A DNA stretch of 64,000 nucleotides from the IMG/VR virus record IMGVR_UViG_3300047157_000152, positions 3,725 through 67,724 of that record; one strand, written 5' to 3'. The stretch comes from a virus. Below, one piece after another: positions 1 to 64,000 of this stretch (positions within the stretch are counted from its first letter, which is position 1; each line of letters opens with the position of its first letter). Both the position numbers and the translations under genes were made by a program. The notes beneath the pieces were generated by a model. It had not been told where the DNA came from and ran no database searches. It saw nothing but the letters and a program-made list of their open reading frames with translations.

Positions 1-491
1 TGGTATATGTCATCTTGATGTATACGTTTAGTTTTACCTATTAACTGTCCAACTATAGTTAATTTTTCTGACAATGTTAAACCGCTATTGTCATTAAATA
101 TTACTTTTCTTAGTTTGTTTTTAGGTGGTTCTTCTAAATCACACATGCTAACATCATATATCATTCGTTTTAATAACTCTGCAGGTATATCAAACGCAAT
201 AAATCCATATTTATAATTTGCTATAGTCTCTGCTAAGGCAGTAAACTTATTCATATCAAGTTTAGGATTTAAATACCACAATACTAACAAATGCCATTTT
301 AAACTTTTGTATGTAGTTATTTTAGCTTTACTACGAAACAAATCATAGCATTCGTAAGTACCATCTTCATAAAACTTACCGTATTCAAATTCTAAGGTAG
401 GTTTATCAGTGATAGGGTTACGTCTGTATACAATCCGCCTCTTGTTGAGATATTGTAAATAACGCGGTATTGATACGTAGTTGTGTGACAT
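1..491 (-). CDS. Hypothetical protein, truncated by window edge (MSHNYVSIPRYLQYLNKRR...); possibly DNA-binding/replication-related
   Basis: Manual translation is open from ATG at 491 to base 1; not in the ORF track because there is no stop in the window; TAATG overlap with the upstream small ORF. Confidence 0.7.
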   Translation of the reverse strand, partial: MSHNYVSIPRYLQYLNKRRIVYRRNPITDKPTLEFEYGKFYEDGTYECYDLFRSKAKITTYKSLKWHLLVLWYLNPKLDMNKFTALAETIANYKYGFIAFDIPAELLKRMIYDVSMCDLEEPPKNKLRKVIFNDNSGLTLSEKLTIVGQLIGKTKRIHQDDIY

Positions 492-528
492 TAGCCTCTT
501 ACTCTCTTATTATTAGACCTATTGTCAC
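485..528. promoter_or_regulatory. Imperfect palindrome GTGACA-N32-TGTCAC overlapping the start codon of the 1-491 gene
   Basis: Seen directly; related inverted copy at 7803-7847. Confidence 0.6.
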
Positions 529-616
529 GTTTTGGCTTTTGAAAAGCTTTAACTTTTGTTTTTATTTTAAAAACATCTGATGACATTAAATGTTTTACAT
601 TAGTTACTGTGCTCAT
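491..616 (-). CDS. Small basic hypothetical protein (41 aa, MSTVTNVKHL...)
   Basis: Manual translation; fills the gap and overlaps both neighbours. Confidence 0.5.
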   Translation of the reverse strand: MSTVTNVKHLMSSDVFKIKTKVKAFQKPKRDNRSNNKRVRG

Positions 617-950
617 ATAATTTAATTTTTACGTTAGTCCATTTACCTCCCTTCATTGTCTCGTCGACCAGGAAATCTATTCTATTTGTCCATCTTTTAT
701 TCATTCTATCTCTTATGACCCAAAGGCCATTCATATCACCTGCATTACTAATAACAACTACTGTATTCATTTTAAAACCTTTAGCTTCAAGATCCCGAGA
801 TACAGCAATTATTCTGTGTATCTCAGGGTTGTTCATATTGATTTTAAAATTTGTAGCTGTTCTATCAGGCGTACTGTCTGTCTGAGACGGTGTTGCGTGA
901 TATATCGTAGCGGTCACAGTCAAAAGGGTACTTAGTATAAGGTTTTTCAT
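600..950 (-). CDS. 3D-domain (MltA-like) cell-wall protein with signal peptide
   Basis: AT.Y...QTDSTP..TA, IAVSRDL, D-R-M and RIDF motifs typical of 3D domains; hydrophobic N-terminus. Confidence 0.7.
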   Translation of the reverse strand: MKNLILSTLLTVTATIYHATPSQTDSTPDRTATNFKINMNNPEIHRIIAVSRDLEAKGFKMNTVVVISNAGDMNGLWVIRDRMNKRWTNRIDFLVDETMKGGKWTNVKIKLYEHSN

Positions 951-1401
951 TTTTATTAATTATAGTTTTCTTATCATTAATATAGTAATTCCAATAAGCT
1001 TTAACAGAATTACCTTCAACTTTATATTCATCAGGCATACATTGTGGCGGTTGTGTAAAACCGGTATGTAATATACCACCTGGATATTTAGCTAATGGTT
1101 TTTTACATTTAGTAATACTCATATGTATTTTACCATAACGCTTAGTATACTCATCGCCAAGTGCAAGCATGTAATGGTATAGCCAATAATAGTTTTGACC
1201 AGACTGTCTAGCCCATATGGTAGACGGATGATTTACATGCGCTTTCTTATAAGGTATATCCTCACATTCATAATCGAGGTTATACATGCGATGAGCGGTA
1301 CATAGCATTTGTGCTGCTTCGAGTATCATCTTAACTTTATGTTTGTCATAATGATAAGCGGCAGCTTCATAAGGGTCAGGGTGTAAGTAAAATATATTCA
1401 T
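865..1401 (-). CDS. Pyrimidine-dimer DNA glycosylase / endonuclease V-like
   Basis: MNIFYL...DKH.VKMILE.AQML.TAH and H.NHPST.W motifs of the DenV-like family. Confidence 0.8.
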   Translation of the reverse strand: MNIFYLHPDPYEAAAYHYDKHKVKMILEAAQMLCTAHRMYNLDYECEDIPYKKAHVNHPSTIWARQSGQNYYWLYHYMLALGDEYTKRYGKIHMSITKCKKPLAKYPGGILHTGFTQPPQCMPDEYKVEGNSVKAYWNYYINDKKTIINKNEKPYTKYPFDCDRYDISRNTVSDRQYA

Positions 1402-1499
1402 GTCTTATTCACCCTGTTGTAATGTTGATCAAGTAGCATATTGGCAACTTCTATGCTGATCATATTGTCGTTATACAATTGCCATACTAGCTTACTCAT
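1398..1499 (-). CDS. Small hypothetical protein (33 aa)
   Basis: Manual translation MSKLVWQLYND...; overlaps both neighbours. Confidence 0.45.
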   Translation of the reverse strand: MSKLVWQLYNDNMISIEVANMLLDQHYNRVNKT

Positions 1500-2346
1500 A
1501 GTTACGAATAGTTTTAAACAATGGGTGTCTGTAACTACCGTACTGAGTACGTTCGAAATAAGTAAACGTAGCTCGTTTGCCTATGTAGTCATGAATATTT
1601 TTAAGTATATTAGCTAGATCTTTGTAGTTGTAGCCTTTACCTGGAGGACAACCAAACTCTATGCCATCATCATCTTGCATTAAGAACTTGCCAAGAGTAC
1701 CTTCACGTTTACCTTTGCCAATTTCGTAACCTACAATTGTAGCTTCGGTGTCATTAAAGTCTTTAAACTTTTGTAAGTTGTAAGATCGTTTTTGCTGATA
1801 AGGTTTGTCTAGACGTAGTATAGAGCCTTCGTAACCGTTATTTAGATTATACTGATGTCTTAACTGTGCAGAGTCTTTAGAATTAACTAGAGTAGTTTCT
1901 ACATATTTAATACAGTAGTTGTACATATCAGAACAAGCTAGTTGATCAGATCTGTAACTGTAAGGCTTGTCCATTACTGTTTCTATATAGTCATAGCAAT
2001 GAAACTGTATTAGCCTTTCAGCTTCAGCTTTATCAGCATCAGTTGGTTTTTGTTTTCTAACTAATGATATGATCTTTTCGAAGTCATCTTTAAGATCATG
2101 GTTGTATAATTCACCGTCTAGTACGACATCTACATTAGCATAGTCAAAGAAAAATTTGTTTAACGATAGTTTAATGTGTTCAAGATTGTGAAATTCTTTA
2201 CCTGTACGTGAGAAACATCTAATGTTTTCTTTGTCGTCGACGTATATAACACACCTTACGCCGTCAAGCTTAGGTTGAATGTATACTTTCTCGGACCAGT
2301 CGACAGGTTTTTTGTCTACTTTGTATGCGAGCATTGGTTTAATCAT
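1492..2346 (-). CDS. ATP-dependent DNA ligase
   Basis: KLDGVR motif I, LDGELY, EGSILR, LQKFK motif V, C-terminal OB fold ending R.P.F..IR. Confidence 0.93.
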   Translation of the reverse strand: MIKPMLAYKVDKKPVDWSEKVYIQPKLDGVRCVIYVDDKENIRCFSRTGKEFHNLEHIKLSLNKFFFDYANVDVVLDGELYNHDLKDDFEKIISLVRKQKPTDADKAEAERLIQFHCYDYIETVMDKPYSYRSDQLACSDMYNYCIKYVETTLVNSKDSAQLRHQYNLNNGYEGSILRLDKPYQQKRSYNLQKFKDFNDTEATIVGYEIGKGKREGTLGKFLMQDDDGIEFGCPPGKGYNYKDLANILKNIHDYIGKRATFTYFERTQYGSYRHPLFKTIRNYE

Positions 2347-2612
2347 AATTTATCTATTTTATTTTGTAATTGGGTTATTTTTCTTTTCATTATTTCTGCT
2401 TTTTCATACTCTTCATCATCAACAAATTTGTTTTGAAGTGTACAAAGCCTACCGAGTTCATCTTGCAATATTTCTCTATCAGTCAATGACTCAGGTGTTA
2501 TCTCTTCGTCTACATATTTAATACCATATGTAGCAGTGTCAGGGTTTATAAACTCCTGATATAGATCGAATTTAATTCTATCTAGTAACTTTTCGTATTC
2601 TTTTTCTGTCAT
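2343..2612 (-). CDS. Hypothetical protein with C-terminal UVR (UvrB/C)-like coiled coil
   Basis: EEYEKAEIMKRKI resembles the E.YE.AA..RD.I UVR motif. Confidence 0.5.
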   Translation of the reverse strand: MTEKEYEKLLDRIKFDLYQEFINPDTATYGIKYVDEEITPESLTDREILQDELGRLCTLQNKFVDDEEYEKAEIMKRKITQLQNKIDKL

Positions 2613-2785
2613 TAATAAGGTAATTTTTTAGGATTAGCTAAGAAGTATCTTATATCAGATAGTTGTTCTTCTAATGTTTCAATACGTACTAGCATTTGTT
2701 TTAATGTGTATTTTTCACCGTCCATATGTGATTTAACACCACCTGTAAGGTTACCTATATCCACGATTGTATCTTGTTTAAACAT
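2612..2785 (-). CDS. Hypothetical protein (probable start MFKQ at 2785)
   Basis: ORF track; start reassigned to the ATG 5 nt downstream of the repeated promoter motif. Confidence 0.6.
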   Translation of the reverse strand: MFKQDTIVDIGNLTGGVKSHMDGEKYTLKQMLVRIETLEEQLSDIRYFLANPKKLPY

Positions 2786-2790
2786 ATTAT

Positions 2791-2821
2791 TATTATCCAT
2801 CATGTTTCGTATTTAGTTTGT
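2791..2821 (-). promoter_or_regulatory. Early promoter-like motif ACAAACTAAATACGA-N8-GGATAATA, copy 1
   Basis: Exact match to repeated motif, 5 nt upstream of an ATG. Confidence 0.8.
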
Positions 2822-3299
2822 AATTTTCTTCTGCATGACTATCTACTAAAAACTTTTCAGTCCAGTTAGTATAGCCCATGTTTTTCTGCTTATATCTATA
2901 TATAAGTTTATCAGGTGTGCCAACAAATTCGCAAACGTTAGTGTATTGATTATAAGCACTTAACCATACATCAGGCTTACCTGTCCATATAATCCACGTA
3001 TATTCATGATCTACAGCGTCAACATTAGGATATAAGTATTGACTATTGTAGTGAAAGTCATGTACTAAATGTGATGCTATTCTTGAGCCATCACCAAAGT
3101 TAGTAAAACCTCTGTATTCTTGCATGTGTTTAATCCAGTTTGCAAGCTCTATGCCTCTCCACTCAGGATAACCGTCGTGGTGCAGATACATATGAACATA
3201 AGCTTTATCACTTACCAATTGAGGTTTAAGTGCAAAGCCTGCTTCATGATCTTCTGCGTGTGACCTATCGATCACTAGTGTCATATTTCTTGTACTCAT
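2793..3299 (-). CDS. Hypothetical phage protein (Y.H.DGYP motif)
   Basis: ORF track, 168 aa. Confidence 0.7.
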   Translation of the reverse strand: MSTRNMTLVIDRSHAEDHEAGFALKPQLVSDKAYVHMYLHHDGYPEWRGIELANWIKHMQEYRGFTNFGDGSRIASHLVHDFHYNSQYLYPNVDAVDHEYTWIIWTGKPDVWLSAYNQYTNVCEFVGTPDKLIYRYKQKNMGYTNWTEKFLVDSHAEENYKLNTKHDG

Positions 3300-3460
3300 T
3301 ATACTAGTTCTTCACCTATACTGACTATTTCAGCGATTATTAATACTGCTACACCTATTGGCAATGATGACAATAGGATGCTAAAGCCCATGACTCTAAT
3401 CACTGACTTAGCTAAACTCACCTTAAAATGAGGTGTAAGTTTACTTTTAAATCTACTCAT
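3299..3460 (-). CDS. Small membrane protein (53 aa)
   Basis: Manual translation MSRFKSKLTPHF...; hydrophobic C-terminal half. Confidence 0.55.
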   Translation of the reverse strand: MSRFKSKLTPHFKVSLAKSVIRVMGFSILLSSLPIGVAVLIIAEIVSIGEELV

Positions 3461-3481
3461 ATTATTATTATTTAATGTTAG

Positions 3482-3554
3482 TTGACTCGCCAGGGCTCGA
3501 ACCTGGACTCTTCTGGACCAAAACCAGACGTGTTGCCAATTACACCACGAGTCA
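3482..3554 (-). tRNA. trnQ: tRNA-Gln(TTG)
   Basis: Cloverleaf: TGACTCG/CGAGTCA acceptor, TCTGG-TTTTGGT-CCAGA anticodon arm, GGTTCGAGCC T-arm; CCA not encoded. Confidence 0.93.
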
Positions 3555-3559
3555 TTATG

Positions 3560-3790
3560 CTAATCTAATAGCACTTGGTAAGCTTTAGGATTAGCTTTTC
3601 TAAACCAATCTAAGCCTTTTCTTGTTAAATCGTACTTTTGTACGAGTTGTGAACCCATAATTAAGTCATACATACTTAATTCTAAGTTGTTTAGTTCGTA
3701 GGTGTCGCCTGAAAAAGGGTTTGTCACTGTTTCGCCTTTGTCGTATATCGTACCGTCGAACCATTTAGGTAATGTTGTTTTGTTTTTCAT
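3560..3790 (-). CDS. Hypothetical protein
   Basis: ORF track, 76 aa. Confidence 0.7.
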   Translation of the reverse strand: MKNKTTLPKWFDGTIYDKGETVTNPFSGDTYELNNLELSMYDLIMGSQLVQKYDLTRKGLDWFRKANPKAYQVLLD

Positions 3791-4019
3791 AATCTAAGTA
3801 ATCTATTCTTTCGTGATCTATTTCTATTAATTTTGCTATGTAATCCCACACTTCACGTTGTTGTTTTGTGTGTCTCAATACACCTTCTAGTTGGTCTATT
3901 GTTATAAAAGGCGTGTTATCATCTTTTATTTCTTGCTTTAGCCTGCTAATGTCAGTGTCTAGACTGTATACATTAGCAAATGCTTTGTCATGTGCTAAGT
4001 TTTTTACTCTTGTAGTCAT
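3765..4019 (-). CDS. Hypothetical protein
   Basis: ORF track, 84 aa. Confidence 0.65.
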   Translation of the reverse strand: MTTRVKNLAHDKAFANVYSLDTDISRLKQEIKDDNTPFITIDQLEGVLRHTKQQREVWDYIAKLIEIDHERIDYLDYEKQNNIT

Positions 4020-4020
4020 A

Positions 4021-4254
4021 TTATTTATTGATTATAGAGTTACCATACATTAAGTCTTGAGCAGACAATTTGTAAGTTGGTATGTCACAGTAAACTGATA
4101 TATCAGATACTTGACTAACCGTTAAGTCATACCATGATGTTTGAGACATAAGAGTATACTTAAGCCTTTTAGCACTAGAGTATTTTCTAGCGTTTTTTTG
4201 CAGTGACGACTTGAAACCTGGTTTTAGTCTGTCATAAATTGTTTTGATCTTCAT
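4021..4254 (-). CDS. Hypothetical protein
   Basis: ORF track; ATG 5 nt after promoter motif. Confidence 0.65.
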   Translation of the reverse strand: MKIKTIYDRLKPGFKSSLQKNARKYSSAKRLKYTLMSQTSWYDLTVSQVSDISVYCDIPTYKLSAQDLMYGNSIINK

Positions 4255-4259
4255 ATTTA

Positions 4260-4290
4260 TATTATCCGTGTTAATTCGTATTTAGTTTGT
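4260..4290 (-). promoter_or_regulatory. Early promoter-like motif, copy 2
   Basis: Exact motif match. Confidence 0.8.
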
Positions 4291-4509
4291 AAATTCATGT
4301 GCTTCAAACCTTTGTTTCTCTTTGTCTATTATATCACCGATGTGATCTTGCATTGCTACAATATCCATCGCTAACAATTGTAGTTCAGCTAAACCATTAA
4401 CCTCATGAACACTCATGTACTCATTTAAGTCATTGTTTTGAAGAGCAATAACACAGTCTTCTAAATCTCTTGCAGTATTTTCAAACCTGCAATAACTCAT
4501 ATTTCCCAT
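4282..4509 (-). CDS. Hypothetical protein (NMSYCRFENT motif)
   Basis: ORF track, 75 aa. Confidence 0.7.
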   Translation of the reverse strand: MGNMSYCRFENTARDLEDCVIALQNNDLNEYMSVHEVNGLAELQLLAMDIVAMQDHIGDIIDKEKQRFEAHEFTN

Positions 4510-4530
4510 ATTTAATTTATTTAATGTTAG

Positions 4531-4602
<72 letters not shown>

Positions 4603-4607
4603 TTTAG

Positions 4608-4706
4608 TGGAAGTGGGCGGAGTCGAACCGCCGTTATCTTAATCAGTTGCTTGCTCTGTAGCTTTCGCCGTGCGTTACTGATTCAAGATCTTACCTTATC
4701 ACTCCC
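4608..4706 (-). ncRNA. Miniature tmRNA-like RNA (tRNA-like domain only, 99 nt)
   Basis: GGGAGTG/CACTTCC acceptor with G3:U70, A discriminator, A8U9..GG..GA stemless D-loop, long helix ATCTTGAATCAGT/ACTGATTAAGAT, AAC linker, T-arm GGCGG-TTCGACT-CCGCC. Confidence 0.7.
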
Positions 4707-4710
4707 TTAT

Positions 4711-4900
4711 GAGAGGCACCAGTTGTGGACAGGTAGTTACCTAGTATTGTCATTTATCCACAATTTCTGTTTTGTACTGTACGGTAGACTACCGCACCGA
4801 TCGCTAACGTGACCTGTATGCCGCCGTCTCTCTGCTAGCTATTCACTTATGTGGTGGACTTACGCAATTTAAATGCCACCCTATTAAGCTACTCGTCCTG
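4711..4900 (-). ncRNA. Putative structured ncRNA of unknown class
   Basis: GC-rich intergenic stretch with nested helices (GGTGG/CCACC, GTGCGGTA/TACCGTAC, TTGTGGATA/TGTCCACAA, GAGAG/CTCTC). Confidence 0.5.
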
Positions 4901-5089
4901 CTACTTTCTACGCCAGGCTTTGTGTACTTGATCACTTAGTTCTTGACTTACTATTTGTATTTCTAGAACTTGTTTGTTAGCAATAATAGGTACATAGCTA
5001 TATTGCTTTGTTGAACTACAGTTTACACAATTTGAATAACCTAATGCTATTCTGCCTGCTGGTATTTTGTTATTACATTTACATCTCAT
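4901..5089 (-). CDS. Small C4 zinc-finger protein, DksA/TraR-finger-like
   Basis: C.C...IP..R..L....C..C pattern. Confidence 0.6.
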   Translation of the reverse strand: MRCKCNNKIPAGRIALGYSNCVNCSSTKQYSYVPIIANKQVLEIQIVSQELSDQVHKAWRRK

Positions 5090-5094
5090 ATTAT

Positions 5095-5125
5095 TATTAT
5101 CCGTTTACAATCGTATTTAGTTTGT
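5095..5125 (-). promoter_or_regulatory. Early promoter-like motif, copy 3
   Basis: Exact motif match, ATG 5 nt downstream. Confidence 0.8.
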
Positions 5126-5225
5126 AATTGAATCGTCTGTAGTATTCTACTTCTAATCTTTCCGCTTCATACTTAGTTATTTTAAGCAGTTTAATGTGCT
5201 TATGTCTTAGTTTTCTAGTCTTCAT
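5097..5225 (-). CDS. Small basic hypothetical protein (42 aa)
   Basis: Manual translation MKTRKLRHKHIK... Confidence 0.45.
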   Translation of the reverse strand: MKTRKLRHKHIKLLKITKYEAERLEVEYYRRFNYKLNTIVNG

Positions 5226-5418
5226 CTAATCCTGTATGTAATTTTTCTATTGTAGCACACATAATCATGTGCATTAATTGGTTGTACTCGTCGCCTTCTA
5301 GTTTGTCATGATCTAGTTCTGAACCATCAATAGCCCACTGAACAGAGTCATATAACGTTTCTTTGATGTAAGCGACTTGAGCGTCTGCTATTTCATCTAT
5401 AATTTTCATTTTACTCAT
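5215..5418 (-). CDS. Hypothetical acidic protein
   Basis: ORF track. Confidence 0.65.
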   Translation of the reverse strand: MSKMKIIDEIADAQVAYIKETLYDSVQWAIDGSELDHDKLEGDEYNQLMHMIMCATIEKLHTGLDED

Positions 5419-5675
5419 GCTTTATTTATTATTTTTAATTGTTTTAAGTCGTATTTCTGTGTATTATCACGCCACATTTTGTGCATTGTGTACTTACTTG
5501 ATTGAGTATACGATGTTTTACCGCGTGTTTTTACATTATTCCATTCACGATCGGTCAAACCACTGCATTCACCATGCACTTTGTTGAGTTCGTAGTGCTG
5601 AAAAGCACGTTTACGTCTGCTATTTTTAGAGTATTCTAGTAACTCACGCATATTCTTACACATATATTCTATCAT
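5415..5675 (-). CDS. Hypothetical protein
   Basis: ORF track. Confidence 0.6.
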   Translation of the reverse strand: MIEYMCKNMRELLEYSKNSRRKRAFQHYELNKVHGECSGLTDREWNNVKTRGKTSYTQSSKYTMHKMWRDNTQKYDLKQLKIINKA

Positions 5676-5802
5676 TTATGCGATAAAACGATGTGTAGTC
5701 TGTGTACTCTATGTTTTGACGTAGTGGAGTAAGCACTTGGTAACCTTTGTCTGTTTCTAACAGTACATTACCTGTTTCTTGATTGAATTTAATTTGTTTC
5801 AT
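5656..5802 (-). CDS. Small hypothetical protein (48 aa, MKQIKFNQETG...)
   Basis: Manual translation; ATG 7 nt downstream of promoter copy 4. Confidence 0.6.
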   Translation of the reverse strand: MKQIKFNQETGNVLLETDKGYQVLTPLRQNIEYTDYTSFYRINDRIYV

Positions 5803-5809
5803 ATACTTA

Positions 5810-5840
5810 TATTATCCGTTGTTATTCGTATTTAGTTTGT
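5810..5840 (-). promoter_or_regulatory. Early promoter-like motif, copy 4
   Basis: Exact motif match. Confidence 0.8.
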
Positions 5841-6246
5841 AATTTCTGATATAAAAGTCAAGCATAAATTTCATTCTTGCCATAGTGTTCCATATTTTAA
5901 CTCTAGTGTACTATTGTAGATATATGTTTTAAGTTTACCTTCGTCAGTTAAAAACATTTGTCTACGCTCTGATTTGTACACTGGATTTAGTTGATAGTTA
6001 GATGAGCAAGAGTTTACATTTCTTACATAACCTGATTTATACACCTGCTAGTCTTAGTTTATTTTTAGACCATAGTTGGCCACCTTTTTCTTGATGGTAC
6101 AGGAAATTCAAACTCTCTTGTACCATTTTTAGCTTGACGCTGTGTTGTGACTTCTTTGATATTATACTCGACTAGTAGTCGTCTAGCGAACGCATTTTCA
6201 AGCGATTCTTGTTCGAGTTTCCATGTTTGATTTCTTTATTATCCAT
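5812..6246 (-). pseudogene. Multiply frameshifted ORF (pseudogene or sequencing indels)
   Basis: Protein-like segments (MDNKEI / WKLEQESLENAFARRLL...PVP / KNKLRLA / VYKSGYVRNVNS... / MARMKFMLDFY) lie in successive different frames. Confidence 0.5.
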
Positions 6247-6260
6247 TGTAGTAAGGTTTA

Positions 6261-6458
6261 TTAATTAGTATTAAAGTTAATTGATTTAGCTACATTTTGT
6301 CGCCATTGCCACTCATTCTTGCGATACTCATAGCTATTACACCATTTTTTGACAGCAGTTACTTGTGGTATTTCACCGTATTTTGCTTCATAGTCAAGAC
6401 ATTGTTGTAACTTTGCTTTGATTTCTGAAGCGGGATAGTCTACATATTGTTTATTCAT
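6261..6458 (-). CDS. Hypothetical protein (probable start MNKQ at 6458)
   Basis: ORF track; ATG 5 nt after promoter copy 5. Confidence 0.65.
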   Translation of the reverse strand: MNKQYVDYPASEIKAKLQQCLDYEAKYGEIPQVTAVKKWCNSYEYRKNEWQWRQNVAKSINFNTN

Positions 6459-6463
6459 ATTAT

Positions 6464-6494
6464 TATTATCCATTAGTAGTCGTATTTAGTTTGT
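6464..6494 (-). promoter_or_regulatory. Early promoter-like motif, copy 5
   Basis: Exact motif match. Confidence 0.8.
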
Positions 6495-6605
6495 GTGTTA
6501 GTACAATACCTTCTACATCTGTTCTTGTTAGTTCATCACTCATTTGTTTGAGTATTGCCCAAGTAAGATCTACTTTACCATAATGTGTATTTAAAGTGTA
6601 TATCA

Positions 6606-6806
6606 TTAGTTATATATTCCAAAGTTAGCATTAGCGGTATCTATTTCACCTGTTAATAATCCTACTATCATAAATAGTATACCTGATAGTGCTAGTGGTA
6701 GCAATGTACCAAAAGCTATTAGTTCTAGTATTACTAGATGTAGTGGTTTAGATTTTACGTATTTAGTTACGGCAGGGATAAATCCTCTGAATTTAAAGTT
6801 TTTCAT
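6606..6806 (-). CDS. Small membrane protein
   Basis: ORF track; long hydrophobic segment. Confidence 0.6.
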   Translation of the reverse strand: MKNFKFRGFIPAVTKYVKSKPLHLVILELIAFGTLLPLALSGILFMIVGLLTGEIDTANANFGIYN

Positions 6807-6988
6807 ATTATTATTATTTAGTTTATTAGTGAAATTCGTTATAGATTGATAGAACTTGTGATTGTTCTTGTTTAGTTAAGTTGAAGACATTTTTGTCTGG
6901 AAATAGTTTGTGCGCTATTCTGATTAAAGCGGATTGATTATACATATTATTATATTTAAAAGTTATTGACAACACTTTGTTATCTTAG

Positions 6989-7029
6989 TTGACATGGTGA
7001 GAATCGAACTCACATAAACCATTATGTCA
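6989..7029 (-). ncRNA. tRNA minihelix-like element (acceptor stem + T-arm only)
   Basis: TGACAT..ATGTCA stem, GTGAG-TTCGATT-CTCAC T-arm, discriminator A then CTA as in the other tRNAs here. Confidence 0.55.
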
Positions 7030-7090
7030 TTTACTCATTCGCATTTTTATACTTATAGAAACAAGTGGAACTTAAAGTGGTAGTTAGTTG

Positions 7091-7318
7091 TTATACTAAC
7101 TCTACATTTCTTAGTGCAACTGGAATATTATTAGTTGCAGTGTAAGACTTGTATTTTTGAAAGCAATTCATACTTTGTAACTTAGATTTCATGATGTTGA
7201 ACGCTATGTCATGATTGTAAGTGTATGTGATACCTTTCTTGTTAGTAAATTCTATTACTACATTTTTTCCGATTAGTGACTGTCTGATGACAAATCTTTT
7301 TGATTTTAAATTACTCAT
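7091..7318 (-). CDS. Hypothetical protein, first gene of early block
   Basis: ORF track, 75 aa. Confidence 0.7.
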   Translation of the reverse strand: MSNLKSKRFVIRQSLIGKNVVIEFTNKKGITYTYNHDIAFNIMKSKLQSMNCFQKYKSYTATNNIPVALRNVELV

Positions 7319-7363
7319 ATTATATTTATTTATTTATTATTATTATTAGTTGTTTTACATTTA

Positions 7364-7394
7364 TATTATCCAATACACATCGTATTTAGTTTGT
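7364..7394 (-). promoter_or_regulatory. Early promoter-like motif, copy 6
   Basis: Exact motif match. Confidence 0.8.
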
Positions 7395-7590
7395 ATTAAA
7401 TTTCTTACTTTGATTAATATGAAATTGTAGAAGTTGTTTACTATTTAATTTATTTAGTGATTTATCTACTGTTACAAAATGTATTTTATTATTTTTCATT
7501 GGTGTATATTTATTTGGTAGTTAATATTAGTTGAATGGTATACCACACTCATTCTTGTAAGTAATATACTTTATTAATTACTTACATATA

Positions 7591-7620
7591 TATTATCCAA
7601 GTATACTGTAGTTAGTTTGT
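7591..7620 (-). promoter_or_regulatory. Early promoter-like motif, copy 7 (degenerate, 1 nt shorter)
   Basis: ACAAACTAACTACAG-N7-GGATAATA. Confidence 0.65.
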
Positions 7621-7802
7621 AAAATGTAAAACATAAATAGTAAATACGAAAAAACTGGAAAAGGCGAAAACTTTTTTGGAAAAACTGAAAATGCATGGCT
7701 GGCCCCCGATTTAAAAACGATTTTGCGTAACGATCTGATAATCAGCAGGATAGGGGTAACACCATACTTCTATATAACCGACACTTTTTCAGAATGAAAA
7801 CA

Positions 7803-7847
7803 GTGACATAAGGCTATTAAGGTAGTAGAGTAATAGGCTATTGTCAC
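7803..7847. promoter_or_regulatory. Imperfect palindrome GTGACA-N33-TGTCAC, inverted relative of 485-528
   Basis: Shares AGAGTAA.AGGCTA.TGTCAC with the reverse complement of 485-528. Confidence 0.6.
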
Positions 7848-8002
7848 ACTATTCAAATACTCTCTATATACTACTAGTAAACCTTACTAAAAACCTGTAA
7901 TATTATTAACCATAGCGCGCTTTACCAAAAGTCCGTTAAAATAAAATCATACAATTAGCTGTAAAATATAAAAAACCAGCATAACGATAAAAAAAAACAA
8001 AT

Positions 8003-8656
8003 ATGGCTTTAATTTCTTCCTATCCTTTACTCACCCCTCAACTGGGTGATAAAATACTAGGTTCTAACTTAGTAGATGCCTCGGGCAACCCAGTATTAAA
8101 CAACCCAACATGTCAATTTAACATTACCGATGTAAAAGCATTAGTTGATCAAAACTATGTACAGCAAATAGAGTCATCTTCAGGTGTTGCTTCTCAAGCT
8201 TCTACACAAAACACACCTTATAGCATACAATTTGGAGCTCCGCAAGGAACAGATGCTAACAATGTACAATTATTAAAAACAGTTAATACCGATGCAGAGG
8301 CTAGTAAAGTAAAATTTAATGCATTAGGTACATATAACATAACATTAACATATTCTGTTGGTGTCAACCAAGGTGCTAACACGCCTTATTTAATATTTAG
8401 AACATTAAAAGACGGTGCAGCACAAGAAGGACCAACTGTTGTTGTAAATGAGGCTTTCACTGCAGTGAATAAACCTATCCCACTTATTATTCCAGTTACA
8501 ATACATGTAACAGAACCTTGTTATTACAATTTTCAAATGATGCGTAGCAACGCTGGGGCAAATGATGGTGGTTTGGTTAAAAACGGTACACCAATAAACG
8601 TTGCGGGTGTTACAGAGCCTAGCATAGCAACAATAAAAATATCTAAACTAATATAA
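8003..8656 (+). CDS. Putative virion/tail-associated protein
   Basis: N-terminus MA.I.SYP..TP...D.ILG shared with the next tail-fibre gene; beta-rich. Confidence 0.6.
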   Translation: MALISSYPLLTPQLGDKILGSNLVDASGNPVLNNPTCQFNITDVKALVDQNYVQQIESSSGVASQASTQNTPYSIQFGAPQGTDANNVQLLKTVNTDAEASKVKFNALGTYNITLTYSVGVNQGANTPYLIFRTLKDGAAQEGPTVVVNEAFTAVNKPIPLIIPVTIHVTEPCYYNFQMMRSNAGANDGGLVKNGTPINVAGVTEPSIATIKISKLI

Positions 8657-8657
8657 C

Positions 8658-11600
8658 ATGGCAATAATATACTCATATCCAACGGTAACACCTACGTCAG
8701 AGGACCTTATATTAGGTACAGATATAAATGCTGATGGTAAACCAACTAAAAACTTCACAATACAAAGTATTGTAGATATAGTACAAGGAGGTGCAGCAGG
8801 ATTAGGTGCTGTAATAAAAATAAATTCTAGCGCAAAAGATCCAGCTACAGCCGCTAATCAATCTGCAATAGATTTTTTAAATATTAGTGGTACTGGTACC
8901 GCTTCATTTGGAGCATTAAGTGATGGTACTTTACAAATAACCGGTGGTAATTTAACCACTTCAGGTAGTGGTATATTTAATCAAATAACTGGAACATTAC
9001 AAACCGCTGCTCAACCAAACATAACTAGCTTAGGCACACTCACTAGCTTAATAGTTAATACGTCAGTGACAGGTACAGCTGTAGTTACAACATTAGCGAC
9101 ACCTGGTGATGATTTAAAAATAGCAAGTACAAAAGCTATTGTAGATTACATAGCGACAAAACCTAATAAAGAAACATTAGCTGAAACTCTTATCGCCGGC
9201 CAAACAACTGGTGGTAAAGATATAATTGTATCTGCAGGCGATGATATTACTTTCACAGATACATCAAAAATTATCCTTGGCGCTGGATCAGATGCTACAG
9301 TAGAACACGATGGCACAGATTTAAAAATAATAAACACTGAAGGTAAAACTACAATATCAAATAACTCAGGTGATATAGAAATAATAGCTACAGCAGCTAA
9401 TAAAAAATCTAAAATAAGCGGTAAAGTAGGTGTTGAATTACAATATGACGGTAGTAAGACGTTTGAAACAATTTCAAATGGATCAATTGCTACGGGTACT
9501 TTCAATACTACAGGGTTGTTAACTGCTCAAACAAACTTATGGTTTAAAGATAAAATAGGTATTGGTGGTGCAGGTGCACCTAATTACGGTACATCAGGGC
9601 AAGTTTTAAGTTCCGGCGGTGCTTTAGGAGATGCAACTTGGGAAGATCTTACTCCTTTATATACTTGGATTATAGAAGCAGATAGTGGAACCGGTCAACC
9701 TTATACAGTTGCTTCAGGTGATACAATTGATTTTGTTGGAGGCGATAATATAAATACATCGTGGGTTAATGCAGGTAAAGAATTAAAAATCGATGCTACT
9801 GGTGTAGTACAAAAAGGTACAGGTGCCGCAACTCAAGTAGCGTATTGGACTGATGCTAATACTATAGCTGGTGATGCAGGTATGACTTATGACGCAGCTA
9901 ATGATTATTTAACTTTAGCAGGCACAGTAAAATCCGGCAAGTTTACAACAACTGCGGGTACAGCAACTTGGATAACAACTGTTTTAGATGGTTTTACGTC
10001 TATAACTTCAGATCTTTTTGTAGGTGATGCAACAGCTGCAACAGTTCCATCAAGCCCACCGTGGCCAGCAAATCCTACAGCTAATGTACAATTTCAAGGT
10101 AATGCTTCTAGTGCAAACGTATTAAAATTAGTTGGTGCTGTTTCTATATCACAAGGTGCCGCACCTTCAGCTGGCGCAGAAAATACTCAAGGTGTTTCAA
10201 GTGTTGCTGGTCAAACATATACAAGTGGCGGTAATATTACAATTGAAACAACTTTAGCTTCTACAGTTGCAACAGCTAAAAGATTAACAAACTTACCTAC
10301 TCCAACATCCGCTGCAATTGCCGCATCTGATACTATACTTGCTGCTATGGCAAAACTGCAAGGTCAAATAAATGGTTTAGCTGGTAGCCTTGCTTTTGAA
10401 GGAACGTGGGATGCTAGTGCTGGTACTGCACCAAGTGCTTCACCAGTCAATGGTCAGTTCTGGATTGTATCTGTTGCTGGTAATACAGATTTAGATGGTA
10501 TCACTGATTGGAAAGTTGGTGACTGGGCAATATATGTAGACAATGGAGCCGGTACAGATGCTTGGCAAAAGTTAGATCAATCAAACGAAGTGTTAGGATC
10601 TGGTACTGCTCAAAAAATGGCTATGTGGTCAGGTACAGTTGGAGACGCTTCTCAAACTTTAGCAACTGGTCTTATAGAACAAAATGCTACAAATAATTTA
10701 ATTACAATAGGTAATTCAGGTTCATTATTAGTTGAAGGTAATACAACGTTAGGTGATAGCAATACCGATACAGTGTTAGCAAAAGGTCCTGTTACATTAA
10801 ATGAAACACTTAATATAAAAAAAGGTATAGAGGTTAATGGCGCAGCCGGCACAAGCGGTCAAGTATTAACATCAGGTTCTGGTTCAACAGCAGTAATGTC
10901 ATGGACAACACCTACTACAGGTACAGTTACAAATGTAGCTTTAACAGAAACAGGTAATGCACTTACTATAACTGGATCTCCAGTGACTAGCAGTGGTACA
11001 ATTAATATAGCTGGTGCAGGTTCTGCATCTCAATATATAAACGGGGAATTAAATTTAGTTACTTTCCCAACTGTAGATAACTACGTTAGCTGGACGCTAG
11101 CTGGTGATTCAGGGCCTAGTCAAACTATAAGTTCTACAAACACAGCTACTTTTGCTGGAGGATTTGGTATTAGTACAGTTGCTAGTGCCACTGATACATT
11201 AACAACAGCTATTGATATAGTAGGTACAGATAATGCAATTGCAGGATTAACTGCAGCAACTCCTTTAGCCACAGATACTTTATGGTTTAATGATATAAGC
11301 GATTCTAATACTATTAGAAAAGCAACTATATCAGATATTGTAGCTTTAGGAGATCAAGGTTTACCTGCAGTATTAGCTATTAACAATACAACTGGGTCAA
11401 CTAACATAGTTGTTCAAAAAAGCATACAACTGCCTGTAACAAGTACAAATAACAACTCACCAACAGACGTAGGTGTTATATCTTTTGGAGGAACATATAC
11501 TAATGGTAATAGAATTTATAACCACGCATCAGGCGGAACTCTTAGGATTGAAGGAAGTGATAACCTACAGTTATATGCACCTAACTTTCAAGTATCAAAT

Positions 11601-12350
11601 TCTAATGGTGTTTTAATAACGGCTGGAGATACAGGTACTAGCTTGCGTTATCAAGGTTCAGAAAAATTAACAACTACAAATACAGGTATTGAGGTAAGTG
11701 GTACATCTTCAAGTTTTGCAGGTAATGTTACTATTCCAGGCGCTATATCTGCTGGTGCTAACGGAGGTTTAAGAATTCATTCTTCAGGAACAAAATTTTT
11801 CAATGTAACAGCAGCAAACGCGGCTAGAACTAATATTATGGATATTGGTGCTCCAGATGCTAGATTTAAAAGTTTATATTTAGGTACCGATGCTGATATA
11901 CAAGGTAACGTGCAAATTGACGGTAACTTAACTGTTGATGGTCATATAATCCACGGTGGTGGTGGTGGTGGAACAGGTAAAGGTGGACAGTTTACTAAAC
12001 TATATACAACAGGAAACGCTGGTGTAGCGGGAGTTGCTTTTACAATAGATAGAGCTACAACAGGCGCTATGGTTTTTGATGTTATGCTAACTAGTGATAC
12101 ATCTACAACTTGTGCTGTTGCTAAAAAATATACAGTTGTTTGCACTTATGGCGCAACCGCTCCTATATATAATAAAATATTAGACACAGGGCCAGATGGT
12201 TCAAATGACTTTACAGTAGCTTTTGCTGATGACACATCTAATACAAAAATAAAATGTACAATAACACCAACCGGTGTAGGTACTCAAAAAATAGGTATTA
12301 CAATTGACTTAGGGTTTGGACAAAACGATGCAACGGTTGTAATGAATTAA
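8658..12350 (+). CDS. Tail fibre protein (1230 aa)
   Basis: G/T/A-rich, GTSGQVL.S.G hinge motifs, FEGTWDA...W.V...G.T.LDG.TDW.VGDW fibre motif. Confidence 0.8.
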   Translation: MAIIYSYPTVTPTSEDLILGTDINADGKPTKNFTIQSIVDIVQGGAAGLGAVIKINSSAKDPATAANQSAIDFLNISGTGTASFGALSDGTLQITGGNLTTSGSGIFNQITGTLQTAAQPNITSLGTLTSLIVNTSVTGTAVVTTLATPGDDLKIASTKAIVDYIATKPNKETLAETLIAGQTTGGKDIIVSAGDDITFTDTSKIILGAGSDATVEHDGTDLKIINTEGKTTISNNSGDIEIIATAANKKSKISGKVGVELQYDGSKTFETISNGSIATGTFNTTGLLTAQTNLWFKDKIGIGGAGAPNYGTSGQVLSSGGALGDATWEDLTPLYTWIIEADSGTGQPYTVASGDTIDFVGGDNINTSWVNAGKELKIDATGVVQKGTGAATQVAYWTDANTIAGDAGMTYDAANDYLTLAGTVKSGKFTTTAGTATWITTVLDGFTSITSDLFVGDATAATVPSSPPWPANPTANVQFQGNASSANVLKLVGAVSISQGAAPSAGAENTQGVSSVAGQTYTSGGNITIETTLASTVATAKRLTNLPTPTSAAIAASDTILAAMAKLQGQINGLAGSLAFEGTWDASAGTAPSASPVNGQFWIVSVAGNTDLDGITDWKVGDWAIYVDNGAGTDAWQKLDQSNEVLGSGTAQKMAMWSGTVGDASQTLATGLIEQNATNNLITIGNSGSLLVEGNTTLGDSNTDTVLAKGPVTLNETLNIKKGIEVNGAAGTSGQVLTSGSGSTAVMSWTTPTTGTVTNVALTETGNALTITGSPVTSSGTINIAGAGSASQYINGELNLVTFPTVDNYVSWTLAGDSGPSQTISSTNTATFAGGFGISTVASATDTLTTAIDIVGTDNAIAGLTAATPLATDTLWFNDISDSNTIRKATISDIVALGDQGLPAVLAINNTTGSTNIVVQKSIQLPVTSTNNNSPTDVGVISFGGTYTNGNRIYNHASGGTLRIEGSDNLQLYAPNFQVSNSNGVLITAGDTGTSLRYQGSEKLTTTNTGIEVSGTSSSFAGNVTIPGAISAGANGGLRIHSSGTKFFNVTAANAARTNIMDIGAPDARFKSLYLGTDADIQGNVQIDGNLTVDGHIIHGGGGGGTGKGGQFTKLYTTGNAGVAGVAFTIDRATTGAMVFDVMLTSDTSTTCAVAKKYTVVCTYGATAPIYNKILDTGPDGSNDFTVAFADDTSNTKIKCTITPTGVGTQKIGITIDLGFGQNDATVVMN

Positions 12351-12358
12351 AATAAAAT

Positions 12359-14551
12359 ATGGCTAATTTATCTAATATAAATAATAAGTTCCTAGTAACA
12401 ACTGGAGGCAACGTAGGAATAGGAACCACTTCGCCTGCTAGTGTTTTACATATAAAAGATAATTCAGCTAACCCTACACAATTAAGCATACAATCGAATG
12501 ATTATTCAAGGGCTGAAGAAATTAATTTTTTAAACCCTTCTACAAGTGCAATTTCAGGTCAAATAAAATATTACACAAATCCTACGGTTGAATATATGTC
12601 TTTTTCAACTTCTAACAATAGTGCTGCTGCCGAACGTATGCGTATTACAAACACCGGCAACGTCGGGATCGGAACAGTAAATCCAAAAACAAATTTTGAG
12701 GTAATAGGTGGTTTAAATATAAGTACTAACACAACTAGTGCAACAACCACAACTATGCGTATTGGGTCTTATGGTGCAAGTTCCCAAACATATTATGGAG
12801 CAAAACTTATAGCACATACAAATTTTACTTCAACAGCAAATGCTGATTTATCTTTTGATTTAGGAGGTCTTGGAGAAGTTATGCGACTTCATTGTAATGG
12901 TTCGGAAACAAGAGTAGGAATTGGAACGACTACGCCTAATGAAAAATTACAACTCGCTGGTAATCTTAATGCATACGCTCCTGGTGGTATTGATGCTGGT
13001 TTATTTGCAAGTACTGCTGCTGGCTCAACAACTATTGCCTTAAGGTCAAGTGGAGTAACTCATTTTAATGGCGGCGACGTAGGAATCGGGACAAGTTCGC
13101 CTGGTCATAAACTTAATATTGTAGGTGCTAATAACACCACTGCTGTTGGAATTGATTTTCCTTCTGCAAGTTATGATTTTTCAGCTAACAGCACTAGTGG
13201 TTATACTACTTCATTCCATATGGATAACACTGGTACTTACATTGGTAGCAACAGTGCGGGTAGAGCTTTAATTTTTCAAACAAATGATACAGATAGATTA
13301 TATATAAACGGAAATACAGGAAACGTCGGGATTGGGGTTACTGATCCACAAGCAAAACTTGAAGTTAAAGGCCCAAGCGCATCCCCGGCTGACGGTAATG
13401 AAGTAATCTCTGTAACAAATACAACTGGAGGAAGTAAGCTTCTTCTGGGGGTAGCAGAAAACCAATACGGATGGATTCAGTCAGCAGAAGGCGGTACGTA
13501 TAGGAATCTTCTTTTAAATCCACTTGGCGGCAACGTCGGGATCGGAGTGGTTGGGCCTACAAGTATTTTGGACATTAGACAGTCAATAGTGCCAAGAATT
13601 ACTTTAGTAAAAAATGGAGTATTAAGTTGGTATATAGGAAATGTTCTTCAAGGCACCAGTAATAATTTTACAATTGGCACAGATTCTGGTGGCAACAACA
13701 ATATATTAAACATTACGAACACAGGCAACGTCGGGATCGGGGAGGCTTCGCCTTCTGGAGCTTTGCACGTGAAATCTTCCACTGCCACTACTACAGGTAT
13801 GGTTAGATTACAGAATGATATGGATAATAACTACGAAACCCTACGTATTGAGTCGTTAGGAAATTATGATGCTCATATTGGATTTCTAGCAAACGGAACT
13901 TCTGATTATTGGTGGGGAATTGGAATAGATTATTCTGATTCTGGTAAATTTAAAATTTCGGGAGATAATATATTATCAGTTAATACTAGACTAACTATTG
14001 ACACTTCAGGCAACGTCGGAATCGGGACGACTTCGCCTGGTGATGCAAAGTTATATGTAAATGGAGGAACAACTCTAGGGGGAAGCAATAACACGAGCGC
14101 TGGAGCTACAAGAATATTTGGAGATATAAAAAGACCTCAAGCTAATAATTTTGTTAGAAGAAATTATAATTTAACAGCGGGTTCAAGTAGTTCATTATAT
14201 AGTATAGCAAGACAATGGCATGACCACGCTAACTGGGGATTAGGAAATATTAATGTTATAATGTGGGGTATTTATTATGGTCAAGGTCAATATAATAAAG
14301 CAGATTTTTCCTGTAGGTATGGTTATAGTGGTGGTGGTGCCGACGTACAGACTAACTTTAACCCCAACGGCATGGTTGTGCCATCTTGGACATCAGCAAC
14401 TCAAGTTTCTGGAAATATACATTATAGAGATTTACAAATTCAAATACCAGCATATTATCAAATTTCTTTTGAAATAATAAGCCCAGGATGTGTACAAACT
14501 TATAATATAAATAACACGGCTAATAATACGGTATATTTATATCCTCATTAA
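12359..14551 (+). CDS. Modular tail fibre with GNVGIGTTSP repeats (730 aa)
   Basis: Eight GNVGIG-type junctions separating divergent modules. Confidence 0.8.
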   Translation: MANLSNINNKFLVTTGGNVGIGTTSPASVLHIKDNSANPTQLSIQSNDYSRAEEINFLNPSTSAISGQIKYYTNPTVEYMSFSTSNNSAAAERMRITNTGNVGIGTVNPKTNFEVIGGLNISTNTTSATTTTMRIGSYGASSQTYYGAKLIAHTNFTSTANADLSFDLGGLGEVMRLHCNGSETRVGIGTTTPNEKLQLAGNLNAYAPGGIDAGLFASTAAGSTTIALRSSGVTHFNGGDVGIGTSSPGHKLNIVGANNTTAVGIDFPSASYDFSANSTSGYTTSFHMDNTGTYIGSNSAGRALIFQTNDTDRLYINGNTGNVGIGVTDPQAKLEVKGPSASPADGNEVISVTNTTGGSKLLLGVAENQYGWIQSAEGGTYRNLLLNPLGGNVGIGVVGPTSILDIRQSIVPRITLVKNGVLSWYIGNVLQGTSNNFTIGTDSGGNNNILNITNTGNVGIGEASPSGALHVKSSTATTTGMVRLQNDMDNNYETLRIESLGNYDAHIGFLANGTSDYWWGIGIDYSDSGKFKISGDNILSVNTRLTIDTSGNVGIGTTSPGDAKLYVNGGTTLGGSNNTSAGATRIFGDIKRPQANNFVRRNYNLTAGSSSSLYSIARQWHDHANWGLGNINVIMWGIYYGQGQYNKADFSCRYGYSGGGADVQTNFNPNGMVVPSWTSATQVSGNIHYRDLQIQIPAYYQISFEIISPGCVQTYNINNTANNTVYLYPH

Positions 14552-17500
14552 ATAAATAAATGGCATCATTATCTAATATAAACGGGATATTTGACGTCCA
14601 TTCTACTGGGGCTATACTTTTTAGTACATCTCATGGAACTTCTGGGCAGATATTAAAATCAAATGGTAATGCAGCTCCAACTTGGGTAGCAGCTTCAACT
14701 GTTATTGGTGGACCATATTTACCTTTGACAGGTGGCACGCTTACTGGTAATTTAGCTATTAGCGCTTCTAATAGCTTAACAGTTAATGGACAATTTAATA
14801 TTAATGGTACTGGTAATTGGTCGTTTAGAACCGTAAGTGGAGGAAACCTTATTTTAAAAGATGAATCAAACAATGCGGATAGAGTTGATTTTCATACAGA
14901 TGGACAAGTTGAAATTTTAGCAGCAGGAAGTAGATTTTATCCAAGTATAATTTTTAATAATGATATAAACACAGGTATATATCATGCTGCTTCTGACACT
15001 TTAGGGTTTTCAGGTGGAGGAAATGAATTAATGACATTGAACTATAGTAATGGTATTAAGCTTTCACAATATGGTTCAGGATCATACACAGGTACAACAG
15101 CTTATAATTTAGCTGTAGATTCAAGTGGTAATATAATTGAAACAACAGATGGTGGTGGTGATATAACAGGTAGTGGAACAACAAATACTGTAGCTAAATT
15201 TACAGGTGCTAAAGCAATAGGTAATGGACCTATAACTTTTGCAACTAATAACTCAACTTTTGCAGGAACTGTACAAACAACAGGTGTAAAAACGCCATAT
15301 ATTGAATCAGCAGCAACAAACCAAAGTTTATTTTTATATGCCAATGGTAGTGGTCATATATATTTTGGTGATTCTACTAACGGAACAAATCTTTATCATT
15401 ATAGTAATTCTAATGACGGTAAATATACTTCTTATGGTTTTGATGGGAATTATTATACAATTTCAACAACAGCAACAAGCGGTGTTAAAATTAACGATCC
15501 TCTTCTTGTTATTGGTAGCGCTACTATTACAAACACTGGCGCTAACCCTACAATTACTTTAATAGAAAATAGCGGTGGAACTCAAAATGCTAAAATAGAG
15601 TTTGATCAGGCTGGTGAAAATCAATTATACATAACAACTAATTATGTAAGTCCTAGTGATAGTAATAGAATATTGTTGCAACCAGGTACTTACCCAGCTT
15701 TAATAGCATCGGGTGGTGCTAATGGCGCTATTAATACAAAAGTAGAAATTTCAGGAACTTTACTAGCTAACAGAAATATACAAACTCCAAACAGTGATCT
15801 TAGCACTGGATCAAATCCAACTAATTTTGGTATTTATACTTCAGAAATAAGATTAATAGATACTCCTAATGGTGGATTACAAAAATGTAGAGTAATTACA
15901 GATAATTATGGGGAATGGATTTTAGTAGGTAGGTATGCTGCTAGCGCAATGTCAGCTATTCAAAACACATGGAGCTCAGTCAGTGGACTATCACTTGACA
16001 CAACTCAAAGCGCAACCACACAATTTTCTGCTGATTTTGGTGATAGTTATCCTACAGAAGTTAGGATAATGGGGGCTACAGATTTTACTAAATGGAGAGA
16101 TAATAGAACAATTGACTTTATTTATGGTGTTCCAGAAGGAAGGGCATGGAAATATTTCTTTAGTGGAGGCGCAGAAAATGGCATGACATTTGTTGGCCCA
16201 AATCACAGTGGTAATAATAAGTATGGATGGAACATAAATGGTAGTTATGATGGATTCGGTAGGTGGGTAAACACAACTCAGACTTCTGTAGGTATGTCAG
16301 ATTCTAATGTTACAAACCCATCTGCGGCATATACAACAGCCACAACAAATGCTTTTAATTGGCATCCCGCTAGTGATGCTAAAATGACCGTTTCAGCTAC
16401 AAGAACATTTAGTGGACAAGATAGTTATGAAACAGCAGGATTTGGTAAAGATGATGCTAATCAAGGATTTTTTGATGAATATCCTAATGAAGTTACAAAT
16501 ATGCAAGGTGGAATTGATTTTAGTTCTGCTGTATGGGTGTTAATAAAACTACCTACTGCTATAAGCAGTGGTTCTGGTGGTGGTTCTGGTAATCAGTGGG
16601 CTGGAGGGCCAACCACAATACACAATACTAATACTGGTTCTGTCGGTATAGGAACATTTAATCCATCGGTTACAGGAAAAGGATTACAAATTCAGAACAT
16701 AGGGAACGATACGACAGCTTCGTTAAAATTAACAGGTCATAATAATACAGGCACACCAGGTGCAGCAACGTCTACAGAACTAAAACATATAGGAGATAGT
16801 TTAAAGTTTGCAATCAATCATGCGGGCACAGATGCGTTAACTATTGGTAGTAGCGCCAGTACAATAGGATTTACACTTTCTAACACTACTGAATTAGGTA
16901 CTTATCCAACAGGAGCTGTGAAAAGAATTAGAATGGCTCAAGGTGGTGAAATACATTTTGGAGATACAACAACCACTGCGCCTTTAGGTGTAACAGAAGG
17001 AGAATGGAATAATTTTGCAGATCAAGATAGTTTAGGTATATATTCTCGTAATCATTTTAGCGTTTATTCTTACGGTGGAACATATACAAATCCCAAATTA
17101 AGAATAGATGATGCTGGATCATATTTTCAAGGATCAAACTTTGGTATTGGTGTTACTAACCCTACTTCAGGTAATTTAGTTTTACCTCAAGAAGAATCTA
17201 ATCAGTTTAAAATAGCATTTACTGGTGCTTCTTCTAGCTCTGGTATATCCACTGTTGATCAAAGTGGCTCTGGTTTGTATATAGGAGCTAACTCAAGAGT
17301 AAATAATTCAGGTGTTATAACATATCACGATAGTGCATTAGATAGTAGTGGAATTTATTTTGACGGTTGGAACGGTAATGATATGGAGTTTTATACTGCA
17401 CTTTCAGGAACCCCACAAAAAAGAATGGTTATAGATGCTTATGGTAGAGTAAATATCTATCAACAACTATGCGTGGGATCAACAACCGCGCCAACTAATG

Positions 17501-20500
17501 AAAAACTATTAGTTCAAAGTGGCTTGGGTAATGGTTCTGAAATATGGAGGTTTGGAACAAGTGGTCGTTATACTTTTACAGGGCATAAATTTTTTAATTC
17601 TATAACAGGAACTGCCACAAGTGATGGGTGGTATACAATAGGTAATGTAGGTGACAGTTCTTCAGTAATAATAAACATAATGACTGCGGCACACAGTTCG
17701 GCTACGATACTAGCATCTAGAGGTTATGGCCCTTCAAATGTCGCAAGGATACAAGTGCTTTCTTCGACTAAAAATGCTAATGGTGGTTATGCAAACATAA
17801 AAGCTGTAAGAATAAATGCAGGTGGATTAATAGACATGCAATTATATTGGAATAGCGGGCCAAATGTTTCGGTACATTTAGCTTATTATGGGCTAGGTTG
17901 TGATATGCCAACAACTTTAGCACTCTCTGTTGGAGGCACTGGTGTTTATCCGTATAATATTATGGATACAGCTACATTTAGAAATACAGCTGCCTCTGCT
18001 AGAGTTGCAGGTGAACTAGATGTTGCTAGTCAAGTACATGCTAGTAGTAATATAAATGTTTATAGCACAAGTAAAATATATTTTAATGCAACAACTAATA
18101 GTGATCAATATATAGGTGCAATATCAAATAATGATTTAGACATAGCAGCTGGTGATGATATAAATTATAGATCTAATTTTAGTAGATTTTTTAGTGGTAC
18201 AACAGAACATGCTAGAATATCAGGTCTTAATAATCAAAATAATTGGATTGCAAATGCTACTGGTGGAAAATTAGGTGTTGGTAATGCTTCTCCGCAAACT
18301 ACTTTACACACTGGGCCTACAACTACAATTACTAATGTATTTACAGCTAGATTTGCTGCAAGTAACTTTTTTGCTAGTGGTGGAAATAGTATGTTTTACG
18401 TTCCTGATACAGCTGCAAATATAATGATGTTTGGCAGTAATCAATTTGGAACTAATCAAATAGAATTTTACCATAAAAATCCGGGAACAAGTCAAGCTTA
18501 TGTAGGGAGAATATCTACATCTGGTTCAGCAACTTCATACGTTACAAGTTCAGATTATAGATTAAAGGAAAATATAATTCCTTTGAGTGATTCTATATCT
18601 AGAATTAATCAATTAAAACCAAGTAGATTTAATTTTATAGAAGAACCTGGTAAGGTAGTAGATGGATTTATAGCGCATGAAGTACAAGATATAGTTCCTG
18701 AAGCTATTGTGGGAGAAAAAGATGAAGTTGATGAAGAAGGTGGTATTATACCGCAAGGTATAGATCAAGCTAAGTTAGTACCACTATTAGTAGCGGCAGT
18801 ACAAGAATTAGAAGCAAGAGTAAAAGAATTAGAAAATAAATAATATGGCATTATTAACAAATATAAATGGTAAATTCAGCGTAAGTGACGCAGGTGCAGT
18901 AAGATTTAACGATGCGTTTACTTTTCCGACAGTAGATGGTACTGCTAATTACGTATTAAAAACAAATGGTAGTGGGCAACTAGCTTGGGCGCCTGATGCA
19001 AATACAGGAACTGTTACAGGATCTGGTACAGCCAATACAATGCCTGTTTGGACAAGCGCAAGCGCTTTAGGAAATAGTATAATTACTCAACCTAGCAGTG
19101 CTAATGTTAGAGTATCTGGTAGTAGTGTTTATTTTAGTGTTACAGACACTAGCGCAGCAGCTAGAAATATAGACATAGGCCATTGGGTTGCAGGCCAAAC
19201 CAATATAGAGTCTGTTGGTGGAATATTATCTATTGGAACACAATCAAATCACGATATTGTTTTTGAAACAAACGGAAGTACTAAAGCTACTATTTTAGCT
19301 AACGGCAACGTCGGGATCGGGACGAATTCGCCTAGTTCAAAACTTCAAGTAAGCGGTGATGCTTATGTTACTGAAGAATTTGGGCAAGGTGTTGCTATAG
19401 CTAACAAAGTAACTACTTACGGCGCAGAGTTTAGAAGTTCTGGAGCAAGTGCACAAGTGTTTTTTGGTAGGTCAGGCAACGACATAGGTTCAGGAGCTAT
19501 AGGCGCAGATTCAAGTTATGTTTTTAGAGTGTGGAAGCCAACTGATTTTTCACAACCTTTTGTTATAGAGCAAGGCGGAAACGTCGGGATCGGTACGACT
19601 AGTCCTGATTCTAAGCTAGATGTAAAAGGACCATCAGCAACACCCGCTGACGGAAACCAAACGCTTTCAATTACAAATTCAACAGGAGGAACGCAGTTGA
19701 ATTTAGGTACTGCTGAAAATTCTTATGGATGGATAGAAGCAAGAGAAGGAAGTACTCTTAGAAATTTATTAATCAATCCTAATGGTGGAAACGTAGGAAT
19801 ATCTGAAACAAGTCCTGATTCAACTCTTACAGTTGGAGGAAATTTTACAGCAACTACAACAAAACCAACAGTAAGTGTTTCTAACATGACAAGTGGTGGT
19901 TCTTTAGGAATTAGAGGACTATCACCTATATTAGCATTTGATAAAACAGCAGGTGGTGTTCCAAAAATATTAATGGATGGTGGTGGTTTAGAATTTAAAA
20001 ATGGAACATTAGATGCCCAAGGCGATGTCCATTTAAAAATAGACAGTTCTGGAAACGTAATTATTGGAAATTCAAGTGTTGATAATCCAAACTCATTAGA
20101 TAAAGTTTTAGAAATTGAACATGGTGGCTCTGTTGGAGTAATATTAAACGATTCAAGAGATACTCCTATTGGATTAGAAAATAGAGGTGCTGTATTTCAT
20201 TTAACACATAATACAAACTCAAGATTAGTTGTTGATGGTGCTTCAGGAAAAGTAGGAATTGGGGTTACAGACCCTGATGCTAAATTAGAAATAAAAGGTA
20301 CTGGTGCATCAACTGGTTTAACTTTTAAAACAACTGATTCTTCAGATAATGAAATATTTTATATTAAAGATGGTGGAGTAGTTGGCGTAAGATATTATCC
20401 ATTTAAAATAGGTGTACCTAGTGGAACTGCTAATGTAGCTAATACTAGATTTCAAATAGCCACGACAGGTGGTGATTTTGTAGTGTTAAATGACGGAAAA

Positions 20501-21508
20501 ACCGGGATCGGGACGACTTCGCCTGGAAGAGGTTTAACTATTGACAAAAGTAATGCAAACGCTGCGTTAGAAATAATAAAAAAGAACACGACTAATCAAA
20601 TTGTTTATTTAGGTACTGGTTCCAGTGGAGGAACTGATGACCCTCTTTTACGAATGTTCCATAATACCACAGAAAATATTAGATTATATACAACTGGTGA
20701 TAGTTGGATTAATGGAGGCAACGTCGGGATCGGAACGACCCATCCTGACTCTAAATTAGAAGTTATAACATCTGGTGCAAATAGTGTTTTAGAATTAGAT
20801 AATTCAAACACTAATTACACTGTAATTCAATATAACGCTAGTGGTGCGACAAAAGGATTTTCTGGATTTAATGCAGGATTTATGCTTTTCGGTGGGGAAG
20901 CTGGAACTACCCTAAGATTACAATCTGGTGGCTCTTATGCTGCTACGATTTTGGAAAATGGTAATTTTGGAATCGGAACGACTTCGCCTTTGAGTACATT
21001 AGATTTAGGAATTAATGGTGGACAAAAGTTTTATGTATATGCTAATGGTAGTATTAGGTCAGGAATGGGTATTGATTTGTCTGGAAGCTCAAGAGAGTTA
21101 AGTATATTCCATACTAGTTCAAATAATATTGATGGTGATATAAGTTTAGGTTTAAGAAACGAAACATCAGGCCAATATGTTGAAAGAATGAGAGTGCAAG
21201 GTAACGGAAACGTAGGGATCGGAACGACTGGGCCAGTTAATAAATTAGGAATACAAGTTGCAGCAAATTCAAACACAAAAGCAATTAATATATACAGCCT
21301 AAATACAAGTCCTAATTCTTATACAAGTATTGGTTCGCAGTATTCAATTTCTAATACTTATGTTGAATCAGAAATAAGGTTTGGAAATGAAACACAAAGC
21401 GGAGGGGGTTCTTATTTAGGTTTTGTTGCGGGTGGGTCAAATTCGGGTAATACAGAAAAAATGCGTATTACAAGCGCAGGCAACGTCGGGATCGGAGAGA
21501 CTTCACCT
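12407..21508 (+). repeat. Dispersed GC-rich DNA repeat GGCAACGTCGGGATCGGRACGACTTCGCCT in two tail-fibre genes
   Basis: Copies start at 12656, 13073, 13319, 13529, 13724, 14009, 19304, 19577, 20495, 20717, 20960, 21206, 21479 (weaker at 12407, 12911). Confidence 0.85.
14560..18843 (+). CDS. Tail fibre with C-terminal peptidase S74-type intramolecular chaperone (1427 aa)
   Basis: SDYRLKENI...I..LKP..FNF...GFIAHEVQ...PEA.....LVPLLVAAVQEL..RV..LE. Confidence 0.88.
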   Translation: MASLSNINGIFDVHSTGAILFSTSHGTSGQILKSNGNAAPTWVAASTVIGGPYLPLTGGTLTGNLAISASNSLTVNGQFNINGTGNWSFRTVSGGNLILKDESNNADRVDFHTDGQVEILAAGSRFYPSIIFNNDINTGIYHAASDTLGFSGGGNELMTLNYSNGIKLSQYGSGSYTGTTAYNLAVDSSGNIIETTDGGGDITGSGTTNTVAKFTGAKAIGNGPITFATNNSTFAGTVQTTGVKTPYIESAATNQSLFLYANGSGHIYFGDSTNGTNLYHYSNSNDGKYTSYGFDGNYYTISTTATSGVKINDPLLVIGSATITNTGANPTITLIENSGGTQNAKIEFDQAGENQLYITTNYVSPSDSNRILLQPGTYPALIASGGANGAINTKVEISGTLLANRNIQTPNSDLSTGSNPTNFGIYTSEIRLIDTPNGGLQKCRVITDNYGEWILVGRYAASAMSAIQNTWSSVSGLSLDTTQSATTQFSADFGDSYPTEVRIMGATDFTKWRDNRTIDFIYGVPEGRAWKYFFSGGAENGMTFVGPNHSGNNKYGWNINGSYDGFGRWVNTTQTSVGMSDSNVTNPSAAYTTATTNAFNWHPASDAKMTVSATRTFSGQDSYETAGFGKDDANQGFFDEYPNEVTNMQGGIDFSSAVWVLIKLPTAISSGSGGGSGNQWAGGPTTIHNTNTGSVGIGTFNPSVTGKGLQIQNIGNDTTASLKLTGHNNTGTPGAATSTELKHIGDSLKFAINHAGTDALTIGSSASTIGFTLSNTTELGTYPTGAVKRIRMAQGGEIHFGDTTTTAPLGVTEGEWNNFADQDSLGIYSRNHFSVYSYGGTYTNPKLRIDDAGSYFQGSNFGIGVTNPTSGNLVLPQEESNQFKIAFTGASSSSGISTVDQSGSGLYIGANSRVNNSGVITYHDSALDSSGIYFDGWNGNDMEFYTALSGTPQKRMVIDAYGRVNIYQQLCVGSTTAPTNEKLLVQSGLGNGSEIWRFGTSGRYTFTGHKFFNSITGTATSDGWYTIGNVGDSSSVIINIMTAAHSSATILASRGYGPSNVARIQVLSSTKNANGGYANIKAVRINAGGLIDMQLYWNSGPNVSVHLAYYGLGCDMPTTLALSVGGTGVYPYNIMDTATFRNTAASARVAGELDVASQVHASSNINVYSTSKIYFNATTNSDQYIGAISNNDLDIAAGDDINYRSNFSRFFSGTTEHARISGLNNQNNWIANATGGKLGVGNASPQTTLHTGPTTTITNVFTARFAASNFFASGGNSMFYVPDTAANIMMFGSNQFGTNQIEFYHKNPGTSQAYVGRISTSGSATSYVTSSDYRLKENIIPLSDSISRINQLKPSRFNFIEEPGKVVDGFIAHEVQDIVPEAIVGEKDEVDEEGGIIPQGIDQAKLVPLLVAAVQELEARVKELENK

Positions 21509-21928
21509 ACTGGTAAACTTCACGTGAAAGATGGTAGTGTTAATGCATTGTTTGTTACAAGTACAACTTGTGGTAATGTTGGTATAAAAACAACCTCACC
21601 AAATGCAAGTTTAGTTGTTAAAGGAAATGTTAGTTATAGTTATAATAACTATAGCTCTGTAGCAAATACTTGGTCAAACGCATTAAACTTTAGTGGTTAT
21701 CCAGCTGGATTATATCAAATTAATATATGTAAGCAAAGTAACGCAAGCGCATATATAATAGCTCAAATAAAGTGGAGCGGAACTGCTGGTACAGTTATTA
21801 ATACTGTAACTTCTTTTCAATATGGCATTACATTTAGTGGTACACAATTACAATCAATAATAAATACAACAACAGCAAGCTCAATAAGTGCACAATGTTT
21901 AGTGACATACGAACTTGCGTGTGTATAA
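18845..21928 (+). CDS. Modular tail fibre with GNVGIGTTSP repeats (1027 aa)
   Basis: About eleven GNVGIG-type junctions; N-terminus related to the two previous genes. Confidence 0.8.
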   Translation: MALLTNINGKFSVSDAGAVRFNDAFTFPTVDGTANYVLKTNGSGQLAWAPDANTGTVTGSGTANTMPVWTSASALGNSIITQPSSANVRVSGSSVYFSVTDTSAAARNIDIGHWVAGQTNIESVGGILSIGTQSNHDIVFETNGSTKATILANGNVGIGTNSPSSKLQVSGDAYVTEEFGQGVAIANKVTTYGAEFRSSGASAQVFFGRSGNDIGSGAIGADSSYVFRVWKPTDFSQPFVIEQGGNVGIGTTSPDSKLDVKGPSATPADGNQTLSITNSTGGTQLNLGTAENSYGWIEAREGSTLRNLLINPNGGNVGISETSPDSTLTVGGNFTATTTKPTVSVSNMTSGGSLGIRGLSPILAFDKTAGGVPKILMDGGGLEFKNGTLDAQGDVHLKIDSSGNVIIGNSSVDNPNSLDKVLEIEHGGSVGVILNDSRDTPIGLENRGAVFHLTHNTNSRLVVDGASGKVGIGVTDPDAKLEIKGTGASTGLTFKTTDSSDNEIFYIKDGGVVGVRYYPFKIGVPSGTANVANTRFQIATTGGDFVVLNDGKTGIGTTSPGRGLTIDKSNANAALEIIKKNTTNQIVYLGTGSSGGTDDPLLRMFHNTTENIRLYTTGDSWINGGNVGIGTTHPDSKLEVITSGANSVLELDNSNTNYTVIQYNASGATKGFSGFNAGFMLFGGEAGTTLRLQSGGSYAATILENGNFGIGTTSPLSTLDLGINGGQKFYVYANGSIRSGMGIDLSGSSRELSIFHTSSNNIDGDISLGLRNETSGQYVERMRVQGNGNVGIGTTGPVNKLGIQVAANSNTKAINIYSLNTSPNSYTSIGSQYSISNTYVESEIRFGNETQSGGGSYLGFVAGGSNSGNTEKMRITSAGNVGIGETSPTGKLHVKDGSVNALFVTSTTCGNVGIKTTSPNASLVVKGNVSYSYNNYSSVANTWSNALNFSGYPAGLYQINICKQSNASAYIIAQIKWSGTAGTVINTVTSFQYGITFSGTQLQSIINTTTASSISAQCLVTYELACV

Positions 21929-21958
21929 TTAATAAATAAATAAATTAAAACAATAAAA

Positions 21959-22318
21959 ATGGCAATTACTTACAAATGGACAATTAACCAAATGAACGCT
22001 CATATCCAGGCTCAAGGTGAAGATAACGTAATCTTTACTGTTCATTGGACTTACTCAGGTTCTGAAGAATCTGGAGGAAAAACCTATTCAGCATCACAAA
22101 TAGGTGCTCAAGGTTTTCAATACACATCAGGAGATCCTTTTGTGCCTTATGAAGATACTGAAGCTTTTGAAGCTGTAGTAATTGGTTGGCTTGAGGGAGC
22201 ATTAGATGTACCTTCTATGTCAGCTAGTATTGAAGCTCAGATACAAGCAGAAATAACACCAGTAAATGAAGATTTATACTTCACATGGCAAAACCCACCT
22301 GTACCACCGGTTGAATAG
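21959..22318 (+). CDS. Small acidic tail-associated protein
   Basis: Y.WTI....VHW...FVPYE....VIGW type protein commonly found after marine phage fibre genes. Confidence 0.55.
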   Translation: MAITYKWTINQMNAHIQAQGEDNVIFTVHWTYSGSEESGGKTYSASQIGAQGFQYTSGDPFVPYEDTEAFEAVVIGWLEGALDVPSMSASIEAQIQAEITPVNEDLYFTWQNPPVPPVE

Positions 22319-22419
22319 TGTAAGTTTTGTAAAAAACAAGTGATAGTATAACTAAACCTATATTGCTAGCGAGGCAATATTAACCAAAAATAAAGTTTAA
22401 CCCTTAAAACCAAAACACG

Positions 22420-22719
22420 ATGACTTATTTTTATTCGTTGAGCTCAAGTATGGGCCAACCACAAACACCGCAGATTACCGAAGAAACTATTAAAATCTGG
22501 AAACATTTATCCAAAAAGAAACATTGGAGAATAGTACAGTTGCCTAATGGTTATTTTCAAACCGAACACCGTGACCTTGTAGAAAAAGACAAATGGTACG
22601 ATGTAACAAGACGTGAAACTATGGAAGCCGCAGAAACTGCAATTGATGGTAGTGTTGATCACTATGCAAAGAAAGTAGATTTCTTAAAAGGACCTAAAGT
22701 AGTTAAGACGTTTAAATAA
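22420..22719 (+). CDS. Hypothetical protein
   Basis: ORF track, 99 aa. Confidence 0.7.
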   Translation: MTYFYSLSSSMGQPQTPQITEETIKIWKHLSKKKHWRIVQLPNGYFQTEHRDLVEKDKWYDVTRRETMEAAETAIDGSVDHYAKKVDFLKGPKVVKTFK

Positions 22720-22751
22720 TATCAATCAATCAAATCAAATTAAATTAAATT

Positions 22752-24308
22752 ATGTCAAATGCAATTGTAAAGAATCTGAGCTTTGGTTCAGATGCTAAAG
22801 ATAATGTGTTTGCTGGTATTACAAAACTTACACAAGCTGTTAGCTCCACGTTAGGGGCTAGCGGCAAATGTGTTATTCTTGAAGATACTATAGGCAAGCC
22901 AATTATCACAAAAGATGGTGTAACAGTAGCAGAGTCTGTTATATTACGAGATCCAGTAGAAAACATGGGAGCAACTTTATTAAAAGAAGCTGCTAGAAAA
23001 ACTGTTAAAGAAGCTGGTGATGGTACAACAACCGCTACAGTGTTAGCACACTCTATCTTAGAAGAGGCTTATAAATTAGAAAACGAGCTTACATCAAGAG
23101 AAATTAAAAAAGGTATTTTATCTACAACTCAAAAAGTGATTGATCACTTACAGGCAAATTCTATACCTGTACAAGGAGATATGATAGATCAAGTAGCGAC
23201 AATATCAACAAACAATGACCCAGAGCTTGGTAAAATTATAGCTGATGCATTTAGGTCTGTCGGTAAAAATGGTGTTGTTGTTTTAGAACCAACTGAATTA
23301 TCAGATACTACTTTTGAATTAGTAGATGGTGTTCCATATAATAGAGGTTTAAAAAATATACATTTTGTAACAAACAAAGAGTCTAAAACTGCTGAACTAG
23401 ATAAACCTTTGGTTTTATTAGTTGAATCAGAAATAGAAAATATAAGAAAAATACAAAATGTTTTAGAACATGTTATTAAAAATAACAGGTCTTTGCTTAT
23501 TATAGCTGACGTTAGCCAACAAGTGTTATCAGCTTTAGCTATGAATAAAGTTAAAGGCAATATAAAAGTAAATGTAATAGACGCGCCTGTGTACGGTATA
23601 AGTAAGAAAGAAACATTAGATGATCTTTCAATATTAACAGGAGCTACAATTATAAACGAAGATTTAGGTGATGATATTGATTTAATAGGCCCTGAGCATT
23701 TAGGTGAAATTAAAAAAAGTGTCACTGAGCAAAACGAAACAGTTTTACATTTAATAGAAACAACTGAAGAAGTTAAGTCTATGATTAAAAAAATGGAAGA
23801 TGAATTAGTTGAGTGCACTGACCCTGTATTAACTGTTAAGTTAGAAAAAAGATTAGCTAGATTATCTGCTAAAGTAGCTATTGTAAAAGTAGGTGCTAAC
23901 TCTGAAGTTGAGTTGCAAGAAAAACAAGCTAGAGTTGAAGATGCTATATGTGCAACTAAAGCTGCTATCAAACAAGGTATAGTTCCTGGTGGTGGTATTG
24001 CTTTATTAAATGCGGCTAATGATATAGAAACTAGTAGTAAGTCTGAAGAAGCACTGCTAGAAGCTATTAAGGCGCCTTTTAAGACCATCTTACATAATGC
24101 AGGTATAGAACAATACGAAATGCCAAGTGTATCAGGAGATGGAATAAACGTGGTTACAGGAAATATGGTAAATATGATTGAGTTTGGGATTATAGATCCT
24201 TTACTCGTAACAAAAAGTGCATTAAACAATGCTGCTTCTGTTGCTACTACTATTTTGTCAACCGATTGTGTAATTAATAATCTTAGAATTGATGAAGGCA
24301 ATAGGTAG
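22752..24308 (+). CDS. groEL: Chaperonin GroEL (phage-encoded)
   Basis: ITKDGVTVA, AGDGTTTATVLA, GIVPGGG, GIIDP motifs; lacks GGM tail. Confidence 0.96.
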   Translation: MSNAIVKNLSFGSDAKDNVFAGITKLTQAVSSTLGASGKCVILEDTIGKPIITKDGVTVAESVILRDPVENMGATLLKEAARKTVKEAGDGTTTATVLAHSILEEAYKLENELTSREIKKGILSTTQKVIDHLQANSIPVQGDMIDQVATISTNNDPELGKIIADAFRSVGKNGVVVLEPTELSDTTFELVDGVPYNRGLKNIHFVTNKESKTAELDKPLVLLVESEIENIRKIQNVLEHVIKNNRSLLIIADVSQQVLSALAMNKVKGNIKVNVIDAPVYGISKKETLDDLSILTGATIINEDLGDDIDLIGPEHLGEIKKSVTEQNETVLHLIETTEEVKSMIKKMEDELVECTDPVLTVKLEKRLARLSAKVAIVKVGANSEVELQEKQARVEDAICATKAAIKQGIVPGGGIALLNAANDIETSSKSEEALLEAIKAPFKTILHNAGIEQYEMPSVSGDGINVVTGNMVNMIEFGIIDPLLVTKSALNNAASVATTILSTDCVINNLRIDEGNR

Positions 24309-24552
24309 AAACTTAGTGGTTAAAATAGCAAAAACTGGTATATCTAAAACTCAAGGTGGTTTACTATTAGGTGAAAAACAAAGAGAAGATATAAGATATG
24401 CTGAAGGAACCGTAGTAACAGCAGGAGCTGAAGCAGGTGGTTTAAAAACAGATGATGTAATTTATTTTGATAAAAATAACTCTCATCAAATAGAAGTAAA
24501 AGAAGAAATTTATAACGTAGTTAAAATTGACAACGTTGTAATTGTTTTATGA
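24289..24552 (+). CDS. groES: Co-chaperonin GroES
   Basis: KTQGGLLL mobile loop, GTVVTAG, D.IYF; overlaps groEL end. Confidence 0.85.
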   Translation: MMKAIGRNLVVKIAKTGISKTQGGLLLGEKQREDIRYAEGTVVTAGAEAGGLKTDDVIYFDKNNSHQIEVKEEIYNVVKIDNVVIVL

Positions 24553-24992
24553 GACTAGAACCCACAGATATAAGGGAATTAAATCTTTTAAAACATTACA
24601 GAATTATTAGAAAATGGGCTTGCAAGAATTATGATTTAAACGATGCAGACCTTGAATTACTTATATACTTCGATTGCATGGATCTTTTCACAAGAGAAGA
24701 TTTTAAAATCGGTACATATTCTTATAGTTGGGACAACAGACGCTGGAACAGATTACTTAAAGAAGGTTGGATAACGGTATGGAGAACACATAACCGTACA
24801 ACCCAAAAGTATAATATCTATAAAGTTTCCTTTAAGTGTAAACAACTAATAAGTCGAATGTACCGTATCATGCTTGGTACTGAGGATATACCTACAAGTG
24901 CACATCGAAACAAAATAATGAAGGGTAAAACCTATATGGATAAAGTTATGATTACATCCATTAATAATGTTAACAAAGATAAAAACCGATAA
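24549..24992 (+). CDS. Hypothetical protein, possibly winged-helix
   Basis: ORF track; L...DLELL.Y...RLLKEGWI pattern. Confidence 0.6.
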   Translation: MRLEPTDIRELNLLKHYRIIRKWACKNYDLNDADLELLIYFDCMDLFTREDFKIGTYSYSWDNRRWNRLLKEGWITVWRTHNRTTQKYNIYKVSFKCKQLISRMYRIMLGTEDIPTSAHRNKIMKGKTYMDKVMITSINNVNKDKNR

Positions 24993-24994
24993 TC

Positions 24995-25099
24995 ATGGGA
25001 AAAAAAGAAAAAAAAGTAGAGGTAAAAGAATTATCTCATATTGACAAAAAAATTGCTAAGTTAAAAGAAGTTATTAAGAAATTAGAAGCTAAAAAATAA
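24995..25099 (+). CDS. Small lysine-rich protein (34 aa)
   Basis: Manual translation MGKKEKKVEVKEL... Confidence 0.5.
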   Translation: MGKKEKKVEVKELSHIDKKIAKLKEVIKKLEAKK

Positions 25100-25103
25100 A
25101 GCT

Positions 25104-25955
25104 ATGATAAATCCTAATAAATTTGCTAATCAAAAAATACAAGAACTAGGTCAAAACCTTTTTCAAGGTGAAGAGTTTGCTCAGCAAATAGCTAACAAAC
25201 AATTAGACCAGCCAGTTCCACCTCCAGGTCCTTATGGTGATATAAACCCTATCATGAATAAGGAAAGTAGAGAGGCTAGAAGACAAGAGAGAAAAAACAT
25301 AAGAATGGCTAACAAAGCTTTACGTAGTTCTAGACGAGAAAGAGCTAAAGGTGTAAAAGAACAAGGTCAAGAAAATTATAGCTATGATGGTTATGAAAAA
25401 GGTAGATATAATAAAAAAGGTGATGATATAGAGTACGGTAAAACACCTAGATATTCTAAGAAAAACCCACCAAGCGCTACTTTATCAGGTGCTATTGCTG
25501 GGTTCTCTAATAGTGCTTTAAATCAAGATGATCCAAAAGTTAAAAAATCAGAAGCCCAAAAACTACCTTCAAAAAAAGGGAAAGACGTAAAATTAAGACC
25601 TGGTGTAAAGCCAAAAGAAGTTTATTCTGAAATGGTTGGATCAATAGGTAGTCCTCCTAGATTAAAAACTCCATTAAATCAAGGTAAAAAATCTAAGTAC
25701 AGAATGGTAAACGTTCAAGATTTAGAAGACATGGGAGCTGTAAAATCTGATAAAAAAGGCAAATATGTTGTTAATTCTGATGAAATGAAAACTGGAACAT
25801 CTAGAGATACATTAAGACTACCAAGAGGCGCTAAGCATTACACAGGTAGAGATTATAAAGTTGGAGAATTAATTGATGAAAGTGATTTTGAAGACTTTGC
25901 AGAACCTCACCATAACTTTAAACGAAATTTACAACAATACCAACAGTATAAATAA
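25104..25955 (+). CDS. Hypothetical basic low-complexity protein (possible capsid cargo)
   Basis: ORF track; SALNQ/TPLNQ motifs. Confidence 0.6.
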   Translation: MINPNKFANQKIQELGQNLFQGEEFAQQIANKQLDQPVPPPGPYGDINPIMNKESREARRQERKNIRMANKALRSSRRERAKGVKEQGQENYSYDGYEKGRYNKKGDDIEYGKTPRYSKKNPPSATLSGAIAGFSNSALNQDDPKVKKSEAQKLPSKKGKDVKLRPGVKPKEVYSEMVGSIGSPPRLKTPLNQGKKSKYRMVNVQDLEDMGAVKSDKKGKYVVNSDEMKTGTSRDTLRLPRGAKHYTGRDYKVGELIDESDFEDFAEPHHNFKRNLQQYQQYK

Positions 25956-25966
25956 AAAATAATATT

Positions 25967-26197
25967 ATGGCAAAAAACCCAGGACAGGTTGGTGCTAACG
26001 CAACGTGGGACGGACCTCACCAACCAACTAATTTAAAAGAAGGAAATCCAAAATATGGTATGGATCCAATGCAAGTGTTAAAAGATCCACTACCTTATAA
26101 AGCAGGACCAATATCTTCAATAGCTAAATCTAGGCTTGGAGGTGGTTGGCCTGACAGTATGGTTGCTGACAGATCTATAAATCCAACAGCAAAGTAA
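25967..26197 (+). CDS. Hypothetical protein
   Basis: ORF track. Confidence 0.6.
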   Translation: MAKNPGQVGANATWDGPHQPTNLKEGNPKYGMDPMQVLKDPLPYKAGPISSIAKSRLGGGWPDSMVADRSINPTAK

Positions 26198-26209
26198 AAA
26201 TTCACTAAA

Positions 26210-26674
26210 ATGAGTGATAGAATAAGTGAACACATCTCGCTTAAAGAAGGGATTAAATCTCACACAGCTACTAGGTTAAATATTGACAATATACCTAGAG
26301 AACTAGATTTAATTAACATGAAAACTATTGCGGAAAAAGTGTTTGAACCTCTACGTAAATGGGTGGGTGGTCCAATAGCTATTAATAGTTTCTATCGCTC
26401 GCCCAAATTAAATTCTGCTATTGGCGGAAGCACAACCTCACAGCATTGTATCGGTTGCGCACTTGACATAGACGATAACTACGGTTATAAGACAAATGCA
26501 GAGATGTATGATTATATTAAGAATAACTTAGATTATGATCAGATTATTTGGGAGTTTGGAACAGAAGATAATCCAGACTGGGTACATGTAAGCTATGTTT
26601 CAGAAGATATTAACAGAAGAAGATGTTTACAAGCATATAAAGAAAACGGTAAAACTAAATATAAAATAATATGA
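26210..26674 (+). CDS. Endolysin, peptidase M15 family
   Basis: INSFYRS..LN..IGG...SQH..G.A.D and WVHVSY zinc-ligand motifs. Confidence 0.88.
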   Translation: MSDRISEHISLKEGIKSHTATRLNIDNIPRELDLINMKTIAEKVFEPLRKWVGGPIAINSFYRSPKLNSAIGGSTTSQHCIGCALDIDDNYGYKTNAEMYDYIKNNLDYDQIIWEFGTEDNPDWVHVSYVSEDINRRRCLQAYKENGKTKYKII

Positions 26675-26799
26675 ACTCACCTTTTTTTAAAAAAATGATG
26701 AAAAACCCATGCTGGAAAGGGTATGAGGCTTATGGTATGAAAACTAAAAACGGTAGAAAAGTACCTAACTGTGTTCCTAAAAAGAAAAAGAAAAAGTAA
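26671..26799 (+). CDS. Small basic protein (CWKGY...KVPNCVP)
   Basis: Manual translation, 42 aa, overlaps both neighbours. Confidence 0.65.
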   Translation: MNSPFFKKMMKNPCWKGYEAYGMKTKNGRKVPNCVPKKKKKK

Positions 26800-27074
26800 T
26801 GGCTTTTAATTTACCAAACGGACCTTTAAATATGCGTAAAACTACGCAAGGTAAAGGTAGAACTTTTAGAAAATCAGAGGAAGGTGCTGGTATGACTGAG
26901 ACAGGTGTTAAACAATATAGAAGAGAAAACCCTGGAAGTAAATTAAAAACTGCAGTTACTGGTAAAGTTAAACCGGGAAGTAAAGCTGCTAAAAGAAGAA
27001 AATCATTCTGCGCTAGATCAAAAGGCTGGACCGGTGAAAGAGGTAAAGCTGCTAGAAGAAGGTGGAAATGTTAA
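26799..27074 (+). CDS. Small basic protein (RRKSFCAR...RW.C)
   Basis: ORF track; motif common in marine phage basic proteins. Confidence 0.7.
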   Translation: MAFNLPNGPLNMRKTTQGKGRTFRKSEEGAGMTETGVKQYRRENPGSKLKTAVTGKVKPGSKAAKRRKSFCARSKGWTGERGKAARRRWKC

Positions 27075-27094
27075 ATAAAAAAAAATAAAAAAAA

Positions 27095-27613
27095 ATGATT
27101 AGAAATTATTACACTGACTCTTATAAGTCTGGATTAGTCGTAACACCAAGTGATACGCTATTGCTAGATGGCAGAACGAAATCAACAACACCACAAGGTT
27201 CGTGGAAACAATATAACCTGTATATTGGTAATTCACCATCAATACTACCAGTTACAACAACTAGTGATAACACTGTTGTTTCAAACTCAGCTAACGTAGG
27301 TTTAGCTTCACCTAATGCAGAAATAAAAGCTGGCATGAGAGTAACAGGTGGTACGTTACCCGCGGCTGGTGTTTTAATAGCATCTGTAACAAACGCAAGT
27401 AATTATGTTTTAGCAACAGCTTCAAGTATAGCTGCTGATTCAACACTTACATATAGTTACGATACAGAAGCATCTATAAAAGTTCACACTGTTAATGATG
27501 AAGCAATAACATTTGTAAAACCTGCAGAAGGTTTTGTATTGCCAGTTAGTGTAGTTATGGTTTATGCTACAGGTACAGGTGGTGGTATTTCAGATCTAAT
27601 AGCTTTAAGTTAA
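27095..27613 (+). CDS. Putative virion structural protein
   Basis: ORF track; beta-rich, VTPSD and G.VLPV.V motifs. Confidence 0.6.
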   Translation: MIRNYYTDSYKSGLVVTPSDTLLLDGRTKSTTPQGSWKQYNLYIGNSPSILPVTTTSDNTVVSNSANVGLASPNAEIKAGMRVTGGTLPAAGVLIASVTNASNYVLATASSIAADSTLTYSYDTEASIKVHTVNDEAITFVKPAEGFVLPVSVVMVYATGTGGGISDLIALS

Positions 27614-27634
27614 ACAAATATAAAAAAAAATATT

Positions 27635-28135
27635 ATGCCAAACATTAGTAAAAAAACAGCTTACGACGTAAAAGAAGCAAGCAATCAGTCACTTTCTAAA
27701 AGTGCAAGAAAACATTATGCAGAAAATGCACAAGCTGCATCAAAAGATGACAGCCCTATGAGTAAATATGGTTCTCATAGCCCCATGAACATGGGAGGAT
27801 CATGGATGTCAAAACACTGTGGTCAATCAAGATTTGGAAGTCCTCTTAACCAAGGTGTCAAAGAAGAAGAAGCTGTTATGAAAAGCAGACAAGCAAATTA
27901 CGATGCTTTTGCTAAGAAAGGAAATGAGTTTAATAACAAAATTAAGAAATATCAAGCAGATGGTAATACTTTCACTGAAGAACAAGCTACACAGGTTAAC
28001 AGCAAATTACAAAAATTTAATAAAGACATTAATTTAAGAGCTGAAAGATTTAATAAATCAAGAGATTCTATTAACAAGGTTAGAACAAAAAGAGCAAATA
28101 TGTCAAACAGGGCTTTTAATGACTTAATTAGTTAA
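27635..28135 (+). CDS. Hypothetical basic protein with SPM/SPL repeats
   Basis: ORF track. Confidence 0.65.
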   Translation: MPNISKKTAYDVKEASNQSLSKSARKHYAENAQAASKDDSPMSKYGSHSPMNMGGSWMSKHCGQSRFGSPLNQGVKEEEAVMKSRQANYDAFAKKGNEFNNKIKKYQADGNTFTEEQATQVNSKLQKFNKDINLRAERFNKSRDSINKVRTKRANMSNRAFNDLIS

Positions 28136-28139
28136 TAAA

Positions 28140-28649
28140 ATGGGAAAATATAAACATAAAGGTATCGGGAGAAACATTTCTATTTCAGGTGGTAGGGAAA
28201 GAGCAGATTTATTTAAAGACATGTCTGGTGGATATAATGCTATGGGTGATTCTAATGATCCAAGCCCACTTTATAATTATGGTGGTAATTCTGTAGCAAA
28301 AAGATATTCTAAAGGTCCATTAGAATTAACAGCTGAGGGTAAGAAAAAAATATTAGCTAGTAGTGCAAACCCTGAGTTTAAATCAGCTATAGCTAAACAA
28401 CCTGTAGAAATGAAAGGATCACATTCACCTATGTACAAATCAAGCTGTACGAGTGGGGGAAGTTCTAGATCACCTTACAAAGCAATAGGAGATCCTAATA
28501 AGAAAATGGACAGATTATCTGCTAAACATAAAGCACTTTATGACCGTTTTGAAATGGGTCAAACCAGCGAGGCTGAAGAACAAAAAATGTACAGACTAGA
28601 AGATCGCATGGATAAAGTAGGTAAAAAAATAAAAAAGAAGAAAAAATAA
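28140..28649 (+). CDS. Hypothetical basic protein with SPL/SPM/SPY repeats
   Basis: ORF track. Confidence 0.65.
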   Translation: MGKYKHKGIGRNISISGGRERADLFKDMSGGYNAMGDSNDPSPLYNYGGNSVAKRYSKGPLELTAEGKKKILASSANPEFKSAIAKQPVEMKGSHSPMYKSSCTSGGSSRSPYKAIGDPNKKMDRLSAKHKALYDRFEMGQTSEAEEQKMYRLEDRMDKVGKKIKKKKK

Positions 28650-28695
28650 ATAACAACAAACAACAATCAATTAACAAAAAACAAAAACAATTATT

Positions 28696-28989
28696 ATGGC
28701 AAAATTTATTTCATTAAGTTCATCTGCTGCTGGTTTAGACAGTGGTGAACACTTAGTAAACGTAGATGATATTATCTATGTAGATCAAACTCAAGCAGTA
28801 ACAACTTTAATTTATTTAAATTCAGGAGCTGGTGGAGCGGATTTAATCACACTTACGCACACTTCAACTGGAACTGTTCCTTCAGTAAGAGACAAAATTA
28901 ATTATGCATTAACTGCTAACCCAGGTGGTGTAAAAGCTAAAGTACAACTTCCTTCTGGAATTAGTATTTCAGGAATTGCAATTGCATAA
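28696..28989 (+). CDS. Hypothetical (possible virion) protein
   Basis: ORF track. Confidence 0.65.
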   Translation: MAKFISLSSSAAGLDSGEHLVNVDDIIYVDQTQAVTTLIYLNSGAGGADLITLTHTSTGTVPSVRDKINYALTANPGGVKAKVQLPSGISISGIAIA

Positions 28990-29141
28990 TGAAATCTAGA
29001 GGCTTAGGTGATAGAATAGAAGATTTCACTAAGGCAACTGGTATTAAAAAAGTTGTTGATTCAGTGTCACAGGGTTTAAACATACCCTGTGGCTGTCAAC
29101 AGCGTAAAAAACAACTTAATAAAATGTTTCCTGGAAAATAA
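28989..29141 (+). CDS. Small protein (GLGD...TGIK...CGC..RK..LN), 50 aa
   Basis: Manual translation; TAATG overlaps at both ends. Confidence 0.7.
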   Translation: MKSRGLGDRIEDFTKATGIKKVVDSVSQGLNIPCGCQQRKKQLNKMFPGK

Positions 29142-29449
29142 TGGCTTTTAAAATTAACCCACCATACGTTATCGACAACACTCCAATTTACAATGTAGAT
29201 TTAGAAGAAGGTGTGTTAGGAAAAGCAGATAGAAACGGAAGTATTTTAGTAAGTAAAGATATTAAAGATCCAAAACAAATTGAAGATGTTATCAATCATG
29301 AAAAAGTTCATATTGATCAAATGAAGCGAGGTGATTTGGATTATGATGACAGTGCGGTTTACTGGAGAGGTAAACGCTACTCAAGAGCACAAATGCAGGA
29401 GGGTGCTAAAAATCTTCCTTGGGAAAAAGAAGCTTATGCCAGATCCTAA
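29141..29449 (+). CDS. Small zincin-like metalloprotease
   Basis: HEKVH (HEXXH) plus downstream PWEKEA third-ligand motif. Confidence 0.7.
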   Translation: MAFKINPPYVIDNTPIYNVDLEEGVLGKADRNGSILVSKDIKDPKQIEDVINHEKVHIDQMKRGDLDYDDSAVYWRGKRYSRAQMQEGAKNLPWEKEAYARS

Positions 29450-29897
29450 AAAAAAATTTAAAGACACAACAGTAGGTAAACTATTGTTTGGTGCTGCGTC
29501 ATTAGTTAACCCTGCGTTAGGTAGTGTACTAAGCGGTGTGACTTCACCAGCTGAAGCTATTGCTGCTATAGGTAAATCCGATGTAAGTGGTGAAGACAAA
29601 ATAAAATTACAACAACTTATATTCGAACAACAAAATAAAGAAATGGAAGCCGTCACATCAAGGTGGCAAGCTGATTCAATGTCAGATTCATGGCTTTCTA
29701 AAAACGTACGCCCTATGGTTTTAGTGTGGTGTATTGTTATATTTTCAATAGCAGGATTATTAGATAGTGTAGAGTCTATACCGTTTCACATAGGTGAATT
29801 ATGGAATGATACATTTGAAAAAGTAATGATGGCTGTTGTTCTAGCATATTTTGGTGGACGCACGACAGAAAAGGCTACAAGTTTATTTAAAAAATAA
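29436..29897 (+). CDS. Holin, 3-TM (GTA-holin-like)
   Basis: RW.AD..SDSWLSKNVRP followed by TM helices and AYFGGR..EK; start reassigned to MPDPK at 29436. Confidence 0.75.
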   Translation: MPDPKKKFKDTTVGKLLFGAASLVNPALGSVLSGVTSPAEAIAAIGKSDVSGEDKIKLQQLIFEQQNKEMEAVTSRWQADSMSDSWLSKNVRPMVLVWCIVIFSIAGLLDSVESIPFHIGELWNDTFEKVMMAVVLAYFGGRTTEKATSLFKK

Positions 29898-29950
29898 ATA
29901 AAACCTGTAACTATATTAATAAATAATTAATCAATTAAATTAAATTAAAA

Positions 29951-30193
29951 ATGGAAATTAAAAAAGACCAATTAGAAAAAATCCAAGGCTTTCAAAAAGA
30001 CTTAAACAAATTGTTAAACGAAGTAGGATTTTTAGAAGCCCAAAAAACCGCGGTATTATCTAAGTTTCACGAAGTCAACAAAGAAACTGAAGACTTTAAA
30101 AAGGAACTTGAAGAAGAGTACGGATCGATTAACATCAATCTTGAAGACGGTACTTACACTCCTATCGAAAAAGAAGAAGACAAGAAGGAGTAA
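29951..30193 (+). CDS. Hypothetical coiled-coil protein
   Basis: ORF track; ELEEEYG.ININL.DG. Confidence 0.7.
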   Translation: MEIKKDQLEKIQGFQKDLNKLLNEVGFLEAQKTAVLSKFHEVNKETEDFKKELEEEYGSININLEDGTYTPIEKEEDKKE

Positions 30194-30420
30194 TGTCATC
30201 TGTTATTAGAAAGATCAGCATCGGTTCTGATTACAAAACTGACGCGATGCATTATTCTTTGACTCAGTCAGTATATGGAGGTCACACTATATCTCATATA
30301 CTCTTTGATGCAGAAGATAATTCTTATAACATTTACATTAAAAAAAACAACGAGGTATTGCCATGGAAAAAGTTTAACTCTAACATGGCAATCTCCGTTG
30401 AATATGATTTAGAATACTAA
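30193..30420 (+). CDS. Hypothetical protein
   Basis: ORF track. Confidence 0.7.
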   Translation: MSSVIRKISIGSDYKTDAMHYSLTQSVYGGHTISHILFDAEDNSYNIYIKKNNEVLPWKKFNSNMAISVEYDLEY

Positions 30421-31026
30421 ATGAAAAGTATATTTGACTTTATCGTTGAGCCTGCTGGCCAGCGATATAATAATGAAGTTAAAGTAGGTGACAAAAGCCT
30501 TATAATTAACACTCAGTCAGAAAGTTTTAAATCAGTAAATAATATAGCTAGAGTTATAGCAACACCAAAAGCATACAAAACACCTATTAAAGCTGGTGAT
30601 TTAATTATGATACATCATAATGTGTTTAGAAGGTTTTACGATATACGTGGTGAAGAAAAAAACAGTAGATCATATTTTAAAGATGGTTTATATTTTGTTC
30701 AATTAAATCAAGTGTATTTATATAAATCTGATGAAAAGTGGAAAGCTTTTGGCAATAGATGCTTTATAAGCCCAATTCATAACAATGATGATATAGACGC
30801 TAATTTAGAAGAACGCCTTGTTGGTATATTAAAATATGGCAATAGTTCATTAGAAGCGTTAAAAATCAACGAGGGAGACCTTGTAGGTTATTCACCGTTT
30901 GGTGAGTTTGACTTTGTAGTTGATGGCAAGCGTCTTTATTGTATGAAATCAAATGATATTGTAATTAAATATGAACGTCAAGGAAACGAAACAGAATATA
31001 ATCCTAGCTGGGCACATAGCAGTTGA
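30421..31026 (+). CDS. Tandem GroES-like domain protein
   Basis: Two repeats of V.A.P..IK.GD.I / I.EGD.V.Y....EF.VDG..LY.M...DI. Confidence 0.6.
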   Translation: MKSIFDFIVEPAGQRYNNEVKVGDKSLIINTQSESFKSVNNIARVIATPKAYKTPIKAGDLIMIHHNVFRRFYDIRGEEKNSRSYFKDGLYFVQLNQVYLYKSDEKWKAFGNRCFISPIHNNDDIDANLEERLVGILKYGNSSLEALKINEGDLVGYSPFGEFDFVVDGKRLYCMKSNDIVIKYERQGNETEYNPSWAHSS

Positions 31027-31246
31027 GGAACTTATTAAGGTAGCAAAAGAAGCTATAGTTGATTCTGATGATGATATATCAGCTGATAGATTAAAAAATG
31101 CTGCTGCAACTAAAAAATTAGCTATATTTGATGCTTTTGAAATACTTAACCGTATTAAAGAAGAGGAAGATATGTTAAACGAAAAACCAAAAGAAGAAAA
31201 GAAAACTGAAGCTTTTGGAGGTTTTGCAGAAAGAAGATCTAAGTAA
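30971..31246 (+). CDS. Putative terminase small subunit
   Basis: Helical 91-aa ORF immediately before terL. Confidence 0.5.
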   Translation: MNVKETKQNIILAGHIAVEELIKVAKEAIVDSDDDISADRLKNAAATKKLAIFDAFEILNRIKEEEDMLNEKPKEEKKTEAFGGFAERRSK

Positions 31247-33450
31247 TGTATAAGCAAACGTTATATAAAGTAATTGATCACATAAAACCACATGTAATAA
31301 AAAGATTAAATAAATCTAAGAAGTGGGATTATGGTTATAATAAAGAACACGATGTTATTGTTATATCTAAAACTGGTCAAATAGGTGAAGTATACGAAAT
31401 ACAAAACTTAAAAATAGCATTACCAAAAGAAAACGAAGTTTTCACTGAAGCTGACAAGTGGCAAACCCACGAATACCCTAAAGCTTTAAAAAAAATTAAA
31501 ACAATATTTGATTGGAAACAATATCCAGATGATTTTAAAGAAAAATGGTATGCATATATTGATAGAGAATTTGCCAGGCGCCACGAAGGTTATTGGTTTA
31601 ATAACAAGGGTAAAGCTACTTATATTACTGGTACTCATTACATGTACCTGCAGTGGTCCAAGATTGATGTTGGGCAAGCAGACTTTCGAGAAGCAAACAG
31701 ATTATTCTATATATTCTGGGAAGCTTGCAAAGCAGATACGCGTTGCTACGGAATGTGCTACCTCAAAAACAGACGGTCTGGTTTTTCATTCATGGCATCT
31801 GGCGAAACAGTCAACCTTGCCACTATCTCTAGTGATGCTAGATACGGTGTCCTTTCAAAATCAGGGGCTGATGCGAAGAAAATGTTTACCGATAAAATCG
31901 TACCCATTTCCGTCAATTACCCGTTTTTCTTCAAGCCAATTCAAGACGGTATGGATCGGCCAAAAACAGAACTTGCATACAGAGTTCCTGCTAGTAGATT
32001 TACAAGACGTAAACTAGATAGTAACGAGCAATTAGAAGAACTAGAAGGATTAGATACAACTATTGACTGGAAAAATACAGGAGATAACAGTTATGATGGT
32101 GAAAAATTAAAACTACTTGTACACGATGAATCTGGTAAGTGGGAAAAACCTGACAATATATTAAATAACTGGAGGGTTACAAAAACTTGTTTACGATTAG
32201 GTTCTAGAATTATAGGTAAGTGTATGATGGGTTCAACGTCAAATGCTTTAGACAAAGGAGGTAGAAATTATAAAAAATTATATGATGACTCAGACGTTAC
32301 CAGAAGAAACCGCAACGGGCAGACTAGCTCGGGATTATATAGCTTGTTCATTCCTATGGAGTGGAATTACGAAGGATACATTGATTCTTATGGATTACCT
32401 GTCTTCGAGACACCGGAAGAACCTAAAAAAGGGCCAGATGGTTTCCCCATTGAAATCGGTGTTATCGAGCACTGGGAAAATGAAGTAGATGGTCTTAAGA
32501 ACGATCCTGATGCGCTTAATGAATTATATAGACAGTTTCCACGTACAGAGAAACATGCGTTTAGAGATGAAACAAAACAATCACTATTTAATCTTACAAA
32601 GATCTATGAACAAATAGATTATAATGAAGATTTAAAACATTCTAATGTTGTTACACAGGGTAATTTTATGTGGGAAGGTGGGATTAAAGATACAAGCGTT
32701 CAGTTTGTTCCTAGTAAACAAGGTAGATTTATAGTATCTTGGGTTCCAGATGTTCAACAGCAAAATAGATTTATTATTAAAAATGGTATGAAGTATCCTG
32801 CTAATGAGCATATGGGTGCTTTTGGTTGTGACTCATATGATATATCGGGAACAGTAGATGGTAGAGGTTCTAAAGGTGCATTACACGGTTTAACTAAGTT
32901 TACTATGGATACTTGTCCACCTAACTTATTTTTTTTAGAATATATAGCTAGACCACAAACTGCTGAAACATTTTTTGAAGATGTGCTTATGGCTTTACAT
33001 TTTTATGGTATGCCAATACTTGCTGAGAATAATAAACCTAGATTATTATATCATTTAAAAAGAAGAGGTTATAGAGGTTACTCTATGAACAGGCCAGATA
33101 AAACAGCATATAAATTATCTATAACGGAAAAAGAAATAGGTGGTATACCGAATTCAAGTGAAGACGTTAAACAAGCCCATGCTGCGGCTATTGAATCTTA
33201 TATTGAAATGTTTGTAGGATATAACAATGAGCAGTACGGTACTATGTATTTTCAAAGAACATTAGAAGACTGGGCTGCATTTGATATAAATAAAAGAACA
33301 AAACATGATGCATCTATAAGCTCTGGCTTAGCTATCATGGCTTGCAATAAAAATAAATATAGACCTATACCTGAACATATAAAAGAAAAAGTAAGTTTAA
33401 GTTTTTCTAAATATGACAACAAGGGTTCAAAATCAAAAATAATTAATTAG
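31246..33450 (+). CDS. Terminase large subunit
   Basis: KNRRSGFS Walker A, LLVHDESGK Walker B, GSTSN motif III, GCDSYD and HDA nuclease motifs. Confidence 0.92.
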   Translation: MYKQTLYKVIDHIKPHVIKRLNKSKKWDYGYNKEHDVIVISKTGQIGEVYEIQNLKIALPKENEVFTEADKWQTHEYPKALKKIKTIFDWKQYPDDFKEKWYAYIDREFARRHEGYWFNNKGKATYITGTHYMYLQWSKIDVGQADFREANRLFYIFWEACKADTRCYGMCYLKNRRSGFSFMASGETVNLATISSDARYGVLSKSGADAKKMFTDKIVPISVNYPFFFKPIQDGMDRPKTELAYRVPASRFTRRKLDSNEQLEELEGLDTTIDWKNTGDNSYDGEKLKLLVHDESGKWEKPDNILNNWRVTKTCLRLGSRIIGKCMMGSTSNALDKGGRNYKKLYDDSDVTRRNRNGQTSSGLYSLFIPMEWNYEGYIDSYGLPVFETPEEPKKGPDGFPIEIGVIEHWENEVDGLKNDPDALNELYRQFPRTEKHAFRDETKQSLFNLTKIYEQIDYNEDLKHSNVVTQGNFMWEGGIKDTSVQFVPSKQGRFIVSWVPDVQQQNRFIIKNGMKYPANEHMGAFGCDSYDISGTVDGRGSKGALHGLTKFTMDTCPPNLFFLEYIARPQTAETFFEDVLMALHFYGMPILAENNKPRLLYHLKRRGYRGYSMNRPDKTAYKLSITEKEIGGIPNSSEDVKQAHAAAIESYIEMFVGYNNEQYGTMYFQRTLEDWAAFDINKRTKHDASISSGLAIMACNKNKYRPIPEHIKEKVSLSFSKYDNKGSKSKIIN

Positions 33451-35832
33451 ATGATTAATACGAGTACTAATAGTTCCTTTCCGAGTCAGGTGGTACCTCT
33501 CGCGGAAAAGCTTAGTTGGGAATATGGTTTGCAAGTAGCGCAAGCTATTGAACATGAATGGTTTAGAGGTGGTAGAGTCAACGGCACAAGATGGCAAAAA
33601 GGATTTCAAAACTTCAATAGATTAAGATTATATGCTAGAGGTGAACAGCCTGTGCAAAAATATAAAGATGAGTTATCAATTAATGGTGATTTATCTTATT
33701 TAAACTTAGACTGGAAACCAGTACCTATTATACCTAAGTTTGTTGATATTGTTGTAAATGGTATATCATCTAAAAAATATGACATAAAAGCATACGCTCA
33801 AGATCCGTTTTCACAAAAACAAAGAACAAATTATGCCTCATCTATATTAAGAGATATGTTATCCAAGCCTTTACTTGATAGTATAAAACAAAATTTAGGT
33901 GTAGACGTTTACAATGTAGTTGATCCGGCTAATTTACCTCAGTCAAAAGAAGAGTTAGAAGTGCATATGCAATTAAACTATAAACAATCTGTAGAAATTG
34001 CTGAAGAAGAAGTTATTAATAATGTATTAGATTTTAACAAATACGAATTAATTAACAAAAGAGTTATAGAAGATATAGTTACAGTTGGTATTGGAGCTGT
34101 AAAAACTAGTTTTAATAAAGCTGAAGGTGTTACAATAGATTATGTAAATCCTTCTAATTTAGTTTATTCATATACTAATGATCCTAATTTTCAGGATTTA
34201 TATTATGTAGGCGAAATTAAATCAATTACAATACCTGAGCTAAAAAAAGAATTTCCTCAATTAACTAATGAAGAGCTTGCTACGATTCAAAAATACCCTG
34301 GCAGAGAAGGTTATATGCGTAATCGTAACAATGATAACGACTTAGTACAAGTGGTATACTTTGAATATAAGTCTTACATGGATCAAGTCTTTAAAGTTAA
34401 AAACACAGATAATGGTTTAGAAAAAGTATTAGAAAAACCTGATACATTTAACCCGCCACAAAGCGATAACTTTGACAGAGTGTCTAGAACAATAGAAGTT
34501 TTATTTACAGGTGCTAAGGTTATGGGTGTTGAACAAATGCTTAAATGGGAAATGTCAGAAAACATGACAAGACCTAAAAGTGATTTAACCAAGGTTAATA
34601 TGAACTACAACATTGTAGCACCTCATATGTATCAAGGCCGTGTAGATTCACTTGTAGGGCGTATAACTGGTTTTGCTGATATGATACAGCTTACATCACT
34701 TAAATTGCAACAGGTGATTGCTAGAATGGTTCCAGACGGTGTGTTTGTAGATGTTGATGGTTTGTCTGAAGTTGATTTAGGTAATGGAACTAATTATAAT
34801 CCACAAGAAGCATTAAACATGTACTTTCAAACTGGTAGTATAGTTGGTAGATCGCTAACACAAGATGGTGATCCTAACAGAGGTAAAGTGCCAATACAAG
34901 AATTACAAACGTCTAGCGCTAACGGTAAAATACAATCATTAATAAATACTTATCAGTATTATTTACAAATGATAAGAGATGTAACGGGATTAAACGAAGC
35001 TAGAGATGGTAGCTTACCAGATAAGGACTCATTAGTCGGTTTACAAAAAATGGCTGCCAACGCTTCAAACATAGCTACTAAGCATATTTTAAATGGCAGT
35101 TTGTATTTAACTCTTAGAACTTGTGAAAACATATCACTAAGAATAGCGGACATGCTTGATTTTGATTTGACTAATAGTGCTTTAAAGTCTAGTATAGGTA
35201 AGTTTAATGTTGCTACCCTACATGAAGTGGACGATTTACATCTTTATGATTTTGGTATATACATGGAGTTAGAACCTGAAGAAGAAGAAAAGGCGATGTT
35301 AGAGCAAAACATACAAATGGCTTTGCAACAAAATCAAATATACCTTGAAGATGCTATTGATATTAGAGAAATAAGAAATCTAACTTTAGCAAATCAAGTT
35401 TTAAAATACAAAAGAGTCAAAAAGCAACAAGCTGATCAACAAGCTCAAATGGCTAATATTGCTGCACAAGCAGATTCAAACGCAGAAGCTTCTGAAAGAT
35501 CTGCAATGAATGATGTGCAAAAAGCAGAGGCTTTAGCACAAACAGAAACACAAATAGAACAATCAAAATCTCAGTTTGAAATACAAAGAATGCAAGCTGA
35601 AAATCAACTTAAACTTCAGTTGATGGCTCAAGAATTTGAGTATAACATTAAACTAAAAGAAATGGATGTAGCTAACACATCTCAAAAAGAAGCACAAATA
35701 GAAGATCGTAAAGATAAGCGAACTAAAATTCAAGCTTCACAACAGTCTCAAATGATTAGTCAAAGACAAAACGATTCTGCTCCAACAGACTTTGAAGCAG
35801 AAGATTCATTACAACTACCATTATTATCGTAG
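33451..35832 (+). CDS. Portal protein
   Basis: Position after terL; P.IPKFVDIVV, IRDVTG.NEARDG, Q-rich C-terminal coiled coil as in crAss-like portals. Confidence 0.88.
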   Translation: MINTSTNSSFPSQVVPLAEKLSWEYGLQVAQAIEHEWFRGGRVNGTRWQKGFQNFNRLRLYARGEQPVQKYKDELSINGDLSYLNLDWKPVPIIPKFVDIVVNGISSKKYDIKAYAQDPFSQKQRTNYASSILRDMLSKPLLDSIKQNLGVDVYNVVDPANLPQSKEELEVHMQLNYKQSVEIAEEEVINNVLDFNKYELINKRVIEDIVTVGIGAVKTSFNKAEGVTIDYVNPSNLVYSYTNDPNFQDLYYVGEIKSITIPELKKEFPQLTNEELATIQKYPGREGYMRNRNNDNDLVQVVYFEYKSYMDQVFKVKNTDNGLEKVLEKPDTFNPPQSDNFDRVSRTIEVLFTGAKVMGVEQMLKWEMSENMTRPKSDLTKVNMNYNIVAPHMYQGRVDSLVGRITGFADMIQLTSLKLQQVIARMVPDGVFVDVDGLSEVDLGNGTNYNPQEALNMYFQTGSIVGRSLTQDGDPNRGKVPIQELQTSSANGKIQSLINTYQYYLQMIRDVTGLNEARDGSLPDKDSLVGLQKMAANASNIATKHILNGSLYLTLRTCENISLRIADMLDFDLTNSALKSSIGKFNVATLHEVDDLHLYDFGIYMELEPEEEEKAMLEQNIQMALQQNQIYLEDAIDIREIRNLTLANQVLKYKRVKKQQADQQAQMANIAAQADSNAEASERSAMNDVQKAEALAQTETQIEQSKSQFEIQRMQAENQLKLQLMAQEFEYNIKLKEMDVANTSQKEAQIEDRKDKRTKIQASQQSQMISQRQNDSAPTDFEAEDSLQLPLLS

Positions 35833-35861
35833 TTATTTATTAATTTTTATATTATTTTATT

Positions 35862-37043
35862 ATGTCAGAAACAAAAGAAAAAGCTGGAAAGCTTAAGGTG
35901 AAAGCTAAAATTCTTAAACCTAAAAATTTATCAAATAGTGATGAACCTATAAAAATAGATTTATCAAAACCTAAAACAGAAGAACAAGATGCCATTCAAG
36001 TCGGAGAAACAAAGGAAATACCTGTGGTTGAAACATCCGGAGATAGCGAGAAAGTGGGAGAACAAGTACAAGAGCCCAGTCCGATTGCTGAAGTTCAAGA
36101 AGAAAAACCTGTAATTGAAGAGGTTAAAGAAGAAGAAGATGAGGTTATTTCAATAGGTGAAAAAATGGAACCACAAGCGGAATTAAAAGCTGAGGAACCA
36201 CAAGCCACAAAACAAGATATTAATTTACCTGAAAACATTGAAAAAGTCATAGACTTTATGAAAGAAACAGGTGGAACATTAGAAGATTATGTTAGATTAA
36301 ATGCTGACTATTCTAATGTAGATAGTGATACATTATTAAGAGAGTATTACAAACAGACTAAATCTCACTTAGATTCAGAAGAGATTAGCTTCTTATTAGA
36401 AGATAATTTTGAGTTTGATGAAGAGTTAGATGAAGCAAGAGATATTCGAAAGAAGAAACTTGCATACAAAGAAGAGGTTGCAAAAGCCCGTAAGCATTTG
36501 GATGGTTTAAAGAGTCAATATTACGACGAAATCAAGTTGAGACCCGGAGTAACTCAAGAGCAAAAAAAAGCTATGGATTTTTTCAATCGCTACAACGAAG
36601 AGCAAGGTGTAGCAGAGCAACAACATGAAGTATTTAGAAATACTACTAAAGATTATTTTACCAAAGAATTCAAAGGTTTTGATTTTAGCGTAGGAGATAA
36701 AAAATTTAGGTACGGTATTAAAAATCCTAGTGAAGTTGCAGATAGTCAATCAAACATCAGTAATATAGTTAAGAAGTTCTTAAACGATAAAGGTGATGTA
36801 ACTGATGTAAAAGGTTATCACAAAGCTATGTATGCCGCGCAACATGCAGATACTATTGCACAGCATTTTTATGAGCAAGGCAAAGCCGATGCTATTAGGA
36901 ATGTCGCTGCAAAATCAAACAACATTAGTAACGAAGCTAGAGCAAGTGCTCCAAGTGACGTGTTTGTTGGTGGATTTAAAGTTAAAAGTATAAGTGGTCT
37001 TGACTCTTCAAAATTAAAAATCAAAGCAAGAAAATTTAACTAA
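35862..37043 (+). CDS. Scaffolding-like protein
   Basis: Very acidic N-terminus, located between portal and capsid. Confidence 0.65.
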   Translation: MSETKEKAGKLKVKAKILKPKNLSNSDEPIKIDLSKPKTEEQDAIQVGETKEIPVVETSGDSEKVGEQVQEPSPIAEVQEEKPVIEEVKEEEDEVISIGEKMEPQAELKAEEPQATKQDINLPENIEKVIDFMKETGGTLEDYVRLNADYSNVDSDTLLREYYKQTKSHLDSEEISFLLEDNFEFDEELDEARDIRKKKLAYKEEVAKARKHLDGLKSQYYDEIKLRPGVTQEQKKAMDFFNRYNEEQGVAEQQHEVFRNTTKDYFTKEFKGFDFSVGDKKFRYGIKNPSEVADSQSNISNIVKKFLNDKGDVTDVKGYHKAMYAAQHADTIAQHFYEQGKADAIRNVAAKSNNISNEARASAPSDVFVGGFKVKSISGLDSSKLKIKARKFN

Positions 37044-37061
37044 AACTAAAAATTATTTATT

Positions 37062-38558
37062 ATGGGACAAATCGCTCCTGTGTTTGGAAGTATTATACCT
37101 TCTCAAACGCAATTACCGCTAGCTAACAACTATCTAGCGTTCAACACTGGTGGTGCAAATGCTAATGACTTTGCTCAACAGTATCTACCAGAAGTTTACG
37201 AAGCTGAAGTAGAAAGATATGGAAACAGAACTTTATCTGGTTTCTTAAAAATGGTTGGTGCTGAAATGCCAATGACATCTGATCAAGTTATATGGTCAGA
37301 ACAAAATAGATTACACATCTCTTACACAGGGTGTACGCTAACAGGACCTGGTGCTGGAACATTTGTTTTCAGTGTACCTACTAACGCTGCTGTTGGTGCC
37401 GCTTCTGTTAAGAATGCAATTGCTCCAAATGATACTATCGTTGTAATGAACCCAACAACGGGTGTTACATTAAAAGGTATTGTAGGTCTTGTAGCTCCAA
37501 ATGGTGCTTTAACTAACGTTACTGCTTATCCATTTACTGCTGCTAACTGGGATACTTTAGGTATTGCTGCTGCTGCAGGTGCTGCTGGACTTAAGATATT
37601 CGTTTATGGTTCTTTATTTGCTAAAGGAACTGGAAGCGGAAGTTTTTCAGTACAGCCACAATTTACTCAATACTCTAATCAACCAATCATTATCAAAGAT
37701 AGATTTGAAATCAATGGTTCTGACATGGCACAGATTGGATGGGTAGAAGTTGCTACAGAAGATGGAACATCAGGATACTTATGGTATTTAAAGTCTGAGT
37801 CTGAAACAAGATTACGTTTTGACGATTACTTAGAAATGGCAATGGTTGAAGGTGAAATAGCTGACCAAAATGGTGGTTTTGCTGTGCAGGCTGCTGCAGG
37901 CGCTGCTGGATTAGCTGGCGCAGGGTTTAATGCTGCTATAGATGCTCACGGTACTGAAGGTCTTTTCCAAGCTATCACTAACAGAGGTAATATCATGAGT
38001 GGATTCCAAGGTGCTACAGGTATTTCAGATTTCGATCAAATACTTAAAAATCTTGATACTCAAGGTGCTATTGAAGAAAACATGTTATTCTTAAATAGAG
38101 ATACAGACTTAGAGTTTGATGACATGCTAAGCCAAATTTCTGCTGGACAATCTGGTGGAACTGCTTACGGTTTATTTGAAAATTCTGAGGATATGGCTTT
38201 AAATTTAGGTTTCTCTGGTTTCAGAAGAGGTTCTTATGACTTCTACAAAACTAGCTGGAAATACTTAAATGACGCTTCAACAAGAGGTGCAGTAGCTGTA
38301 AACAATATCGATGGTGTATTAATTCCTGCGGGAACTTCTACAGTTTATGACCAAATTTTAGGTACAAACATTAGAAGACCATTTTTACACGTGAGATATA
38401 GAGCTTCTCAAGGAGATGACAGAAGATACAAAAACTGGATCACTGGTACTGCTGGTGGTGCTTACACTTCTGAAATTGACTCGATGATCGTAAACTGGTT
38501 ATCAGAGAGATGTTTAGTTACTCAAGCTGCTAATAACTTCGTGTTATTCCAAAGCTAG
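37062..38558 (+). CDS. Major capsid protein
   Basis: 498 aa, strong codon bias, after scaffold, followed by a strong terminator. Confidence 0.85.
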   Translation: MGQIAPVFGSIIPSQTQLPLANNYLAFNTGGANANDFAQQYLPEVYEAEVERYGNRTLSGFLKMVGAEMPMTSDQVIWSEQNRLHISYTGCTLTGPGAGTFVFSVPTNAAVGAASVKNAIAPNDTIVVMNPTTGVTLKGIVGLVAPNGALTNVTAYPFTAANWDTLGIAAAAGAAGLKIFVYGSLFAKGTGSGSFSVQPQFTQYSNQPIIIKDRFEINGSDMAQIGWVEVATEDGTSGYLWYLKSESETRLRFDDYLEMAMVEGEIADQNGGFAVQAAAGAAGLAGAGFNAAIDAHGTEGLFQAITNRGNIMSGFQGATGISDFDQILKNLDTQGAIEENMLFLNRDTDLEFDDMLSQISAGQSGGTAYGLFENSEDMALNLGFSGFRRGSYDFYKTSWKYLNDASTRGAVAVNNIDGVLIPAGTSTVYDQILGTNIRRPFLHVRYRASQGDDRRYKNWITGTAGGAYTSEIDSMIVNWLSERCLVTQAANNFVLFQS

Positions 38559-38567
38559 AATTACTTT

Positions 38568-38607
38568 AAAGAGTTAGGCGCTTCGGCGCCTAGCCCTTTA
38601 TTTTTTT
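38568..38607 (+). terminator. Rho-independent terminator
   Basis: GTTAGGCGC-TTCG-GCGCCTAGC hairpin plus T-run. Confidence 0.88.
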
Positions 38608-38629
38608 ATTAATTATATTATATTATATC

Positions 38630-39394
38630 ATGTCAAAGACAAAACAAATTTCAACCCCTGAATGGGAGATCAAGGATAGAACTTATTTTTTAACAAATCA
38701 AGTATCACCTTTAACATATACATTAGGAACAAGACATTCAAGACGTTATCCATTATTACATTTTGATGAAAAAAATGGAGAACAAAGAGAATTAAGATAT
38801 GCAACTAATATGAACTCACCGTTTGTAGACGAACAAAAAGGAGAGGTTACATTAGGTCATGTTATTTTTGAAGAAGGAATGTTGTTTGTACCTAAACAAA
38901 AACAAAATTTACAAAAACTACTTTCATTATACCACCCTAGAAAAGGTCATGTATATGCAGAGTTTAAACCAGAAGTTATTGCAACTGATGAAATCGATGA
39001 AATCAATTTTGAAATTGAAGCTTTACTTGCTGCTAAGCAAATGGAAGTTGATGAAGCTGAATCTGTTTTAAGAGTCGAAAAAGGATCTGCTGTAGCTACA
39101 ATGAGTTCTAAAGAAATTAAAAGAGATTTACTTTTAATGGCAAAACGAAACCCTGCAGGATTTTTAGCTATAGCTAATGATGAAAACGTTGGATTAAGAA
39201 ACGTAGGTATAAAAGCTGTAGAGCAAGGTATTGTTAAGTTATCTCAAGATCAAAGAACATTTCACTGGGGAACTAATGATAGAAAATTAATGACTATACC
39301 TTTTGACGAACAACCATACTCAGCGTTAGCTGCTTGGTTTAAAACTGATGAAGGCGTAGAAGTTTTTAAAACAATCAATAAAAAGTTACAATAA
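38630..39394 (+). CDS. Hypothetical protein downstream of capsid gene
   Basis: ORF track, 254 aa. Confidence 0.75.
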   Translation: MSKTKQISTPEWEIKDRTYFLTNQVSPLTYTLGTRHSRRYPLLHFDEKNGEQRELRYATNMNSPFVDEQKGEVTLGHVIFEEGMLFVPKQKQNLQKLLSLYHPRKGHVYAEFKPEVIATDEIDEINFEIEALLAAKQMEVDEAESVLRVEKGSAVATMSSKEIKRDLLLMAKRNPAGFLAIANDENVGLRNVGIKAVEQGIVKLSQDQRTFHWGTNDRKLMTIPFDEQPYSALAAWFKTDEGVEVFKTINKKLQ

Positions 39395-39410
39395 TATGTA
39401 ACTATAATTA

Positions 39411-39444
39411 TAGTGAGGGGTCACTTCTGTGGCCCTTAACACTA
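39411..39444 (+). terminator. Intergenic hairpin (terminator or processing/stabilising stem)
   Basis: TAGTG.AGGGGTCAC-TTCT-GTGGCCCTT..CACTA; no clear T-tail. Confidence 0.45.
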
Positions 39445-39461
39445 TTAACTAAAATATTAAA

Positions 39462-40400
39462 ATGGCAATAAACGTAAATACTGTATATCAAACCGTTTTA
39501 TTAATACTAAATAAAGAACAGAGAGGTTACATGACACCTGTTGAGTTTAATAAAATAGGTGGACAAGTTCAATTAGAGATATTTGAAAAATATGCTGAAG
39601 ATATGAATCAGCAACTACGTGTGCCACAGATAGATCTAGACTACTCTGATAGACAAATAAATGTAGATGAAAAATTATCTATATTTAAAGAAATAGATAC
39701 CGCTACATACACAACAAGTGGTCATCAAATACCTTTCCAATACTCTGGAAATTCATCGACAACACAATCGTGGACGTCAACAACTAATCAACTTACATAT
39801 CCTTTAATAGGAGATTCAATTAGTTTTGCTGCAAAAAATGCTATTAGTAATGTTTTTGTAGACGAAATACAATATTCACCAGATCAATATACTGTAAGTG
39901 GTGGAAACTTAATATTAAACGGTACAGCGCCTCTTGCTGGCACTGCAGTTGTAATAAATTTATATAGTAAACAATTTTATAGACTTGGCACTGTTATATA
40001 TAGCGCTGGAGGAACGTTGCCAATACAAGAGCTGGAAAGAGTTGGTTCTAGTGAGCTTTATCATTTACTTAGTTCTAATTTAACTAAGCCAACAACTAAA
40101 TATCCTATATATACTTATAAAAATAATTATATAAATGTTTATCCTCAATCTATTGATTTTGGTATTTCAGTAAACTATTTAAGAAAACCTATACCACCAA
40201 TTTGGGGTATGAACAGTCAAATAACTACTAGTTATCAATTTCAACCAAGCGGTTCTATGAATTTTGAATTGCATAGTTCTGAACAAACAGAGTTGATATT
40301 AAAAATATTATTATACGCTGGGGTTGTTATTAGAGATCCTGAAATAGTAAAAGTTGCAGCTTCTCAAGTTCAACAACAAGAAATAAATCAAAAAAGCTAG
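39462..40400 (+). CDS. Tail ring / head-tail adaptor protein
   Basis: V.TVY..VL..LNKEQ.GY.TP.EFN...YLRKP..P.W pattern of crAss-like ring proteins; position. Confidence 0.65.
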   Translation: MAINVNTVYQTVLLILNKEQRGYMTPVEFNKIGGQVQLEIFEKYAEDMNQQLRVPQIDLDYSDRQINVDEKLSIFKEIDTATYTTSGHQIPFQYSGNSSTTQSWTSTTNQLTYPLIGDSISFAAKNAISNVFVDEIQYSPDQYTVSGGNLILNGTAPLAGTAVVINLYSKQFYRLGTVIYSAGGTLPIQELERVGSSELYHLLSSNLTKPTTKYPIYTYKNNYINVYPQSIDFGISVNYLRKPIPPIWGMNSQITTSYQFQPSGSMNFELHSSEQTELILKILLYAGVVIRDPEIVKVAASQVQQQEINQKS

Positions 40401-40403
40401 ATT

Positions 40404-41846
40404 ATGTCAATACCTAACGGAGGTTTAATAACCGAAACAAATAGACAATATTACGCTGGTGCACAGCAGTTTCAAGCAAAAGCTCAAACAGCTACTAACG
40501 TTCCCACTGATTATGTAGGTCAAACTTTTACTAGTACTTTTGATACTAATTTAACTTTTAGTAGCTCTGACAATGCTTCTAATGGTTTTAATTTAAATAA
40601 CTTTAAAATATTTACAAGTCCAGACGCAAATACTTGGACAGAATTATTACCCTCATCTGCTATAGCTAAAACAACTGGAACCAGTAATACTGCTTCTGCA
40701 ATTACACAAAAAAATATAACTATTGCAGCTGCAAACACGAGTGTTTTAGTAGGTATGACAGTGCTTTCAGCTACTGGAGCCTTTATAGGTATTATAGCTA
40801 GTGTTGCAGTTGGTAATCAAACATTCACATGTGTAAACAATTTAGCTGTTGCTATTTCTAATTTAGATGTATTAACTTTTAAATTAGTTCAACCGTATTC
40901 TGAGCTTAATAATATAATTACAATAAATGCTTCGTTGCCACCTAGTATATATGTTAAAATACAATTAAACGAAAATACTTTATGGGATAGCAATGGTAGT
41001 TATTCGTATACTAGGCTTGATGATGTTATTGATAATTTCTTAATAGCTTATGTAGGGGCTGGTAAACTTATACCTAGTATTAAAAGAACTGATGTTATAT
41101 TTCACGCTAAACGTGGTTTACAAGAATTTAGTTACGATACACTAAAAAGTATACGATCACAAGAATTAACAGTACCCTTAAGTTTAACACTAACTATACC
41201 TCAAGATTATGTTAACTATGTTAGGTTTTCGTGGATAGATCAAATGGGTGTACAACATACTATATACCCAGCCAACGAATTAACATTAAGGCCTTATGCT
41301 ACACCAACTCAAGCTGGAGATGGTAGTATAGTACAAGACAGTAATGACAACAACACGGAATTAACATCACAAACAGCAGAAGCTTGGAATTCTAATAATC
41401 CTAGAGCATTAAGTGGTGCATTTTTAAATGATTATAATGTGGCTGATTTGTATTGGCAAAATTATTATAACAATGCTTTAGGTCAAAGATATGGATTAAA
41501 CCCTGTTACTAGTCAAAGAAATGGCTGGTTTGTAGTAGATGATAGAAAAGGACAGTTTGGTTTTTCTAGTGATTTAAAAGAAAAATTAATTGTTGTAGAA
41601 TATGTTTCTGATGGCAATGCTTATGATCTTGATGCTAGAATACCTAAAATGGCAGAAGAAGCTTTGTATGCACATATAATATATTCTATATTATCAACAA
41701 GTGTAGGTGTTCAGGAGTACGTAGTACAAAGATTTAAAAAAGAAAGAAGTGCTAAATTAAGAAATGCTAAAATAAGATTATCTAATATTAAGCTAGACGA
41801 AATAGTTCAAGTGTTTAGAAATCAATCTAAATGGATTAAGTATTAA
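40404..41846 (+). CDS. Tail ring/tube protein with N-terminal insertion
   Basis: V.FHAKRGLQEFSYD, .PQDYVNYV, EY.SDG, IPK.AEEALY. Confidence 0.65.
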   Translation: MSIPNGGLITETNRQYYAGAQQFQAKAQTATNVPTDYVGQTFTSTFDTNLTFSSSDNASNGFNLNNFKIFTSPDANTWTELLPSSAIAKTTGTSNTASAITQKNITIAAANTSVLVGMTVLSATGAFIGIIASVAVGNQTFTCVNNLAVAISNLDVLTFKLVQPYSELNNIITINASLPPSIYVKIQLNENTLWDSNGSYSYTRLDDVIDNFLIAYVGAGKLIPSIKRTDVIFHAKRGLQEFSYDTLKSIRSQELTVPLSLTLTIPQDYVNYVRFSWIDQMGVQHTIYPANELTLRPYATPTQAGDGSIVQDSNDNNTELTSQTAEAWNSNNPRALSGAFLNDYNVADLYWQNYYNNALGQRYGLNPVTSQRNGWFVVDDRKGQFGFSSDLKEKLIVVEYVSDGNAYDLDARIPKMAEEALYAHIIYSILSTSVGVQEYVVQRFKKERSAKLRNAKIRLSNIKLDEIVQVFRNQSKWIKY

Positions 41847-41857
41847 AAAATTATAAA

Positions 41858-42232
41858 ATGAAAACTACAAGAATTAAAACAAGCCCAGTTAATCAAGGGC
41901 AGAAAAGTTCAAAAAAAGAACAGGCTAGAAAAGCCATGCAAGACATAGGTGATAAAACACCTGTGAAAGATAAGTTAGTTGGAGGATCAGGTGCTTTTGG
42001 ACTAATTGGAGGCTCAGGCGTTAAAGCTGCAAAAGGAGCGATTAAAACAATAAAAAATCTTTTGACACGAGGAAGTAAACCTAAAAATATTGGTGGATTT
42101 AGAGAATTTGCAGACCCAAAACTAAGAAATCATTTCAACCCAACAAAAACCCCTAAATCAAAACCTGTTGATTTTAAAGGACCTAATCCAGCTCATAATA
42201 TAGGTGCTGGTGGAAATAGTTATCCACGATAA
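41858..42232 (+). CDS. Small basic G/K-rich protein
   Basis: ORF track; TSPVNQ motif. Confidence 0.6.
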   Translation: MKTTRIKTSPVNQGQKSSKKEQARKAMQDIGDKTPVKDKLVGGSGAFGLIGGSGVKAAKGAIKTIKNLLTRGSKPKNIGGFREFADPKLRNHFNPTKTPKSKPVDFKGPNPAHNIGAGGNSYPR

Positions 42233-42246
42233 ATATATATATATAA

Positions 42247-45200
42247 ATGGCTGAAATTAAAAACAGTTTTCTAAAATCCAAGATGAATAAAGACTTGGAT
42301 GATAGGCTTATTCCTAACGGTGAGTATAGAGATGCAAGAAATATATCTGTAGGAAAATCTGAAGATGATGATATAGGTGCGTTAGAAAACATATTAGGTA
42401 ATACTTTGGTTCCAGATACTAACGTAGGCGAGGTTGAAGTTATAGGTTACTTGAAAGATGATAATTCAAACACTATTTATTTATTTTTAACTAACAGTGC
42501 TTCACAACATTATATATATAAATATTTTAACAATTCATATATTAGACTAGTTGAAGGAGCTTTTTTAAACTTTAGTAATCAAAACTATATAACAGGTGTT
42601 AATTTAGTAGAAAACTTATTGTTCTGGACAGATAATAGAAATCAACCTAGAAAAATAAATGTTACAGCAACACCTCCGGTTGTTAACCAAACAACAGGTT
42701 TAACAACTACGCCTGGTTATTATACTAGAGAAAATCAAATATCAGTTGCCAAGTATAATCCATACGAAACTATAGAGTTATTAAAGAAAACAACAAGTGT
42801 TGTTGCTTCTTCAAGCTCTTCAACAACTATAACTTTATCAGCAGCTAATACTGCTATAAAAAAAGGCATGAGTATAATAGGGCCAAGTATTTTGGCTAAT
42901 AAATATGTGTATGTAACCAATGTTGTTGGAACAGCAGTAACAATTAATGTAGCCGCAACCGTAGCTACAAATGATGTTTTAACTTTTATCAGTACAACAA
43001 TGACAGGTAAAGATATTACCTATGATTTTAATAATGGTAATGATTGGCCAGGTGATCCTGATTTTCTTCAAGATTTGTTTGTTAGGTTTAGTTACAGGTT
43101 TAAGTTTGATGACCAAGAATACTCTTTAATGGCACCATTTAGCCAGCCAACCTTTATACCACAACAAAAAGGTTATTTTTTAAGTGGAGATGAAGACGCA
43201 GCATATAGAAGTACTATATTAGATTTTATGCAAAATGGAGTTCAAAATGTAGAATTACTAATACCACTTCCAGATACAGAAGCAAATTGCGGTCCACACG
43301 TTTCAGCAACTTATAAAATTATAGAAATAGACATATTATACAAAGAGTCAGATGCTCGATCAGTTAAAGTCTTAGACACTGTAAAAATTGAAACCTTAAC
43401 TTCTAATTCTAATATTTTTACTTACAACTATCAGTCTAGAAAACCTTACAAAACTTTACCAGAAAGACAAACTATTAGAGTTTATGACAAAGTTCCTGTA
43501 AAAGCTTTTTCACAGGAGGTTTCTGGAAATAGGGTTATGTATGGAAATTTTAGAAACCAACACACTCCACCTGCTTTTTTAAATTATAACGTTGGTGCAA
43601 GTGGAAAAAATACAACTATATTTGAAAATTGGGCTGAATACCCCAACCATACTTTAAAACAAAATAGAAATTATCAAGTTGGTTTTATATTAGCTGATAA
43701 ATTTGGTAGACAATCGTCTGTTATTCTTTCCTCTGTAGATCCAACCGGCCAAACAGTTAGTGGTGATTTTTTCGGTGGATCAACTTTTTATCACCCATAC
43801 ACTTCTGCTGGTCAAAATCTCAATGAATGGTTTGGCGACGCTTTAAAGGTTGTTATAAACGAAGCTATAAGCTCTTCTGTAAATGCTGATGGTGAAGGTG
43901 CACCTGGTCTATACGCTGACGCTAGAGGTAATGGCTTTAACATGTCTGTTTTATATTTAATAAACGATGAAGTAACTATACCCGTATTAAATACAGCTGG
44001 TTATGAATATAGGTTTAGAATTACAGGAAGTGCTAGCTACATACCAGCTGTTAACGAATACTTAAGAGGTGAATACACTGATTTTGTTAAAGTTGAAAAA
44101 GTAGATGCAACATCAGCTCCAGATTATAAGGTTTATACAAAGCAACCTATAAATAATTATTTATATTCTACTAATTCACTTAACACTCCAGACACTAAAT
44201 ATGCATATATAATACAAAACATTACTGGTTGGTATTCTTATAAAGTTGTTGTTAAACAACAAGAGCAAGAGTATTATAACTGTTATTTACCAGGGTTTTT
44301 AAATGGTTATCCGGATCACGGCGGAACATCACCTTATCCTACAAATGAAAATAATAAAACCGCTCACGTTGTTTTACTTAATGATAATATAAATAAAATA
44401 CCTAGAGATTTAAACGAAACCTCTGATCAACAAAAGCAATTTAGAAGTTCTATTAGATTATATGGTAGAGTAAATAACACAGCAACAGACAATGTTCAAT
44501 ATTTTCCAGTAAGCACAAGTGGTACTCAAACGCTACCATTAAGCATGACAGCTGATACAATTGCTACAGCTGTAGACTTAAACATGGGTTTCACTGAGTT
44601 GTCAAACGCAGGTAAAGATAATTTTTATCAATTAGATACAAATCCTTTAATAAGTAGATTAGCTGCTTCTAACGTAGGAACAACTAGCATAGGTGTTTTA
44701 ACAGCGGGTTTAACAACACCTTTTCTTTCTATTGCAGAAACAGAACCTGTTGAAAGCTTGTTGCAATTGTTTTATGAAACATCTACAGCTGGTTTAATTG
44801 CTGATTTAAATGCTGACATAAACACTGGTTTTGATGGTGTAGCTGGTCTTTCAGCAGTAGGTTATTCACATTTTGAAAACATGGCTGCTAACTCAGATAT
44901 ATCAGGGGTGTTTAGACCTCAAAACAATCAAGGTAGTGATTTTTTAAATACACAAATACAAAATGTTATAATGACTGTTACAGATTCTAATGGAACTAGA
45001 GCTTCTGGTAATATAAATTTAGATCCAAATCTAAGTAATGGTTTTACAGGAGATTTTAAACTAGTAACATCAGGGACTGGATATAAAATACAAACAGCAG
45101 TAAATACTTTTGTTTTTTCTAATGCTGGTTTTGATTTAAATAAAAATTCTTTAGAAACCTATAACTTTAACTTTACTTGGACAACAGTAGCTAATTCAGG

Positions 45201-46584
45201 TGGTGATACTAGTTCAACACCTTTTACTGGAAGCTTAACTAACAATGATCCTATTTTTACAGACTGGACTTCAGGCGCAAGCTTACCACCTGTAACAGTT
45301 AGTGTTGGTGATAATACCGGTGTTACCAGAGGAGCCAACAATGGTTCAGCAACAAGCAATACAAGCCAAATAAAGTATAGTATAGTATCTCAATCACCAG
45401 GTTCTTATTTTTCTATAGCTGATCCTTCTGTTGGAGTTGTTACAAAAAGTACAACAACACCACTAGGTGTTTATACTTTAAACTTAAAAGCTGAAGATGC
45501 TGTTGTAGGTGGTGTAATACAAAATGGTTCATTAAGTGTTACTAAACAACAGGTAATTACAGTTGGTGCATTACAAATGAATACAAGCTCTAAATCAGGT
45601 TGTGAATCTAGTATTGTTCCTTCTCAAGGTATACCACCTATGTTTGGTGCTGTAGTACCACTTTCCGCAACTCAATCACAACCTCAAAGAGCAATATGGT
45701 ATATAGCTAATGGAACTTTTACTAGCTCTAGTCCTGCTTCTGGTTATGCTTTAACAGATTTACCAGTTCAACCATCAACTAGCACTAATGACTCAAACTT
45801 TTTATTTAGATTAGGAACGCCAAACAGCTCTGCTTTATCTGTGGGAACTGTTGTGTTTTCTTGTAACATGCAGCAGAAATATTCTAGCGGATCATCTGCT
45901 CCTAGGTCTGGTTCAAAAGTTCAATGGAAAGTTTATCACAGAGATAATGCCTCTGATGCAACATGGAGTCAATTAGCTGATATAAATAATTCTAACATTA
46001 TTGCTGATGCGGAATTAATAAACAACAACTCTAATACTACTAAATATGCTTCAACAGCTTTTGCTTTTGACACAGTTGGTGAATACCTTATTGTTGCTGA
46101 AAACGCTTACCATACCTATGCTGGTACCTTTGCTGATTCATTAATCCTATGGGTTAATTCAGATGACTTATACTATGGCTCCTGTGTGGTTGAAAATGGT
46201 TTACCAATAACCGCACCATACTCTAATCCAACAGCTTGGCATTATGAAATATCTAGTCAACAAACAACTTATGGTTGTTACGCTACTAGCACAGACAGAT
46301 ATGCTCCAATGGCTTACGCAGAATATGTTGATATATTTTACTTAAACAGTACATTATCTTCACCAGCTAATGGTTCGACACATAACTATCCTAACTTCTT
46401 CGGTTTTGATGCTGCTTTTGGTAAACCTTTTGATCAGGTAAAAGTTTCAGCAAAATTTGATGCGGGTGGTATTAAAATAAGTGGAGATCCAAATACGTGT
46501 AGTGATAAACTAGCTAGACCTTGTTCCTCTACTCCACTACCTGTTTGTTCTAGACCTGTACCAGGTGCTATAGGTTGGTTGTAA
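42247..46584 (+). CDS. Tail stabilisation/nozzle protein (N-terminal part)
   Basis: KMNKDLDDRL.PNGEYRDA.N, LLFWTDN.NQPRKIN, RFSYRFKF.D.EYS typical of crAss-like stabilisation proteins. Confidence 0.78.
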   Translation: MAEIKNSFLKSKMNKDLDDRLIPNGEYRDARNISVGKSEDDDIGALENILGNTLVPDTNVGEVEVIGYLKDDNSNTIYLFLTNSASQHYIYKYFNNSYIRLVEGAFLNFSNQNYITGVNLVENLLFWTDNRNQPRKINVTATPPVVNQTTGLTTTPGYYTRENQISVAKYNPYETIELLKKTTSVVASSSSSTTITLSAANTAIKKGMSIIGPSILANKYVYVTNVVGTAVTINVAATVATNDVLTFISTTMTGKDITYDFNNGNDWPGDPDFLQDLFVRFSYRFKFDDQEYSLMAPFSQPTFIPQQKGYFLSGDEDAAYRSTILDFMQNGVQNVELLIPLPDTEANCGPHVSATYKIIEIDILYKESDARSVKVLDTVKIETLTSNSNIFTYNYQSRKPYKTLPERQTIRVYDKVPVKAFSQEVSGNRVMYGNFRNQHTPPAFLNYNVGASGKNTTIFENWAEYPNHTLKQNRNYQVGFILADKFGRQSSVILSSVDPTGQTVSGDFFGGSTFYHPYTSAGQNLNEWFGDALKVVINEAISSSVNADGEGAPGLYADARGNGFNMSVLYLINDEVTIPVLNTAGYEYRFRITGSASYIPAVNEYLRGEYTDFVKVEKVDATSAPDYKVYTKQPINNYLYSTNSLNTPDTKYAYIIQNITGWYSYKVVVKQQEQEYYNCYLPGFLNGYPDHGGTSPYPTNENNKTAHVVLLNDNINKIPRDLNETSDQQKQFRSSIRLYGRVNNTATDNVQYFPVSTSGTQTLPLSMTADTIATAVDLNMGFTELSNAGKDNFYQLDTNPLISRLAASNVGTTSIGVLTAGLTTPFLSIAETEPVESLLQLFYETSTAGLIADLNADINTGFDGVAGLSAVGYSHFENMAANSDISGVFRPQNNQGSDFLNTQIQNVIMTVTDSNGTRASGNINLDPNLSNGFTGDFKLVTSGTGYKIQTAVNTFVFSNAGFDLNKNSLETYNFNFTWTTVANSGGDTSSTPFTGSLTNNDPIFTDWTSGASLPPVTVSVGDNTGVTRGANNGSATSNTSQIKYSIVSQSPGSYFSIADPSVGVVTKSTTTPLGVYTLNLKAEDAVVGGVIQNGSLSVTKQQVITVGALQMNTSSKSGCESSIVPSQGIPPMFGAVVPLSATQSQPQRAIWYIANGTFTSSSPASGYALTDLPVQPSTSTNDSNFLFRLGTPNSSALSVGTVVFSCNMQQKYSSGSSAPRSGSKVQWKVYHRDNASDATWSQLADINNSNIIADAELINNNSNTTKYASTAFAFDTVGEYLIVAENAYHTYAGTFADSLILWVNSDDLYYGSCVVENGLPITAPYSNPTAWHYEISSQQTTYGCYATSTDRYAPMAYAEYVDIFYLNSTLSSPANGSTHNYPNFFGFDAAFGKPFDQVKVSAKFDAGGIKISGDPNTCSDKLARPCSSTPLPVCSRPVPGAIGWL

Positions 46585-46616
46585 TAATAACAAAAAATAA
46601 GTGATAATAAAATAAT

Positions 46617-48008
46617 ATGGCTGCTACTTTAGAATTAAAATATTTTAACTCATATTGGTTGAAGAAAATATCAAGTGTTGTAGATGCAAATCCTCAGCCA
46701 ACACCGCCATATGACGTTATACCTGGTGGTAATGCTAACGCAACACCTCCTGTTATACCTTTTGTAGCTTCTAACGCTAATGATTGGTTTATTGAAGAGT
46801 CTAGAATTAGAGGAGGTTATAACAATACATCTACAGATATAGGTGTAAAAGCTCACATAGTAGAAGATAACCCAAGTCAACAGTTAAGATTTAGTTCATT
46901 GATATACTCAGGTGTTTTAAATTCTAGGACAGGTATTAATCAAACAAATGAGTTTTCAGTTGGTGAAGATATAACAAGATCACTAGACCCAGCAAATGGT
47001 CAAATAATTAAGCTACACGCTGAAGATACTAATCTAATAATATTTCAAGAAGACAAGGTAAGTAGAGCGTTAATAGATAAAGATGCTATATACACAGCTG
47101 AAGGAACTGCATTGACAACATCTGGCAGAATTGTTATAGGTCAAGTTGTTTCATTTCCTGGTAAATATGGTATAGCTACAGATCCATTTAGTTTTGCTGT
47201 ATATGGTTATAGAAAATATTTTACAGACAGAAAACGTGGATGCGTGTTAAGGTTAACAACTCAAGGAGATATTGTAGAAATATCTGGTTTTGGTATGCAT
47301 GATTTTTTTAGAGATGAGTTAACAGGTATAAATAATCAAACTGGAAATGCTGAACCTGTACAAAAAATAGTTGGTGGGTGGGATAATCATACTAAAAACT
47401 ATGTACTATCAATACAAAAGGTTAATGGTCAATATAGCACGTTAAGCTTTGATGAAGGTGTACAAGGTTGGACTAGTTTCTTTGATTTTAAACCAAGTTT
47501 TATGTTTAGTTTAACTTCAACTTTTTTCTCTACTAACAGCGGTAAGCTTTATAGCCATTATGGAAGTAGTGCACATGGGCGTTTTTATGATGCACCTAAC
47601 AACGTGTTTCCATCAACAGTAAAAGTTGTGTTAAATGGTTCTCCATCAACAGTTAAAGTTTTTAAAACAATTAACTACGAAGGTAATAATGATTGGACTG
47701 TTTCAAGCGTTGTAGCAAGTTCTGGAGACATAGCTCAAGTACCTATTGCTAAATATGGAGATGTTCCAACTAGTCTAGTTGCTTTAGAAAATGAAATGTT
47801 TATTAATAAGTTTAAAAGAAAAGAAAATAAATACTTTGCTAATCTTATAAATAGTTCACCAGCAACACCCGGTGAAATACTTTTTGGTGCAAGTATGACA
47901 GGTGTAAAAGGATTTTTTACAACCTTTGACTTTAGCTTAGATAATAGTATAAACCAAAAAAGAGAATTATTTGCAGTATCATCTGAAACTGTAGAATCAT
48001 CATATTAA
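46617..48008 (+). CDS. Tail stabilisation/nozzle protein (C-terminal part as separate gene)
   Basis: IYSG..NSRTG.N.TN.F, FQEDKV, YFTD.KRG.VLRL, GWTSF, K.FKTINYEG. Confidence 0.72.
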   Translation: MAATLELKYFNSYWLKKISSVVDANPQPTPPYDVIPGGNANATPPVIPFVASNANDWFIEESRIRGGYNNTSTDIGVKAHIVEDNPSQQLRFSSLIYSGVLNSRTGINQTNEFSVGEDITRSLDPANGQIIKLHAEDTNLIIFQEDKVSRALIDKDAIYTAEGTALTTSGRIVIGQVVSFPGKYGIATDPFSFAVYGYRKYFTDRKRGCVLRLTTQGDIVEISGFGMHDFFRDELTGINNQTGNAEPVQKIVGGWDNHTKNYVLSIQKVNGQYSTLSFDEGVQGWTSFFDFKPSFMFSLTSTFFSTNSGKLYSHYGSSAHGRFYDAPNNVFPSTVKVVLNGSPSTVKVFKTINYEGNNDWTVSSVVASSGDIAQVPIAKYGDVPTSLVALENEMFINKFKRKENKYFANLINSSPATPGEILFGASMTGVKGFFTTFDFSLDNSINQKRELFAVSSETVESSY

Positions 48009-48014
48009 AAGATT

Positions 48015-48863
48015 ATGGAAGAAGTTTTAAATATATTATACGAATTTTTATTTGCCGCGCCAGAAGGTGTTGTAATGGCGGTTATAGATCCTTTTACTGC
48101 CGCAGCAGTAATTGGAGGAGTAGGTAAGGTTATCGGCGGATTATTCGGGGGTGGTAGAGCTAGAAGAGCAGCTAGAAGAGCAAGACAGGAAAAAAACAGA
48201 CTGACAGGTGAATTAAAAAGTTTAGAAAATGGTAGACAACCACTAATAAATCCGTATTCTAATACTAAAGATTTAAGTTCTTTAGCTACAGATTTAAGTG
48301 GTGGACTTAGTAATCCTTACGGGAATTTAAGTGTAGCTACAGGTGCTTCTAAAATGCAAGCTGAAGAAGCGGATTTATCTTTAGCTAACACATTAGATAC
48401 TTTAAGATCTACAGGTGCTAGTGCTGGAGGTGCTACCGCGTTGGCTCAAGCCGCTTTACAAAGTAAAAAAGGTATTGCTGCTAATATAGAACAACAAGAG
48501 GCTGCTAATGAAAAAATGAGAGCTCAAGGTCAGCAATACTTAGAACAAGCTAAGTTTTCTGAAGGACAAAGATTACAGGGTATTGCTATATCAGAAGGAA
48601 AAAGAACGCAAGCTGCGGAATCAGCTGGTAGAGCTTTTAAATTTAATGCTCAAGAAAAAAGAAAAGACGCTCAACTAGCTTTTACTAGGCAGCAAATAAC
48701 TGGAGAAAAACAAAGAGAAACCAACGCATATAATCAAGAAACCCAAGCGTTGATGGGTGCTATAAGTGGTGGAACAGGTTTAGCAGCTATAGGAGGCGCT
48801 TCTGCTTTTGGGGCAACAGATGATCAGATGCAGGCTATATCTAAAGGTGTAATGAAAATTTAA
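48015..48863 (+). CDS. Putative ejection/DNA pilot protein
   Basis: G/A-rich hydrophobic N-terminus, Q/A-rich coiled coil, position after tail genes. Confidence 0.6.
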   Translation: MEEVLNILYEFLFAAPEGVVMAVIDPFTAAAVIGGVGKVIGGLFGGGRARRAARRARQEKNRLTGELKSLENGRQPLINPYSNTKDLSSLATDLSGGLSNPYGNLSVATGASKMQAEEADLSLANTLDTLRSTGASAGGATALAQAALQSKKGIAANIEQQEAANEKMRAQGQQYLEQAKFSEGQRLQGIAISEGKRTQAAESAGRAFKFNAQEKRKDAQLAFTRQQITGEKQRETNAYNQETQALMGAISGGTGLAAIGGASAFGATDDQMQAISKGVMKI

Positions 48864-48874
48864 GAATTAAAAAC

Positions 48875-49948
48875 ATGTCAATAAAAGATAAATTAATAGA
48901 AAATCAAAAGATAAACAAACAAATAAAGTTTGCTATATCAGAGCTCCAATCAAAACTTTCTTATGAATTAGGTTATAGTGATAATAAAGTAGAACCAATT
49001 GACTATGCAGCGTTATTTGATCCATATGTTAAGCTTTATGCTGATATTCAATTATCACTTGATCAAGGTACGAATGAAGATCCTGTAGAGGCTAGACGTT
49101 TAGTTAATTTAATCACAGGAAGTGTTGAAACAGTTAAAATAGGTTTAGAAAACATAATAAGCAATACAGAGGTTTGGAACGAAATGGTTCAAAAAGCAGG
49201 TGTTATGGGTGGTTTAGACATGATGGGAACACCTGTAAGCAGGTTTTTATCGTTAAGCATATTAAATGGTGATTTAGGTGGTAAAGTTGAAATAAAAGCA
49301 ATAGACAACAGTTTAAATAAAATTGCTTGGGAGATTTATGAAAAAGATGGTACTTTTGTTGAAAGAATTTATTTAAATAAACTAAATGAATTATCAGAAA
49401 ATCAAGACATGTTTGTAACTATACCTAGTAGGTTAGAGGAAAATGAAAACTTTAAGTTGTCTAATCCAGATATATTTGAACAAGAAAAAGTTGGTAGTGA
49501 TGAAAGCAATATTGTTTTAACTGGTGGTGTTACAGAGGTTTATAGAGAAAAAAAATCCGATGGCCAGTTAAATATTGTATCAAAAGATTTAAAAGGTGGT
49601 ATGGTTCAAGATTTTTACATTATTGATAAAAAAGCTATAGGCGATAGTTTACAGTTCAATCTTCAAATGGATAAAATTAGTGCTGGTCTACTCGAAGAGT
49701 TTCAAAGTTTTGATCAAGTAATTGCTTTTAATAATAATATTATAGCTAAAGTAACAGATTATTATCTTCAACCAGCTAAAGCTTTAAAAGATAATCAACA
49801 GAAAAAGTTTCAAGAAGATTACAAAAAATGGTATTTAGAAACTGAAATAGGTAAAGAATTCCCCTTAGGCGAACCAAGATTAAAAGCTGAAGCTGCAATT
49901 AAAGATGCTGATGAAGCGGTTAGCGAAGTTACTGAACAATTAGTTTAA
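48875..49948 (+). CDS. Putative internal virion protein
   Basis: ORF track; position among ejection genes. Confidence 0.55.
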   Translation: MSIKDKLIENQKINKQIKFAISELQSKLSYELGYSDNKVEPIDYAALFDPYVKLYADIQLSLDQGTNEDPVEARRLVNLITGSVETVKIGLENIISNTEVWNEMVQKAGVMGGLDMMGTPVSRFLSLSILNGDLGGKVEIKAIDNSLNKIAWEIYEKDGTFVERIYLNKLNELSENQDMFVTIPSRLEENENFKLSNPDIFEQEKVGSDESNIVLTGGVTEVYREKKSDGQLNIVSKDLKGGMVQDFYIIDKKAIGDSLQFNLQMDKISAGLLEEFQSFDQVIAFNNNIIAKVTDYYLQPAKALKDNQQKKFQEDYKKWYLETEIGKEFPLGEPRLKAEAAIKDADEAVSEVTEQLV

Positions 49949-49957
49949 ATTTAATAT

Positions 49958-52900
49958 ATGAATTGTCAAGATAAAAAGGCAAAATTCAATTGGACTGAAG
50001 AGCAATATAACAAGTGTCTTCAAAAAGAACAATTAGAAACTCCACCAAATCAAGAACTAAACCCACTGACTGGTTTAGGTTTAGAGGTTGATATTGATAT
50101 TGATGAGGCTATAAAAAATACTCCTGAAAAAAAACCAGAATTATCTTGGGGTGATAAAATTAATGCTTTAGTCAATGTTGCCTCAGTGGGTTCTGAAATT
50201 TATGCTGATAACGAAAAGTTAAAAAATTTAGAAAATATTAATTTTGTTTCTGGTATTAATTTTGGATTAAAAGAAAGTGGTTTTGGTGAAGGAAAAAATG
50301 AGTTTTATGATCCTGCTGTTTTAAAAGAAATAGCTTCTAATTTATCTACTAATGATATAACTAAATTTACTGAAAAAGAAAACGATTTTTTTTCAAAATG
50401 GGGTTATACTGTTGCAAAAAGTGCAAGCTCTGATCCTGACTATGAGCCTTCAACTTTAGCTATATGGGATGAGGCTCGTAGATTAAAAATACTGTCGTTA
50501 CAAGATGCTACAGGTGAAAAAAGTACTATTGTAGAAAATATGATAGGAAAAGATGGATTAGGGAATTTTTTTGGTGATGTATATAGAGCTAGTAAGTCTG
50601 GTGTGGTCATGTCAGACAGTTTAGATTCTTCTTTAGAAATATTTTCTAGCGGTGGAGTTGTTGAAACTGATAAATTACTTAAATTTTTAGAAGATCAAAA
50701 AAACAATGTTATTGCAAATAATACTTCAGACGAAATGAAAAAGTTTGAAAGTTGTTATGCTGATGCAGGCCAATCATCTATGGGTTTTTTAAAATGTTTA
50801 TATCAAAATCCAAGCGTTATATCTCAAGTAGTTGTTAATTCAGCTGTACTAAACGGTGGTGCTGTTATACAATCTGATGAAGTAAAAAAATCAGCTATTG
50901 CTGGAACGGCTGTTGGAGCTGTTGCTGGTGGACCAACAGGTGCATTAGCTGGATTCTTTATGGCTTCTGGGTACTCTTTAGAAGCAGGTTTAAAATTTGC
51001 AGAGCTTCTTATAGCTGAAACAGGTATTGATGATGTTAATAATATCACGGTTGATGATTTACAAAAAGTTTTAAATGATCCTGAAAAATTTGATAAAATA
51101 CAAACTAAAGCTAGAAATAGAGGAATAGTTATAGGTGTTGCTAGTGGTCTTAGTGCTGGCGTTGCTAGTAAAGCTGTTTCAGGACTTGTTAAAGCTGGTA
51201 AAAGTACTCGTGTGGCTGCTGCGGTGGGTACTGGAGTTGAAGTGATAGGTGAAGGTGTTGGCGAAGCTGCTGGTCAGCTAGCGGCTGGTGAAAAAATAGA
51301 CATGAAAGAAGTTTATTTTGAAATGGTTGGATCAGTAGGTAGTAAAGCTCCTGTAAGTGTTGGTGGTACTTTACTAAACTTACAACAAACTTCTACAAAC
51401 ATAAAAGTTGGAAGATTAGTTAAAGCGAATGGATTCACAAGTGTATCATCTGCTTTTGATCCTAACATTGAATCAAACGAAACTCAATTAGATGTTACTA
51501 AAATACCTAATTCTGAAAAAACATTAGCTTTTGAATTAGAAAATAATATAAAAAGAAGAGTAATATCAAGAGAAGATGCTTCTAGTGTAATGCAAAGATT
51601 TCAAGAAGTTAAAGCTACAGGTAAACAAATAGAACCTTTAAAGTTAAAAAATAAAACAGATCAAACTAAAATTATAAATCTTTTAGTAGAAAAAAAAGAA
51701 CTTACTGGTGTTATAAATAAAGTTAATGATGAAAACTTAACAGAAAGTGAAGCTAAAAGAGTTGAAGCTATCAACCTAGAACTTAATGATGTAATAGCAA
51801 ATTCTGAAAAAATTGAACCAGTTGCATTTAGTGAAGTAAAAGCAACAGAAACTAAATCTTCTGGATTTGAAACTACTGAAGGTAAAAAAATAAATGATTT
51901 AGTTGGTCCTAGAAAAGAAAATGGAGAATATGATGTTACTAAAAAAGAATGGGACAGTGGAATTAGAGAAAAAGTTATTGGTAATATATATGAAAACGAG
52001 TTATTACAGGGTTTAGTAAAAAAACAAATAACTCAAGAAATGAAAAGTTTACCTCAATTTTCAACAGAAGATTTTGTAAGCGCAACTATAACAGAATTAA
52101 TACCTCATATAAGAAATTTTAATCCTGAAATAAACAACTCATTATCTGGTTGGATAAACTCTGAATTAAATAATAAAAAACTTAACGCGTTAAAAAAAGG
52201 TAAATCAGGTACGGAACAAGTGTTTACATCTGATGTGACAGAAGCTAGAAACGTTACAGACTCTGAATCCATAACTATTGAGCAAAAAATTGATTTAAAA
52301 GATAAAGTTAAAGTTGCTGAAAATAAAGCTATTCAAAAGCTAAGGGAAGTTATAGGCGTAACACCTGAAGAAACAAAAGTTATAGGAGATAAGATAATAG
52401 GTGGAAAGATAAGAACAGAACCTGTAAAAGGTGTTTCAAATCCAGCTATGAGAGACGTTGGTAAAGCTGGTACACTTTTACAATCTGAAAAAATAATAGA
52501 GTCAATGGGTGGTAAAATTGGTACTGTTGGCAAAAATAACGATTTAGGCAATTATACAACTTTTTTAGAAGTTCAAGGTGAAGATGTTTTAACAGTATTA
52601 AATAGCGAAGATTTAAATGAAATAAAAAATACAAAGCTAAAAGATCTTTATAAACCAAAACAAGTTGATAGAGCTAGAGGTGTTCAAAACGTTAAAGGCG
52701 CTGGTAAAGGTATTTTTGAATATGAAAATGCAGAGCCTACTGTTAAAGATTTAATTACATGGGCTACGGATGATAGTTTACCTGCAACTACTAAAATAGC
52801 TAGACAGCAAACGCTAGCAGACATATTAGGTAACGCGTTAGGTAGGGTTTCTACAGTTGAAGCTGTAAAACCACTTAAAGATGGGGGAGTTTCAGAAGGT

Positions 52901-55900
52901 AGTAAAAAGTTTGTTGAAACACAAAAGCTTTTAGGCGAAGAAATAACACCGGATAAGCTTGCTAAATTTATAGCAAATATTGATATAAAAATTAAAAGCT
53001 TAGAAAAAACTAGAAAACAAAAATACGCTGGAAGACTAGGTGTTAACGACATACCTGCTATAGTAAATAAGTCATTAATATTAGCTTTAAAGTTATTTAA
53101 AAAAGCTTTACAAAACGGAGTTAACTGGATACAAGCTTTAGGTCAAGTAACAAGAGGTTTAGCTAAGAAAAACGTTAGTGCATCAGACGTTAAAATAATA
53201 CAAAAAGTTTTTCAAACTTACTTAACACCTAAACAATTGTCTGGTATAGAGCCTGTAACGCCAGAGCAATTACAAAAAGCTATTGAAGATGCTAAACTTG
53301 AGTTTAAGATGAAAAATAATGGCGATGCTTATGAAGCTGCTATTATAAAAGGATTGTTAGGTTTAGAAAAAAAAATACCTGGATTAGAAATAAAAACACG
53401 AGGCAAACAAGCTAATAATTTAAAAGGAGCTGATGTTGAAATGGTTGTAAACGGCGTTCCACTAAATGTAGAATTAAAAGCTATTTTTTCTGAAAGTGGC
53501 AATGTACAGTTAGGAAGTATAACTGTAAATGATTTAGAAAATCTTTTAGTTAAGAAAGCTGGTGGTTTACTTGATGCTGGTTTTCCGAAAGAAAAATTAG
53601 GAGACCTACTTAGTATAGCTGCAGGTATAGACATAAAATCTTTACAAAAACTAGCTGAATCATTTGGTTTTAAAGGAAAAGTTTTAGTAGATAAAATGCC
53701 AGAATCTATTTATAAAAAAGTTAAAAATGCAGATGGTTTAAAAAACACAAACCAACCTGATCCTAAAGGTTTTGCTGGTTTTACTATGGGTGAAATAGGT
53801 GCTATTTATAGAAGTAAAGTTCCACCAGTTCACTATATACAAATAAAAGGAAAGGGATTATATCACATGGGAGAAAATCCTTTAAACTTAAATGTACCTG
53901 ATATAAGTGCACAAAAAGTAGATTTTTATGCTAGAATAGCCTATGCGACTAGCACTAAGGATAAACAAACTGGAGAAAAAATGATTTCTTCTGTTGTTAG
54001 ATTTACTCCTAGATTTGTTAAAGGAAAAGGAGGCACTTTGGATATAGAAACTTCTAAATATTCATTAGACAATCCTAAATCTTTTGCTAATCTTATAAAT
54101 GATTCAAATGTTTTTGTCTTAGGTAAAGATAAGGTAAAAGCAAATTCTGTTCTTGATAAAGGAAAAGATTTTTTAAAAAACAACCCTGACGCTATACCTA
54201 CAACAACGGATCCTGTGGTTTTAGATTCAGATATAAACAAAATGATTGAAGATACTAAAGGTATCAAAGCTAGATATAAGTTTTCTGATATTGTAGCTAA
54301 AAGACGTGGCGCTGGTTTTAAGAATTTTAAAATAATACCTTCAAGTGCTCAAGACTTTAGCGGTTTAATGTATGATTTATATAGTAAAGGTATAAAAGGC
54401 GAACAGCAACAAGAATGGGTTAAAGAAAATTTAATAAAACCATACCAAAAAGGTATTGCTGAAATAGATAGTTATAGACAGGCTTTAAAAAATGATTACT
54501 CTTCGTTACTCAAAAAATTTCCTGCTATAGCTAAGAAACTAGGTAAAACAGTGCCTGGCACAGAGTTTACTTTTGATCAAGCTTTAAGAGTAAATTTATG
54601 GACAGAGGGTGGTTTTGAAATACCTGGTTTAGCTAAACGTGATATTAAAAAATTAAACGATATAGTTAATAAAGATCCTGAATTAAAACTGTTTAATCAA
54701 GCTGCTATAGAAATAAGTAAAAGAGATACATGGGTTAAGCCTAGTGCTTATTGGGATTCTGAAAGTTTAATATCTGATCTAAATAATTTAACAAATAAAG
54801 TTGGTAGAAAACAATATTTAGCTAGCTTTATAGAAAATGCTGATGTAATATTTTCTAAAGAAAACTTAAACAAAATGGAAGTTGCTTTAGGAACTAATTG
54901 GAGAGAAGCAATGGAAGATTCTTTATACCGTATGAAGAATGGTACTAATAGACCTTCTGGAACTAACAAATTAACAAATCAATTTAATAACTGGGTTAAT
55001 AATTCTGTTGGGGCAATAATGTTTATGAACGTTAAATCTGCTTTATTACAAACCATATCATCAGTTAACTTTTTAAACTGGTCAGATAATAATCCTTATA
55101 AAGCTGCTTTAGCTTTTGGTAATCAAAAACAATACTGGTCAGATTTTGCTACATTGTGGAATTCGCCTAAGCTAAAACAAAGAAGATCTGGTCTTAGAAA
55201 AGATGTTAATGAAGCTGAACTCGCTAACGCGGCTATAGGTGCTAAAAATAAACCGCAAGCTATATTAAGCTATTTACTTAAAATAGGTTTCACGCCTACT
55301 CAGATGGCAGATAGCTTTGCTATTGCATCAGGTGGTGCTACATTTTATAGAAACAGAATAAACACGTTGAAAAATCAAGGTTTAGATCAAAAAGCGGCTG
55401 AAGAACAAGCATTTGAAGATTTTGCAGAAGCTTCGGATGTTGCTCAACAGTCAGCAGATCCTATGTTAATATCTCAGCAACAGGCTAGTCCACTTGGTAG
55501 ATTAATATTAGCTTTTCAAAACACACCCGCTCAGGTGACTAGAATATTTAATAAATCTGCTAGAGACTTTATAAATAATAGAGGCGATCAAAAAACAAAT
55601 GTATCTAAAATGATATATTATGGTGCTGTTCAAGGTATGATATTTGCTACATTGCAAAATGCTGCATTTGCTTTAATACCGGGTTTTGATAACGAAGAAG
55701 ATGAAGAAAAGAAAAGTAAAGAGTTTGATGTAAAAGAAGAAAGAATACTTAACAGTATGGTTGATACTATGCTTAGAGGTTCTGGTGTTTATGGAGCTAT
55801 TGTTTCTACATTAAAAAATACTGCTCTTACATATTATAGGGAAGAAAAGAAAGATGCTTTTAGCAAAGACCATAGAAACACATTGTTAGAAATATTAAAT

Positions 55901-56488
55901 TTAAGTCCACCTGTTGGTTCTAAAGTTAGAAAAATAAACAATGCTATAAAAGCTAAAGATTACAACAAAGAGGTAGTAAAAGAGCAAGGTTGGGATGTAA
56001 CCTTAAAAGGTAAGGTCAACTTAAGTCCTTCATATCAAGTTATAGCGTCACTTACAGAAGCAATAACTAATTTACCTCTTGAAAGAGCTGTAGTTGAAAT
56101 TGACAGAATTGTTGAAGTTTTAGATGCTAGAAATACTACATTCCAAAGAATTGCACTTGCTTTAGGTTACAGAACATGGGATGTAAATGCTAAAAATGAA
56201 GAAAGAGATCTTGTAAAAATAGAAGCTAAAGAAAGAAAAGAAGTTGCTAGAAAGCAAAAAGTTATAGACGATAGAGCTGAAAGAAAAAGATTAAAAGAAC
56301 TAGAAAAGTATAAAGGTAAAACTAAAGATGAGATTAAGCAAATAAAACGTAGAGACTCTATAGTTGATACTAATAAATCTGATCAAGTAAAATCTTTAAT
56401 TAACTTAGGTTTGACTAAGAAAGAAATTAAAGAGCTTAAATACGAAGATGATAGAGTTAATAAAATAATTGAACTAACAAATAAATAA
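49958..56488 (+). CDS. Giant multidomain internal virion/ejection protein (2176 aa)
   Basis: G/A-rich membrane-like segment, sigma-2-like and PD-(D/E)XK-like segments, helical C-terminus (QQS.DP...SPLGRLILAFQNTP). Confidence 0.7.
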   Translation: MNCQDKKAKFNWTEEQYNKCLQKEQLETPPNQELNPLTGLGLEVDIDIDEAIKNTPEKKPELSWGDKINALVNVASVGSEIYADNEKLKNLENINFVSGINFGLKESGFGEGKNEFYDPAVLKEIASNLSTNDITKFTEKENDFFSKWGYTVAKSASSDPDYEPSTLAIWDEARRLKILSLQDATGEKSTIVENMIGKDGLGNFFGDVYRASKSGVVMSDSLDSSLEIFSSGGVVETDKLLKFLEDQKNNVIANNTSDEMKKFESCYADAGQSSMGFLKCLYQNPSVISQVVVNSAVLNGGAVIQSDEVKKSAIAGTAVGAVAGGPTGALAGFFMASGYSLEAGLKFAELLIAETGIDDVNNITVDDLQKVLNDPEKFDKIQTKARNRGIVIGVASGLSAGVASKAVSGLVKAGKSTRVAAAVGTGVEVIGEGVGEAAGQLAAGEKIDMKEVYFEMVGSVGSKAPVSVGGTLLNLQQTSTNIKVGRLVKANGFTSVSSAFDPNIESNETQLDVTKIPNSEKTLAFELENNIKRRVISREDASSVMQRFQEVKATGKQIEPLKLKNKTDQTKIINLLVEKKELTGVINKVNDENLTESEAKRVEAINLELNDVIANSEKIEPVAFSEVKATETKSSGFETTEGKKINDLVGPRKENGEYDVTKKEWDSGIREKVIGNIYENELLQGLVKKQITQEMKSLPQFSTEDFVSATITELIPHIRNFNPEINNSLSGWINSELNNKKLNALKKGKSGTEQVFTSDVTEARNVTDSESITIEQKIDLKDKVKVAENKAIQKLREVIGVTPEETKVIGDKIIGGKIRTEPVKGVSNPAMRDVGKAGTLLQSEKIIESMGGKIGTVGKNNDLGNYTTFLEVQGEDVLTVLNSEDLNEIKNTKLKDLYKPKQVDRARGVQNVKGAGKGIFEYENAEPTVKDLITWATDDSLPATTKIARQQTLADILGNALGRVSTVEAVKPLKDGGVSEGSKKFVETQKLLGEEITPDKLAKFIANIDIKIKSLEKTRKQKYAGRLGVNDIPAIVNKSLILALKLFKKALQNGVNWIQALGQVTRGLAKKNVSASDVKIIQKVFQTYLTPKQLSGIEPVTPEQLQKAIEDAKLEFKMKNNGDAYEAAIIKGLLGLEKKIPGLEIKTRGKQANNLKGADVEMVVNGVPLNVELKAIFSESGNVQLGSITVNDLENLLVKKAGGLLDAGFPKEKLGDLLSIAAGIDIKSLQKLAESFGFKGKVLVDKMPESIYKKVKNADGLKNTNQPDPKGFAGFTMGEIGAIYRSKVPPVHYIQIKGKGLYHMGENPLNLNVPDISAQKVDFYARIAYATSTKDKQTGEKMISSVVRFTPRFVKGKGGTLDIETSKYSLDNPKSFANLINDSNVFVLGKDKVKANSVLDKGKDFLKNNPDAIPTTTDPVVLDSDINKMIEDTKGIKARYKFSDIVAKRRGAGFKNFKIIPSSAQDFSGLMYDLYSKGIKGEQQQEWVKENLIKPYQKGIAEIDSYRQALKNDYSSLLKKFPAIAKKLGKTVPGTEFTFDQALRVNLWTEGGFEIPGLAKRDIKKLNDIVNKDPELKLFNQAAIEISKRDTWVKPSAYWDSESLISDLNNLTNKVGRKQYLASFIENADVIFSKENLNKMEVALGTNWREAMEDSLYRMKNGTNRPSGTNKLTNQFNNWVNNSVGAIMFMNVKSALLQTISSVNFLNWSDNNPYKAALAFGNQKQYWSDFATLWNSPKLKQRRSGLRKDVNEAELANAAIGAKNKPQAILSYLLKIGFTPTQMADSFAIASGGATFYRNRINTLKNQGLDQKAAEEQAFEDFAEASDVAQQSADPMLISQQQASPLGRLILAFQNTPAQVTRIFNKSARDFINNRGDQKTNVSKMIYYGAVQGMIFATLQNAAFALIPGFDNEEDEEKKSKEFDVKEERILNSMVDTMLRGSGVYGAIVSTLKNTALTYYREEKKDAFSKDHRNTLLEILNLSPPVGSKVRKINNAIKAKDYNKEVVKEQGWDVTLKGKVNLSPSYQVIASLTEAITNLPLERAVVEIDRIVEVLDARNTTFQRIALALGYRTWDVNAKNEERDLVKIEAKERKEVARKQKVIDDRAERKRLKELEKYKGKTKDEIKQIKRRDSIVDTNKSDQVKSLINLGLTKKEIKELKYEDDRVNKIIELTNK

Positions 56489-56489
56489 T

Positions 56490-57152
56490 ATGAAACTATG
56501 GAAAATTGTCCTTATTGTTCTAGCTGCTACTGTAGCTAGTTGCGGAATACAAAAAACACCACCACCGCCTTTATCAGGCCCTTGGTTAGATGTTCCTTCT
56601 ACCGTTAAGATAGATACACTATCTTATACAAGATTAAATTGGAAGATGAGAAATAGTTTTACGTTTAGATGGAACTACGCTAAGTTTGCGTCTAATCAAC
56701 CGTTTTCGTTCTATTCATCTGCATCGTTTGCTAGGTTCTGGAATCCATTTAATTCATTTGAAATGTACTGGAATAGACATAATTTCTGGTATGACTGGGC
56801 TTTTGGTTATCCTTATTTTAACCACTATTACTCAATGCCAAAATATTATATGTACGAACAACCTCGTTATGTAGCTGTAATGAAAGGAAGAAGAGGAGTT
56901 ACTAAAAAAGTGAGAGAAGATAAAGTTACCATAGTAGCCAATAGACTAAGAAACGAAGTAAAGCTAAATAACAATAAACCAGATAGAACCTGGAACAATA
57001 GAAATAAATTTATTCCAAGAGAAAATCCTGGTAATTTTAATTCTAAAATCACTCCAAGAGAAAACCCTAATATAAATATACAAAACACAAGGCCTAGTAG
57101 ATCTATAGTTAATTCAACTAAAGTTTCTATGAGGACAAAAATCAAAAACTAA
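56490..57152 (+). CDS. Putative lipoprotein (W/Y/F-rich core, R/N-rich tail)
   Basis: Signal peptide with lipobox VASC. Confidence 0.65.
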   Translation: MKLWKIVLIVLAATVASCGIQKTPPPPLSGPWLDVPSTVKIDTLSYTRLNWKMRNSFTFRWNYAKFASNQPFSFYSSASFARFWNPFNSFEMYWNRHNFWYDWAFGYPYFNHYYSMPKYYMYEQPRYVAVMKGRRGVTKKVREDKVTIVANRLRNEVKLNNNKPDRTWNNRNKFIPRENPGNFNSKITPRENPNINIQNTRPSRSIVNSTKVSMRTKIKN

Positions 57153-57437
57153 ATGGCTCAAAAAATTTCAGAGAACACAGAGGTACAATTAGACTTAAAA
57201 ACAATTGGTATGCTTGTAGCAGGAGCCGTAAGTTTAGCGGCTATGTACTTTACTTTGCAAAAGGATATAGACTTAGCAAAAGAACTACCTAAACCAGAGG
57301 TAAGTAGAACAGAATACGATCTTAAAGATGAGCTAGTAAGATCCACTATCATGGACATCGATGAAAAAGTTCAAGACAATAGTGAAAAGCTAGATAAAAT
57401 CGATGATAAACTGTTCACAATTATAAACAATAAATAA
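57153..57437 (+). CDS. Single-TM coiled-coil membrane protein
   Basis: ORF track. Confidence 0.65.
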   Translation: MAQKISENTEVQLDLKTIGMLVAGAVSLAAMYFTLQKDIDLAKELPKPEVSRTEYDLKDELVRSTIMDIDEKVQDNSEKLDKIDDKLFTIINNK

Positions 57438-57438
57438 A

Positions 57439-57792
57439 ATGAAAAAGCTTTTAATTATACTTACTTTAATATGTGGTTATTTTTCAAATGCACAATACGA
57501 AGTATTACACATCAATAGTGCATGGAACTCTAGACATAATTTAGATTTAAGTGGGCTTAAACATGCTAATGTAAAATATGTATTTTTAGAAGATCAACCA
57601 CCATCTTTTAAACAGCAAATTAAGTCTGTACCCACTATACTCATTTTAGATAAGAATAAAAAGACTAAAGGTCTTTGGAATGGAGGTATTGCTTTAAAAT
57701 TAAAGATAACAAAACAAGACGTTCAAGATCATATTGATAAATTAATAGCCCTAGAAGCTGCCAACCTTTCAAGAAGAAGATCAACAAATTAA
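57439..57792 (+). CDS. Secreted thioredoxin-fold-like protein lacking CXXC
   Basis: Signal peptide; INSAWN in place of .A.WC..C; IKSVPTILI cis-Pro motif. Confidence 0.55.
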   Translation: MKKLLIILTLICGYFSNAQYEVLHINSAWNSRHNLDLSGLKHANVKYVFLEDQPPSFKQQIKSVPTILILDKNKKTKGLWNGGIALKLKITKQDVQDHIDKLIALEAANLSRRRSTN

Positions 57793-57873
57793 GACATCTG
57801 CAAAAGTGATTTTAAGGGTGTAAATAACAGGGAATCAAGTGATTATAATAATGTAACACTTTAATTATTATAA

Positions 57874-58203
57874 ATGAACTTAATTTTATCTTTCTTGTTA
57901 TTTTTCAATATGTCAAACGATATTGAAACAGAACTGTTAAATGCTATTAATGAAGGAAATTACAACAAAGTAAATTCAATGTTGATAGTAAATCGAATCC
58001 ATGCGACTGAAATGATTGATGGTAAACCATTGCTAATCCATGCTATTATAGCGGATAAAGCTAATATTGTTTACTTATTATGTTTAAGAGGAGCACAGCC
58101 TTATGTAGATATGTGCGATGAAGGCTATAATGCTATGGATTGGGCAAAGAAAAGTGGAAGTTATTATGCTCGAGCTGAGCTAATAATGATTGCCACACAG
58201 TAA
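57874..58203 (+). CDS. Ankyrin-repeat protein with hydrophobic N-terminus
   Basis: LLNAINEGNY..V..ML, GKPLLIHAI...KANIVYLLC.RGA, EGYNAMDWAK..G. Confidence 0.7.
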   Translation: MNLILSFLLFFNMSNDIETELLNAINEGNYNKVNSMLIVNRIHATEMIDGKPLLIHAIIADKANIVYLLCLRGAQPYVDMCDEGYNAMDWAKKSGSYYARAELIMIATQ

Positions 58204-58245
58204 AGGAATAATAAAATGGGCACCATACCCAAACATTCCTGTAAC

Positions 58246-58281
58246 AAGAAAGGGAGCTATGAAAATAGCCCCCTTTTTTTA
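58246..58281. terminator. Bidirectional terminator between convergent blocks
   Basis: AAGAAAGGGAGCTAT-GAAA-ATAGCCCCCTTTTTTT. Confidence 0.85.
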
Positions 58282-60006
58282 TTATCCGTCACAACTAAGA
58301 CACGATTCGTCCATTGCTTGCTCAGCAATATCTCCACGCAACACTGACTCAGTCCGAGTATAGTATAAGGTTTTAATACCTTTCTTCCAAGCTTCAAAAT
58401 GTACTTTATTTATCCACTTAGGTGTAGCAATACTAGGAAAAGCTAAGTTTAAACTTACACTTTGATCTATATACTGCTGCCTGATACCTGCTTGATTAAT
58501 TAATTCTAATTGATTAATCTCTTTAAATGTTTTAAATACATCTTTAGCTGGTATATCATTATAAGGACCAACCGTAACTTTATTAAGTTCTTTTAGCCCT
58601 TGTACTGATCCTCCGTCTTTTAAGATTTTAGACCAAGTAGTTTCATTATTGATTTTAAGCTTCCGAAGGAGCTTAACCAATGTGGGATTTTTACGAATGA
58701 AAGTACCTTTAGCACTTTGTTCAGTAAATACATTAGCAGCCCAAGGCTCGATACCAGGAGATACATTACCGCTAAGCTTACTGTTACTAACGGTAGGAGC
58801 AATAGCCCTAAGATGAGTATTGCGCATGCCAGTACCGACACACCAAAGAGGTTCGCCAAACTCTTCAGCAAGGGCCATAGAGGCTCGTTCAGATTCAATT
58901 TTAATTTGTGAAAATATTTTTCTAGTTTCATATTGTGATAATAATCCTTCAAATGGTAAACCCTTTTCTTGTAAGTACGTGTGCCAACCTAAAACGCCTA
59001 ATCCTAAAGCTCTACCTTTTTCAGCAGATCTTACAGAATTATGAAATCCAACTTTACCTTTAGATCTCTGTATAAACTCTTCTAATACACCATCTAAAAA
59101 CCATATAGAGTCATGTATTAAATTAGTTCCTTTCCATTCATCATATCTAGCTAAGTTTAAACTAGATAAACAACAAACAAAACTATGTGACTCATCTGTA
59201 TGTAATGTAATTTCACTACATATGTTTGTCATATGAACTTTTAAACCGTGCTTTTTGTAAGCTGTTGGGTTATTTTTGTTTGTATTTCCCTTAAATAATA
59301 TATAAGGCTCTCCAGTTGCTTTACGCTTCTGTAATAACTTTCCCCATAGTTTTCTAGCTGCAGTATCTCCGCTTTCAACTCTTCGCATAAACTTGTCGCC
59401 GACCACAGCACACTGGTGGAGGTTGAGCGACTGACGATTAACGTCTCCTTTAGGTTCTCTAATTTCAAGCCATTCTTCAAAGTCGGGGTGTTCAATATTA
59501 AGATTAACTGATGCAGCTCCTCTTCGGACAGACCCTTGATTAGTGGCAAGTATTGTTGAATCGTATATCTTACAAAAAGGCACAACGCCGTCACTTGTTC
59601 CATTTCCTTTAATTTTTGCACTAGCGGGTCTGATTTGATTTATTCCAATACCTACTCCACCGCCGTGCTTTGCGAGTAGCATCATCTCTAGGTTTTTACT
59701 ACCTATATCGTATATACTGTCAGCAACATCTATACCAAAACAACTGATCGGTAAACCTCTGTCTGTACCCGTGTTAGACAACACAGGAGATGCTAGACAC
59801 AGCCAACCCGACCAAATGTATTCAAAAAATTTATCGGCCATCTCAGGACGTTCTAAACGTCTAGCTACAGTTTTACAAACTCTTTGATATGCATCCCAAG
59901 GTGTTTCACCTTTTAACAAATAGCCTCCGCCAATTGTTTTTTTATACACATCAGTGTCTCCCCACGCAGGGTAATCAACACCTTTTTTCCATTCATTATT
60001 CCACAT
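58282..60006 (-). CDS. nrdA: Ribonucleotide reductase class I alpha subunit
   Basis: SPVLSN, PISCF, TNICSE, CCLSSLNL, AIAPT.S, IDQSVSLN, LYY.R, C-terminal CLSC; start reassigned to MWNN. Confidence 0.95.
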   Translation of the reverse strand: MWNNEWKKGVDYPAWGDTDVYKKTIGGGYLLKGETPWDAYQRVCKTVARRLERPEMADKFFEYIWSGWLCLASPVLSNTGTDRGLPISCFGIDVADSIYDIGSKNLEMMLLAKHGGGVGIGINQIRPASAKIKGNGTSDGVVPFCKIYDSTILATNQGSVRRGAASVNLNIEHPDFEEWLEIREPKGDVNRQSLNLHQCAVVGDKFMRRVESGDTAARKLWGKLLQKRKATGEPYILFKGNTNKNNPTAYKKHGLKVHMTNICSEITLHTDESHSFVCCLSSLNLARYDEWKGTNLIHDSIWFLDGVLEEFIQRSKGKVGFHNSVRSAEKGRALGLGVLGWHTYLQEKGLPFEGLLSQYETRKIFSQIKIESERASMALAEEFGEPLWCVGTGMRNTHLRAIAPTVSNSKLSGNVSPGIEPWAANVFTEQSAKGTFIRKNPTLVKLLRKLKINNETTWSKILKDGGSVQGLKELNKVTVGPYNDIPAKDVFKTFKEINQLELINQAGIRQQYIDQSVSLNLAFPSIATPKWINKVHFEAWKKGIKTLYYTRTESVLRGDIAEQAMDESCLSCDG

Positions 60007-60223
60007 CAGTTTCAAACTTTTTTTCTTGTTCTTTAGGTTTTTGTATCTCTTGTAGTTTATCAACTAACTCTTTCCACGTGTCTTCACCAATATGTAATTG
60101 AAAAGATGTTAACGTACCTTTAGCCATTGAATCTACTTGTTGAAGCTTTTGTATTAAACCATTAACTACATTAGTTAACTGCTCAATCTTTTTCTTCATT
60201 AATATTAATTCATTTTCTTTCAT
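59996..60223 (-). CDS. Hypothetical coiled-coil protein
   Basis: ORF track (start MKEN). Confidence 0.6.
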   Translation of the reverse strand: MKENELILMKKKIEQLTNVVNGLIQKLQQVDSMAKGTLTSFQLHIGEDTWKELVDKLQEIQKPKEQEKKFETDVE

Positions 60224-60240
60224 ATTATTTAATTTTATTT

Positions 60241-61230
60241 TTACCAAACATCTTCAAAATCTTCGCCTTCATTTGCTTTACTATAGTCAGTCGGCCTAAT
60301 AGCGAAAAAATCAGTGTGAGTGTGACCCCCAGTAAGATGGTCGAACCAAGCCATTTTGTCAATTGACTTTTGGTCATATTCGAACTTAAATTTTCCTTCT
60401 GCTTTATAGCCCAATTCTTTAATTTTATCACCTGTACGTTTTTTAATAAAATGTTTAAGGTCATATTCTGTTATTCCTTCAATATCACCCATTTCAAATA
60501 ACTTACTTATGTAAGTCATTTCAGCATTATGCATAGTTAAAGCTGCATCATATATATGCTCTTTACATTCTTCTTTTAATCCTGGTATTTGAGAACACAT
60601 GTGTCTGAATAATTGACAACCCATTTTACTATGTAATGATTCATCTCTTACAGACCATTTCATTTGTTGGCCAATACCTTTTAATAGGTTTCTCATTTGA
60701 AAACTATACAATACAGCAAACGCTGAATATAAACTAACACCCTCTGCAAACGCAGAAAACGTAGCTAATGATTTACCTATACCTACAGGATCATTACCAT
60801 CGTAAGCAACTAAGTTATCAAACCTTTGAGCTGTTGCAGGTTCATGTAAAAAAGCTTCGTAGTCTTCAAGACCTAAAGTTTCATTTAAGTAGCTGTAAGC
60901 TACAGCATGTATAGTTTCTTGACTTCCGAACATCATAGACATTTGTTGTATTTCATGTTTAGGAAACCAACCAACAACTTTTTGTGTCCAGTAATCTGAC
61001 ACAGCACATTCTGTTTGAGCAAAGCCTAGTAATATATTTCCTACTAAGTTTTTCTCTTTATCGTTTAACTTTTCGTTCCAGTCTTTTAAATCACCTGACA
61101 TAGGTATTTCAGTATGTAACCAAAATGCTTGCGCTTGTTTTAACCAGCCTTCTGTATAATACTCAGGGTATTCAAAAGGTTTGTAAGGTATTCTTTCTGT
61201 AAATAGTGGTACGTTCATATTATTCTTCAT
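60241..61230 (-). CDS. nrdB: Ribonucleotide reductase class I beta subunit
   Basis: FW...E, ETIH..AY, EGV.LYS.F, RDESLH, DFF..R.T.Y. Confidence 0.95.
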   Translation of the reverse strand: MKNNMNVPLFTERIPYKPFEYPEYYTEGWLKQAQAFWLHTEIPMSGDLKDWNEKLNDKEKNLVGNILLGFAQTECAVSDYWTQKVVGWFPKHEIQQMSMMFGSQETIHAVAYSYLNETLGLEDYEAFLHEPATAQRFDNLVAYDGNDPVGIGKSLATFSAFAEGVSLYSAFAVLYSFQMRNLLKGIGQQMKWSVRDESLHSKMGCQLFRHMCSQIPGLKEECKEHIYDAALTMHNAEMTYISKLFEMGDIEGITEYDLKHFIKKRTGDKIKELGYKAEGKFKFEYDQKSIDKMAWFDHLTGGHTHTDFFAIRPTDYSKANEGEDFEDVW

Positions 61231-61372
61231 AGTATAGAGTTAAACATATATCAAATATTCCTAAATATAAGACGTGATCTACTTGAAAATCTCCGTCTTC
61301 ATAACTTCTCATTCCAAAGAGTAATCCTGGAAACATTCCAGCTGATAACTCCCATTGTTTTGATTTACCCAT
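61220..61372 (-). CDS. Small hypothetical protein (50 aa)
   Basis: Manual translation MGKSKQWELSAG... Confidence 0.55.
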   Translation of the reverse strand: MGKSKQWELSAGMFPGLLFGMRSYEDGDFQVDHVLYLGIFDICLTLYYEE

Positions 61373-61529
61373 AGCATTTTATATTATATTTATCGTGGAT
61401 CGCAATCAGATCCTTCCATTTTAGATAACCTCTTTTATTAACTGTCCATTTAATATAAGTATCGATCTTACGTTCCTTATATTTAGTTCTAGCTATATGT
61501 TTAGAGGCTAGTTTGTTTTTTCTTTGCAT
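61365..61529 (-). CDS. Small basic hypothetical protein (54 aa)
   Basis: Manual translation MQRKNKLASK... Confidence 0.5.
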   Translation of the reverse strand: MQRKNKLASKHIARTKYKERKIDTYIKWTVNKRGYLKWKDLIAIHDKYNIKCYG

Positions 61530-61989
61530 TTGTTCTAAGGTTTTTCCTCATAATCTCTATTTGTGCAACTGTTTCATCACAGTCTTTTTGATTCTGAGGT
61601 TTAAATAACGCAATACCAGGTGAATGTTGTGTGATCCATGCTTTAAATAATTTCCATCTAAGTGGAAATGATTCGTTAGCTCTACCTTTACATTCGATTA
61701 CAAAATCTCTACCTACAAAATCTGGTTTGTATTTTATAGGTAAAATTTTTTTACAACCTCTATCTTTATATTCACCTTTGCCATTAGCTTGTTTTTCAAA
61801 GCATACACCTTCTAAGTCAAAACCGTTAAGCAGAGTATAGCTTGTAGGCTCATACTCGGCTACGATTCTAGCTTCTTTCAAAGCTTTATACATGTATACT
61901 TCTAATCCAGATGCAAATTGAATGCCATCATACATGGCTTTCTTTGCTCTAACAGGACCGCGTTTTTTTCGTTTATAAGATTTCTTCAT
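61501..61989 (-). CDS. PD-(D/E)XK endonuclease, T7 endonuclease I / resolvase-like
   Basis: F.SGLE, YKPDF, VIECKG motifs. Confidence 0.8.
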   Translation of the reverse strand: MKKSYKRKKRGPVRAKKAMYDGIQFASGLEVYMYKALKEARIVAEYEPTSYTLLNGFDLEGVCFEKQANGKGEYKDRGCKKILPIKYKPDFVGRDFVIECKGRANESFPLRWKLFKAWITQHSPGIALFKPQNQKDCDETVAQIEIMRKNLRTNAKKKQTSL

Positions 61990-62302
61990 TGTTTACGTCT
62001 ATATTGTAAGAAGACTCAAAGTCATAATGCTCACCTGTGTTACCGTTTTGAGCTATTATATTTATTCTTTTTAACATTGACTCCTCTATTTCATCTTGTA
62101 AGCAACGTTTAGCTGCTTCAATATACAATAACGCATCCATCAACTCCTCTTGCACATCAATTAAGAAACGATTAAGATCTTTTTCTTGACCTTCAATCTC
62201 TTGCATCATTGTAGCTCCGTATTTTTTCTGGCCTATAAGGCTTCGTTCGTCCATCTTTTTTAAGACTTGTTGAACTATTTTATCTTTTGTTTTAATCTTC
62301 AT
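61973..62302 (-). CDS. Putative all-alpha NTP pyrophosphatase-like protein
   Basis: R...G..KYG...QEELMDA..Y. Confidence 0.5.
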   Translation of the reverse strand: MKIKTKDKIVQQVLKKMDERSLIGQKKYGATMMQEIEGQEKDLNRFLIDVQEELMDALLYIEAAKRCLQDEIEESMLKRINIIAQNGNTGEHYDFESSYNIDVNNEEIL

Positions 62303-63059
62303 CTTTTACAAATGTTCCGTTAATCATTTTACCTGTTCTCTTATTTATAACCTCATATGCTGATTGTATGCATGTTTCAATGTAAACACCTCTCTGATGA
62401 GCTAAGTTAGTTAATACTACAACCATATCACCTATAGCATCTATAACCTCTGGCTGATCATCTTTTAGTAAAGCCTTAGCTAACTCACCAGCCTCTTCTT
62501 GTAGTTTAACATATTGAACCATCGTATTACCTTTTTCATACAAACCTCTATCATGAGCCCAAGTTCTAATTCTATTGAACATCATTTGAGTTTTATCATA
62601 ATCTGGTATATCTATACTATTAGTTTTAAAATACTCTGCAAAAGCTTTATTATATATATAAGACCGATTGTCGTTATACATAGAAACCTTAGCGTTATCC
62701 ATTATCCATTGTATTGTTTGCATATCTATATAGAACTTTCCATGAGAAGTTTCCCACTTTAGATTCATATTATCCATAAGATGTCCTTTTAGTTTATTCA
62801 AAGGAACTGCAAATGTTGAAGTTTGTTCTGTTACGTTTATTTTCATTTTCTTAAAAAGGTTTTTATATTTCTTTAAATCGACCTTATAGCCGTAAGACTT
62901 TTGAAGTTCTATCTCTTTGTCCGATATATAATCTATATCGTCCGACTGATCAAGAACTTCATATTCACTAGGCTTATAGCCTTGTATTAACGTAACACGA
63001 GTATTAAGATCACGTGTTACACCTATCTTTTTACCTGGTATGTGGTATAAATAATACAT
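62292..63059 (-). CDS. MazG-like nucleotide pyrophosphohydrolase with N-terminal GIY-YIG-like segment
   Basis: KLQEEAGEL...DAIGD.VVVL...C...AY.VI..R.GKM.NG.FVK; N-terminal YYLY....KIGVT. Confidence 0.8.
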   Translation of the reverse strand: MYYLYHIPGKKIGVTRDLNTRVTLIQGYKPSEYEVLDQSDDIDYISDKEIELQKSYGYKVDLKKYKNLFKKMKINVTEQTSTFAVPLNKLKGHLMDNMNLKWETSHGKFYIDMQTIQWIMDNAKVSMYNDNRSYIYNKAFAEYFKTNSIDIPDYDKTQMMFNRIRTWAHDRGLYEKGNTMVQYVKLQEEAGELAKALLKDDQPEVIDAIGDMVVVLTNLAHQRGVYIETCIQSAYEVINKRTGKMINGTFVKDED

Positions 63060-63060
63060 A

Positions 63061-63711
63061 TTATTTTGTTATTTTATCGTTATACAAATGTAAGTTATGT
63101 GCGAAATGGTAGTATGTACCGATCTCATATCCTGTCCTCTCTGCAACTAATTCCTGTAGCTTTGAAAAACAATACTGATCATTACAGAAACCGTACCAGA
63201 GATCGTTAGATCGCATTACAACTGACATATTTAGTTTATTGTTTAACACGGTAAACTGAACTGCATAAGTACAAGGTGTATCTTTAGCATATGTGCTATG
63301 CTCTTTACCATCATATATACTTATTGCAGCATGTCTAGTGTTAGGATTATCTTTTAGTTTTGCAACTACATAATCTAGTTGATAGTTACGTTCCCATTGC
63401 CAACCGTAGTTAGATCTTACCTCATTGTTACTGTCAACCATTCGTTTCCATATTTCAGGTACTTTACCGTATATATCTCCTAGTTTATCTACATTAGGAT
63501 TACCTGATAAGTACCATTGCCATTCAGCCTCTGCATATTCATCATTCCAGTTTCTGTGTTCAGCTAGTATATGATTATACATAGGTTTTTCAATATAGAA
63601 ACCTATATTAAATAAAGCCATTGTATTATCAAACTTAACACCATCCCACATTATTTTAGGAAAAAAATAATTAAAAGCATCGCTTGCTGTTTCAAATTTT
63701 GTTTTTATCAT
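63061..63711 (-). CDS. ThyA-fold enzyme, dCMP hydroxymethylase/methylase-like
   Basis: E..WY, IW, SNYGW, D.PCT..VQF, MRSND..YGF.ND, NLHLY; Asp at the nucleotide-specificity position. Confidence 0.8.
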   Translation of the reverse strand: MIKTKFETASDAFNYFFPKIMWDGVKFDNTMALFNIGFYIEKPMYNHILAEHRNWNDEYAEAEWQWYLSGNPNVDKLGDIYGKVPEIWKRMVDSNNEVRSNYGWQWERNYQLDYVVAKLKDNPNTRHAAISIYDGKEHSTYAKDTPCTYAVQFTVLNNKLNMSVVMRSNDLWYGFCNDQYCFSKLQELVAERTGYEIGTYYHFAHNLHLYNDKITK

Positions 63712-63958
63712 AATAAAATTTATATAGTTCAAATATCTTTTCGTTAACCTGTTTACCATTATATTTAAATGGTGATCGTTTTTTAGCTCCATTAACCTCT
63801 ACATCAATCCACCAATAGTAATTATCTCTTTCACTACTATAAGCCCAAGGAGTTATTTTAATCCCATTGTTTATACACCATCTATAAGCTTCAAGATTTT
63901 CATCCGTCCATTCAGGTGCTATAATTGTAACTTTCTTCTTGCTCCATGCCGCGCTCAT
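63692..63958 (-). CDS. Hypothetical protein
   Basis: ORF track (start MSAA, TAATG overlap). Confidence 0.65.
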   Translation of the reverse strand: MSAAWSKKKVTIIAPEWTDENLEAYRWCINNGIKITPWAYSSERDNYYWWIDVEVNGAKKRSPFKYNGKQVNEKIFELYKFYYDKNKI

Positions 63959-64000
63959 TAATCCCAAGGCATTTGCTCATCATCAGCCATAGTTGCTAAT
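63958..64000 (-). CDS. C-terminal end of an upstream gene (…ADDEQMPWD*)
   Basis: Manual translation; truncated by window edge. Confidence 0.4.
   Translation of the reverse strand, partial: LATMADDEQMPWD

What the first reader, a model, noticed from the sequence alone, without database searches (positions are those of the whole stretch)
4608..4706. 99-nt tmRNA-like RNA with the tRNA-like domain but no mRNA-like domain
Seen (minus strand): GGGAGTG ATAAGGTAAG ATCTTGAATCAGT [29 nt] ACTGATTAAGAT AAC GGCGG TTCGACT CCGCC CACTTCC A. It has G3:U70 and an A discriminator (alanine identity), A8-U9 instead of tRNA U8, a GG..GA D-loop, a long helix replacing the anticodon arm and a 3-nt linker to the T-arm. 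These match the tmRNA tRNA-like domain, but the roughly 250-nt pseudoknot/tag region is reduced to 29 nt. That loop reads GGC GAA AGC TAC (G-E-S-Y), reminiscent of the start of Bacteroidota tags (GE.NY), possibly a vestige or chance. It lies 5 nt upstream of tRNA-Met in one apparent transcript. Inference: an alanylatable SmpB/EF-Tu-binding RNA that could block trans-translation (decoy) or rescue ribosomes without tagging. Tag-less tmRNAs are established for some mitochondria; I do not know of one from phage.
Basis: partly seen in the sequence, partly recalled or inferred. Interest (0 to 1): 0.85.

Follow-up and report, generated by a model that had tools for sequence, protein, structure and literature searches.

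The report
Phage tag-less mini-tmRNA gene
This marine phage carries a 99-base gene for only the alanine-accepting, tRNA-like end of the bacterial ribosome-rescue RNA (tmRNA), a kind already known from one mycobacteriophage, here with a swappable hairpin insert, and it probably interferes with the host's rescue-and-tagging system.

Summary
Window 4706-4608 (minus strand) is a 99-nt RNA gene with a 7-bp acceptor stem (G3:U70, A73), a D-loop without a D-stem, a 12-bp helix capped by a 29-nt loop, a 3-nt linker and a canonical T-arm. Rfam's tmRNA model fits it end to end at 36.5 bits (cut-off 47). The tRNA model gives 18.9 bits, and ARAGORN calls nothing.

It belongs to a large family in uncultured marine phages of Flavobacteriia. 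I extracted 93 distinct elements. The long helix covaries strongly. Twenty-two of 22 near-complete genomes that carry the element have no full-length tmRNA.

The kind is not new. Mycobacteriophage DS6A has a published "TLD only" tmRNA with the same architecture, and this scan has already reported other phage mini-tmRNAs. The "G-E-S-Y tag vestige" is chance.

New here: the cap of the long helix is filled by many different small hairpin modules (53 sequence clusters in 93 elements). The same modules recur in neighbouring non-tRNA-like RNAs of the same early RNA operon.

The most likely function, by inference, is competition with host tmRNA for SmpB, AlaRS and EF-Tu. I found no evidence of expression, charging or binding.

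The parts
4608..4706 (-). whole 99-nt mini-tmRNA (TLD-only) gene
   Evidence: R1 72.5 bits; RF00023 36.5 bits
4700..4706 (-). acceptor stem, 5' strand (nt 1-7), with G3
   Evidence: 7 pairs; G3:U70 in 75 of 77 aligned family members; pair 4:69 covaries (CG 48, AU 22, GC 6, UA 1)
4690..4699 (-). D-loop analogue (nt 8-17): A8, U9, GG, no D-stem
   Evidence: alignment to the tmRNA consensus; A8, G12, G13, T14 and G17 at least 90% conserved
4677..4689 (-). long helix (P2-like), 5' strand (nt 18-30)
   Evidence: all 6 tested pairs show changes on both sides across the family
4648..4676 (-). 29-nt apical loop, the exchangeable 'cargo' module; not coding
   Evidence: same module in L014 and L089, on two scaffold types, with indels of 2 and 1 nt
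4636..4647 (-). long helix, 3' strand (nt 60-71)
4633..4635 (-). AAC linker to the T-arm (nt 72-74)
   Evidence: A72, A73 and C74 at least 90% conserved
4616..4632 (-). T-arm (nt 75-91): 5-bp stem and 7-nt T-loop
   Evidence: stem pairs 2 and 3 covary; the other pairs were fixed by the search pattern
4609..4615 (-). acceptor stem, 3' strand (nt 92-98), with U70
4608..4608 (-). discriminator A73; CCA is not encoded (CTA follows)
   Evidence: The tmRNA gene of one Bacteroidetes MAG and that of Cellulophaga phage phi38:1 also lack an encoded CCA
4530..4602 (-). tRNA-Met(CAT), 5 nt downstream, same strand
4711..4901 (-). two further structured RNAs directly upstream on the same strand (about 4901-4834 and 4833-4711); both are conserved in relatives and carry variable inserts
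   Evidence: flanks of 12 loci; boundaries approximate
5071..5131 (-). promoter-like repeat copy that heads this transcription unit; the next copy is at 4236-4296
   Evidence: 6 copies of a 61-nt repeat in 2700-7700. Promoter function is inferred

Best explanation
The element is a TLD-only (tag-less) mini-tmRNA. It is a phage gene descended from tmRNA that keeps the alanine-type acceptor stem, the D-loop analogue, the T-arm and the base of helix P2. It has lost the tag reading frame and all pseudoknots. Shown here: the fold, its homology to tmRNA, purifying selection on the tRNA-like part, covariation in the helix, absence of a reading frame, absence of a full tmRNA and of SmpB in the phage, and its place in a run of small RNAs next to tRNA-Met. 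Inferred: it is transcribed early as part of a multi-RNA precursor, cut out by host RNase P and a 3' tRNA-processing enzyme, and given CCA. Host AlaRS then charges it with alanine through G3:U70 and A73, and host SmpB and EF-Tu bind it. It would then compete with host tmRNA. That would lower tagging and degradation of proteins from stalled ribosomes, or add untemplated alanine without a degradation tag. The apical part of the long helix is a tolerated insertion site that carries one of many exchangeable hairpin modules.
For: The tmRNA model fits globally at 36.5 bits against 18.9 for the tRNA model.

Family members run from 26 to 65 bits with RF00023. Two short ones (80 and 140 nt) pass the 47-bit cut-off.

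On an alignment not fitted to the structure, 77 family members give 92.0% paired cells against 73.3% in shuffles. The covariation score is 0.373 against 0.088, and 0 of 500 shuffles reach it. Slid controls give at most 50.3% paired. All 6 helix pairs have double changes.

G3:U70 occurs in 75 of 77 members. It also occurs in all 15 hits of a pattern that left the acceptor stem's 3' strand free, and in all 4 hits in bacterial-genome contigs.

A 243-nt phage tmRNA with a tag frame (L041) has the same acceptor sequence as the commonest mini scaffold. The cultured relative phi38:1 has a full tmRNA at 87.6 bits.

All 22 of 22 element-bearing genomes that are at least 90% complete have only the short form. 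G000 has no SmpB gene.

DS6A's published TLD-only gene has the same layout and scores 43.2 bits.

Published work, seen as passages only: a TLD-like molecule strongly inhibits tmRNA, perhaps by titrating SmpB (PMC4131195, citing Mao 2009). SmpB with a TLD fragment supports polyalanine synthesis in vitro (PMC3929946).
Against: The Rfam score is below the cut-off, and ordinary tRNA-sized hits reach about 28 bits with the same model.

The D-loop and junction differ from those of the tmRNAs of two Bacteroidetes MAGs that hold related elements. Binding to host SmpB is therefore an assumption.

A contig of a close relative joins 4604 to 4905, so the mini and the upstream RNAs are dispensable there.

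Two of 77 members have A3:U70 and should not be alanine acceptors.

The modules in the helix cap are themselves conserved. They recur in other RNAs, so the selected function could lie in the cargo.

Much of the invariance of the T-arm and the 3' acceptor strand was imposed by my search patterns.
Confidence: 0.6

Rival explanations
1. Scaffold reading. The tRNA-like domain serves mainly as a processing and stability chassis (cut by RNase P and 3' tRNA enzymes, nuclease-resistant) that displays a functional hairpin module. The biology lies in the module, for example a protein or RNA decoy, and not in trans-translation.
For: There are 53 module clusters among 93 elements, and 8 clusters occur on both main scaffold types. 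Forty-five of 93 modules have a near-identical stretch of 20 nt or more outside any tRNA-like element. Modules occur as free hairpins, inside another scaffold RNA, and nested in each other. One module keeps two invariant internal-loop strands in 13 distinct instances while its closing stem changes.
Against: This reading does not explain why G3:U70, A73, the GG of the D-loop and the G...AAC junction are kept almost without change. Nor does it explain minimal members, such as a 63-nt element whose helix is capped by a simple tetraloop. DS6A-type RNAs act on tmRNA without cargo.
Confidence: 0.2
2. Helper reading. The RNA rescues stalled ribosomes for the phage without tagging. Ala-TLD with SmpB accepts the nascent chain, once or repeatedly, so that ribosomes are freed and phage proteins are not marked for degradation.
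For: The structural evidence is the same as for the best explanation. SmpB with a TLD fragment supports polyalanine synthesis without template in vitro (PMC3929946 passage). Tag-less tmRNAs persist with SmpB in mitochondria and some plastids (PMC11915505 passage).
Against: Without a stop codon there is no known way to terminate and release. The only in vivo result reported for such a molecule is inhibition. Two of 77 members lack G3:U70.
Confidence: 0.15
3. A degenerate, intron-bearing or D-arm-less canonical tRNA (for example tRNA-Ala).
For: It has a tRNA-like acceptor stem and T-arm and sits next to a tRNA.
Against: ARAGORN makes no call. The tRNA model gives 18.9 bits against its 29-bit cut-off. 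The region where an anticodon arm would sit has a different length and sequence in each of 53 clusters, with no conserved 7-nt loop. The linker is 3 nt.
Confidence: 0.03
4. A still-coding miniature tmRNA whose loop encodes a short tag (G-E-S-Y-R-A-S-N-stop in the window).
For: The frame is open for 8 codons and ends in TGA in the window (read). A Bacteroidetes MAG tmRNA has the tag GEESYALAA.
Against: The same module has a 2-nt indel in L014 and a 1-nt indel in L089 inside this frame. Other members carry unrelated modules. There is no nucleotide similarity to two Bacteroidetes tmRNAs.
Confidence: 0.02
5. A fragment of the host ssrA gene carried as a phage attachment site.
For: Phages often integrate into tmRNA genes (statement in PMC11590407 passage).
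Against: Both halves of the acceptor stem are present and pair with each other. There is no tyrosine integrase in G000. The sequence differs from the tmRNA 3' ends of the two Bacteroidetes MAGs examined.
Confidence: 0.01

Closest known systems
'TLD only' (CDS-less) tmRNA of Mycobacterium phage DS6A (tmRNA Website tmID 11587; Hudson, Lau & Williams 2014, PMC4131195; Mao et al. 2009, not held)
   Same: Both are phage-encoded. Both have an acceptor stem with G3:U70, a D-loop analogue, one helix capped by a short loop, a short linker, a T-arm, discriminator A followed by CTA rather than CCA, and no reading frame. DS6A at 28478-28560 scores 43.2 bits with RF00023, against 36.5 here.
   Different: The host phylum and phage lineage differ. 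The D-loop here is more derived: DS6A keeps the tmRNA-type GGT..TCGAC. The helix and cap are longer (55 nt between D-loop and linker), and the cap is one of many exchangeable modules. There is no wet-lab result for this family.
Standard bacterial and phage tmRNA (Rfam RF00023), e.g. that of Cellulophaga phage phi38:1 or of the 243-nt phage gene in L041
   Same: The tRNA-like domain is shared. L041 has the same acceptor sequence as the commonest mini scaffold. phi38:1 is a capsid-level relative, and its gene is also followed by CTAA.
   Different: The element has no tag frame and no pseudoknots. It is 99 nt, against 243-400 nt for the full-length genes seen here.
Mitochondrial tmRNA (RF02544) and the ~65-bp CDS-less plastid tmRNAs (PMC11915505)
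   Same: They are tmRNAs reduced to the tRNA-like domain, without a tag frame (passage).
   Different: They are organellar and usually permuted. RF02544 finds nothing in G000.
Bacterial Y-RNA-like YrlA tRNA mimics (PMC4201824, search listing and abstract start only)
   Same: A tRNA-like module is joined to a long helix that carries another functional part.
   Different: As I recall it, not from a call, YrlA has its ends in the long helix and binds Ro60. Here the ends form the acceptor stem. No Rfam family other than tmRNA matched.

Membership tests
tmRNA (RF00023, full form) | 7-bp acceptor stem with G3:U70 and discriminator A | tested here: met
tmRNA (RF00023, full form) | D-loop analogue without a D-stem, T-arm with canonical T-loop, helix P2 between them | tested here: met
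   alignment; covariation of the helix
tmRNA (RF00023, full form) | mRNA-like domain with resume codon, tag frame and stop | tested here: not met
   no conserved frame; indels of 1 and 2 nt in the same module
tmRNA (RF00023, full form) | pseudoknots PK1-PK4 | tested here: not met
   only 29 nt lie inside the helix
tmRNA (RF00023, full form) | Rfam gathering score of 47 bits | tested here: not met
   36.5 bits; two relatives pass at 65 and 52.7 bits
TLD-only (CDS-less) tmRNA, DS6A type | tmRNA tRNA-like domain present, coding part and pseudoknots absent, phage-encoded | tested here: met
TLD-only (CDS-less) tmRNA, DS6A type | alanylation by AlaRS | not testable with these tools
   the identity elements G3:U70 and A73 are present; no assay
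TLD-only (CDS-less) tmRNA, DS6A type | binds SmpB and inhibits host tmRNA | not testable with these tools
   known only from passages citing Mao 2009; the D-loop differs from the Bacteroidetes tmRNAs examined
canonical tRNA (RF00005) | cloverleaf with D-stem and anticodon arm; score of 29 bits or more | tested here: not met
   18.9 bits; no ARAGORN call
mitochondrial tmRNA (RF02544) | match to the model | tested here: not met
   no match at E up to 1

The most novel reading that the evidence does not exclude
The mini-tmRNA is one of several scaffolds in a phage early RNA operon. These scaffolds display a shared, horizontally exchanged library of small structured hairpin modules. The tRNA-like domain would act as a natural 'tRNA scaffold', either stabilising its module or carrying it to SmpB and stalled ribosomes. 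The modules would be the adaptive, fast-swapping parts, for example decoys for host factors or defences.
Probability: 0.2. Interest if true: 0.8.

Novelty: new variant of a known kind. Interest (0 to 1): 0.5.

Why it matters
Trans-translation is the main ribosome-rescue pathway of bacteria. A phage RNA that plugs into it would be a compact host-takeover tool. The DS6A case was a single example. Here the same design is fixed in a whole clade of abundant marine phages of Flavobacteriia, and in place of a full tmRNA, which argues for a selected function.

The exchangeable modules in the helix cap recur in neighbouring RNAs. That points to a modular RNA toolkit in phage early regions which standard annotation does not see. 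The family offers dozens of natural variants for testing what a tRNA-like domain alone does on SmpB and the ribosome.

Tried and rejected
**Expression.** One run search found 20 rows that hold part of 3400-5400, and 6 of them are on record as RNA. I laid four RNA runs. All are contigs, and they cover coding and non-coding parts of relatives at 90-99% likeness. Only one run (X16) covers part of the element, and three do not. This shows neither transcription nor its absence. No ends or CCA can be read from contigs.

**Prevalence in the clade.** Seventeen records chosen by capsid similarity, 40-83% complete, had no R1 match. A positive control rang in 5 of 5. None of the 17 holds the neighbouring early ORF either, so the early region may simply be missing. 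The result is uninformative.

**Cultured relatives.** The 3' half of the element and a type-2 element found no close match in GenBank phage records. R1 gave only weak hits of 28.2 bits or less in Maribacter phage Panino, an elemo phage, a spring-water podovirus and phi38:1. ARAGORN calls no tRNA at two of them, which I looked at.

**Antisense idea.** The duplex energy of the 29-nt loop with two Bacteroidetes tmRNAs equals that of shuffled loops: -20.7 against a mean of -20.6, and -20.0 against -20.5.

**Tag vestige.** Rejected.

**Sigma-70 promoter and terminator scan of 4200-5400.** At background level.

**First distant BLAST of the region.** It found only tRNA-Met look-alikes. In Dulem virus 40 it also found a tRNA-Tyr whose first seven bases equal those of the element. 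I do not read this as homology.

**Literature.** Searches for 'tmRNA-like' with bacteriophage, for mini/minimal/TLD-only/tagless/truncated tmRNA, and for Cellulophaga with phage and tmRNA found no description of this marine family. Mao et al. 2009 is not held, and I know it only through citing passages. Supplementary files were not opened, so tables of phage tmRNAs there may list related genes.

Full report
**What is there.** In order it has:
- a 7-bp acceptor stem with a G3:U70 wobble
- A8-U9 and a 10-nt purine-rich loop with GG, but no D-stem
- a helix of 13 against 12 nt with one bulged G
- a 29-nt loop
- an AAC linker
- a 5-bp T-stem with a 7-nt T-loop
- the 3' acceptor strand and a discriminator A

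CTA follows, not CCA. tRNA-Met(CAT) starts 5 nt further on. The minimum-free-energy fold returns this structure at -31.1 kcal/mol, z = -3.61, and 0 of 200 shuffles fold as well. ARAGORN calls nothing here.

**Which model fits.** At permissive thresholds Rfam's tmRNA model aligns end to end (positions 1-374) at 36.5 bits, with the whole middle of the model deleted. That is below the 47-bit cut-off. The tRNA model gives 18.9 bits against a 29-bit cut-off. The mitochondrial tmRNA model finds nothing. With the same tmRNA model, tRNA-sized hits in bacterial genomes reach about 28 bits. The single score is therefore suggestive and not decisive.

**The genome.** G000 is a 67.7-kb IMG/VR virus record rated complete. 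It encodes a terminase, a portal protein, virion proteins, a GroEL-like protein and ribonucleotide reductase. All 85 GenBank phage records that match its 498-aa virion protein are phages of Flavobacterium, Cellulophaga or Maribacter, except one uncultured podovirus, at under 60% identity. G000 has no SmpB gene, no tyrosine integrase, and no tmRNA hit other than this element. The element lies in a block of small minus-strand ORFs punctuated by six copies of a 61-nt promoter-like repeat. One copy, at 5071-5131, heads this unit, and the next is at 4236-4296. Early transcription is inferred from this layout.

**Relatives.**
- A pattern made of the D-loop and the T-loop found 15 stretches in viral contigs. 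All have the same two ends, an unrelated but still pairing middle, and G3:U70.
After extraction by acceptor pairing I had 114 distinct sequences. Sixteen had no 5' partner strand within 260 nt of the 3' end. Of these 16 loci, ARAGORN called a tmRNA in 5 and none in 11.
- After dropping six tRNA-like or odd rows (L043, L066, L070, L101, L104, L110), 91 short elements remained. With two more found by the covariance model, that makes 93.
- By acceptor sequence: 59 begin GGGCGTG, 24 begin GGGAGTG (the window's type), 6 GGGGGTG, 2 GGACGTG and 2 GGGTGTG.

**Covariation.** I aligned 77 of the 79 elements of at most 112 nt with MAFFT. L051 and L060 were left out because I had extracted them wrongly. 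On this alignment, which was not fitted to any structure, the 18 pairs of acceptor stem, helix base and T-stem are 92.0% paired, against 73.3% in shuffles and at most 50.3% when slid. The covariation score is 0.373 against 0.088, and 0 of 500 shuffles reach it. All six helix pairs show all four Watson-Crick types. Acceptor pair 4:69 and T-stem pairs 2 and 3 covary. G3:U70 occurs in 75 of 77, and the other two have A3:U70. U70, the T-loop and the outer T-stem pairs were fixed by the search pattern, so their invariance says nothing.

**Copy number.** The model built from this alignment (R1) scores the window's element 72.5 bits. It finds only one other weak match in the window, 18 bits at 6989-7111. 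Over 100 loci it finds 94 matches, usually one per locus and two in L017, L029 and L085.

**Link to tmRNA.**
- A 243-nt phage gene (L041) that ARAGORN calls a tmRNA, with tag ANKNQFALAA, has the acceptor sequence of the commonest mini scaffold.
- Some short members keep a tmRNA-type D-loop. One is a 63-nt element whose helix is closed by a tetraloop.
- With RF00023, the short elements in 50 element-bearing viral records score 26-65 bits. An 80-nt and a 140-nt member pass the cut-off. No match is longer than 188 nt. All 22 of 22 records that are at least 90% complete therefore have the short form and no full tmRNA.
- The cultured capsid-level relative Cellulophaga phage phi38:1 has a full tmRNA at 87.6 bits, also followed by CTAA.
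- I read the mini form as a reduction of a phage tmRNA.

**Distribution.** Forty-one of 50 element-bearing records, and 20 of 22 near-complete ones, encode a homologue of the window's virion protein at 53-95% identity. This is essentially one phage clade. In 185,579 bacterial and archaeal species genomes a loose pattern gave 10 stretches, of which 4 are true elements. Two lie in Bacteroidetes MAGs and two on small contigs of a MAG labelled Aliivibrio. The tmRNAs of the two Bacteroidetes MAGs (tags GEESYALAA and GTNNYALAA) have other acceptor sequences and a longer D-loop. The mini is therefore not a copy of those host domains.

**Not coding.** The same loop module occurs in L014 (same scaffold) and L089 (the other scaffold). 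It has a 2-nt and a 1-nt indel inside the supposed G-E-S-Y frame. It has no similarity to the tag regions of the two Bacteroidetes tmRNAs.

**Precedent.** In passages I read, Hudson, Lau and Williams list 'Mycobacterium phage DS6A (TLD only)'. They state that a similar molecule, chargeable or not, strongly inhibits tmRNA, perhaps by titrating SmpB, citing Mao et al. 2009 (PMC4131195). The 2025 database paper repeats this and adds ~65-bp CDS-less plastid forms (PMC11915505). I located the DS6A gene at 28478-28560, at 43.2 bits. It has the same architecture, including A-CTA at the 3' end. Himeno et al. report that SmpB with a TLD fragment supports polyalanine synthesis in vitro (PMC3929946, passage). 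This scan has also reported phage TLD-only mini-tmRNAs on other DNA several times. The kind is therefore known.

**What is new in this family.** The 93 caps fall into 53 sequence clusters, and 8 clusters occur on both main scaffolds. Forty-five of 93 caps have a stretch of 20 nt or more, at 85-100% identity, outside any tRNA-like element in the fetched loci. These copies are free hairpins, inserts in another conserved scaffold RNA upstream of the mini-tmRNA, or nested inside other modules. One module keeps two invariant internal-loop strands in 13 distinct instances, 9 in the tRNA-like scaffold and 4 elsewhere. Its closing stem changes, and its tip is either an 8-nt capped hairpin or a nested insert of 49-114 nt. 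The outer helix and the inner module swap separately.

**Mechanism.**
- Shown: the fold, the homology, selection on the tRNA-like part, and the lack of a frame, of SmpB and of a full tmRNA.
- Inferred: early transcription with the neighbouring RNAs, excision by tRNA-processing enzymes, CCA addition, alanylation through G3:U70 and A73, and binding of host SmpB and EF-Tu. The RNA would then compete with host tmRNA, or add alanine without a tag.
- Against: the derived D-loop, the two A3:U70 members, a close relative whose contig joins 4604 to 4905 and so lacks the cassette, and the conserved cargo.
- I put the decoy or competitor reading at 0.6, the scaffold reading at 0.2 and the helper reading at 0.15.

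Noticed in passing
window 4711-4901 (minus strand); L004-L018 flanks: Directly upstream of the mini-tmRNA lie two further structured RNAs, at about 4901-4834 and 4833-4711. Both are conserved in relatives, and each has a conserved frame and a variable insert. In other loci up to two more end-paired RNAs sit between the mini-tmRNA and tRNA-Met. Together they form an early operon of 3-6 small RNAs.
   Followed up: partly
L088:8500-8655, L100:5040-5250, L018:5825-5890 and 6139-6215, L017:258-330: The hairpin modules that cap the mini-tmRNA helix also occur as free hairpins, inside the other scaffold RNAs, and nested in each other. Forty-five of 93 caps have a near-identical copy outside tRNA-like elements.
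   Followed up: partly
window 4604-4905: A contig of an RNA-library run joins 4604 to 4905 with two other letters between. A close relative therefore lacks the 300 nt that hold the mini-tmRNA and both upstream RNAs.
   Followed up: no
window 2767-7400: There are six copies of a 61-nt repeat at 2767, 4236, 5071, 5786, 6440 and 7340. In several copies it ends at or overlaps an ATG on the minus strand. It is probably the early promoter.
   Followed up: partly
window 6989-7111 (minus strand): A weak tRNA-like match: R1 gives 18 bits and the tRNA model 15.3 bits. It has a good T-arm and a short acceptor stem. A look-alike lies in L005 and L010.
   Followed up: no
L246 (Cellulophaga phage phi38:1, 26803-27164) and L134 (Maribacter phage Panino): phi38:1 has a full tmRNA whose ARAGORN-predicted tag is an unusual 22 residues. 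In Panino, ARAGORN calls a permuted tmRNA overlapping tRNA-Asp and tRNA-Thr, which may be an artefact.
   Followed up: no
G041 (record of L065 and L078), 379-485 and 63129-63235: In this complete genome the mini-tmRNA lies inside the direct terminal repeat, so it is present twice per linear molecule.
   Followed up: no
L138 (Maribacter phage Panino, 4942-5031): A 90-nt tRNA-like RNA not called by ARAGORN. It has no G3:U70 and carries a hairpin similar to one of the cap modules of the marine family.
   Followed up: no
G003 (MAG labelled Aliivibrio), many small contigs: There are at least five sub-threshold tmRNA-model hits of 72-96 nt on small contigs. This suggests that phage contigs of this clade were binned into the MAG.
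   Followed up: no

Follow-up and report, generated by a model that had tools for sequence, protein, structure and literature searches.

The window analysed here, 64,000 nucleotides (positions 3,725 to 67,724) of the virus record IMGVR_UViG_3300047157_000152, comes from an uncultured marine phage whose genome is AT-rich (~35% GC; completeness of the record 100% according to CheckV) and whose host is probably a member of the Flavobacteriaceae. It contains three fibre genes, after which a GroEL-like gene sits:

14560–18843, + strand: g1427, 1427-aa fibre with a C-terminal Peptidase_S74 chaperone (open reading frame and domain match)
12359–14551, + strand: g730, 730-aa modular tail-fibre gene, seven canonical joints and one variant
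18845–21928, + strand: g1027, 1027-aa modular tail-fibre gene, ten joints and one variant

Database comparison assigned g730 to the PHROG tail fiber family phrog_18345 (E 4e-32) and g1027 to phrog_9942 (E 1.7e-32). Sequence matches in PDB were Bdellovibrio MAT fibres, namely 8ond and 8ol4 (E 2e-5) for g730, and 8ond, 8ojn (tip, residues 866–1001; E 8e-5) and 8oml for g1027, whose tip domain is positioned past the final joint; the 8ond matches had E values of 6e-8 and 3e-6. Judged by the capping-loop motif and sequence similarity, both would be members of the MAT/S74-type trimeric beta-helix fibres; the S74 chaperone seen in some members is here found in g1427. The junction peptide GNVGIGTTSP occurs in 17 copies (seven in g730 and ten in g1027), and two further variant copies outside the peptide pattern read TRVGIG (12908) and GNVIIG (20051). 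All of these joints separate mutually unalignable modules. They are listed below together with the ends of matches to metagenomic phage contigs (L numbers):

12407–12436, +: joint 1 of g730 (GGC AAC GTA GGA ATA...), breakpoint; L013 starts at 12407, L127 ends at 12423
12656–12685, +: joint, exact 12-mer; L013 match ends at 12645, 11 nt upstream
12908–12937, +: variant joint TRVGIGTTTP, recognised post hoc; L127 and L009 matches start at 12914
13073–13102, +: joint (GDVGIG, GTA GGA ATC), breakpoint; matches end at 13092 and 13120
13319–13348, +: joint, one mismatch to the 12-mer; motif match
13529–13558, +: joint, exact 12-mer; motif match
13724–13753, +: joint, exact 12-mer; motif match
14009–14038, +: final g730 joint, preceding the tip domain; the sole copy whose hairpin outscores those of shuffled sequences
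16636–16665, +: joint-like copy in the 1427-aa fibre, mostly ordinary codons; motif match
19304–19333, +: joint, exact 12-mer, breakpoint; L131 match (96%) ends at 19325
19577–19606, +: joint, exact 12-mer, breakpoint; L136 (96%) and L127 (100%) start at 19577 and 19580
19787–19816, +: joint (GTA GGA ATA); left end of a 459-bp block that L127 is without
20051–20080, +: variant joint GNVIIG, recognised post hoc; L012 match starts at 20051
20246–20275, +: joint (GKVGIG), breakpoint, right end of the 459-bp block; L012 ends at 20263, L128 and L127 start at 20246
20495–20524, +: joint (GKTGIG), breakpoint; L128 and L127 end at 20527, L132 and L133 start at 20504
20717–20746, +: joint, exact 12-mer, breakpoint; L133 ends at 20763, L127 starts at 20709
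20960–20989, +: joint (GNFGIG), breakpoint; L127 ends at 20976, L130 starts at 20969
21206–21235, +: joint, one mismatch, breakpoint; L130 ends at 21229, L128 starts at 21205
21479–21508, +: joint, exact 12-mer; an extra ~550-bp block in L129 here
21572–21601, +: last joint-like copy (GNVGIK), ordinary A/T-ending codons; L127 match starts at 21610

The initial annotation of this locus held that the GNVGIGTTSP joints are written in rare codons, and this was borne out by the 17 copies and by a codon test of the motif against the remainder of g730 and g1027 (P 1e-5 to 6e-18). GTC, GGG, ATC, ACG and TCG, each rare in the phage genome, were all enriched in the motif relative to the rest of both genes: GTC in 9/15 versus 1/93 (P 9e-15), ATC in 12/17 versus 2/112 (P 6e-18), GGG at the fourth codon in 10/17 versus 8/186 (P 3e-10), TCG in 7/11 versus 6/176 (P 2e-8) and ACG in 7/11 versus 13/163 (P 5e-6). 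GGC (9/17, P 3e-5) and AAC (12/14, P 2e-5) were likewise enriched, and ACT and CCT weakly so (P 0.07 and 0.03). The near-fixed spelling of ~24–30 nt, GGC AAC GTC GGG ATC GGR ACG ACT TCG/AGT CCT, is common to this phage and the marine phages sharing its modules. Choice among synonyms depended on position: the first Gly was GGC and almost never GGG (0.39 versus 0.05 of copies), the fourth and sixth Gly showed the reverse, GGG with hardly any GGC, the two Thr were ACG and then ACT, and the GTC–GGG pairing acted as a haplotype (Fisher P 0.015). The GC3 island was limited to codons −1 to +8, with A/C-ending third bases at codons −1 to 2 and then G/T-ending ones at codons 6 to 9. Mean pairwise nucleotide identity of the 17 copies was 0.71 over the 24-nt core and 0.30–0.48 in flanking 24-nt blocks. 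The 12-mer CGTCGGGATCGG was exact at 12661, 13534, 13729, 19309, 19582, 20722 and 21484, five positions past the starts of the seven copies for which it had been reported (12656, 13529, 13724, 19304, 19577, 20717 and 21479), all of which were found. Among the reported near matches, those at 13319, 14009 and 21206 differ by one mismatch (12-mer at 13324, 14014 and 21211), but those at 13073, 20495 and 20960 are two to four of the 12 bases off. The exact and one-mismatch matches number 10, every one on the + strand, compared with 0 in 100 shuffles. As described, ordinary codons are used at 21572, whereas the copy in the 1427-aa fibre (16636), described likewise, is mostly ordinary but carries GTC.

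The same peptide was found in 180 copies in 59 other AT-rich contigs, where it is written in ordinary codons (GTC 0.09 versus 0.06 background; GGG 0.07 versus 0.06 background). Since these contigs use ordinary codons, the need to encode this peptide does not explain the spelling, which is specific to the gene pool that shares these modules. The joint is conserved at the DNA level beyond the requirement of the peptide. Synonymous identity in matches crossing a joint (only 17 copies) was, however, not above that of the flanks: 24/47 in the motif versus 852/1543 in one set, 19/29 versus 336/384 in a second (lower in the motif, P 0.003) and 37/39 versus 2461/2493 in a third, so that these comparisons give no direct evidence of the spelling being under purifying selection.

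Comparison with relatives revealed that the best matches of neighbouring modules, at 88–100% nucleotide identity, fall on different phage contigs from metagenomes. Along g1027, the best match was L131 for 19067–19325 (96%), L127 for 19580–19800 (100%), L012 for 20051–20263 (90%), L128 for 20246–20527 (99.3%), L132/L133 for 20504–20763 (96.9%), L127 for 20709–20976 (98.1%), L130 for 20969–21229 (88.5%) and L128 for 21205–22400 (89.8%). Among the unique, non-edge match ends, 23/31 lay in the motif (−6 to +48 from its start) against 10–18% expected (P 2e-17 and 9e-12), and two more fell at variant motifs. Three-way alignments placed the switch of parent inside 8–28 shared motif bases, and also showed that the 459-bp block flanked by two motif copies is missing from L127. 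At the joint 21479–21508, L129 1–185 ends at 21495 and L129 739–1655 starts at 21488. One 1605-nt metagenome contig (X16 record 17) consists of 12923–13102 of g730, 225 other letters and 20969–21229 of g1027; it departs from g730 at 13102, inside the joint 13073–13102, and re-enters at 20969, inside the joint 20960–20989. Across 107 AT-rich loci (duplicate loci kept), 87 of the 200 similarity ends inside motif-bearing frames coincided with the motif (9.8% expected; P 3e-35) and 113/200 were outside it as defined; breakpoints occurred at 55/84 informative motif copies. Similarity to the GC-rich consensus was 19.1 of 24 bases in breakpoint copies versus 18.7 in unused copies (P 0.2–0.27). Mosaic breakpoints in relatives coincide with the motif, and these nucleotide-level junctions support the earlier proposal that the motif copies serve as in-frame crossover points for insertion, deletion and exchange of modules, with whole modules of 70–150 aa as the unit exchanged. 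This coincidence puts the crossovers at the motif or close to it; DNA homology as their cause stays short of proof, because match ends would drift into any conserved motif however the mosaic arose.

The observation that no recombinase is visible holds for the window, but a search of the genome beyond it located an annealing protein, Erf, beside an exonuclease; the two genes adjoin, ~1 kb outside the window and within the 3.7 kb of genome upstream.

G000:C1:2273–2779, − strand: Erf single-strand annealing protein (PF04404, E 1.5e-26; phrog_155, 7e-32)
G000:C1:1543–2271, − strand: RecE-like exonuclease, DUF3799 PD-(D/E)XK (DUF3799, E 1.7e-24; phrog_412, 1.3e-34)
61501–61989 of the window, − strand: DUF1064/Holliday-junction-resolvase-like gene (PF06356, E 7e-8; phrog_190, E 5e-12)

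The Erf match scored 93.6 bits against a curated cut-off of 25. The resolvase-like gene is a possible partner of Erf and the exonuclease and might act at the joints. Erf was present in just 2/5 module-sharing records and absent from one 97%-complete record.

We favour homology-dependent recombination at codon-locked loop joints, with a probability of roughly 0.75, the enzyme likely being the phage Erf system. GNVGIGTTSP would be a structural loop that recurs in trimeric fibres wherever one beta-helix module gives way to the next, presumably the 'capping loop' of Bdellovibrio MAT fibres. Its spelling, an island of GC-ending codons, is the sole DNA identity between otherwise unrelated modules; as the only such identity, the island would act as an in-frame crossover for homology-dependent recombination. 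Partners would include co-infecting phages, paralogous fibre genes and direct copies within one gene, and the products would be module swaps, insertions and deletions in which reading frame and domain boundary are always kept. Catalysis would probably fall to the phage-encoded Erf together with its exonuclease and a resolvase, and host RecA could also take part. With Erf and the exonuclease near the window and the resolvase-like gene inside it, short-homology recombination is the best mechanism, and the alternative of homologous recombination named in the initial annotation fits better than its site-specific one. The data show the codon-locked DNA identity and that mosaic breakpoints coincide with the motif, whereas we infer which enzyme acts and why the spelling is GC-rich.

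Site-specific recombination at a quasi-palindrome, whether by a tyrosine recombinase, attC-like or shufflon-like, is largely refuted and scarcely credible. CGTC-N8-GACG is present in some copies and the extended hairpin at 14001–14045 is real (−8 kcal/mol, z −2.27); however, the inverted arms are just 4 bp and occur only in the minority of copies in which the codons GGG ACG follow, five other copies folded no better than shuffles (z −0.94 to +1.12; one of six better), and AGT CCT, the commonest spelling in relatives, abolishes the outer stem. Neither tyrosine (PF00589; control positive in 14/14 genomes) nor serine recombinases (PF00239) gave a match in the 100%-complete record, and a tyrosine-recombinase core site or attC site was rejected for want of a cognate gene and of binding arms or a fold conserved among the copies. 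The motif copies are all direct repeats, with no inverted motif copy among 7 inverted pairs; a shufflon or DNA invertase, which requires inverted sites, was rejected as all 10 motif matches are on the + strand.

A filter at the protein level, in which illegitimate or homologous recombination occurs anywhere, only in-frame loop-joined products work and the spelling, instead of causing exchange, is a passive by-product of shared descent and local gene conversion, seems improbable. It would accommodate the lack of excess synonymous conservation in orthologous comparisons, the indifference of breakpoints to consensus-like copies and the 113/200 ends outside the motif. Yet codons with a background of 1–4% stand in 9–12 of 15–17 copies while module interiors are unalignable, which requires continuing homogenisation or selection, and the junction overlaps are seamless, with 8–28 shared bases and no scars. 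Slowing of ribosomes by a rare-codon cluster, which might aid co-translational folding or trimerisation, would suit the rarity of all five codons, the position at a domain boundary and the GroEL-like gene after the fibres, but we hold it very improbable given the position-specific choice among equally rare synonyms (GGC versus GGG; ACG then ACT), the haplotype-like GTC–GGG pairing and the ordinary codons of the 180 same-peptide copies elsewhere. Even less plausible as the source of both hot spot and GC3 island is gene conversion with a GC bias, or a nick or break specific to the motif sequence. The island is confined exactly to where crossovers map and its third bases switch along the motif; however, this switch may merely describe one consensus sequence, simple GC bias leaves the positional choice of GGC versus GGG and the preference for ACT, AGT and CCT unexplained, and no HNH or GIY-YIG nuclease was found among the 54 proteins scanned against Pfam.

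As an extension of homology-dependent recombination at the joints, the spelling could, instead of being a frozen accident, have been selected as a 'standard adaptor': an annealing seed of ~24–30 nt, thermally stable and maintained by selection at the level of lineages, with which Erf-type annealing proteins would plug any module of a shared ocean-wide library, in frame, into any fibre. We regard this as rather doubtful; the GTC-GGG-ATC and GTA-GGA-ATA spellings would then possibly be compatibility classes, and the whole a natural cloning-linker system for host range. Tail fibres determine which bacteria a phage infects, and a fixed in-frame joint common to many ocean phages would explain fast re-tooling of host recognition in marine Flavobacteriaceae phages, and phage engineering by module swapping would gain splice points that are natural and tolerated. 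As the spelling is tied to the gene pool and not to the peptide, a DNA-level role is testable by synonymous recoding.

Shufflons and the Gin/Cin/Min invertase systems of pilus and tail-fibre genes rely on a dedicated recombinase and inverted sites. They share with the present locus in-frame recombination sites within host-recognition genes, whereas the sites here are direct and no such enzyme was found. In GRINS, as described in PMC8256042 (2021), repeats in modular genes are likewise recoded at third codon positions and associated with inter-module gene conversion, but the definition demands >500 bp, >80% identity and a skew above 0.15; the joints, with identity confined to ~24–30 nt, are therefore not members. 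The available part of the account of Bdellovibrio MAT fibres (Caulton et al. 2024, PMC10769870) gives the consensus V-G-G/N-pi-x-x-P-x-x-x-L for 'capping loops' on a trimeric beta-helix; these MAT/S74-type fibres (8ond, 8ojn, 8oml, 8ol4) have a closely similar loop motif and chimeric tips, that of g1027 matching 8ojn, and that part is silent on DNA-level conservation or recombination at the loops. Relaxed homologous recombination by Rad52-like phage recombinases (Red-beta, RecT, Erf) drives phage mosaicism according to the available portion of De Paepe et al. 2014 (PMC3945230), where an Erf/Exo pair outperformed the RecA pathway by 20- and 100-fold on identical and 22%-diverged substrates. Each substrate tested there had a 'longest stretch of perfect identity', which at its shortest was 11 bp, inside far longer homology regions of 300–3353 bp. 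Those systems, like this phage, encode an Erf and exonuclease pair and use short, diverged homology, whereas here the entire homology is ~24–30 nt and is known from sequence.

The closest parallel lies in the distal tail-fibre and adhesin genes of T-even phages, in which short conserved glycine-rich motifs between the variable host-recognition segments of gp37 and gp38 are proposed recombination hot spots at which modules are shuffled. The gp37 motifs are known as 'His boxes'. Recombination at the conserved motifs of both proteins was described by Tetart et al. 1998 and Trojet et al. 2011, as cited in PMC12032242. The joints class with the T-even type by their conserved motifs between variable segments, DNA-level conservation and breakpoints in the motifs. 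In contrast to the T-even case, the fibre here is a trimeric beta-helix with the motif as inter-module loop, up to 19 joints lie in two genes, whole 70–150 aa modules are exchanged rather than loops, and the joints are written in rare GC-ending codons in an AT-rich genome known from metagenomes alone. The joints are a further example of the motif recombination by which T-even gp37 and gp38 are rebuilt; since the principle is known from those phages, what the joints described here contribute is breadth and quantification, not a new mechanism.

Analysis of the fibre block, which consists of four large + strand genes, centred on the joints, the GNVGIGTTSP stretches between the modules of two tail-fibre genes, g730 and g1027:

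8658–12350, + strand: g1230, 1230-aa gene
12359–14551, + strand: g730, 730-aa modular tail-fibre gene
14560–18843, + strand: g1427, 1427-aa fibre gene with a C-terminal Peptidase_S74 chaperone (Pfam)
18845–21928, + strand: g1027, 1027-aa modular tail-fibre gene

The peptide G-[NDK]-[VFT]-G-I-[GSK] followed by T-T-S-P occurred in 7 copies in g730 and 10 in g1027, and the 12-mer CGTCGGGATCGG in 7 exact copies and 3 with one mismatch, all on the + strand, compared with 0 in 100 shuffles. The initial annotation had claimed that the junctions use codons uncommon elsewhere, and this was borne out, since codon use in the motif was extreme relative to the remainder of g730 and g1027: GTC, 9/15 vs 1/93; ATC, 12/17 vs 2/112; GGG, 10/17 vs 8/186; TCG, 7/11 vs 6/176; and ACG, 7/11 vs 13/163. 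Identity among the joint copies was 0.71 in the 24-nt core but only 0.30–0.48 in the adjoining 24-nt blocks; therefore, the copies are not recent duplications of whole modules. Elevated GC3 was likewise confined to codons −1 to +8 of the joint, with background level outside. GTC and GGG co-occurred in joint copies (Fisher P 0.015), and two joint classes were recognized, GTC-GGG-ATC and GTA-GGA-ATx. Third bases changed from A/C-ending at codons −1 to 2 to G/T-ending at codons 6 to 9, a switch that may be a mere description of one consensus sequence. Five codons ahead of the joint there is a second codon-locked spot: in AT-rich loci, codon −5 (e.g. 12637–12639), which encodes Arg in the M-R-I strand upstream, was CGT in 60% of 83 copies vs 9% in the background.

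A degenerate DNA pattern that makes no distinction between synonymous codons identified 116 additional viral loci, and the 59 of these below 40% GC (180 copies) encoded the joint peptide in ordinary codons (GTC 0.09 vs 0.06 in the background, GGG 0.07 vs 0.06, ATC 0.17 vs 0.08, ACG 0.18 vs 0.06), a comparison by which the joint spelling is not dictated by the peptide. A further 11 loci (76 joint copies) had been retrieved with g1027 peptides other than the joint and are therefore unbiased for the motif codons; these copies exhibited the spelling of the window, with GGC at 0.39 (background 0.09), AAC 0.82 (0.25), GTC 0.42 (0.04), GGG 0.37 (0.07), ATC 0.51 (0.04), ACG 0.53 (0.06) and ACT 0.76 (0.41). 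The synonymous choice was position-specific even for one amino acid (Gly as GGC, GGG, GGG; Thr as ACG, ACT), a pattern that favours a single nucleotide sequence over generic rare codons or a generic GC bias as the explanation. At least 119 IMG/VR contigs contained the exact 17-mer and, among the matches listed, about 47 were at ≤43% GC. A check for the joint motif in hosts, in which 185,579 species genomes were scanned with the pattern, revealed 10 scattered matches and no sign of a host-wide motif. A 34%-GC contig of a Flavobacteriaceae MAG contained six consensus-spelt GC-rich joints at ~5800–6800 and a 34-nt match of 97% to 14549–14582 of the window; the contig probably derives from a related phage and was binned with the host.

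Comparison of positions 8001–22400 with the fetched loci by blastn revealed that neighbouring modules have their best matches (88–100% identity) in different contigs, and that these matches end in the motif. Among match ends that were unique, at ≥88% identity over ≥150 bp and away from contig edges (n = 31), 23 were located at −6 to +48 of the motif start, vs 10–18% expected (P 2e-17 and 9e-12). The remaining 8 included two on variant motifs missed by the pattern (12914 TRVGIG and 20051 GNVIIG), three at 8–11 nt ahead of the motif start or 2 nt beyond the −6/+48 span, and one at the g1427/g1027 gene boundary. For joints 20246, 20495, 20717, 20960 and 21206, three-way alignments placed the switch of parent inside a stretch of 8–28 common bases of the joint. 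Two of the fetched loci also differed in length at joints: L127 was without the 459-bp block bounded by joints 19787 and 20246, with a hybrid joint there instead, and L129 contained ~550 bp extra at joint 21479. Joins in the metagenome data, which are assembled contigs, mostly had sides of 20–31 letters, corresponding to the motif fitting two places, and were given no weight; the sole one used (side 180) was a 1605-nt estuary contig (X16 record 17) that contained a g730 module, 225 other letters and a g1027 module. When 107 AT-rich loci, including four duplicate loci, were compared all against all, 87/200 similarity ends within motif-bearing frames were in the motif vs 9.8% expected (P 3e-35), and 55/84 informative joint copies in AT-rich loci were breakpoints. 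The breakpoints of relatives, against which the proposed crossover sites were to be checked, thus coincided with the motif more often than expected in both data sets.

Closeness to the consensus exhibited no difference between breakpoint copies and other copies (P 0.2–0.27; low power), and synonymous identity at joints crossed by orthologous matches did not exceed that of the flanks and was lower in one identity class (17 copies, + strand sites; low power). Both null results count against purifying selection being strong and are consistent with joint variants that would be continually reshuffled. The joint peptide matched, by sequence, the solved Bdellovibrio MAT fibres 8ond, 8ol4 and 8oml, and the g1027 tip matched 8ojn. 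In PMC10769870, a closely similar motif, with one residue fewer between V-G and P than the joint peptide, is described as forming ‘capping loops’ on a trimeric beta-helix; such a role would explain the protein-level conservation of the joint peptide.

On the basis of inverted arms around a short core, the initial annotation had likened the joints to tyrosine-recombinase or attC sites, with homologous recombination as the alternative. The former reading was not supported: no tyrosine or serine recombinase was found in the virus record, all joint copies are direct, the palindrome arms are 4 bp, and 1/6 copies folds better than shuffles, so that a hairpin or palindrome was rejected as a general feature of the joints. 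Just outside the window, the phage encodes an annealing protein of the Erf family (PF04404 E 1.5e-26; phrog_155) and a PD-(D/E)XK exonuclease (DUF3799; phrog_412, ‘exonuclease VIII’), and a resolvase-like DUF1064 gene is located inside the window. According to PMC3945230, Erf/Exo of phage D3 is far more efficient than RecA in recombining short and diverged sequences. Since these genes and this precedent accompany direct copies with neither a site-specific recombinase nor a general hairpin, we favour homologous recombination and infer that crossovers in the joint would be homology-dependent and of the annealing type. Erf was found in only 2/5 module-sharing records, three of the five being incomplete.

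The virus record is 67.7 kb and 100% complete (CheckV), and its bases 3725–67724, which make up the window, have a GC content of ~29–38% in 2-kb windows. Searches revealed no Pfam match for g730, g1027 or g1230 and no match of the fibre block to GenBank phages (megablast), and tblastn of g1027 yielded only fibres of 24–35% identity (cyanophages, pelagiphages and others). The large terminase (31246–33450) was 44% identical to Flavobacterium phage terminases, and the named organisms among the 87 records that it matched were all phages of Flavobacterium, Cellulophaga, Tenacibaculum or Maribacter, which points to a marine Flavobacteriaceae member as the host. Runs that contain the gene come from 14 studies, on seawater, viral, estuary and marine-sediment metagenomes. 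Three consecutive fibre genes share the start peptide MA-x-L-[ST]-N-I-N-x-[KI]-F (12359–12400, 14560–14600 and 18845–18885), probably an attachment adaptor, and the DNA before and at these starts is likewise similar (repeat D14); this start region is a possible joint for exchanging whole fibres. In L127, no gene separates the homologues of g730 and g1027. Directly 3′ of g1027, a DUF7936 gene (21959–22318, +) exhibited 70–84% nucleotide identity in more than 10 otherwise different contigs, so that the variable fibre block has a constant flank on its right-hand side. A GroEL-like chaperonin gene (22752–24308, +; Cpn60_TCP1 E 7e-58) lies ~0.8 kb downstream of this block and could aid the folding of large fibres. 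A product similar to a crAss-like phage muzzle protein (46617–48008, +; E 6e-9), followed by a 2176-aa gene (49958–56488, +), suggests that the tail of this 68-kb Flavobacteriaceae phage is built like that of crAss-like podoviruses. At 63061–63792 (−) and 62292–63059 (−), a thymidylate-synthase-family protein, which aligns only with the C-terminal region of the Pfam model, adjoins a MazG-like pyrophosphatase, and the pair may represent a nucleotide-modification pathway.

Text searches of the literature found no paper naming the joint motif. GRINS, as outlined in PMC8256042, are a conceptual parallel, and the joints fall outside their length criterion. The closest known case, cited in PMC12032242, comes from T-even phages, in which gp37/gp38 recombine at conserved motifs, and the joint would be a further example of such conserved-motif fibre recombination.

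What the first reader, a model, noticed from the sequence alone, without database searches (positions are those of the whole stretch)
51940..52200. Sigma-factor region-2-like segment inside the giant putative ejection protein
Seen: IGNIYENELLQGLVKKQI...STEDFVSATITELIPHIRNFNPEINNSLSGWINSELNNKKLNALKK aligns by eye to the sigma70/ECF region 2 pattern (EDLVQE.F..L...I..FDP....F.TW....A.N...D.LRK). Established: crAss-like phages carry a virion RNA polymerase in their giant ejected proteins. No convincing RNAP catalytic motif is visible in this protein. Inference: this phage may instead inject a sigma-like domain that redirects host RNAP to its own early promoters, which are not Bacteroidota-type. 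Together with the 7-copy motif this would be a virion-delivered transcription take-over system.
Basis: partly seen in the sequence, partly recalled or inferred. Interest (0 to 1): 0.78.

Follow-up and report, generated by a model that had tools for sequence, protein, structure and literature searches.

The report
Sigma-factor domain inside giant phage protein
A giant protein that this marine phage probably carries in its particle contains a genuine but stripped-down copy of the sigma-factor domain that grips bacterial RNA polymerase, so the phage may seize the host's transcription machine at the moment of injection.

Summary
The quoted peptide is real: it is aa 661-748 of a 2,176-aa ORF (49958-56488, +). 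It is the core of a ~100-residue sigma70-family domain-2 (sigma2) module.

Evidence for homology:
- Pfam Sigma70_r2 is the only recurrent hit (19 of 34 family members, best E 1.4e-6). The window's own copy is sub-threshold (17.7 bits against a cut-off of 24).
- A 217-segment profile aligns to 30 Flavobacteriaceae sigma2 regions (HHalign 85%, P 6e-6; reversed control 0.3%).
- The AlphaFold model's best PDB matches are sigma factors (Z up to 7.7).

No sigma4 was found. No polymerase family, motif or fold turned up in the parts tested; aa 1-650 and 773-1419 were not folded.

The sigma2 module and an all-alpha C-terminal module shared with phage "polyvalent" proteins are the two constants of a family of at least 284 clusters of giant phage proteins. 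The gene lies three genes downstream of a crAss-type muzzle gene, where crassviruses encode ejected cargo and virion RNA polymerase.

Delivery into the cell and RNAP binding are inferred (co-fold: weak support). The link to the repeated motif is not established. That motif is a bipartite promoter-like element, and the phage also encodes a complete free sigma, outside the window, found in 9 of 11 related genomes (both misses look truncated).

The parts
49958..56488 (+). Giant ORF, 2176 aa (P0001); last large gene of the virion module and putative ejected cargo / polyvalent protein
   Evidence: ORF list and translation. 86 relatives of 1203-3391 aa. Lies three genes downstream of the muzzle-like gene.
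51911..52273 (+). Sigma2-like domain as aligned and modelled (aa 652-772).
   Evidence: Alignment A1. Pfam Sigma70_r2 in 19 of 34 members. PDB profile hits. AF2 model with core pLDDT about 88. Foldseek and VIA lists dominated by sigma factors. HHalign 85% against bacterial sigma2.
50504..51334 (+). N-terminal block N2 (aa 183-459), Gly/Ala-rich with two moderately hydrophobic stretches (aa 286-304 and 389-408); possible membrane-active part
   Evidence: phrog_32588, E 9e-28. Block HMM hits the syntenic 3860-aa protein of MW202828 at E 5e-9. Hydropathy scan. The membrane role is inferred.
54215..56485 (+). C-terminal all-alpha module (aa 1420-2176), the most conserved part of the family; shared fold with C-terminal parts of annotated phage polyvalent proteins
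   Evidence: Present in 154-158 of 160 family proteins of >=1900 aa. AF2 model all helices, pLDDT 67. BFVD Foldseek gave 52 hits at E<=1e-3, 10 of the 50 rows shown named MuF-C / PolyVal / LPD. No PDB match.
46617..48008 (+). Muzzle-like tail protein (463 aa); context marker for the crAss-type cargo module
   Evidence: Pfam crAss_MUZ E 6.3e-9 (34.9 bits, cut-off 27) and crAss_MUZ_C E 1.2e-8 (35.7 bits, cut-off 27). phrog_14478 'virion structural protein'.
48015..49948 (+). Two ORFs (282 and 357 aa) between the muzzle-like gene and the giant ORF; positional analogues of crassvirus cargo proteins C1 and C2 (inference only)
   Evidence: No PHROG or Pfam family. The position is compared with the gp44-gp47 order described in PMC10172136.

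Best explanation
What it is. The segment is the core of a divergent sigma70-family domain 2 (sigma2: regions 1.2/2.1-2.4) of about 100 residues. No sigma3 or sigma4 is detectable. It is embedded at aa ~652-752 of a 2176-aa multidomain protein. That protein belongs to the class of giant 'polyvalent'/cargo proteins that phages pack in the particle and eject ahead of or with the DNA.

Most likely mechanism. After ejection and refolding, the module docks on the clamp helices of the beta-prime subunit of host core RNA polymerase, as sigma2 domains do. A few host polymerases are thereby captured for the incoming genome. The module would act as a minimal initiation factor or RNAP adaptor, before the phage's own complete sigma (encoded outside the window) has been made. 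The phage has no polymerase of its own that I could find, so all its transcription should run on host RNAP.

Shown here: homology and fold of the domain; its strict conservation together with the C-terminal module across the family; absence of sigma4; absence of polymerase families; the crAss-type muzzle-to-giant gene order.

Inferred: presence in the virion, delivery into the cell, binding to RNAP, and any effect on promoter choice.
For: Homology.
- Pfam Sigma70_r2 in 19 of 34 members, best E 1.4e-6. One relative is over the curated cut-off (24.3 bits).
- Top PDB sequence hits are sigma factors.
- HHalign 85%, P 6.2e-6, against 30 Flavobacteriaceae sigma2 regions; reversed control 0.3%.

Fold.
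- AF2 mean pLDDT 78, core blocks 87-91.
- VIA search over 48,161 chains: 16 of the top 22 rows are entries whose title names a sigma factor. Examples: 6pmj_F Z 7.4, rmsd 3.9, 86 aligned; 9m84_F Z 7.4, 3.1, 90; 5zx2_F Z 7.0, 3.0, 80; 1sig_A Z 5.7, 2.6, 71.
- Foldseek PDB: the 16 best rows (ranks 1-18) are sigma-factor entries or RNAP complexes by title; rank 1 is ambiguous.

Constraint.
- 284 representative clusters at E<=1e-3 and 170 at <=1e-10.
- Near-invariant HIRNFxPE...LxGWIN.
- The sigma2 block is found in 156 of 160 family proteins of >=1900 aa and the C-module blocks in 154-158 of 160, while the other blocks vary from 25 to 86 of 160. The set was collected through this region, so the sigma2 figure is partly circular.

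Cargo status.
- Muzzle Pfam hits in the gene three genes upstream.
- In PhiCrAss001 the genes after the muzzle gene encode MS-detected cargo and RNAP-associated proteins (PMC10172136).
- The C-module fold matches C-terminal pieces of proteins named PolyVal-ART, MuF-C and LPD.
- The last gene of the structural module of Cellulophaga phage phi18:3 is a 1935-aa virion protein confirmed by MS/MS.

Dependence on host RNAP.
- No PF00623 match (controls rang in 14 of 14) and no PF00940 match.
- The phage has a free sigma with regions 2 and 4.

Co-fold with residues 230-360 of RPOC_FLAJ1: weak support. Score 0.35 against a best control of 0.07. The mark was reached by 58 of 80 solved complexes and 2 of 110 mismatched pairs, but at 0.60 or under by only 7 of those 80 and by both mismatches. 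Runs agree in at least 61% of contacts and partner pLDDT is at least 55. Sigma2/beta-prime complexes are solved, so the pass may be from memory.
Against: - The window's own copy is below Pfam's cut-off (13.5, 17.7 and 18.5 bits against 24).
- Foldseek found no PDB match at E<=0.001. All VIA Z scores are under 8, a range the tool warns can reflect a common helical arrangement.
- HHalign against the phage's own sigma family was not significant (E 0.21).
- No virion proteomics exists for this protein. Block HMMs find no homology to the MS-verified phi18:3 gp123.
- No Pfam polyvalent-type domain was detected by HMM.
- The domain is a small part of a 2176-aa chain and no processing protease was found.
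- Only aa 652-772 and 1420-2176 were folded, so a cryptic polymerase or DNA-binding domain elsewhere is not excluded.
- A subset of close relatives (P0016, P0018-P0020) carries a strongly diverged version of the domain.
Confidence: 0.5

Rival explanations
1. The injected sigma2-like domain is itself the promoter-specificity factor for the repeated early motif. It directs host core RNAP to these promoters at time zero, a virion-delivered sigma.
For: - The 7 motif copies precede small leftward ORFs next to the divergent switch region.
- They do not fit the Bacteroidota consensus as I recall it; that consensus gives 7 matches against 5.7 expected in the window, and none is upstream of these genes in the right orientation.
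- The free sigma gene lies downstream of these promoters on the same strand, so something must start transcription before it exists.
- The -10-like GATAATAT is invariant in 11 phages, as is the loop/helix motif of the sigma2 domain.
Against: - The element is bipartite, with a lineage-variable upstream box (five or more variants). The giant protein has no sigma4 to read it.
- A complete phage sigma is present in 9 of the 11 genomes examined, and the two misses look truncated. It is the simpler reader.
- The full 15-nt upstream box (<=2 mismatches) is absent in 4 and present in at most 2 copies in 6 of 10 other sigma2-giant phages. These include ones whose sigma2 domain is closer (56-57% identity) than in phages that keep it (42%).
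Confidence: 0.2
2. Decoy or shut-off. The domain occupies the beta-prime clamp helices to block host sigma binding and silence host genes.
For: The same homology and fold evidence applies. Sigma2 alone carries the main core-binding surface (recalled textbook knowledge).
Against: Cargo proteins are few per particle. PhiCrAss001 is estimated at about 6 copies of each large cargo protein (PMC10172136), against thousands of RNAP molecules per cell (recalled). A stoichiometric blocker delivered by the virion would therefore be ineffective. This is an inference.
Confidence: 0.07
3. Exapted fold. The sigma2-derived bundle no longer touches RNAP. It instead binds DNA (for example single-stranded ends during ejection) or serves as a structural or packing element of the cargo protein.
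For: - The strongest conservation is in the loop and the start of the helix that contact DNA in sigma factors, rather than across the whole helix 2.2 (the mapping onto sigma functions is recalled).
- The co-fold was only weak.
- The constant partnership with the C-module could reflect an intramolecular role.
Against: Every characterised sigma2 domain I know of works on RNAP (recalled). The phage depends on host RNAP, so an RNAP-binding cargo has an obvious use.
Confidence: 0.15
4. Chance resemblance. This is a generic four-helix bundle with a fortuitous motif, not a sigma homologue.
For: - The own sequence is below Pfam's cut-off.
- Foldseek E values are all above 0.1 and VIA Z is under 8.
- HHalign against the phage's own sigma family was not significant.
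Against: Four independent lines point to the same family in the same register. The reversed control fails. One relative passes the curated cut-off.
Confidence: 0.08

Closest known systems
Sigma70-family sigma factors, domain sigma2 (Pfam Sigma70_r2; group 3 and ECF sigmas)
   Same: Same helical fold. The FNPE...LSGW signature aligns to the FNPE...LATY stretch of the SigE N-terminal domain 8b3z.
   Different: No region 3 or 4. It is not a free protein but an internal domain of a 2176-aa virion-module protein. Its sequence is far from the phage's own sigma.
Phage T4 gp55, a minimal sigma that reads a -10-only late promoter (recalled)
   Same: A phage-encoded factor with sigma2 only. The entry 7d7d (T4 gp45-dependent activation complex), chain F, is among the fold matches (Z 6.2, rmsd 3.6, 89 aligned). 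I did not verify the identity of that chain.
   Different: gp55 is a small free protein made during infection. It needs gp33 and the sliding clamp (recalled). Nothing comparable was tested here.
Virion RNA polymerases carried in giant cargo proteins: crassvirus gp47/gp49/gp50 (PMC10172136) and N4 gp50 (PMC5512222)
   Same: Giant protein encoded after the tail/muzzle genes, presumably packed and ejected to start early transcription. The muzzle-to-cargo-to-giant gene order matches.
   Different: No sequence match to any solved structure. No polymerase Pfam family in the genome. The C-module has no PDB fold match. The protein would borrow the host enzyme rather than bring its own.
Phage polyvalent proteins (Iyer et al. 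2017, PMC5512222)
   Same: A giant multidomain protein among late genes. The C-terminal module fold is shared with proteins named PolyVal-ART, MuF-C and LPD. Atlas leads point to LPD38 and LPD39 clusters. A relative carries a Zeta-toxin/AAA_33 kinase domain.
   Different: No Pfam polyvalent domain is found by HMM. The word 'sigma' does not occur in the main text of that paper. Its supplementary domain tables could not be seen.
T4 Alt, a packaged ADP-ribosyltransferase that retunes host RNAP on injection (PMC5512222, introduction passage)
   Same: A virion-delivered protein that acts on host RNAP in the first moments of infection.
   Different: Alt is an enzyme that modifies RNAP. Here the cargo would be a non-catalytic RNAP-binding domain.

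Membership tests
Sigma70 region 2 / sigma2 domain (PF04542) | Significant sequence-profile similarity to region 2, in register | tested here: met
   19 of 34 members match, best E 1.4e-6. HHalign 85%, P 6.2e-6, over 74 columns against 30 bacterial sigma2 regions; reversed control 0.3%. The top 3 PDB sequence hits are sigma factors.
Sigma70 region 2 / sigma2 domain (PF04542) | The window's own sequence alone reaches Pfam's curated cut-off (24 bits) | tested here: not met
   13.5 bits on the whole protein, 17.7 bits on the 121-aa piece and 18.5 bits in the six-frame search. A relative in G004 reaches 24.3 bits.
Sigma70 region 2 / sigma2 domain (PF04542) | Sigma2 helical fold | tested here: met
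   AF2 core pLDDT is about 88. In the VIA search, 16 of the top 22 rows are sigma-factor entries by title, with Z from 5.7 to 7.4 and 71-95 residues aligned. The Foldseek top rows are sigma2 domains, but all have E>0.1.
Complete sigma factor (promoter-specificity subunit) | Region 4 / sigma4 domain for the -35 element | tested here: not met
   PF04545 matches only the free sigma (G000:2865-3020) even at E<=10, and PF08281 gives nothing. Pfam on the whole giant protein at E<=1 shows none.
Complete sigma factor (promoter-specificity subunit) | Binds the beta-prime clamp helices of core RNAP | tested here: inconclusive
   The co-fold gave weak support: score 0.35 against a best control of 0.07. 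The mark was reached by 58 of 80 solved complexes and 2 of 110 mismatched pairs, but at 0.60 or under by only 7 of those 80 and by both mismatches. Runs agree in at least 61% of contacts and partner pLDDT is at least 55. The pass may be from memory of solved complexes.
Complete sigma factor (promoter-specificity subunit) | Directs promoter-specific initiation | not testable with these tools
   This needs in vitro transcription.
Phage polyvalent / ejected cargo proteins | Giant multidomain protein encoded among virion genes | tested here: met
   The protein is 2176 aa. It follows the TerL, portal, capsid and muzzle-like genes on the same strand. Its block architecture is variable across the family.
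Phage polyvalent / ejected cargo proteins | Shares a module with recognised polyvalent proteins | tested here: met
   BFVD Foldseek gave 52 hits at E<=1e-3. Ten of the 50 rows shown are named MuF-C, ART-PolyVal, PolyVal ART or LPD-containing, with TMq 0.26-0.47 for those ten. The model is of moderate quality (pLDDT 67).
Phage polyvalent / ejected cargo proteins | Pfam MuF, MPTase or LPD domain by HMM | tested here: not met
   No such family at E<=1 on the whole protein, and none among the 16 families hit by the 34 domain segments.
Phage polyvalent / ejected cargo proteins | Physically present in the virion and delivered to the cell | not testable with these tools
   There is only synteny with MS-verified proteins of phi18:3 and PhiCrAss001.
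Virion RNA polymerase (crassvirus / N4 type) | Sequence similarity to solved or catalogued polymerases | tested here: not met
   phmmer and the family profile against PDB gave no polymerase. PF00940 and PF00623 are absent from the genome. The PF00940 controls did not ring anywhere.
Virion RNA polymerase (crassvirus / N4 type) | Polymerase fold or metal-binding motif | tested here: inconclusive
   The C-module is all-alpha with no PDB match. The only D.D.D is at aa 45, in a non-conserved block. Residues 1-650 and 773-1419 were not folded.

The most novel reading that the evidence does not exclude
A relay of sigma functions. The virion delivers a sigma2-only module that docks on host core RNAP and opens the invariant GATAATAT -10-like element of the phage's own promoters at time zero. 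This gives the first transcripts, including that of the phage's complete sigma, which then takes over using the upstream box. In this lineage a borrowed-polymerase adaptor would have replaced the virion RNA polymerase that crassviruses carry at the same gene position.
Probability: 0.2. Interest if true: 0.9.

Novelty: new variant of a known kind. Interest (0 to 1): 0.7.

Why it matters
Phages are known to start early transcription in three ways. Some use host-type promoters. Some inject their own RNA polymerase (N4, crassviruses, phiKZ-like). Some inject an enzyme that modifies host RNAP (T4 Alt).

A sigma2 domain built into an ejected cargo protein would be a fourth solution: bringing only the handle that grips the host enzyme.

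The domain is not a curiosity of one contig. It defines at least 284 clusters (50% identity) of giant proteins, and turned up in 78 viral-contig loci, some in complete 59-69 kb genomes. The claim is directly testable with a pull-down and an in vitro transcription assay.

It would also add a new non-catalytic effector type to the polyvalent-protein repertoire. It would give a functional hint for the large, unannotated cargo proteins of podoviruses whose nearest cultured relatives infect Flavobacteriia.

My literature searches (and the text search) found no description of a sigma domain in a virion or polyvalent protein.

Tried and rejected
- tblastn of the giant protein and of the free sigma against 50,697 phage records: no match at 1e-5.
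- phmmer of P0001 against PDB: nothing at E<=1. The full-length family profile (A2) against PDB gave only two weak huntingtin hits.
- HHalign of A1 against the phage's own sigma family (Neff 1.3): not significant, although in the right register.
- The syntenic 3860-aa protein of MW202828 has no sigma2 domain. Block HMMs against phi18:3 gp123 and gp114 gave nothing significant.
- Foldseek PDB with the C-module: best E 0.032, TM about 0.1, beta-catenin-type repeats. This is not meaningful.
- Pfam on three longer relatives: only AAA_33 / Zeta_toxin in P0114.
- Motif-assignment test. I first read as showing that the motif tracks the free sigma. That was wrong, because the Pfam screen had missed sigma orthologues in G001 and G004. 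A protein search found them at 67% identity.
- The two genomes without a sigma (G009, G010) have their promoter clusters at the contig end, reading off the end. The absence is probably truncation. The test therefore does not discriminate between readers.
- Alignment of nine sigma orthologues shows a nearly constant 4.2 helix (YVRVSxLKK; G003 has YVKVSKLKK). This is too little to call covariation with the upstream box.
- Transcription-driven DNA entry via a tethered RNAP: considered but dropped as untestable, because G000 has no terminal repeat and its physical ends are unknown.
- The search of earlier findings by place and by sequence: nothing.
It was repeated with the C-terminal part as a DNA reference.
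Full report
THE OBSERVATION

Window 51940-52200 lies in frame in a single ORF, 49958..56488 on the + strand, 2176 aa. It covers residues 661-748, and both quoted strings are there. The window is positions 3725-67724 of a 67,724-bp virus record that CheckV rates as complete.

IS IT A SIGMA REGION 2?

Sequence evidence:
- On the whole protein, Pfam's best hit is Sigma70_r2: E 0.063, 13.5 bits, aa 702-748 to profile 22-68 of 71. This is far below the curated 24 bits.
- A search with residues 600-900 returned 86 relatives of 1203-3391 aa. Their shared core is aa ~641-785.
- I cut that core from 34 members at under 80% identity (alignment A1).
- Scanned one by one, 19 of the 34 match Sigma70_r2 at E<=1 (best 1.4e-6). 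No other family is matched by more than 3. The window's piece scores E 0.0031, 17.7 bits.
- The A1 profile against PDB sequences gave six hits at E<=10. The first three and one more are sigma factors (E 0.03-0.73). The other two are a DEK protein and a designed protein.
- In six-frame searches of related genomes, the copy in a 2882-aa frame of G004 reaches 24.3 bits, over the cut-off.

For an independent test I took 30 sigma2 regions from three Flavobacteriaceae genomes and ran HHalign:
- A1 gave 57% (P 1e-4, 71 columns).
- A 217-segment family alignment gave 85% (P 6.2e-6, 74 columns), spanning the whole of regions 2.1-2.4.
- With the target reversed, both fell to 0.3% (P about 0.2).
- The same comparison with the phage's own, low-diversity sigma family was not significant.

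Fold evidence:
- AlphaFold2 on A1 gave mean pLDDT 78, pTM 0.64 and core blocks of 87-91. Helices are at model positions 11-28, 31-39, 52-68 and 78-98.
- Foldseek against the PDB found nothing at E<=0.001. Even so, its 16 best rows (ranks 1-18) are sigma-factor entries or RNAP complexes by title. The best is 8b3z_B: probability 0.89, TMt 0.68, rmsd 3.0.
- The exhaustive VIA search over 48,161 chains gave 32 chains with Z>=5 and none with Z>=8.
- Of the top 22 VIA rows, 16 have titles naming a sigma factor, two are SID1 membrane proteins, and four are transcription complexes whose chain I did not identify. Those four include an AR9 polymerase holoenzyme and the T4 gp45-dependent activation complex.
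- The tool warns that Z under 8 can be a common arrangement. The argument therefore rests on four lines agreeing, not on any single score.

I put homology at about 0.85-0.9.

WHAT IS AROUND IT IN THE PROTEIN?

No sigma region 4 is detectable. PF04545 and PF08281 searched over the whole genome at E<=10 hit only a different gene.

The A1 profile finds 284 representative clusters at E<=1e-3 among 1.84 billion proteins, and 170 at <=1e-10. The 150 listed are mostly giant proteins, with the domain in the middle.

I split the family alignment (A2) into ten blocks and searched the 228 collected proteins. Of the 160 that are >=1900 aa:
- 156 carry the sigma2 block.
- 154-158 carry the three C-terminal blocks.
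- Every other block occurs in only 25-86.

The set was gathered through this region, so the sigma2 figure is partly circular. The constant pairing with the C-module is not circular.

The C-module (aa 1420-2176):
- It folds as an all-helical structure (pLDDT 67, pTM 0.53).
- It has no meaningful PDB match.
- It has 52 BFVD matches at E<=1e-3. After four close homologues, these are C-terminal pieces of giant viral proteins. Ten of the 50 rows shown are named MuF C-terminal, ART-PolyVal, PolyVal ADP-ribosyltransferase or large-polyvalent-protein-associated.
- The ESM Atlas points the same way, as a lead only: LPD39 on 28% and LPD38 on 92% of the members of the nearest named clusters.
- A longer relative carries an AAA_33 / Zeta-toxin-type kinase domain.

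The protein is therefore best filed with the phage polyvalent proteins of Iyer et al. 2017. Those authors argue such proteins are packed and injected, and can "jump-start transcription" (PMC5512222; abstract and sections 18 and 32 read). Pfam's own polyvalent models do not hit it.

GENOMIC CONTEXT

The + strand block runs as follows:
- tail-fibre-like giants;
- a GroEL-like gene;
- TerL (31246);
- portal (33451);
- a capsid-type "virion structural protein" (37062);
- further structural PHROGs;
- a 1445-aa and a 463-aa protein of phrog_14478.

The 463-aa protein passes Pfam's crAss_MUZ (34.9 bits) and crAss_MUZ_C (35.7 bits) models, each with a cut-off of 27. Two unassigned ORFs (282 and 357 aa) follow, and then the giant ORF.

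In PhiCrAss001 the genes after the muzzle gene gp44 encode cargo proteins gp45 and gp46 and the RNAP-associated gp47, gp49 and gp50. All were found in virions by mass spectrometry, with about six copies of each large one assumed in the storage estimate (PMC10172136, passages).

The giant ORF thus sits where crassviruses keep their ejected transcription cargo. By TerL, however, the nearest cultured relatives are Flavobacterium 'elemo' podoviruses (44%) and Cellulophaga Pachyviridae such as phi18:3 (39%). The last structural gene of phi18:3 is a 1935-aa virion protein verified by MS/MS, but it has no detectable homology to this one. An uncultured relative (TerL 63%) has a syntenic 3860-aa protein that shares only the N2 block (E 5e-9) and lacks the sigma2 domain. 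The cargo is modular.

NO POLYMERASE, BUT A SECOND SIGMA

The genome has no match to PF00623 (controls rang in 14 of 14) or to PF00940 (controls silent). The giant protein's only D.D.D is at aa 45, in a poorly conserved block. Seven further unassigned virion-module proteins have no Pfam family at all.

Just outside the window (G000:2823-3584, minus strand) lies a 253-aa sigma with regions 2 and 4. It has thousands of close relatives in metagenomes, some named as sigma-70 family. The phage should therefore depend on host core RNAP throughout.

THE REPEATED MOTIF

Six exact or near-exact copies and one weaker copy of TACAAACTAAATACGA lie on the minus strand at window 2807-7621. A 3-mismatch search found 9 matches against 2.1 expected. 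Each of the seven copies is followed after about 9 nt by GATAATA. In most, an ATG follows 6-8 nt later.

In ten other near-complete genomes that carry the sigma2-giant, the 15-mer (<=2 mismatches) occurs 10, 8, 6, 3, 2, 2, 0, 0, 0 and 0 times. The backwards control gave 0-2.

Looking instead for GATAATAT shows the same two-box architecture in all of them. The -10-like box is invariant. The upstream box differs by lineage: ACAAACTAAATACGA, ACAAATTAAA, ACAAACAAAA, CTCACCnnTTAAATAA, CACGGACTTG.

The free sigma orthologue is present in nine of the eleven genomes. The other two have their promoter cluster at the contig end reading outwards, so the gene is probably cut off. Co-occurrence therefore cannot say which factor reads the element.

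A bipartite promoter fits a two-domain sigma better than a sigma2-only module. The free sigma gene does lie downstream of these promoters, so the question of what fires them first remains open. I found no enrichment of the Bacteroidota consensus as I recall it (7 matches against 5.7 expected).

MECHANISM

I commit to this reading: a sigma2 module, delivered as part of a cargo protein, docks on the beta-prime clamp helices of host core RNAP.

The one direct test available was a co-fold with residues 230-360 of Flavobacterium johnsoniae beta-prime. It gave weak support:
- Score 0.35 against a best control of 0.07.
- The mark was reached by 58 of 80 solved complexes and 2 of 110 mismatched pairs.
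- At 0.60 or under, it was reached by only 7 of those 80 and by both mismatches.
- Runs agree in at least 61% of contacts, and partner pLDDT is at least 55.
- It may reflect memory of solved sigma-RNAP complexes.

Low cargo copy number argues against a stoichiometric shut-off role. This is an inference and from recalled RNAP numbers. The module may act as a minimal sigma, as an adaptor that brings the rest of the polypeptide to RNAP, or not on RNAP at all; only experiment can decide.

NOVELTY

Searches of the paper library found no report of a sigma domain in a virion or polyvalent protein. The main text of PMC5512222 has 0 occurrences of "sigma". Supplements were closed.

I rate this as a new variant of a known kind: cargo/polyvalent proteins gaining a sigma2 effector. 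The bolder relay model has a probability of about 0.2.

Noticed in passing
window 2807-2822, 4276-4291, 5111-5126, 5826-5841, 6480-6495, 7380-7395, 7606-7621 (motif read on the minus strand): Seven copies of a bipartite promoter-like element: TACAAACTAAATACGA, about 9 nt, then GATAATA. In most copies an ATG lies 6-8 nt after GATAAT, so the mRNAs may be leaderless or have very short leaders. The GATAATAT box is invariant in ten related phage genomes, while the upstream box varies by lineage.
   Followed up: partly
outside the window: G000:2823-3584, minus strand (L001:994-1755): A free-standing 253-aa sigma70-family factor with regions 2 and 4. Orthologues (about 67% identity where measured) occur in 9 of 11 related genomes, and thousands of close relatives occur in metagenomes.
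   Followed up: yes
window 42247-46584 and 46617-48008 (+): Two adjacent ORFs (1445 and 463 aa) both match phrog_14478, at its N-terminal part and at positions 919-1227 respectively. The second passes Pfam crAss_MUZ and crAss_MUZ_C. This looks like a crAss-type muzzle protein split into two genes, in a phage whose TerL relatives are Pachyviridae and 'elemo' podoviruses.
   Followed up: partly
window 25614-25652 and 51305-51343 (+): A 39-nt stretch that is 95% identical between a 283-aa ORF (25104-25955) and the giant ORF. It encodes KEVY[SF]EMVGS[IV]GS, at aa 449-461 of the giant protein. The rest of the two proteins is unrelated. It could be a shared processing or capsid-targeting signal, but this was not tested.
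   Followed up: partly
window 3481-3554 and 4530-4602 (-): tRNA-Gln (ttg) and tRNA-Met (cat) genes lie among the small leftward ORFs.
   Followed up: no
window 7650-8000: A non-coding stretch of about 350 bp between the divergent gene blocks. It looks more G+C-rich than its surroundings by eye. No Rfam family matches it at gathering score.
   Followed up: partly
window 12404-14059 and 19292-21529 (+): 13 copies of a 50-63-nt repeat built around GGCAACGTCGGGATCGG, inside the 730-aa and 1027-aa tail-fibre-like genes. These are repeated peptide modules of the fibres.
   Followed up: no
window 22752-24308 (+): A phage GroEL-like chaperonin (phrog_5725, E 1e-133). Its relatives at 48-74% identity sit on contigs binned into MAGs of many phyla. 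Four of the 13 are Flavobacteriaceae MAGs.
   Followed up: partly
relatives P0016, P0018, P0019, P0020 (aa ~720-815): Four close relatives of the giant protein carry a strongly diverged version of the sigma2 domain. The A1 profile gives E 0.02-4, but a TFDETRNPNLLSHIIGRL stretch can still be aligned.
   Followed up: partly
window ~53700-53800 (aa ~1255-1276 of the giant ORF): By eye, GADVEMVVNGVPLNVELKA resembles a PD-(D/E)xK nuclease motif. No tool result supports it. The block containing it occurs in 45 of 160 long family members.
   Followed up: no
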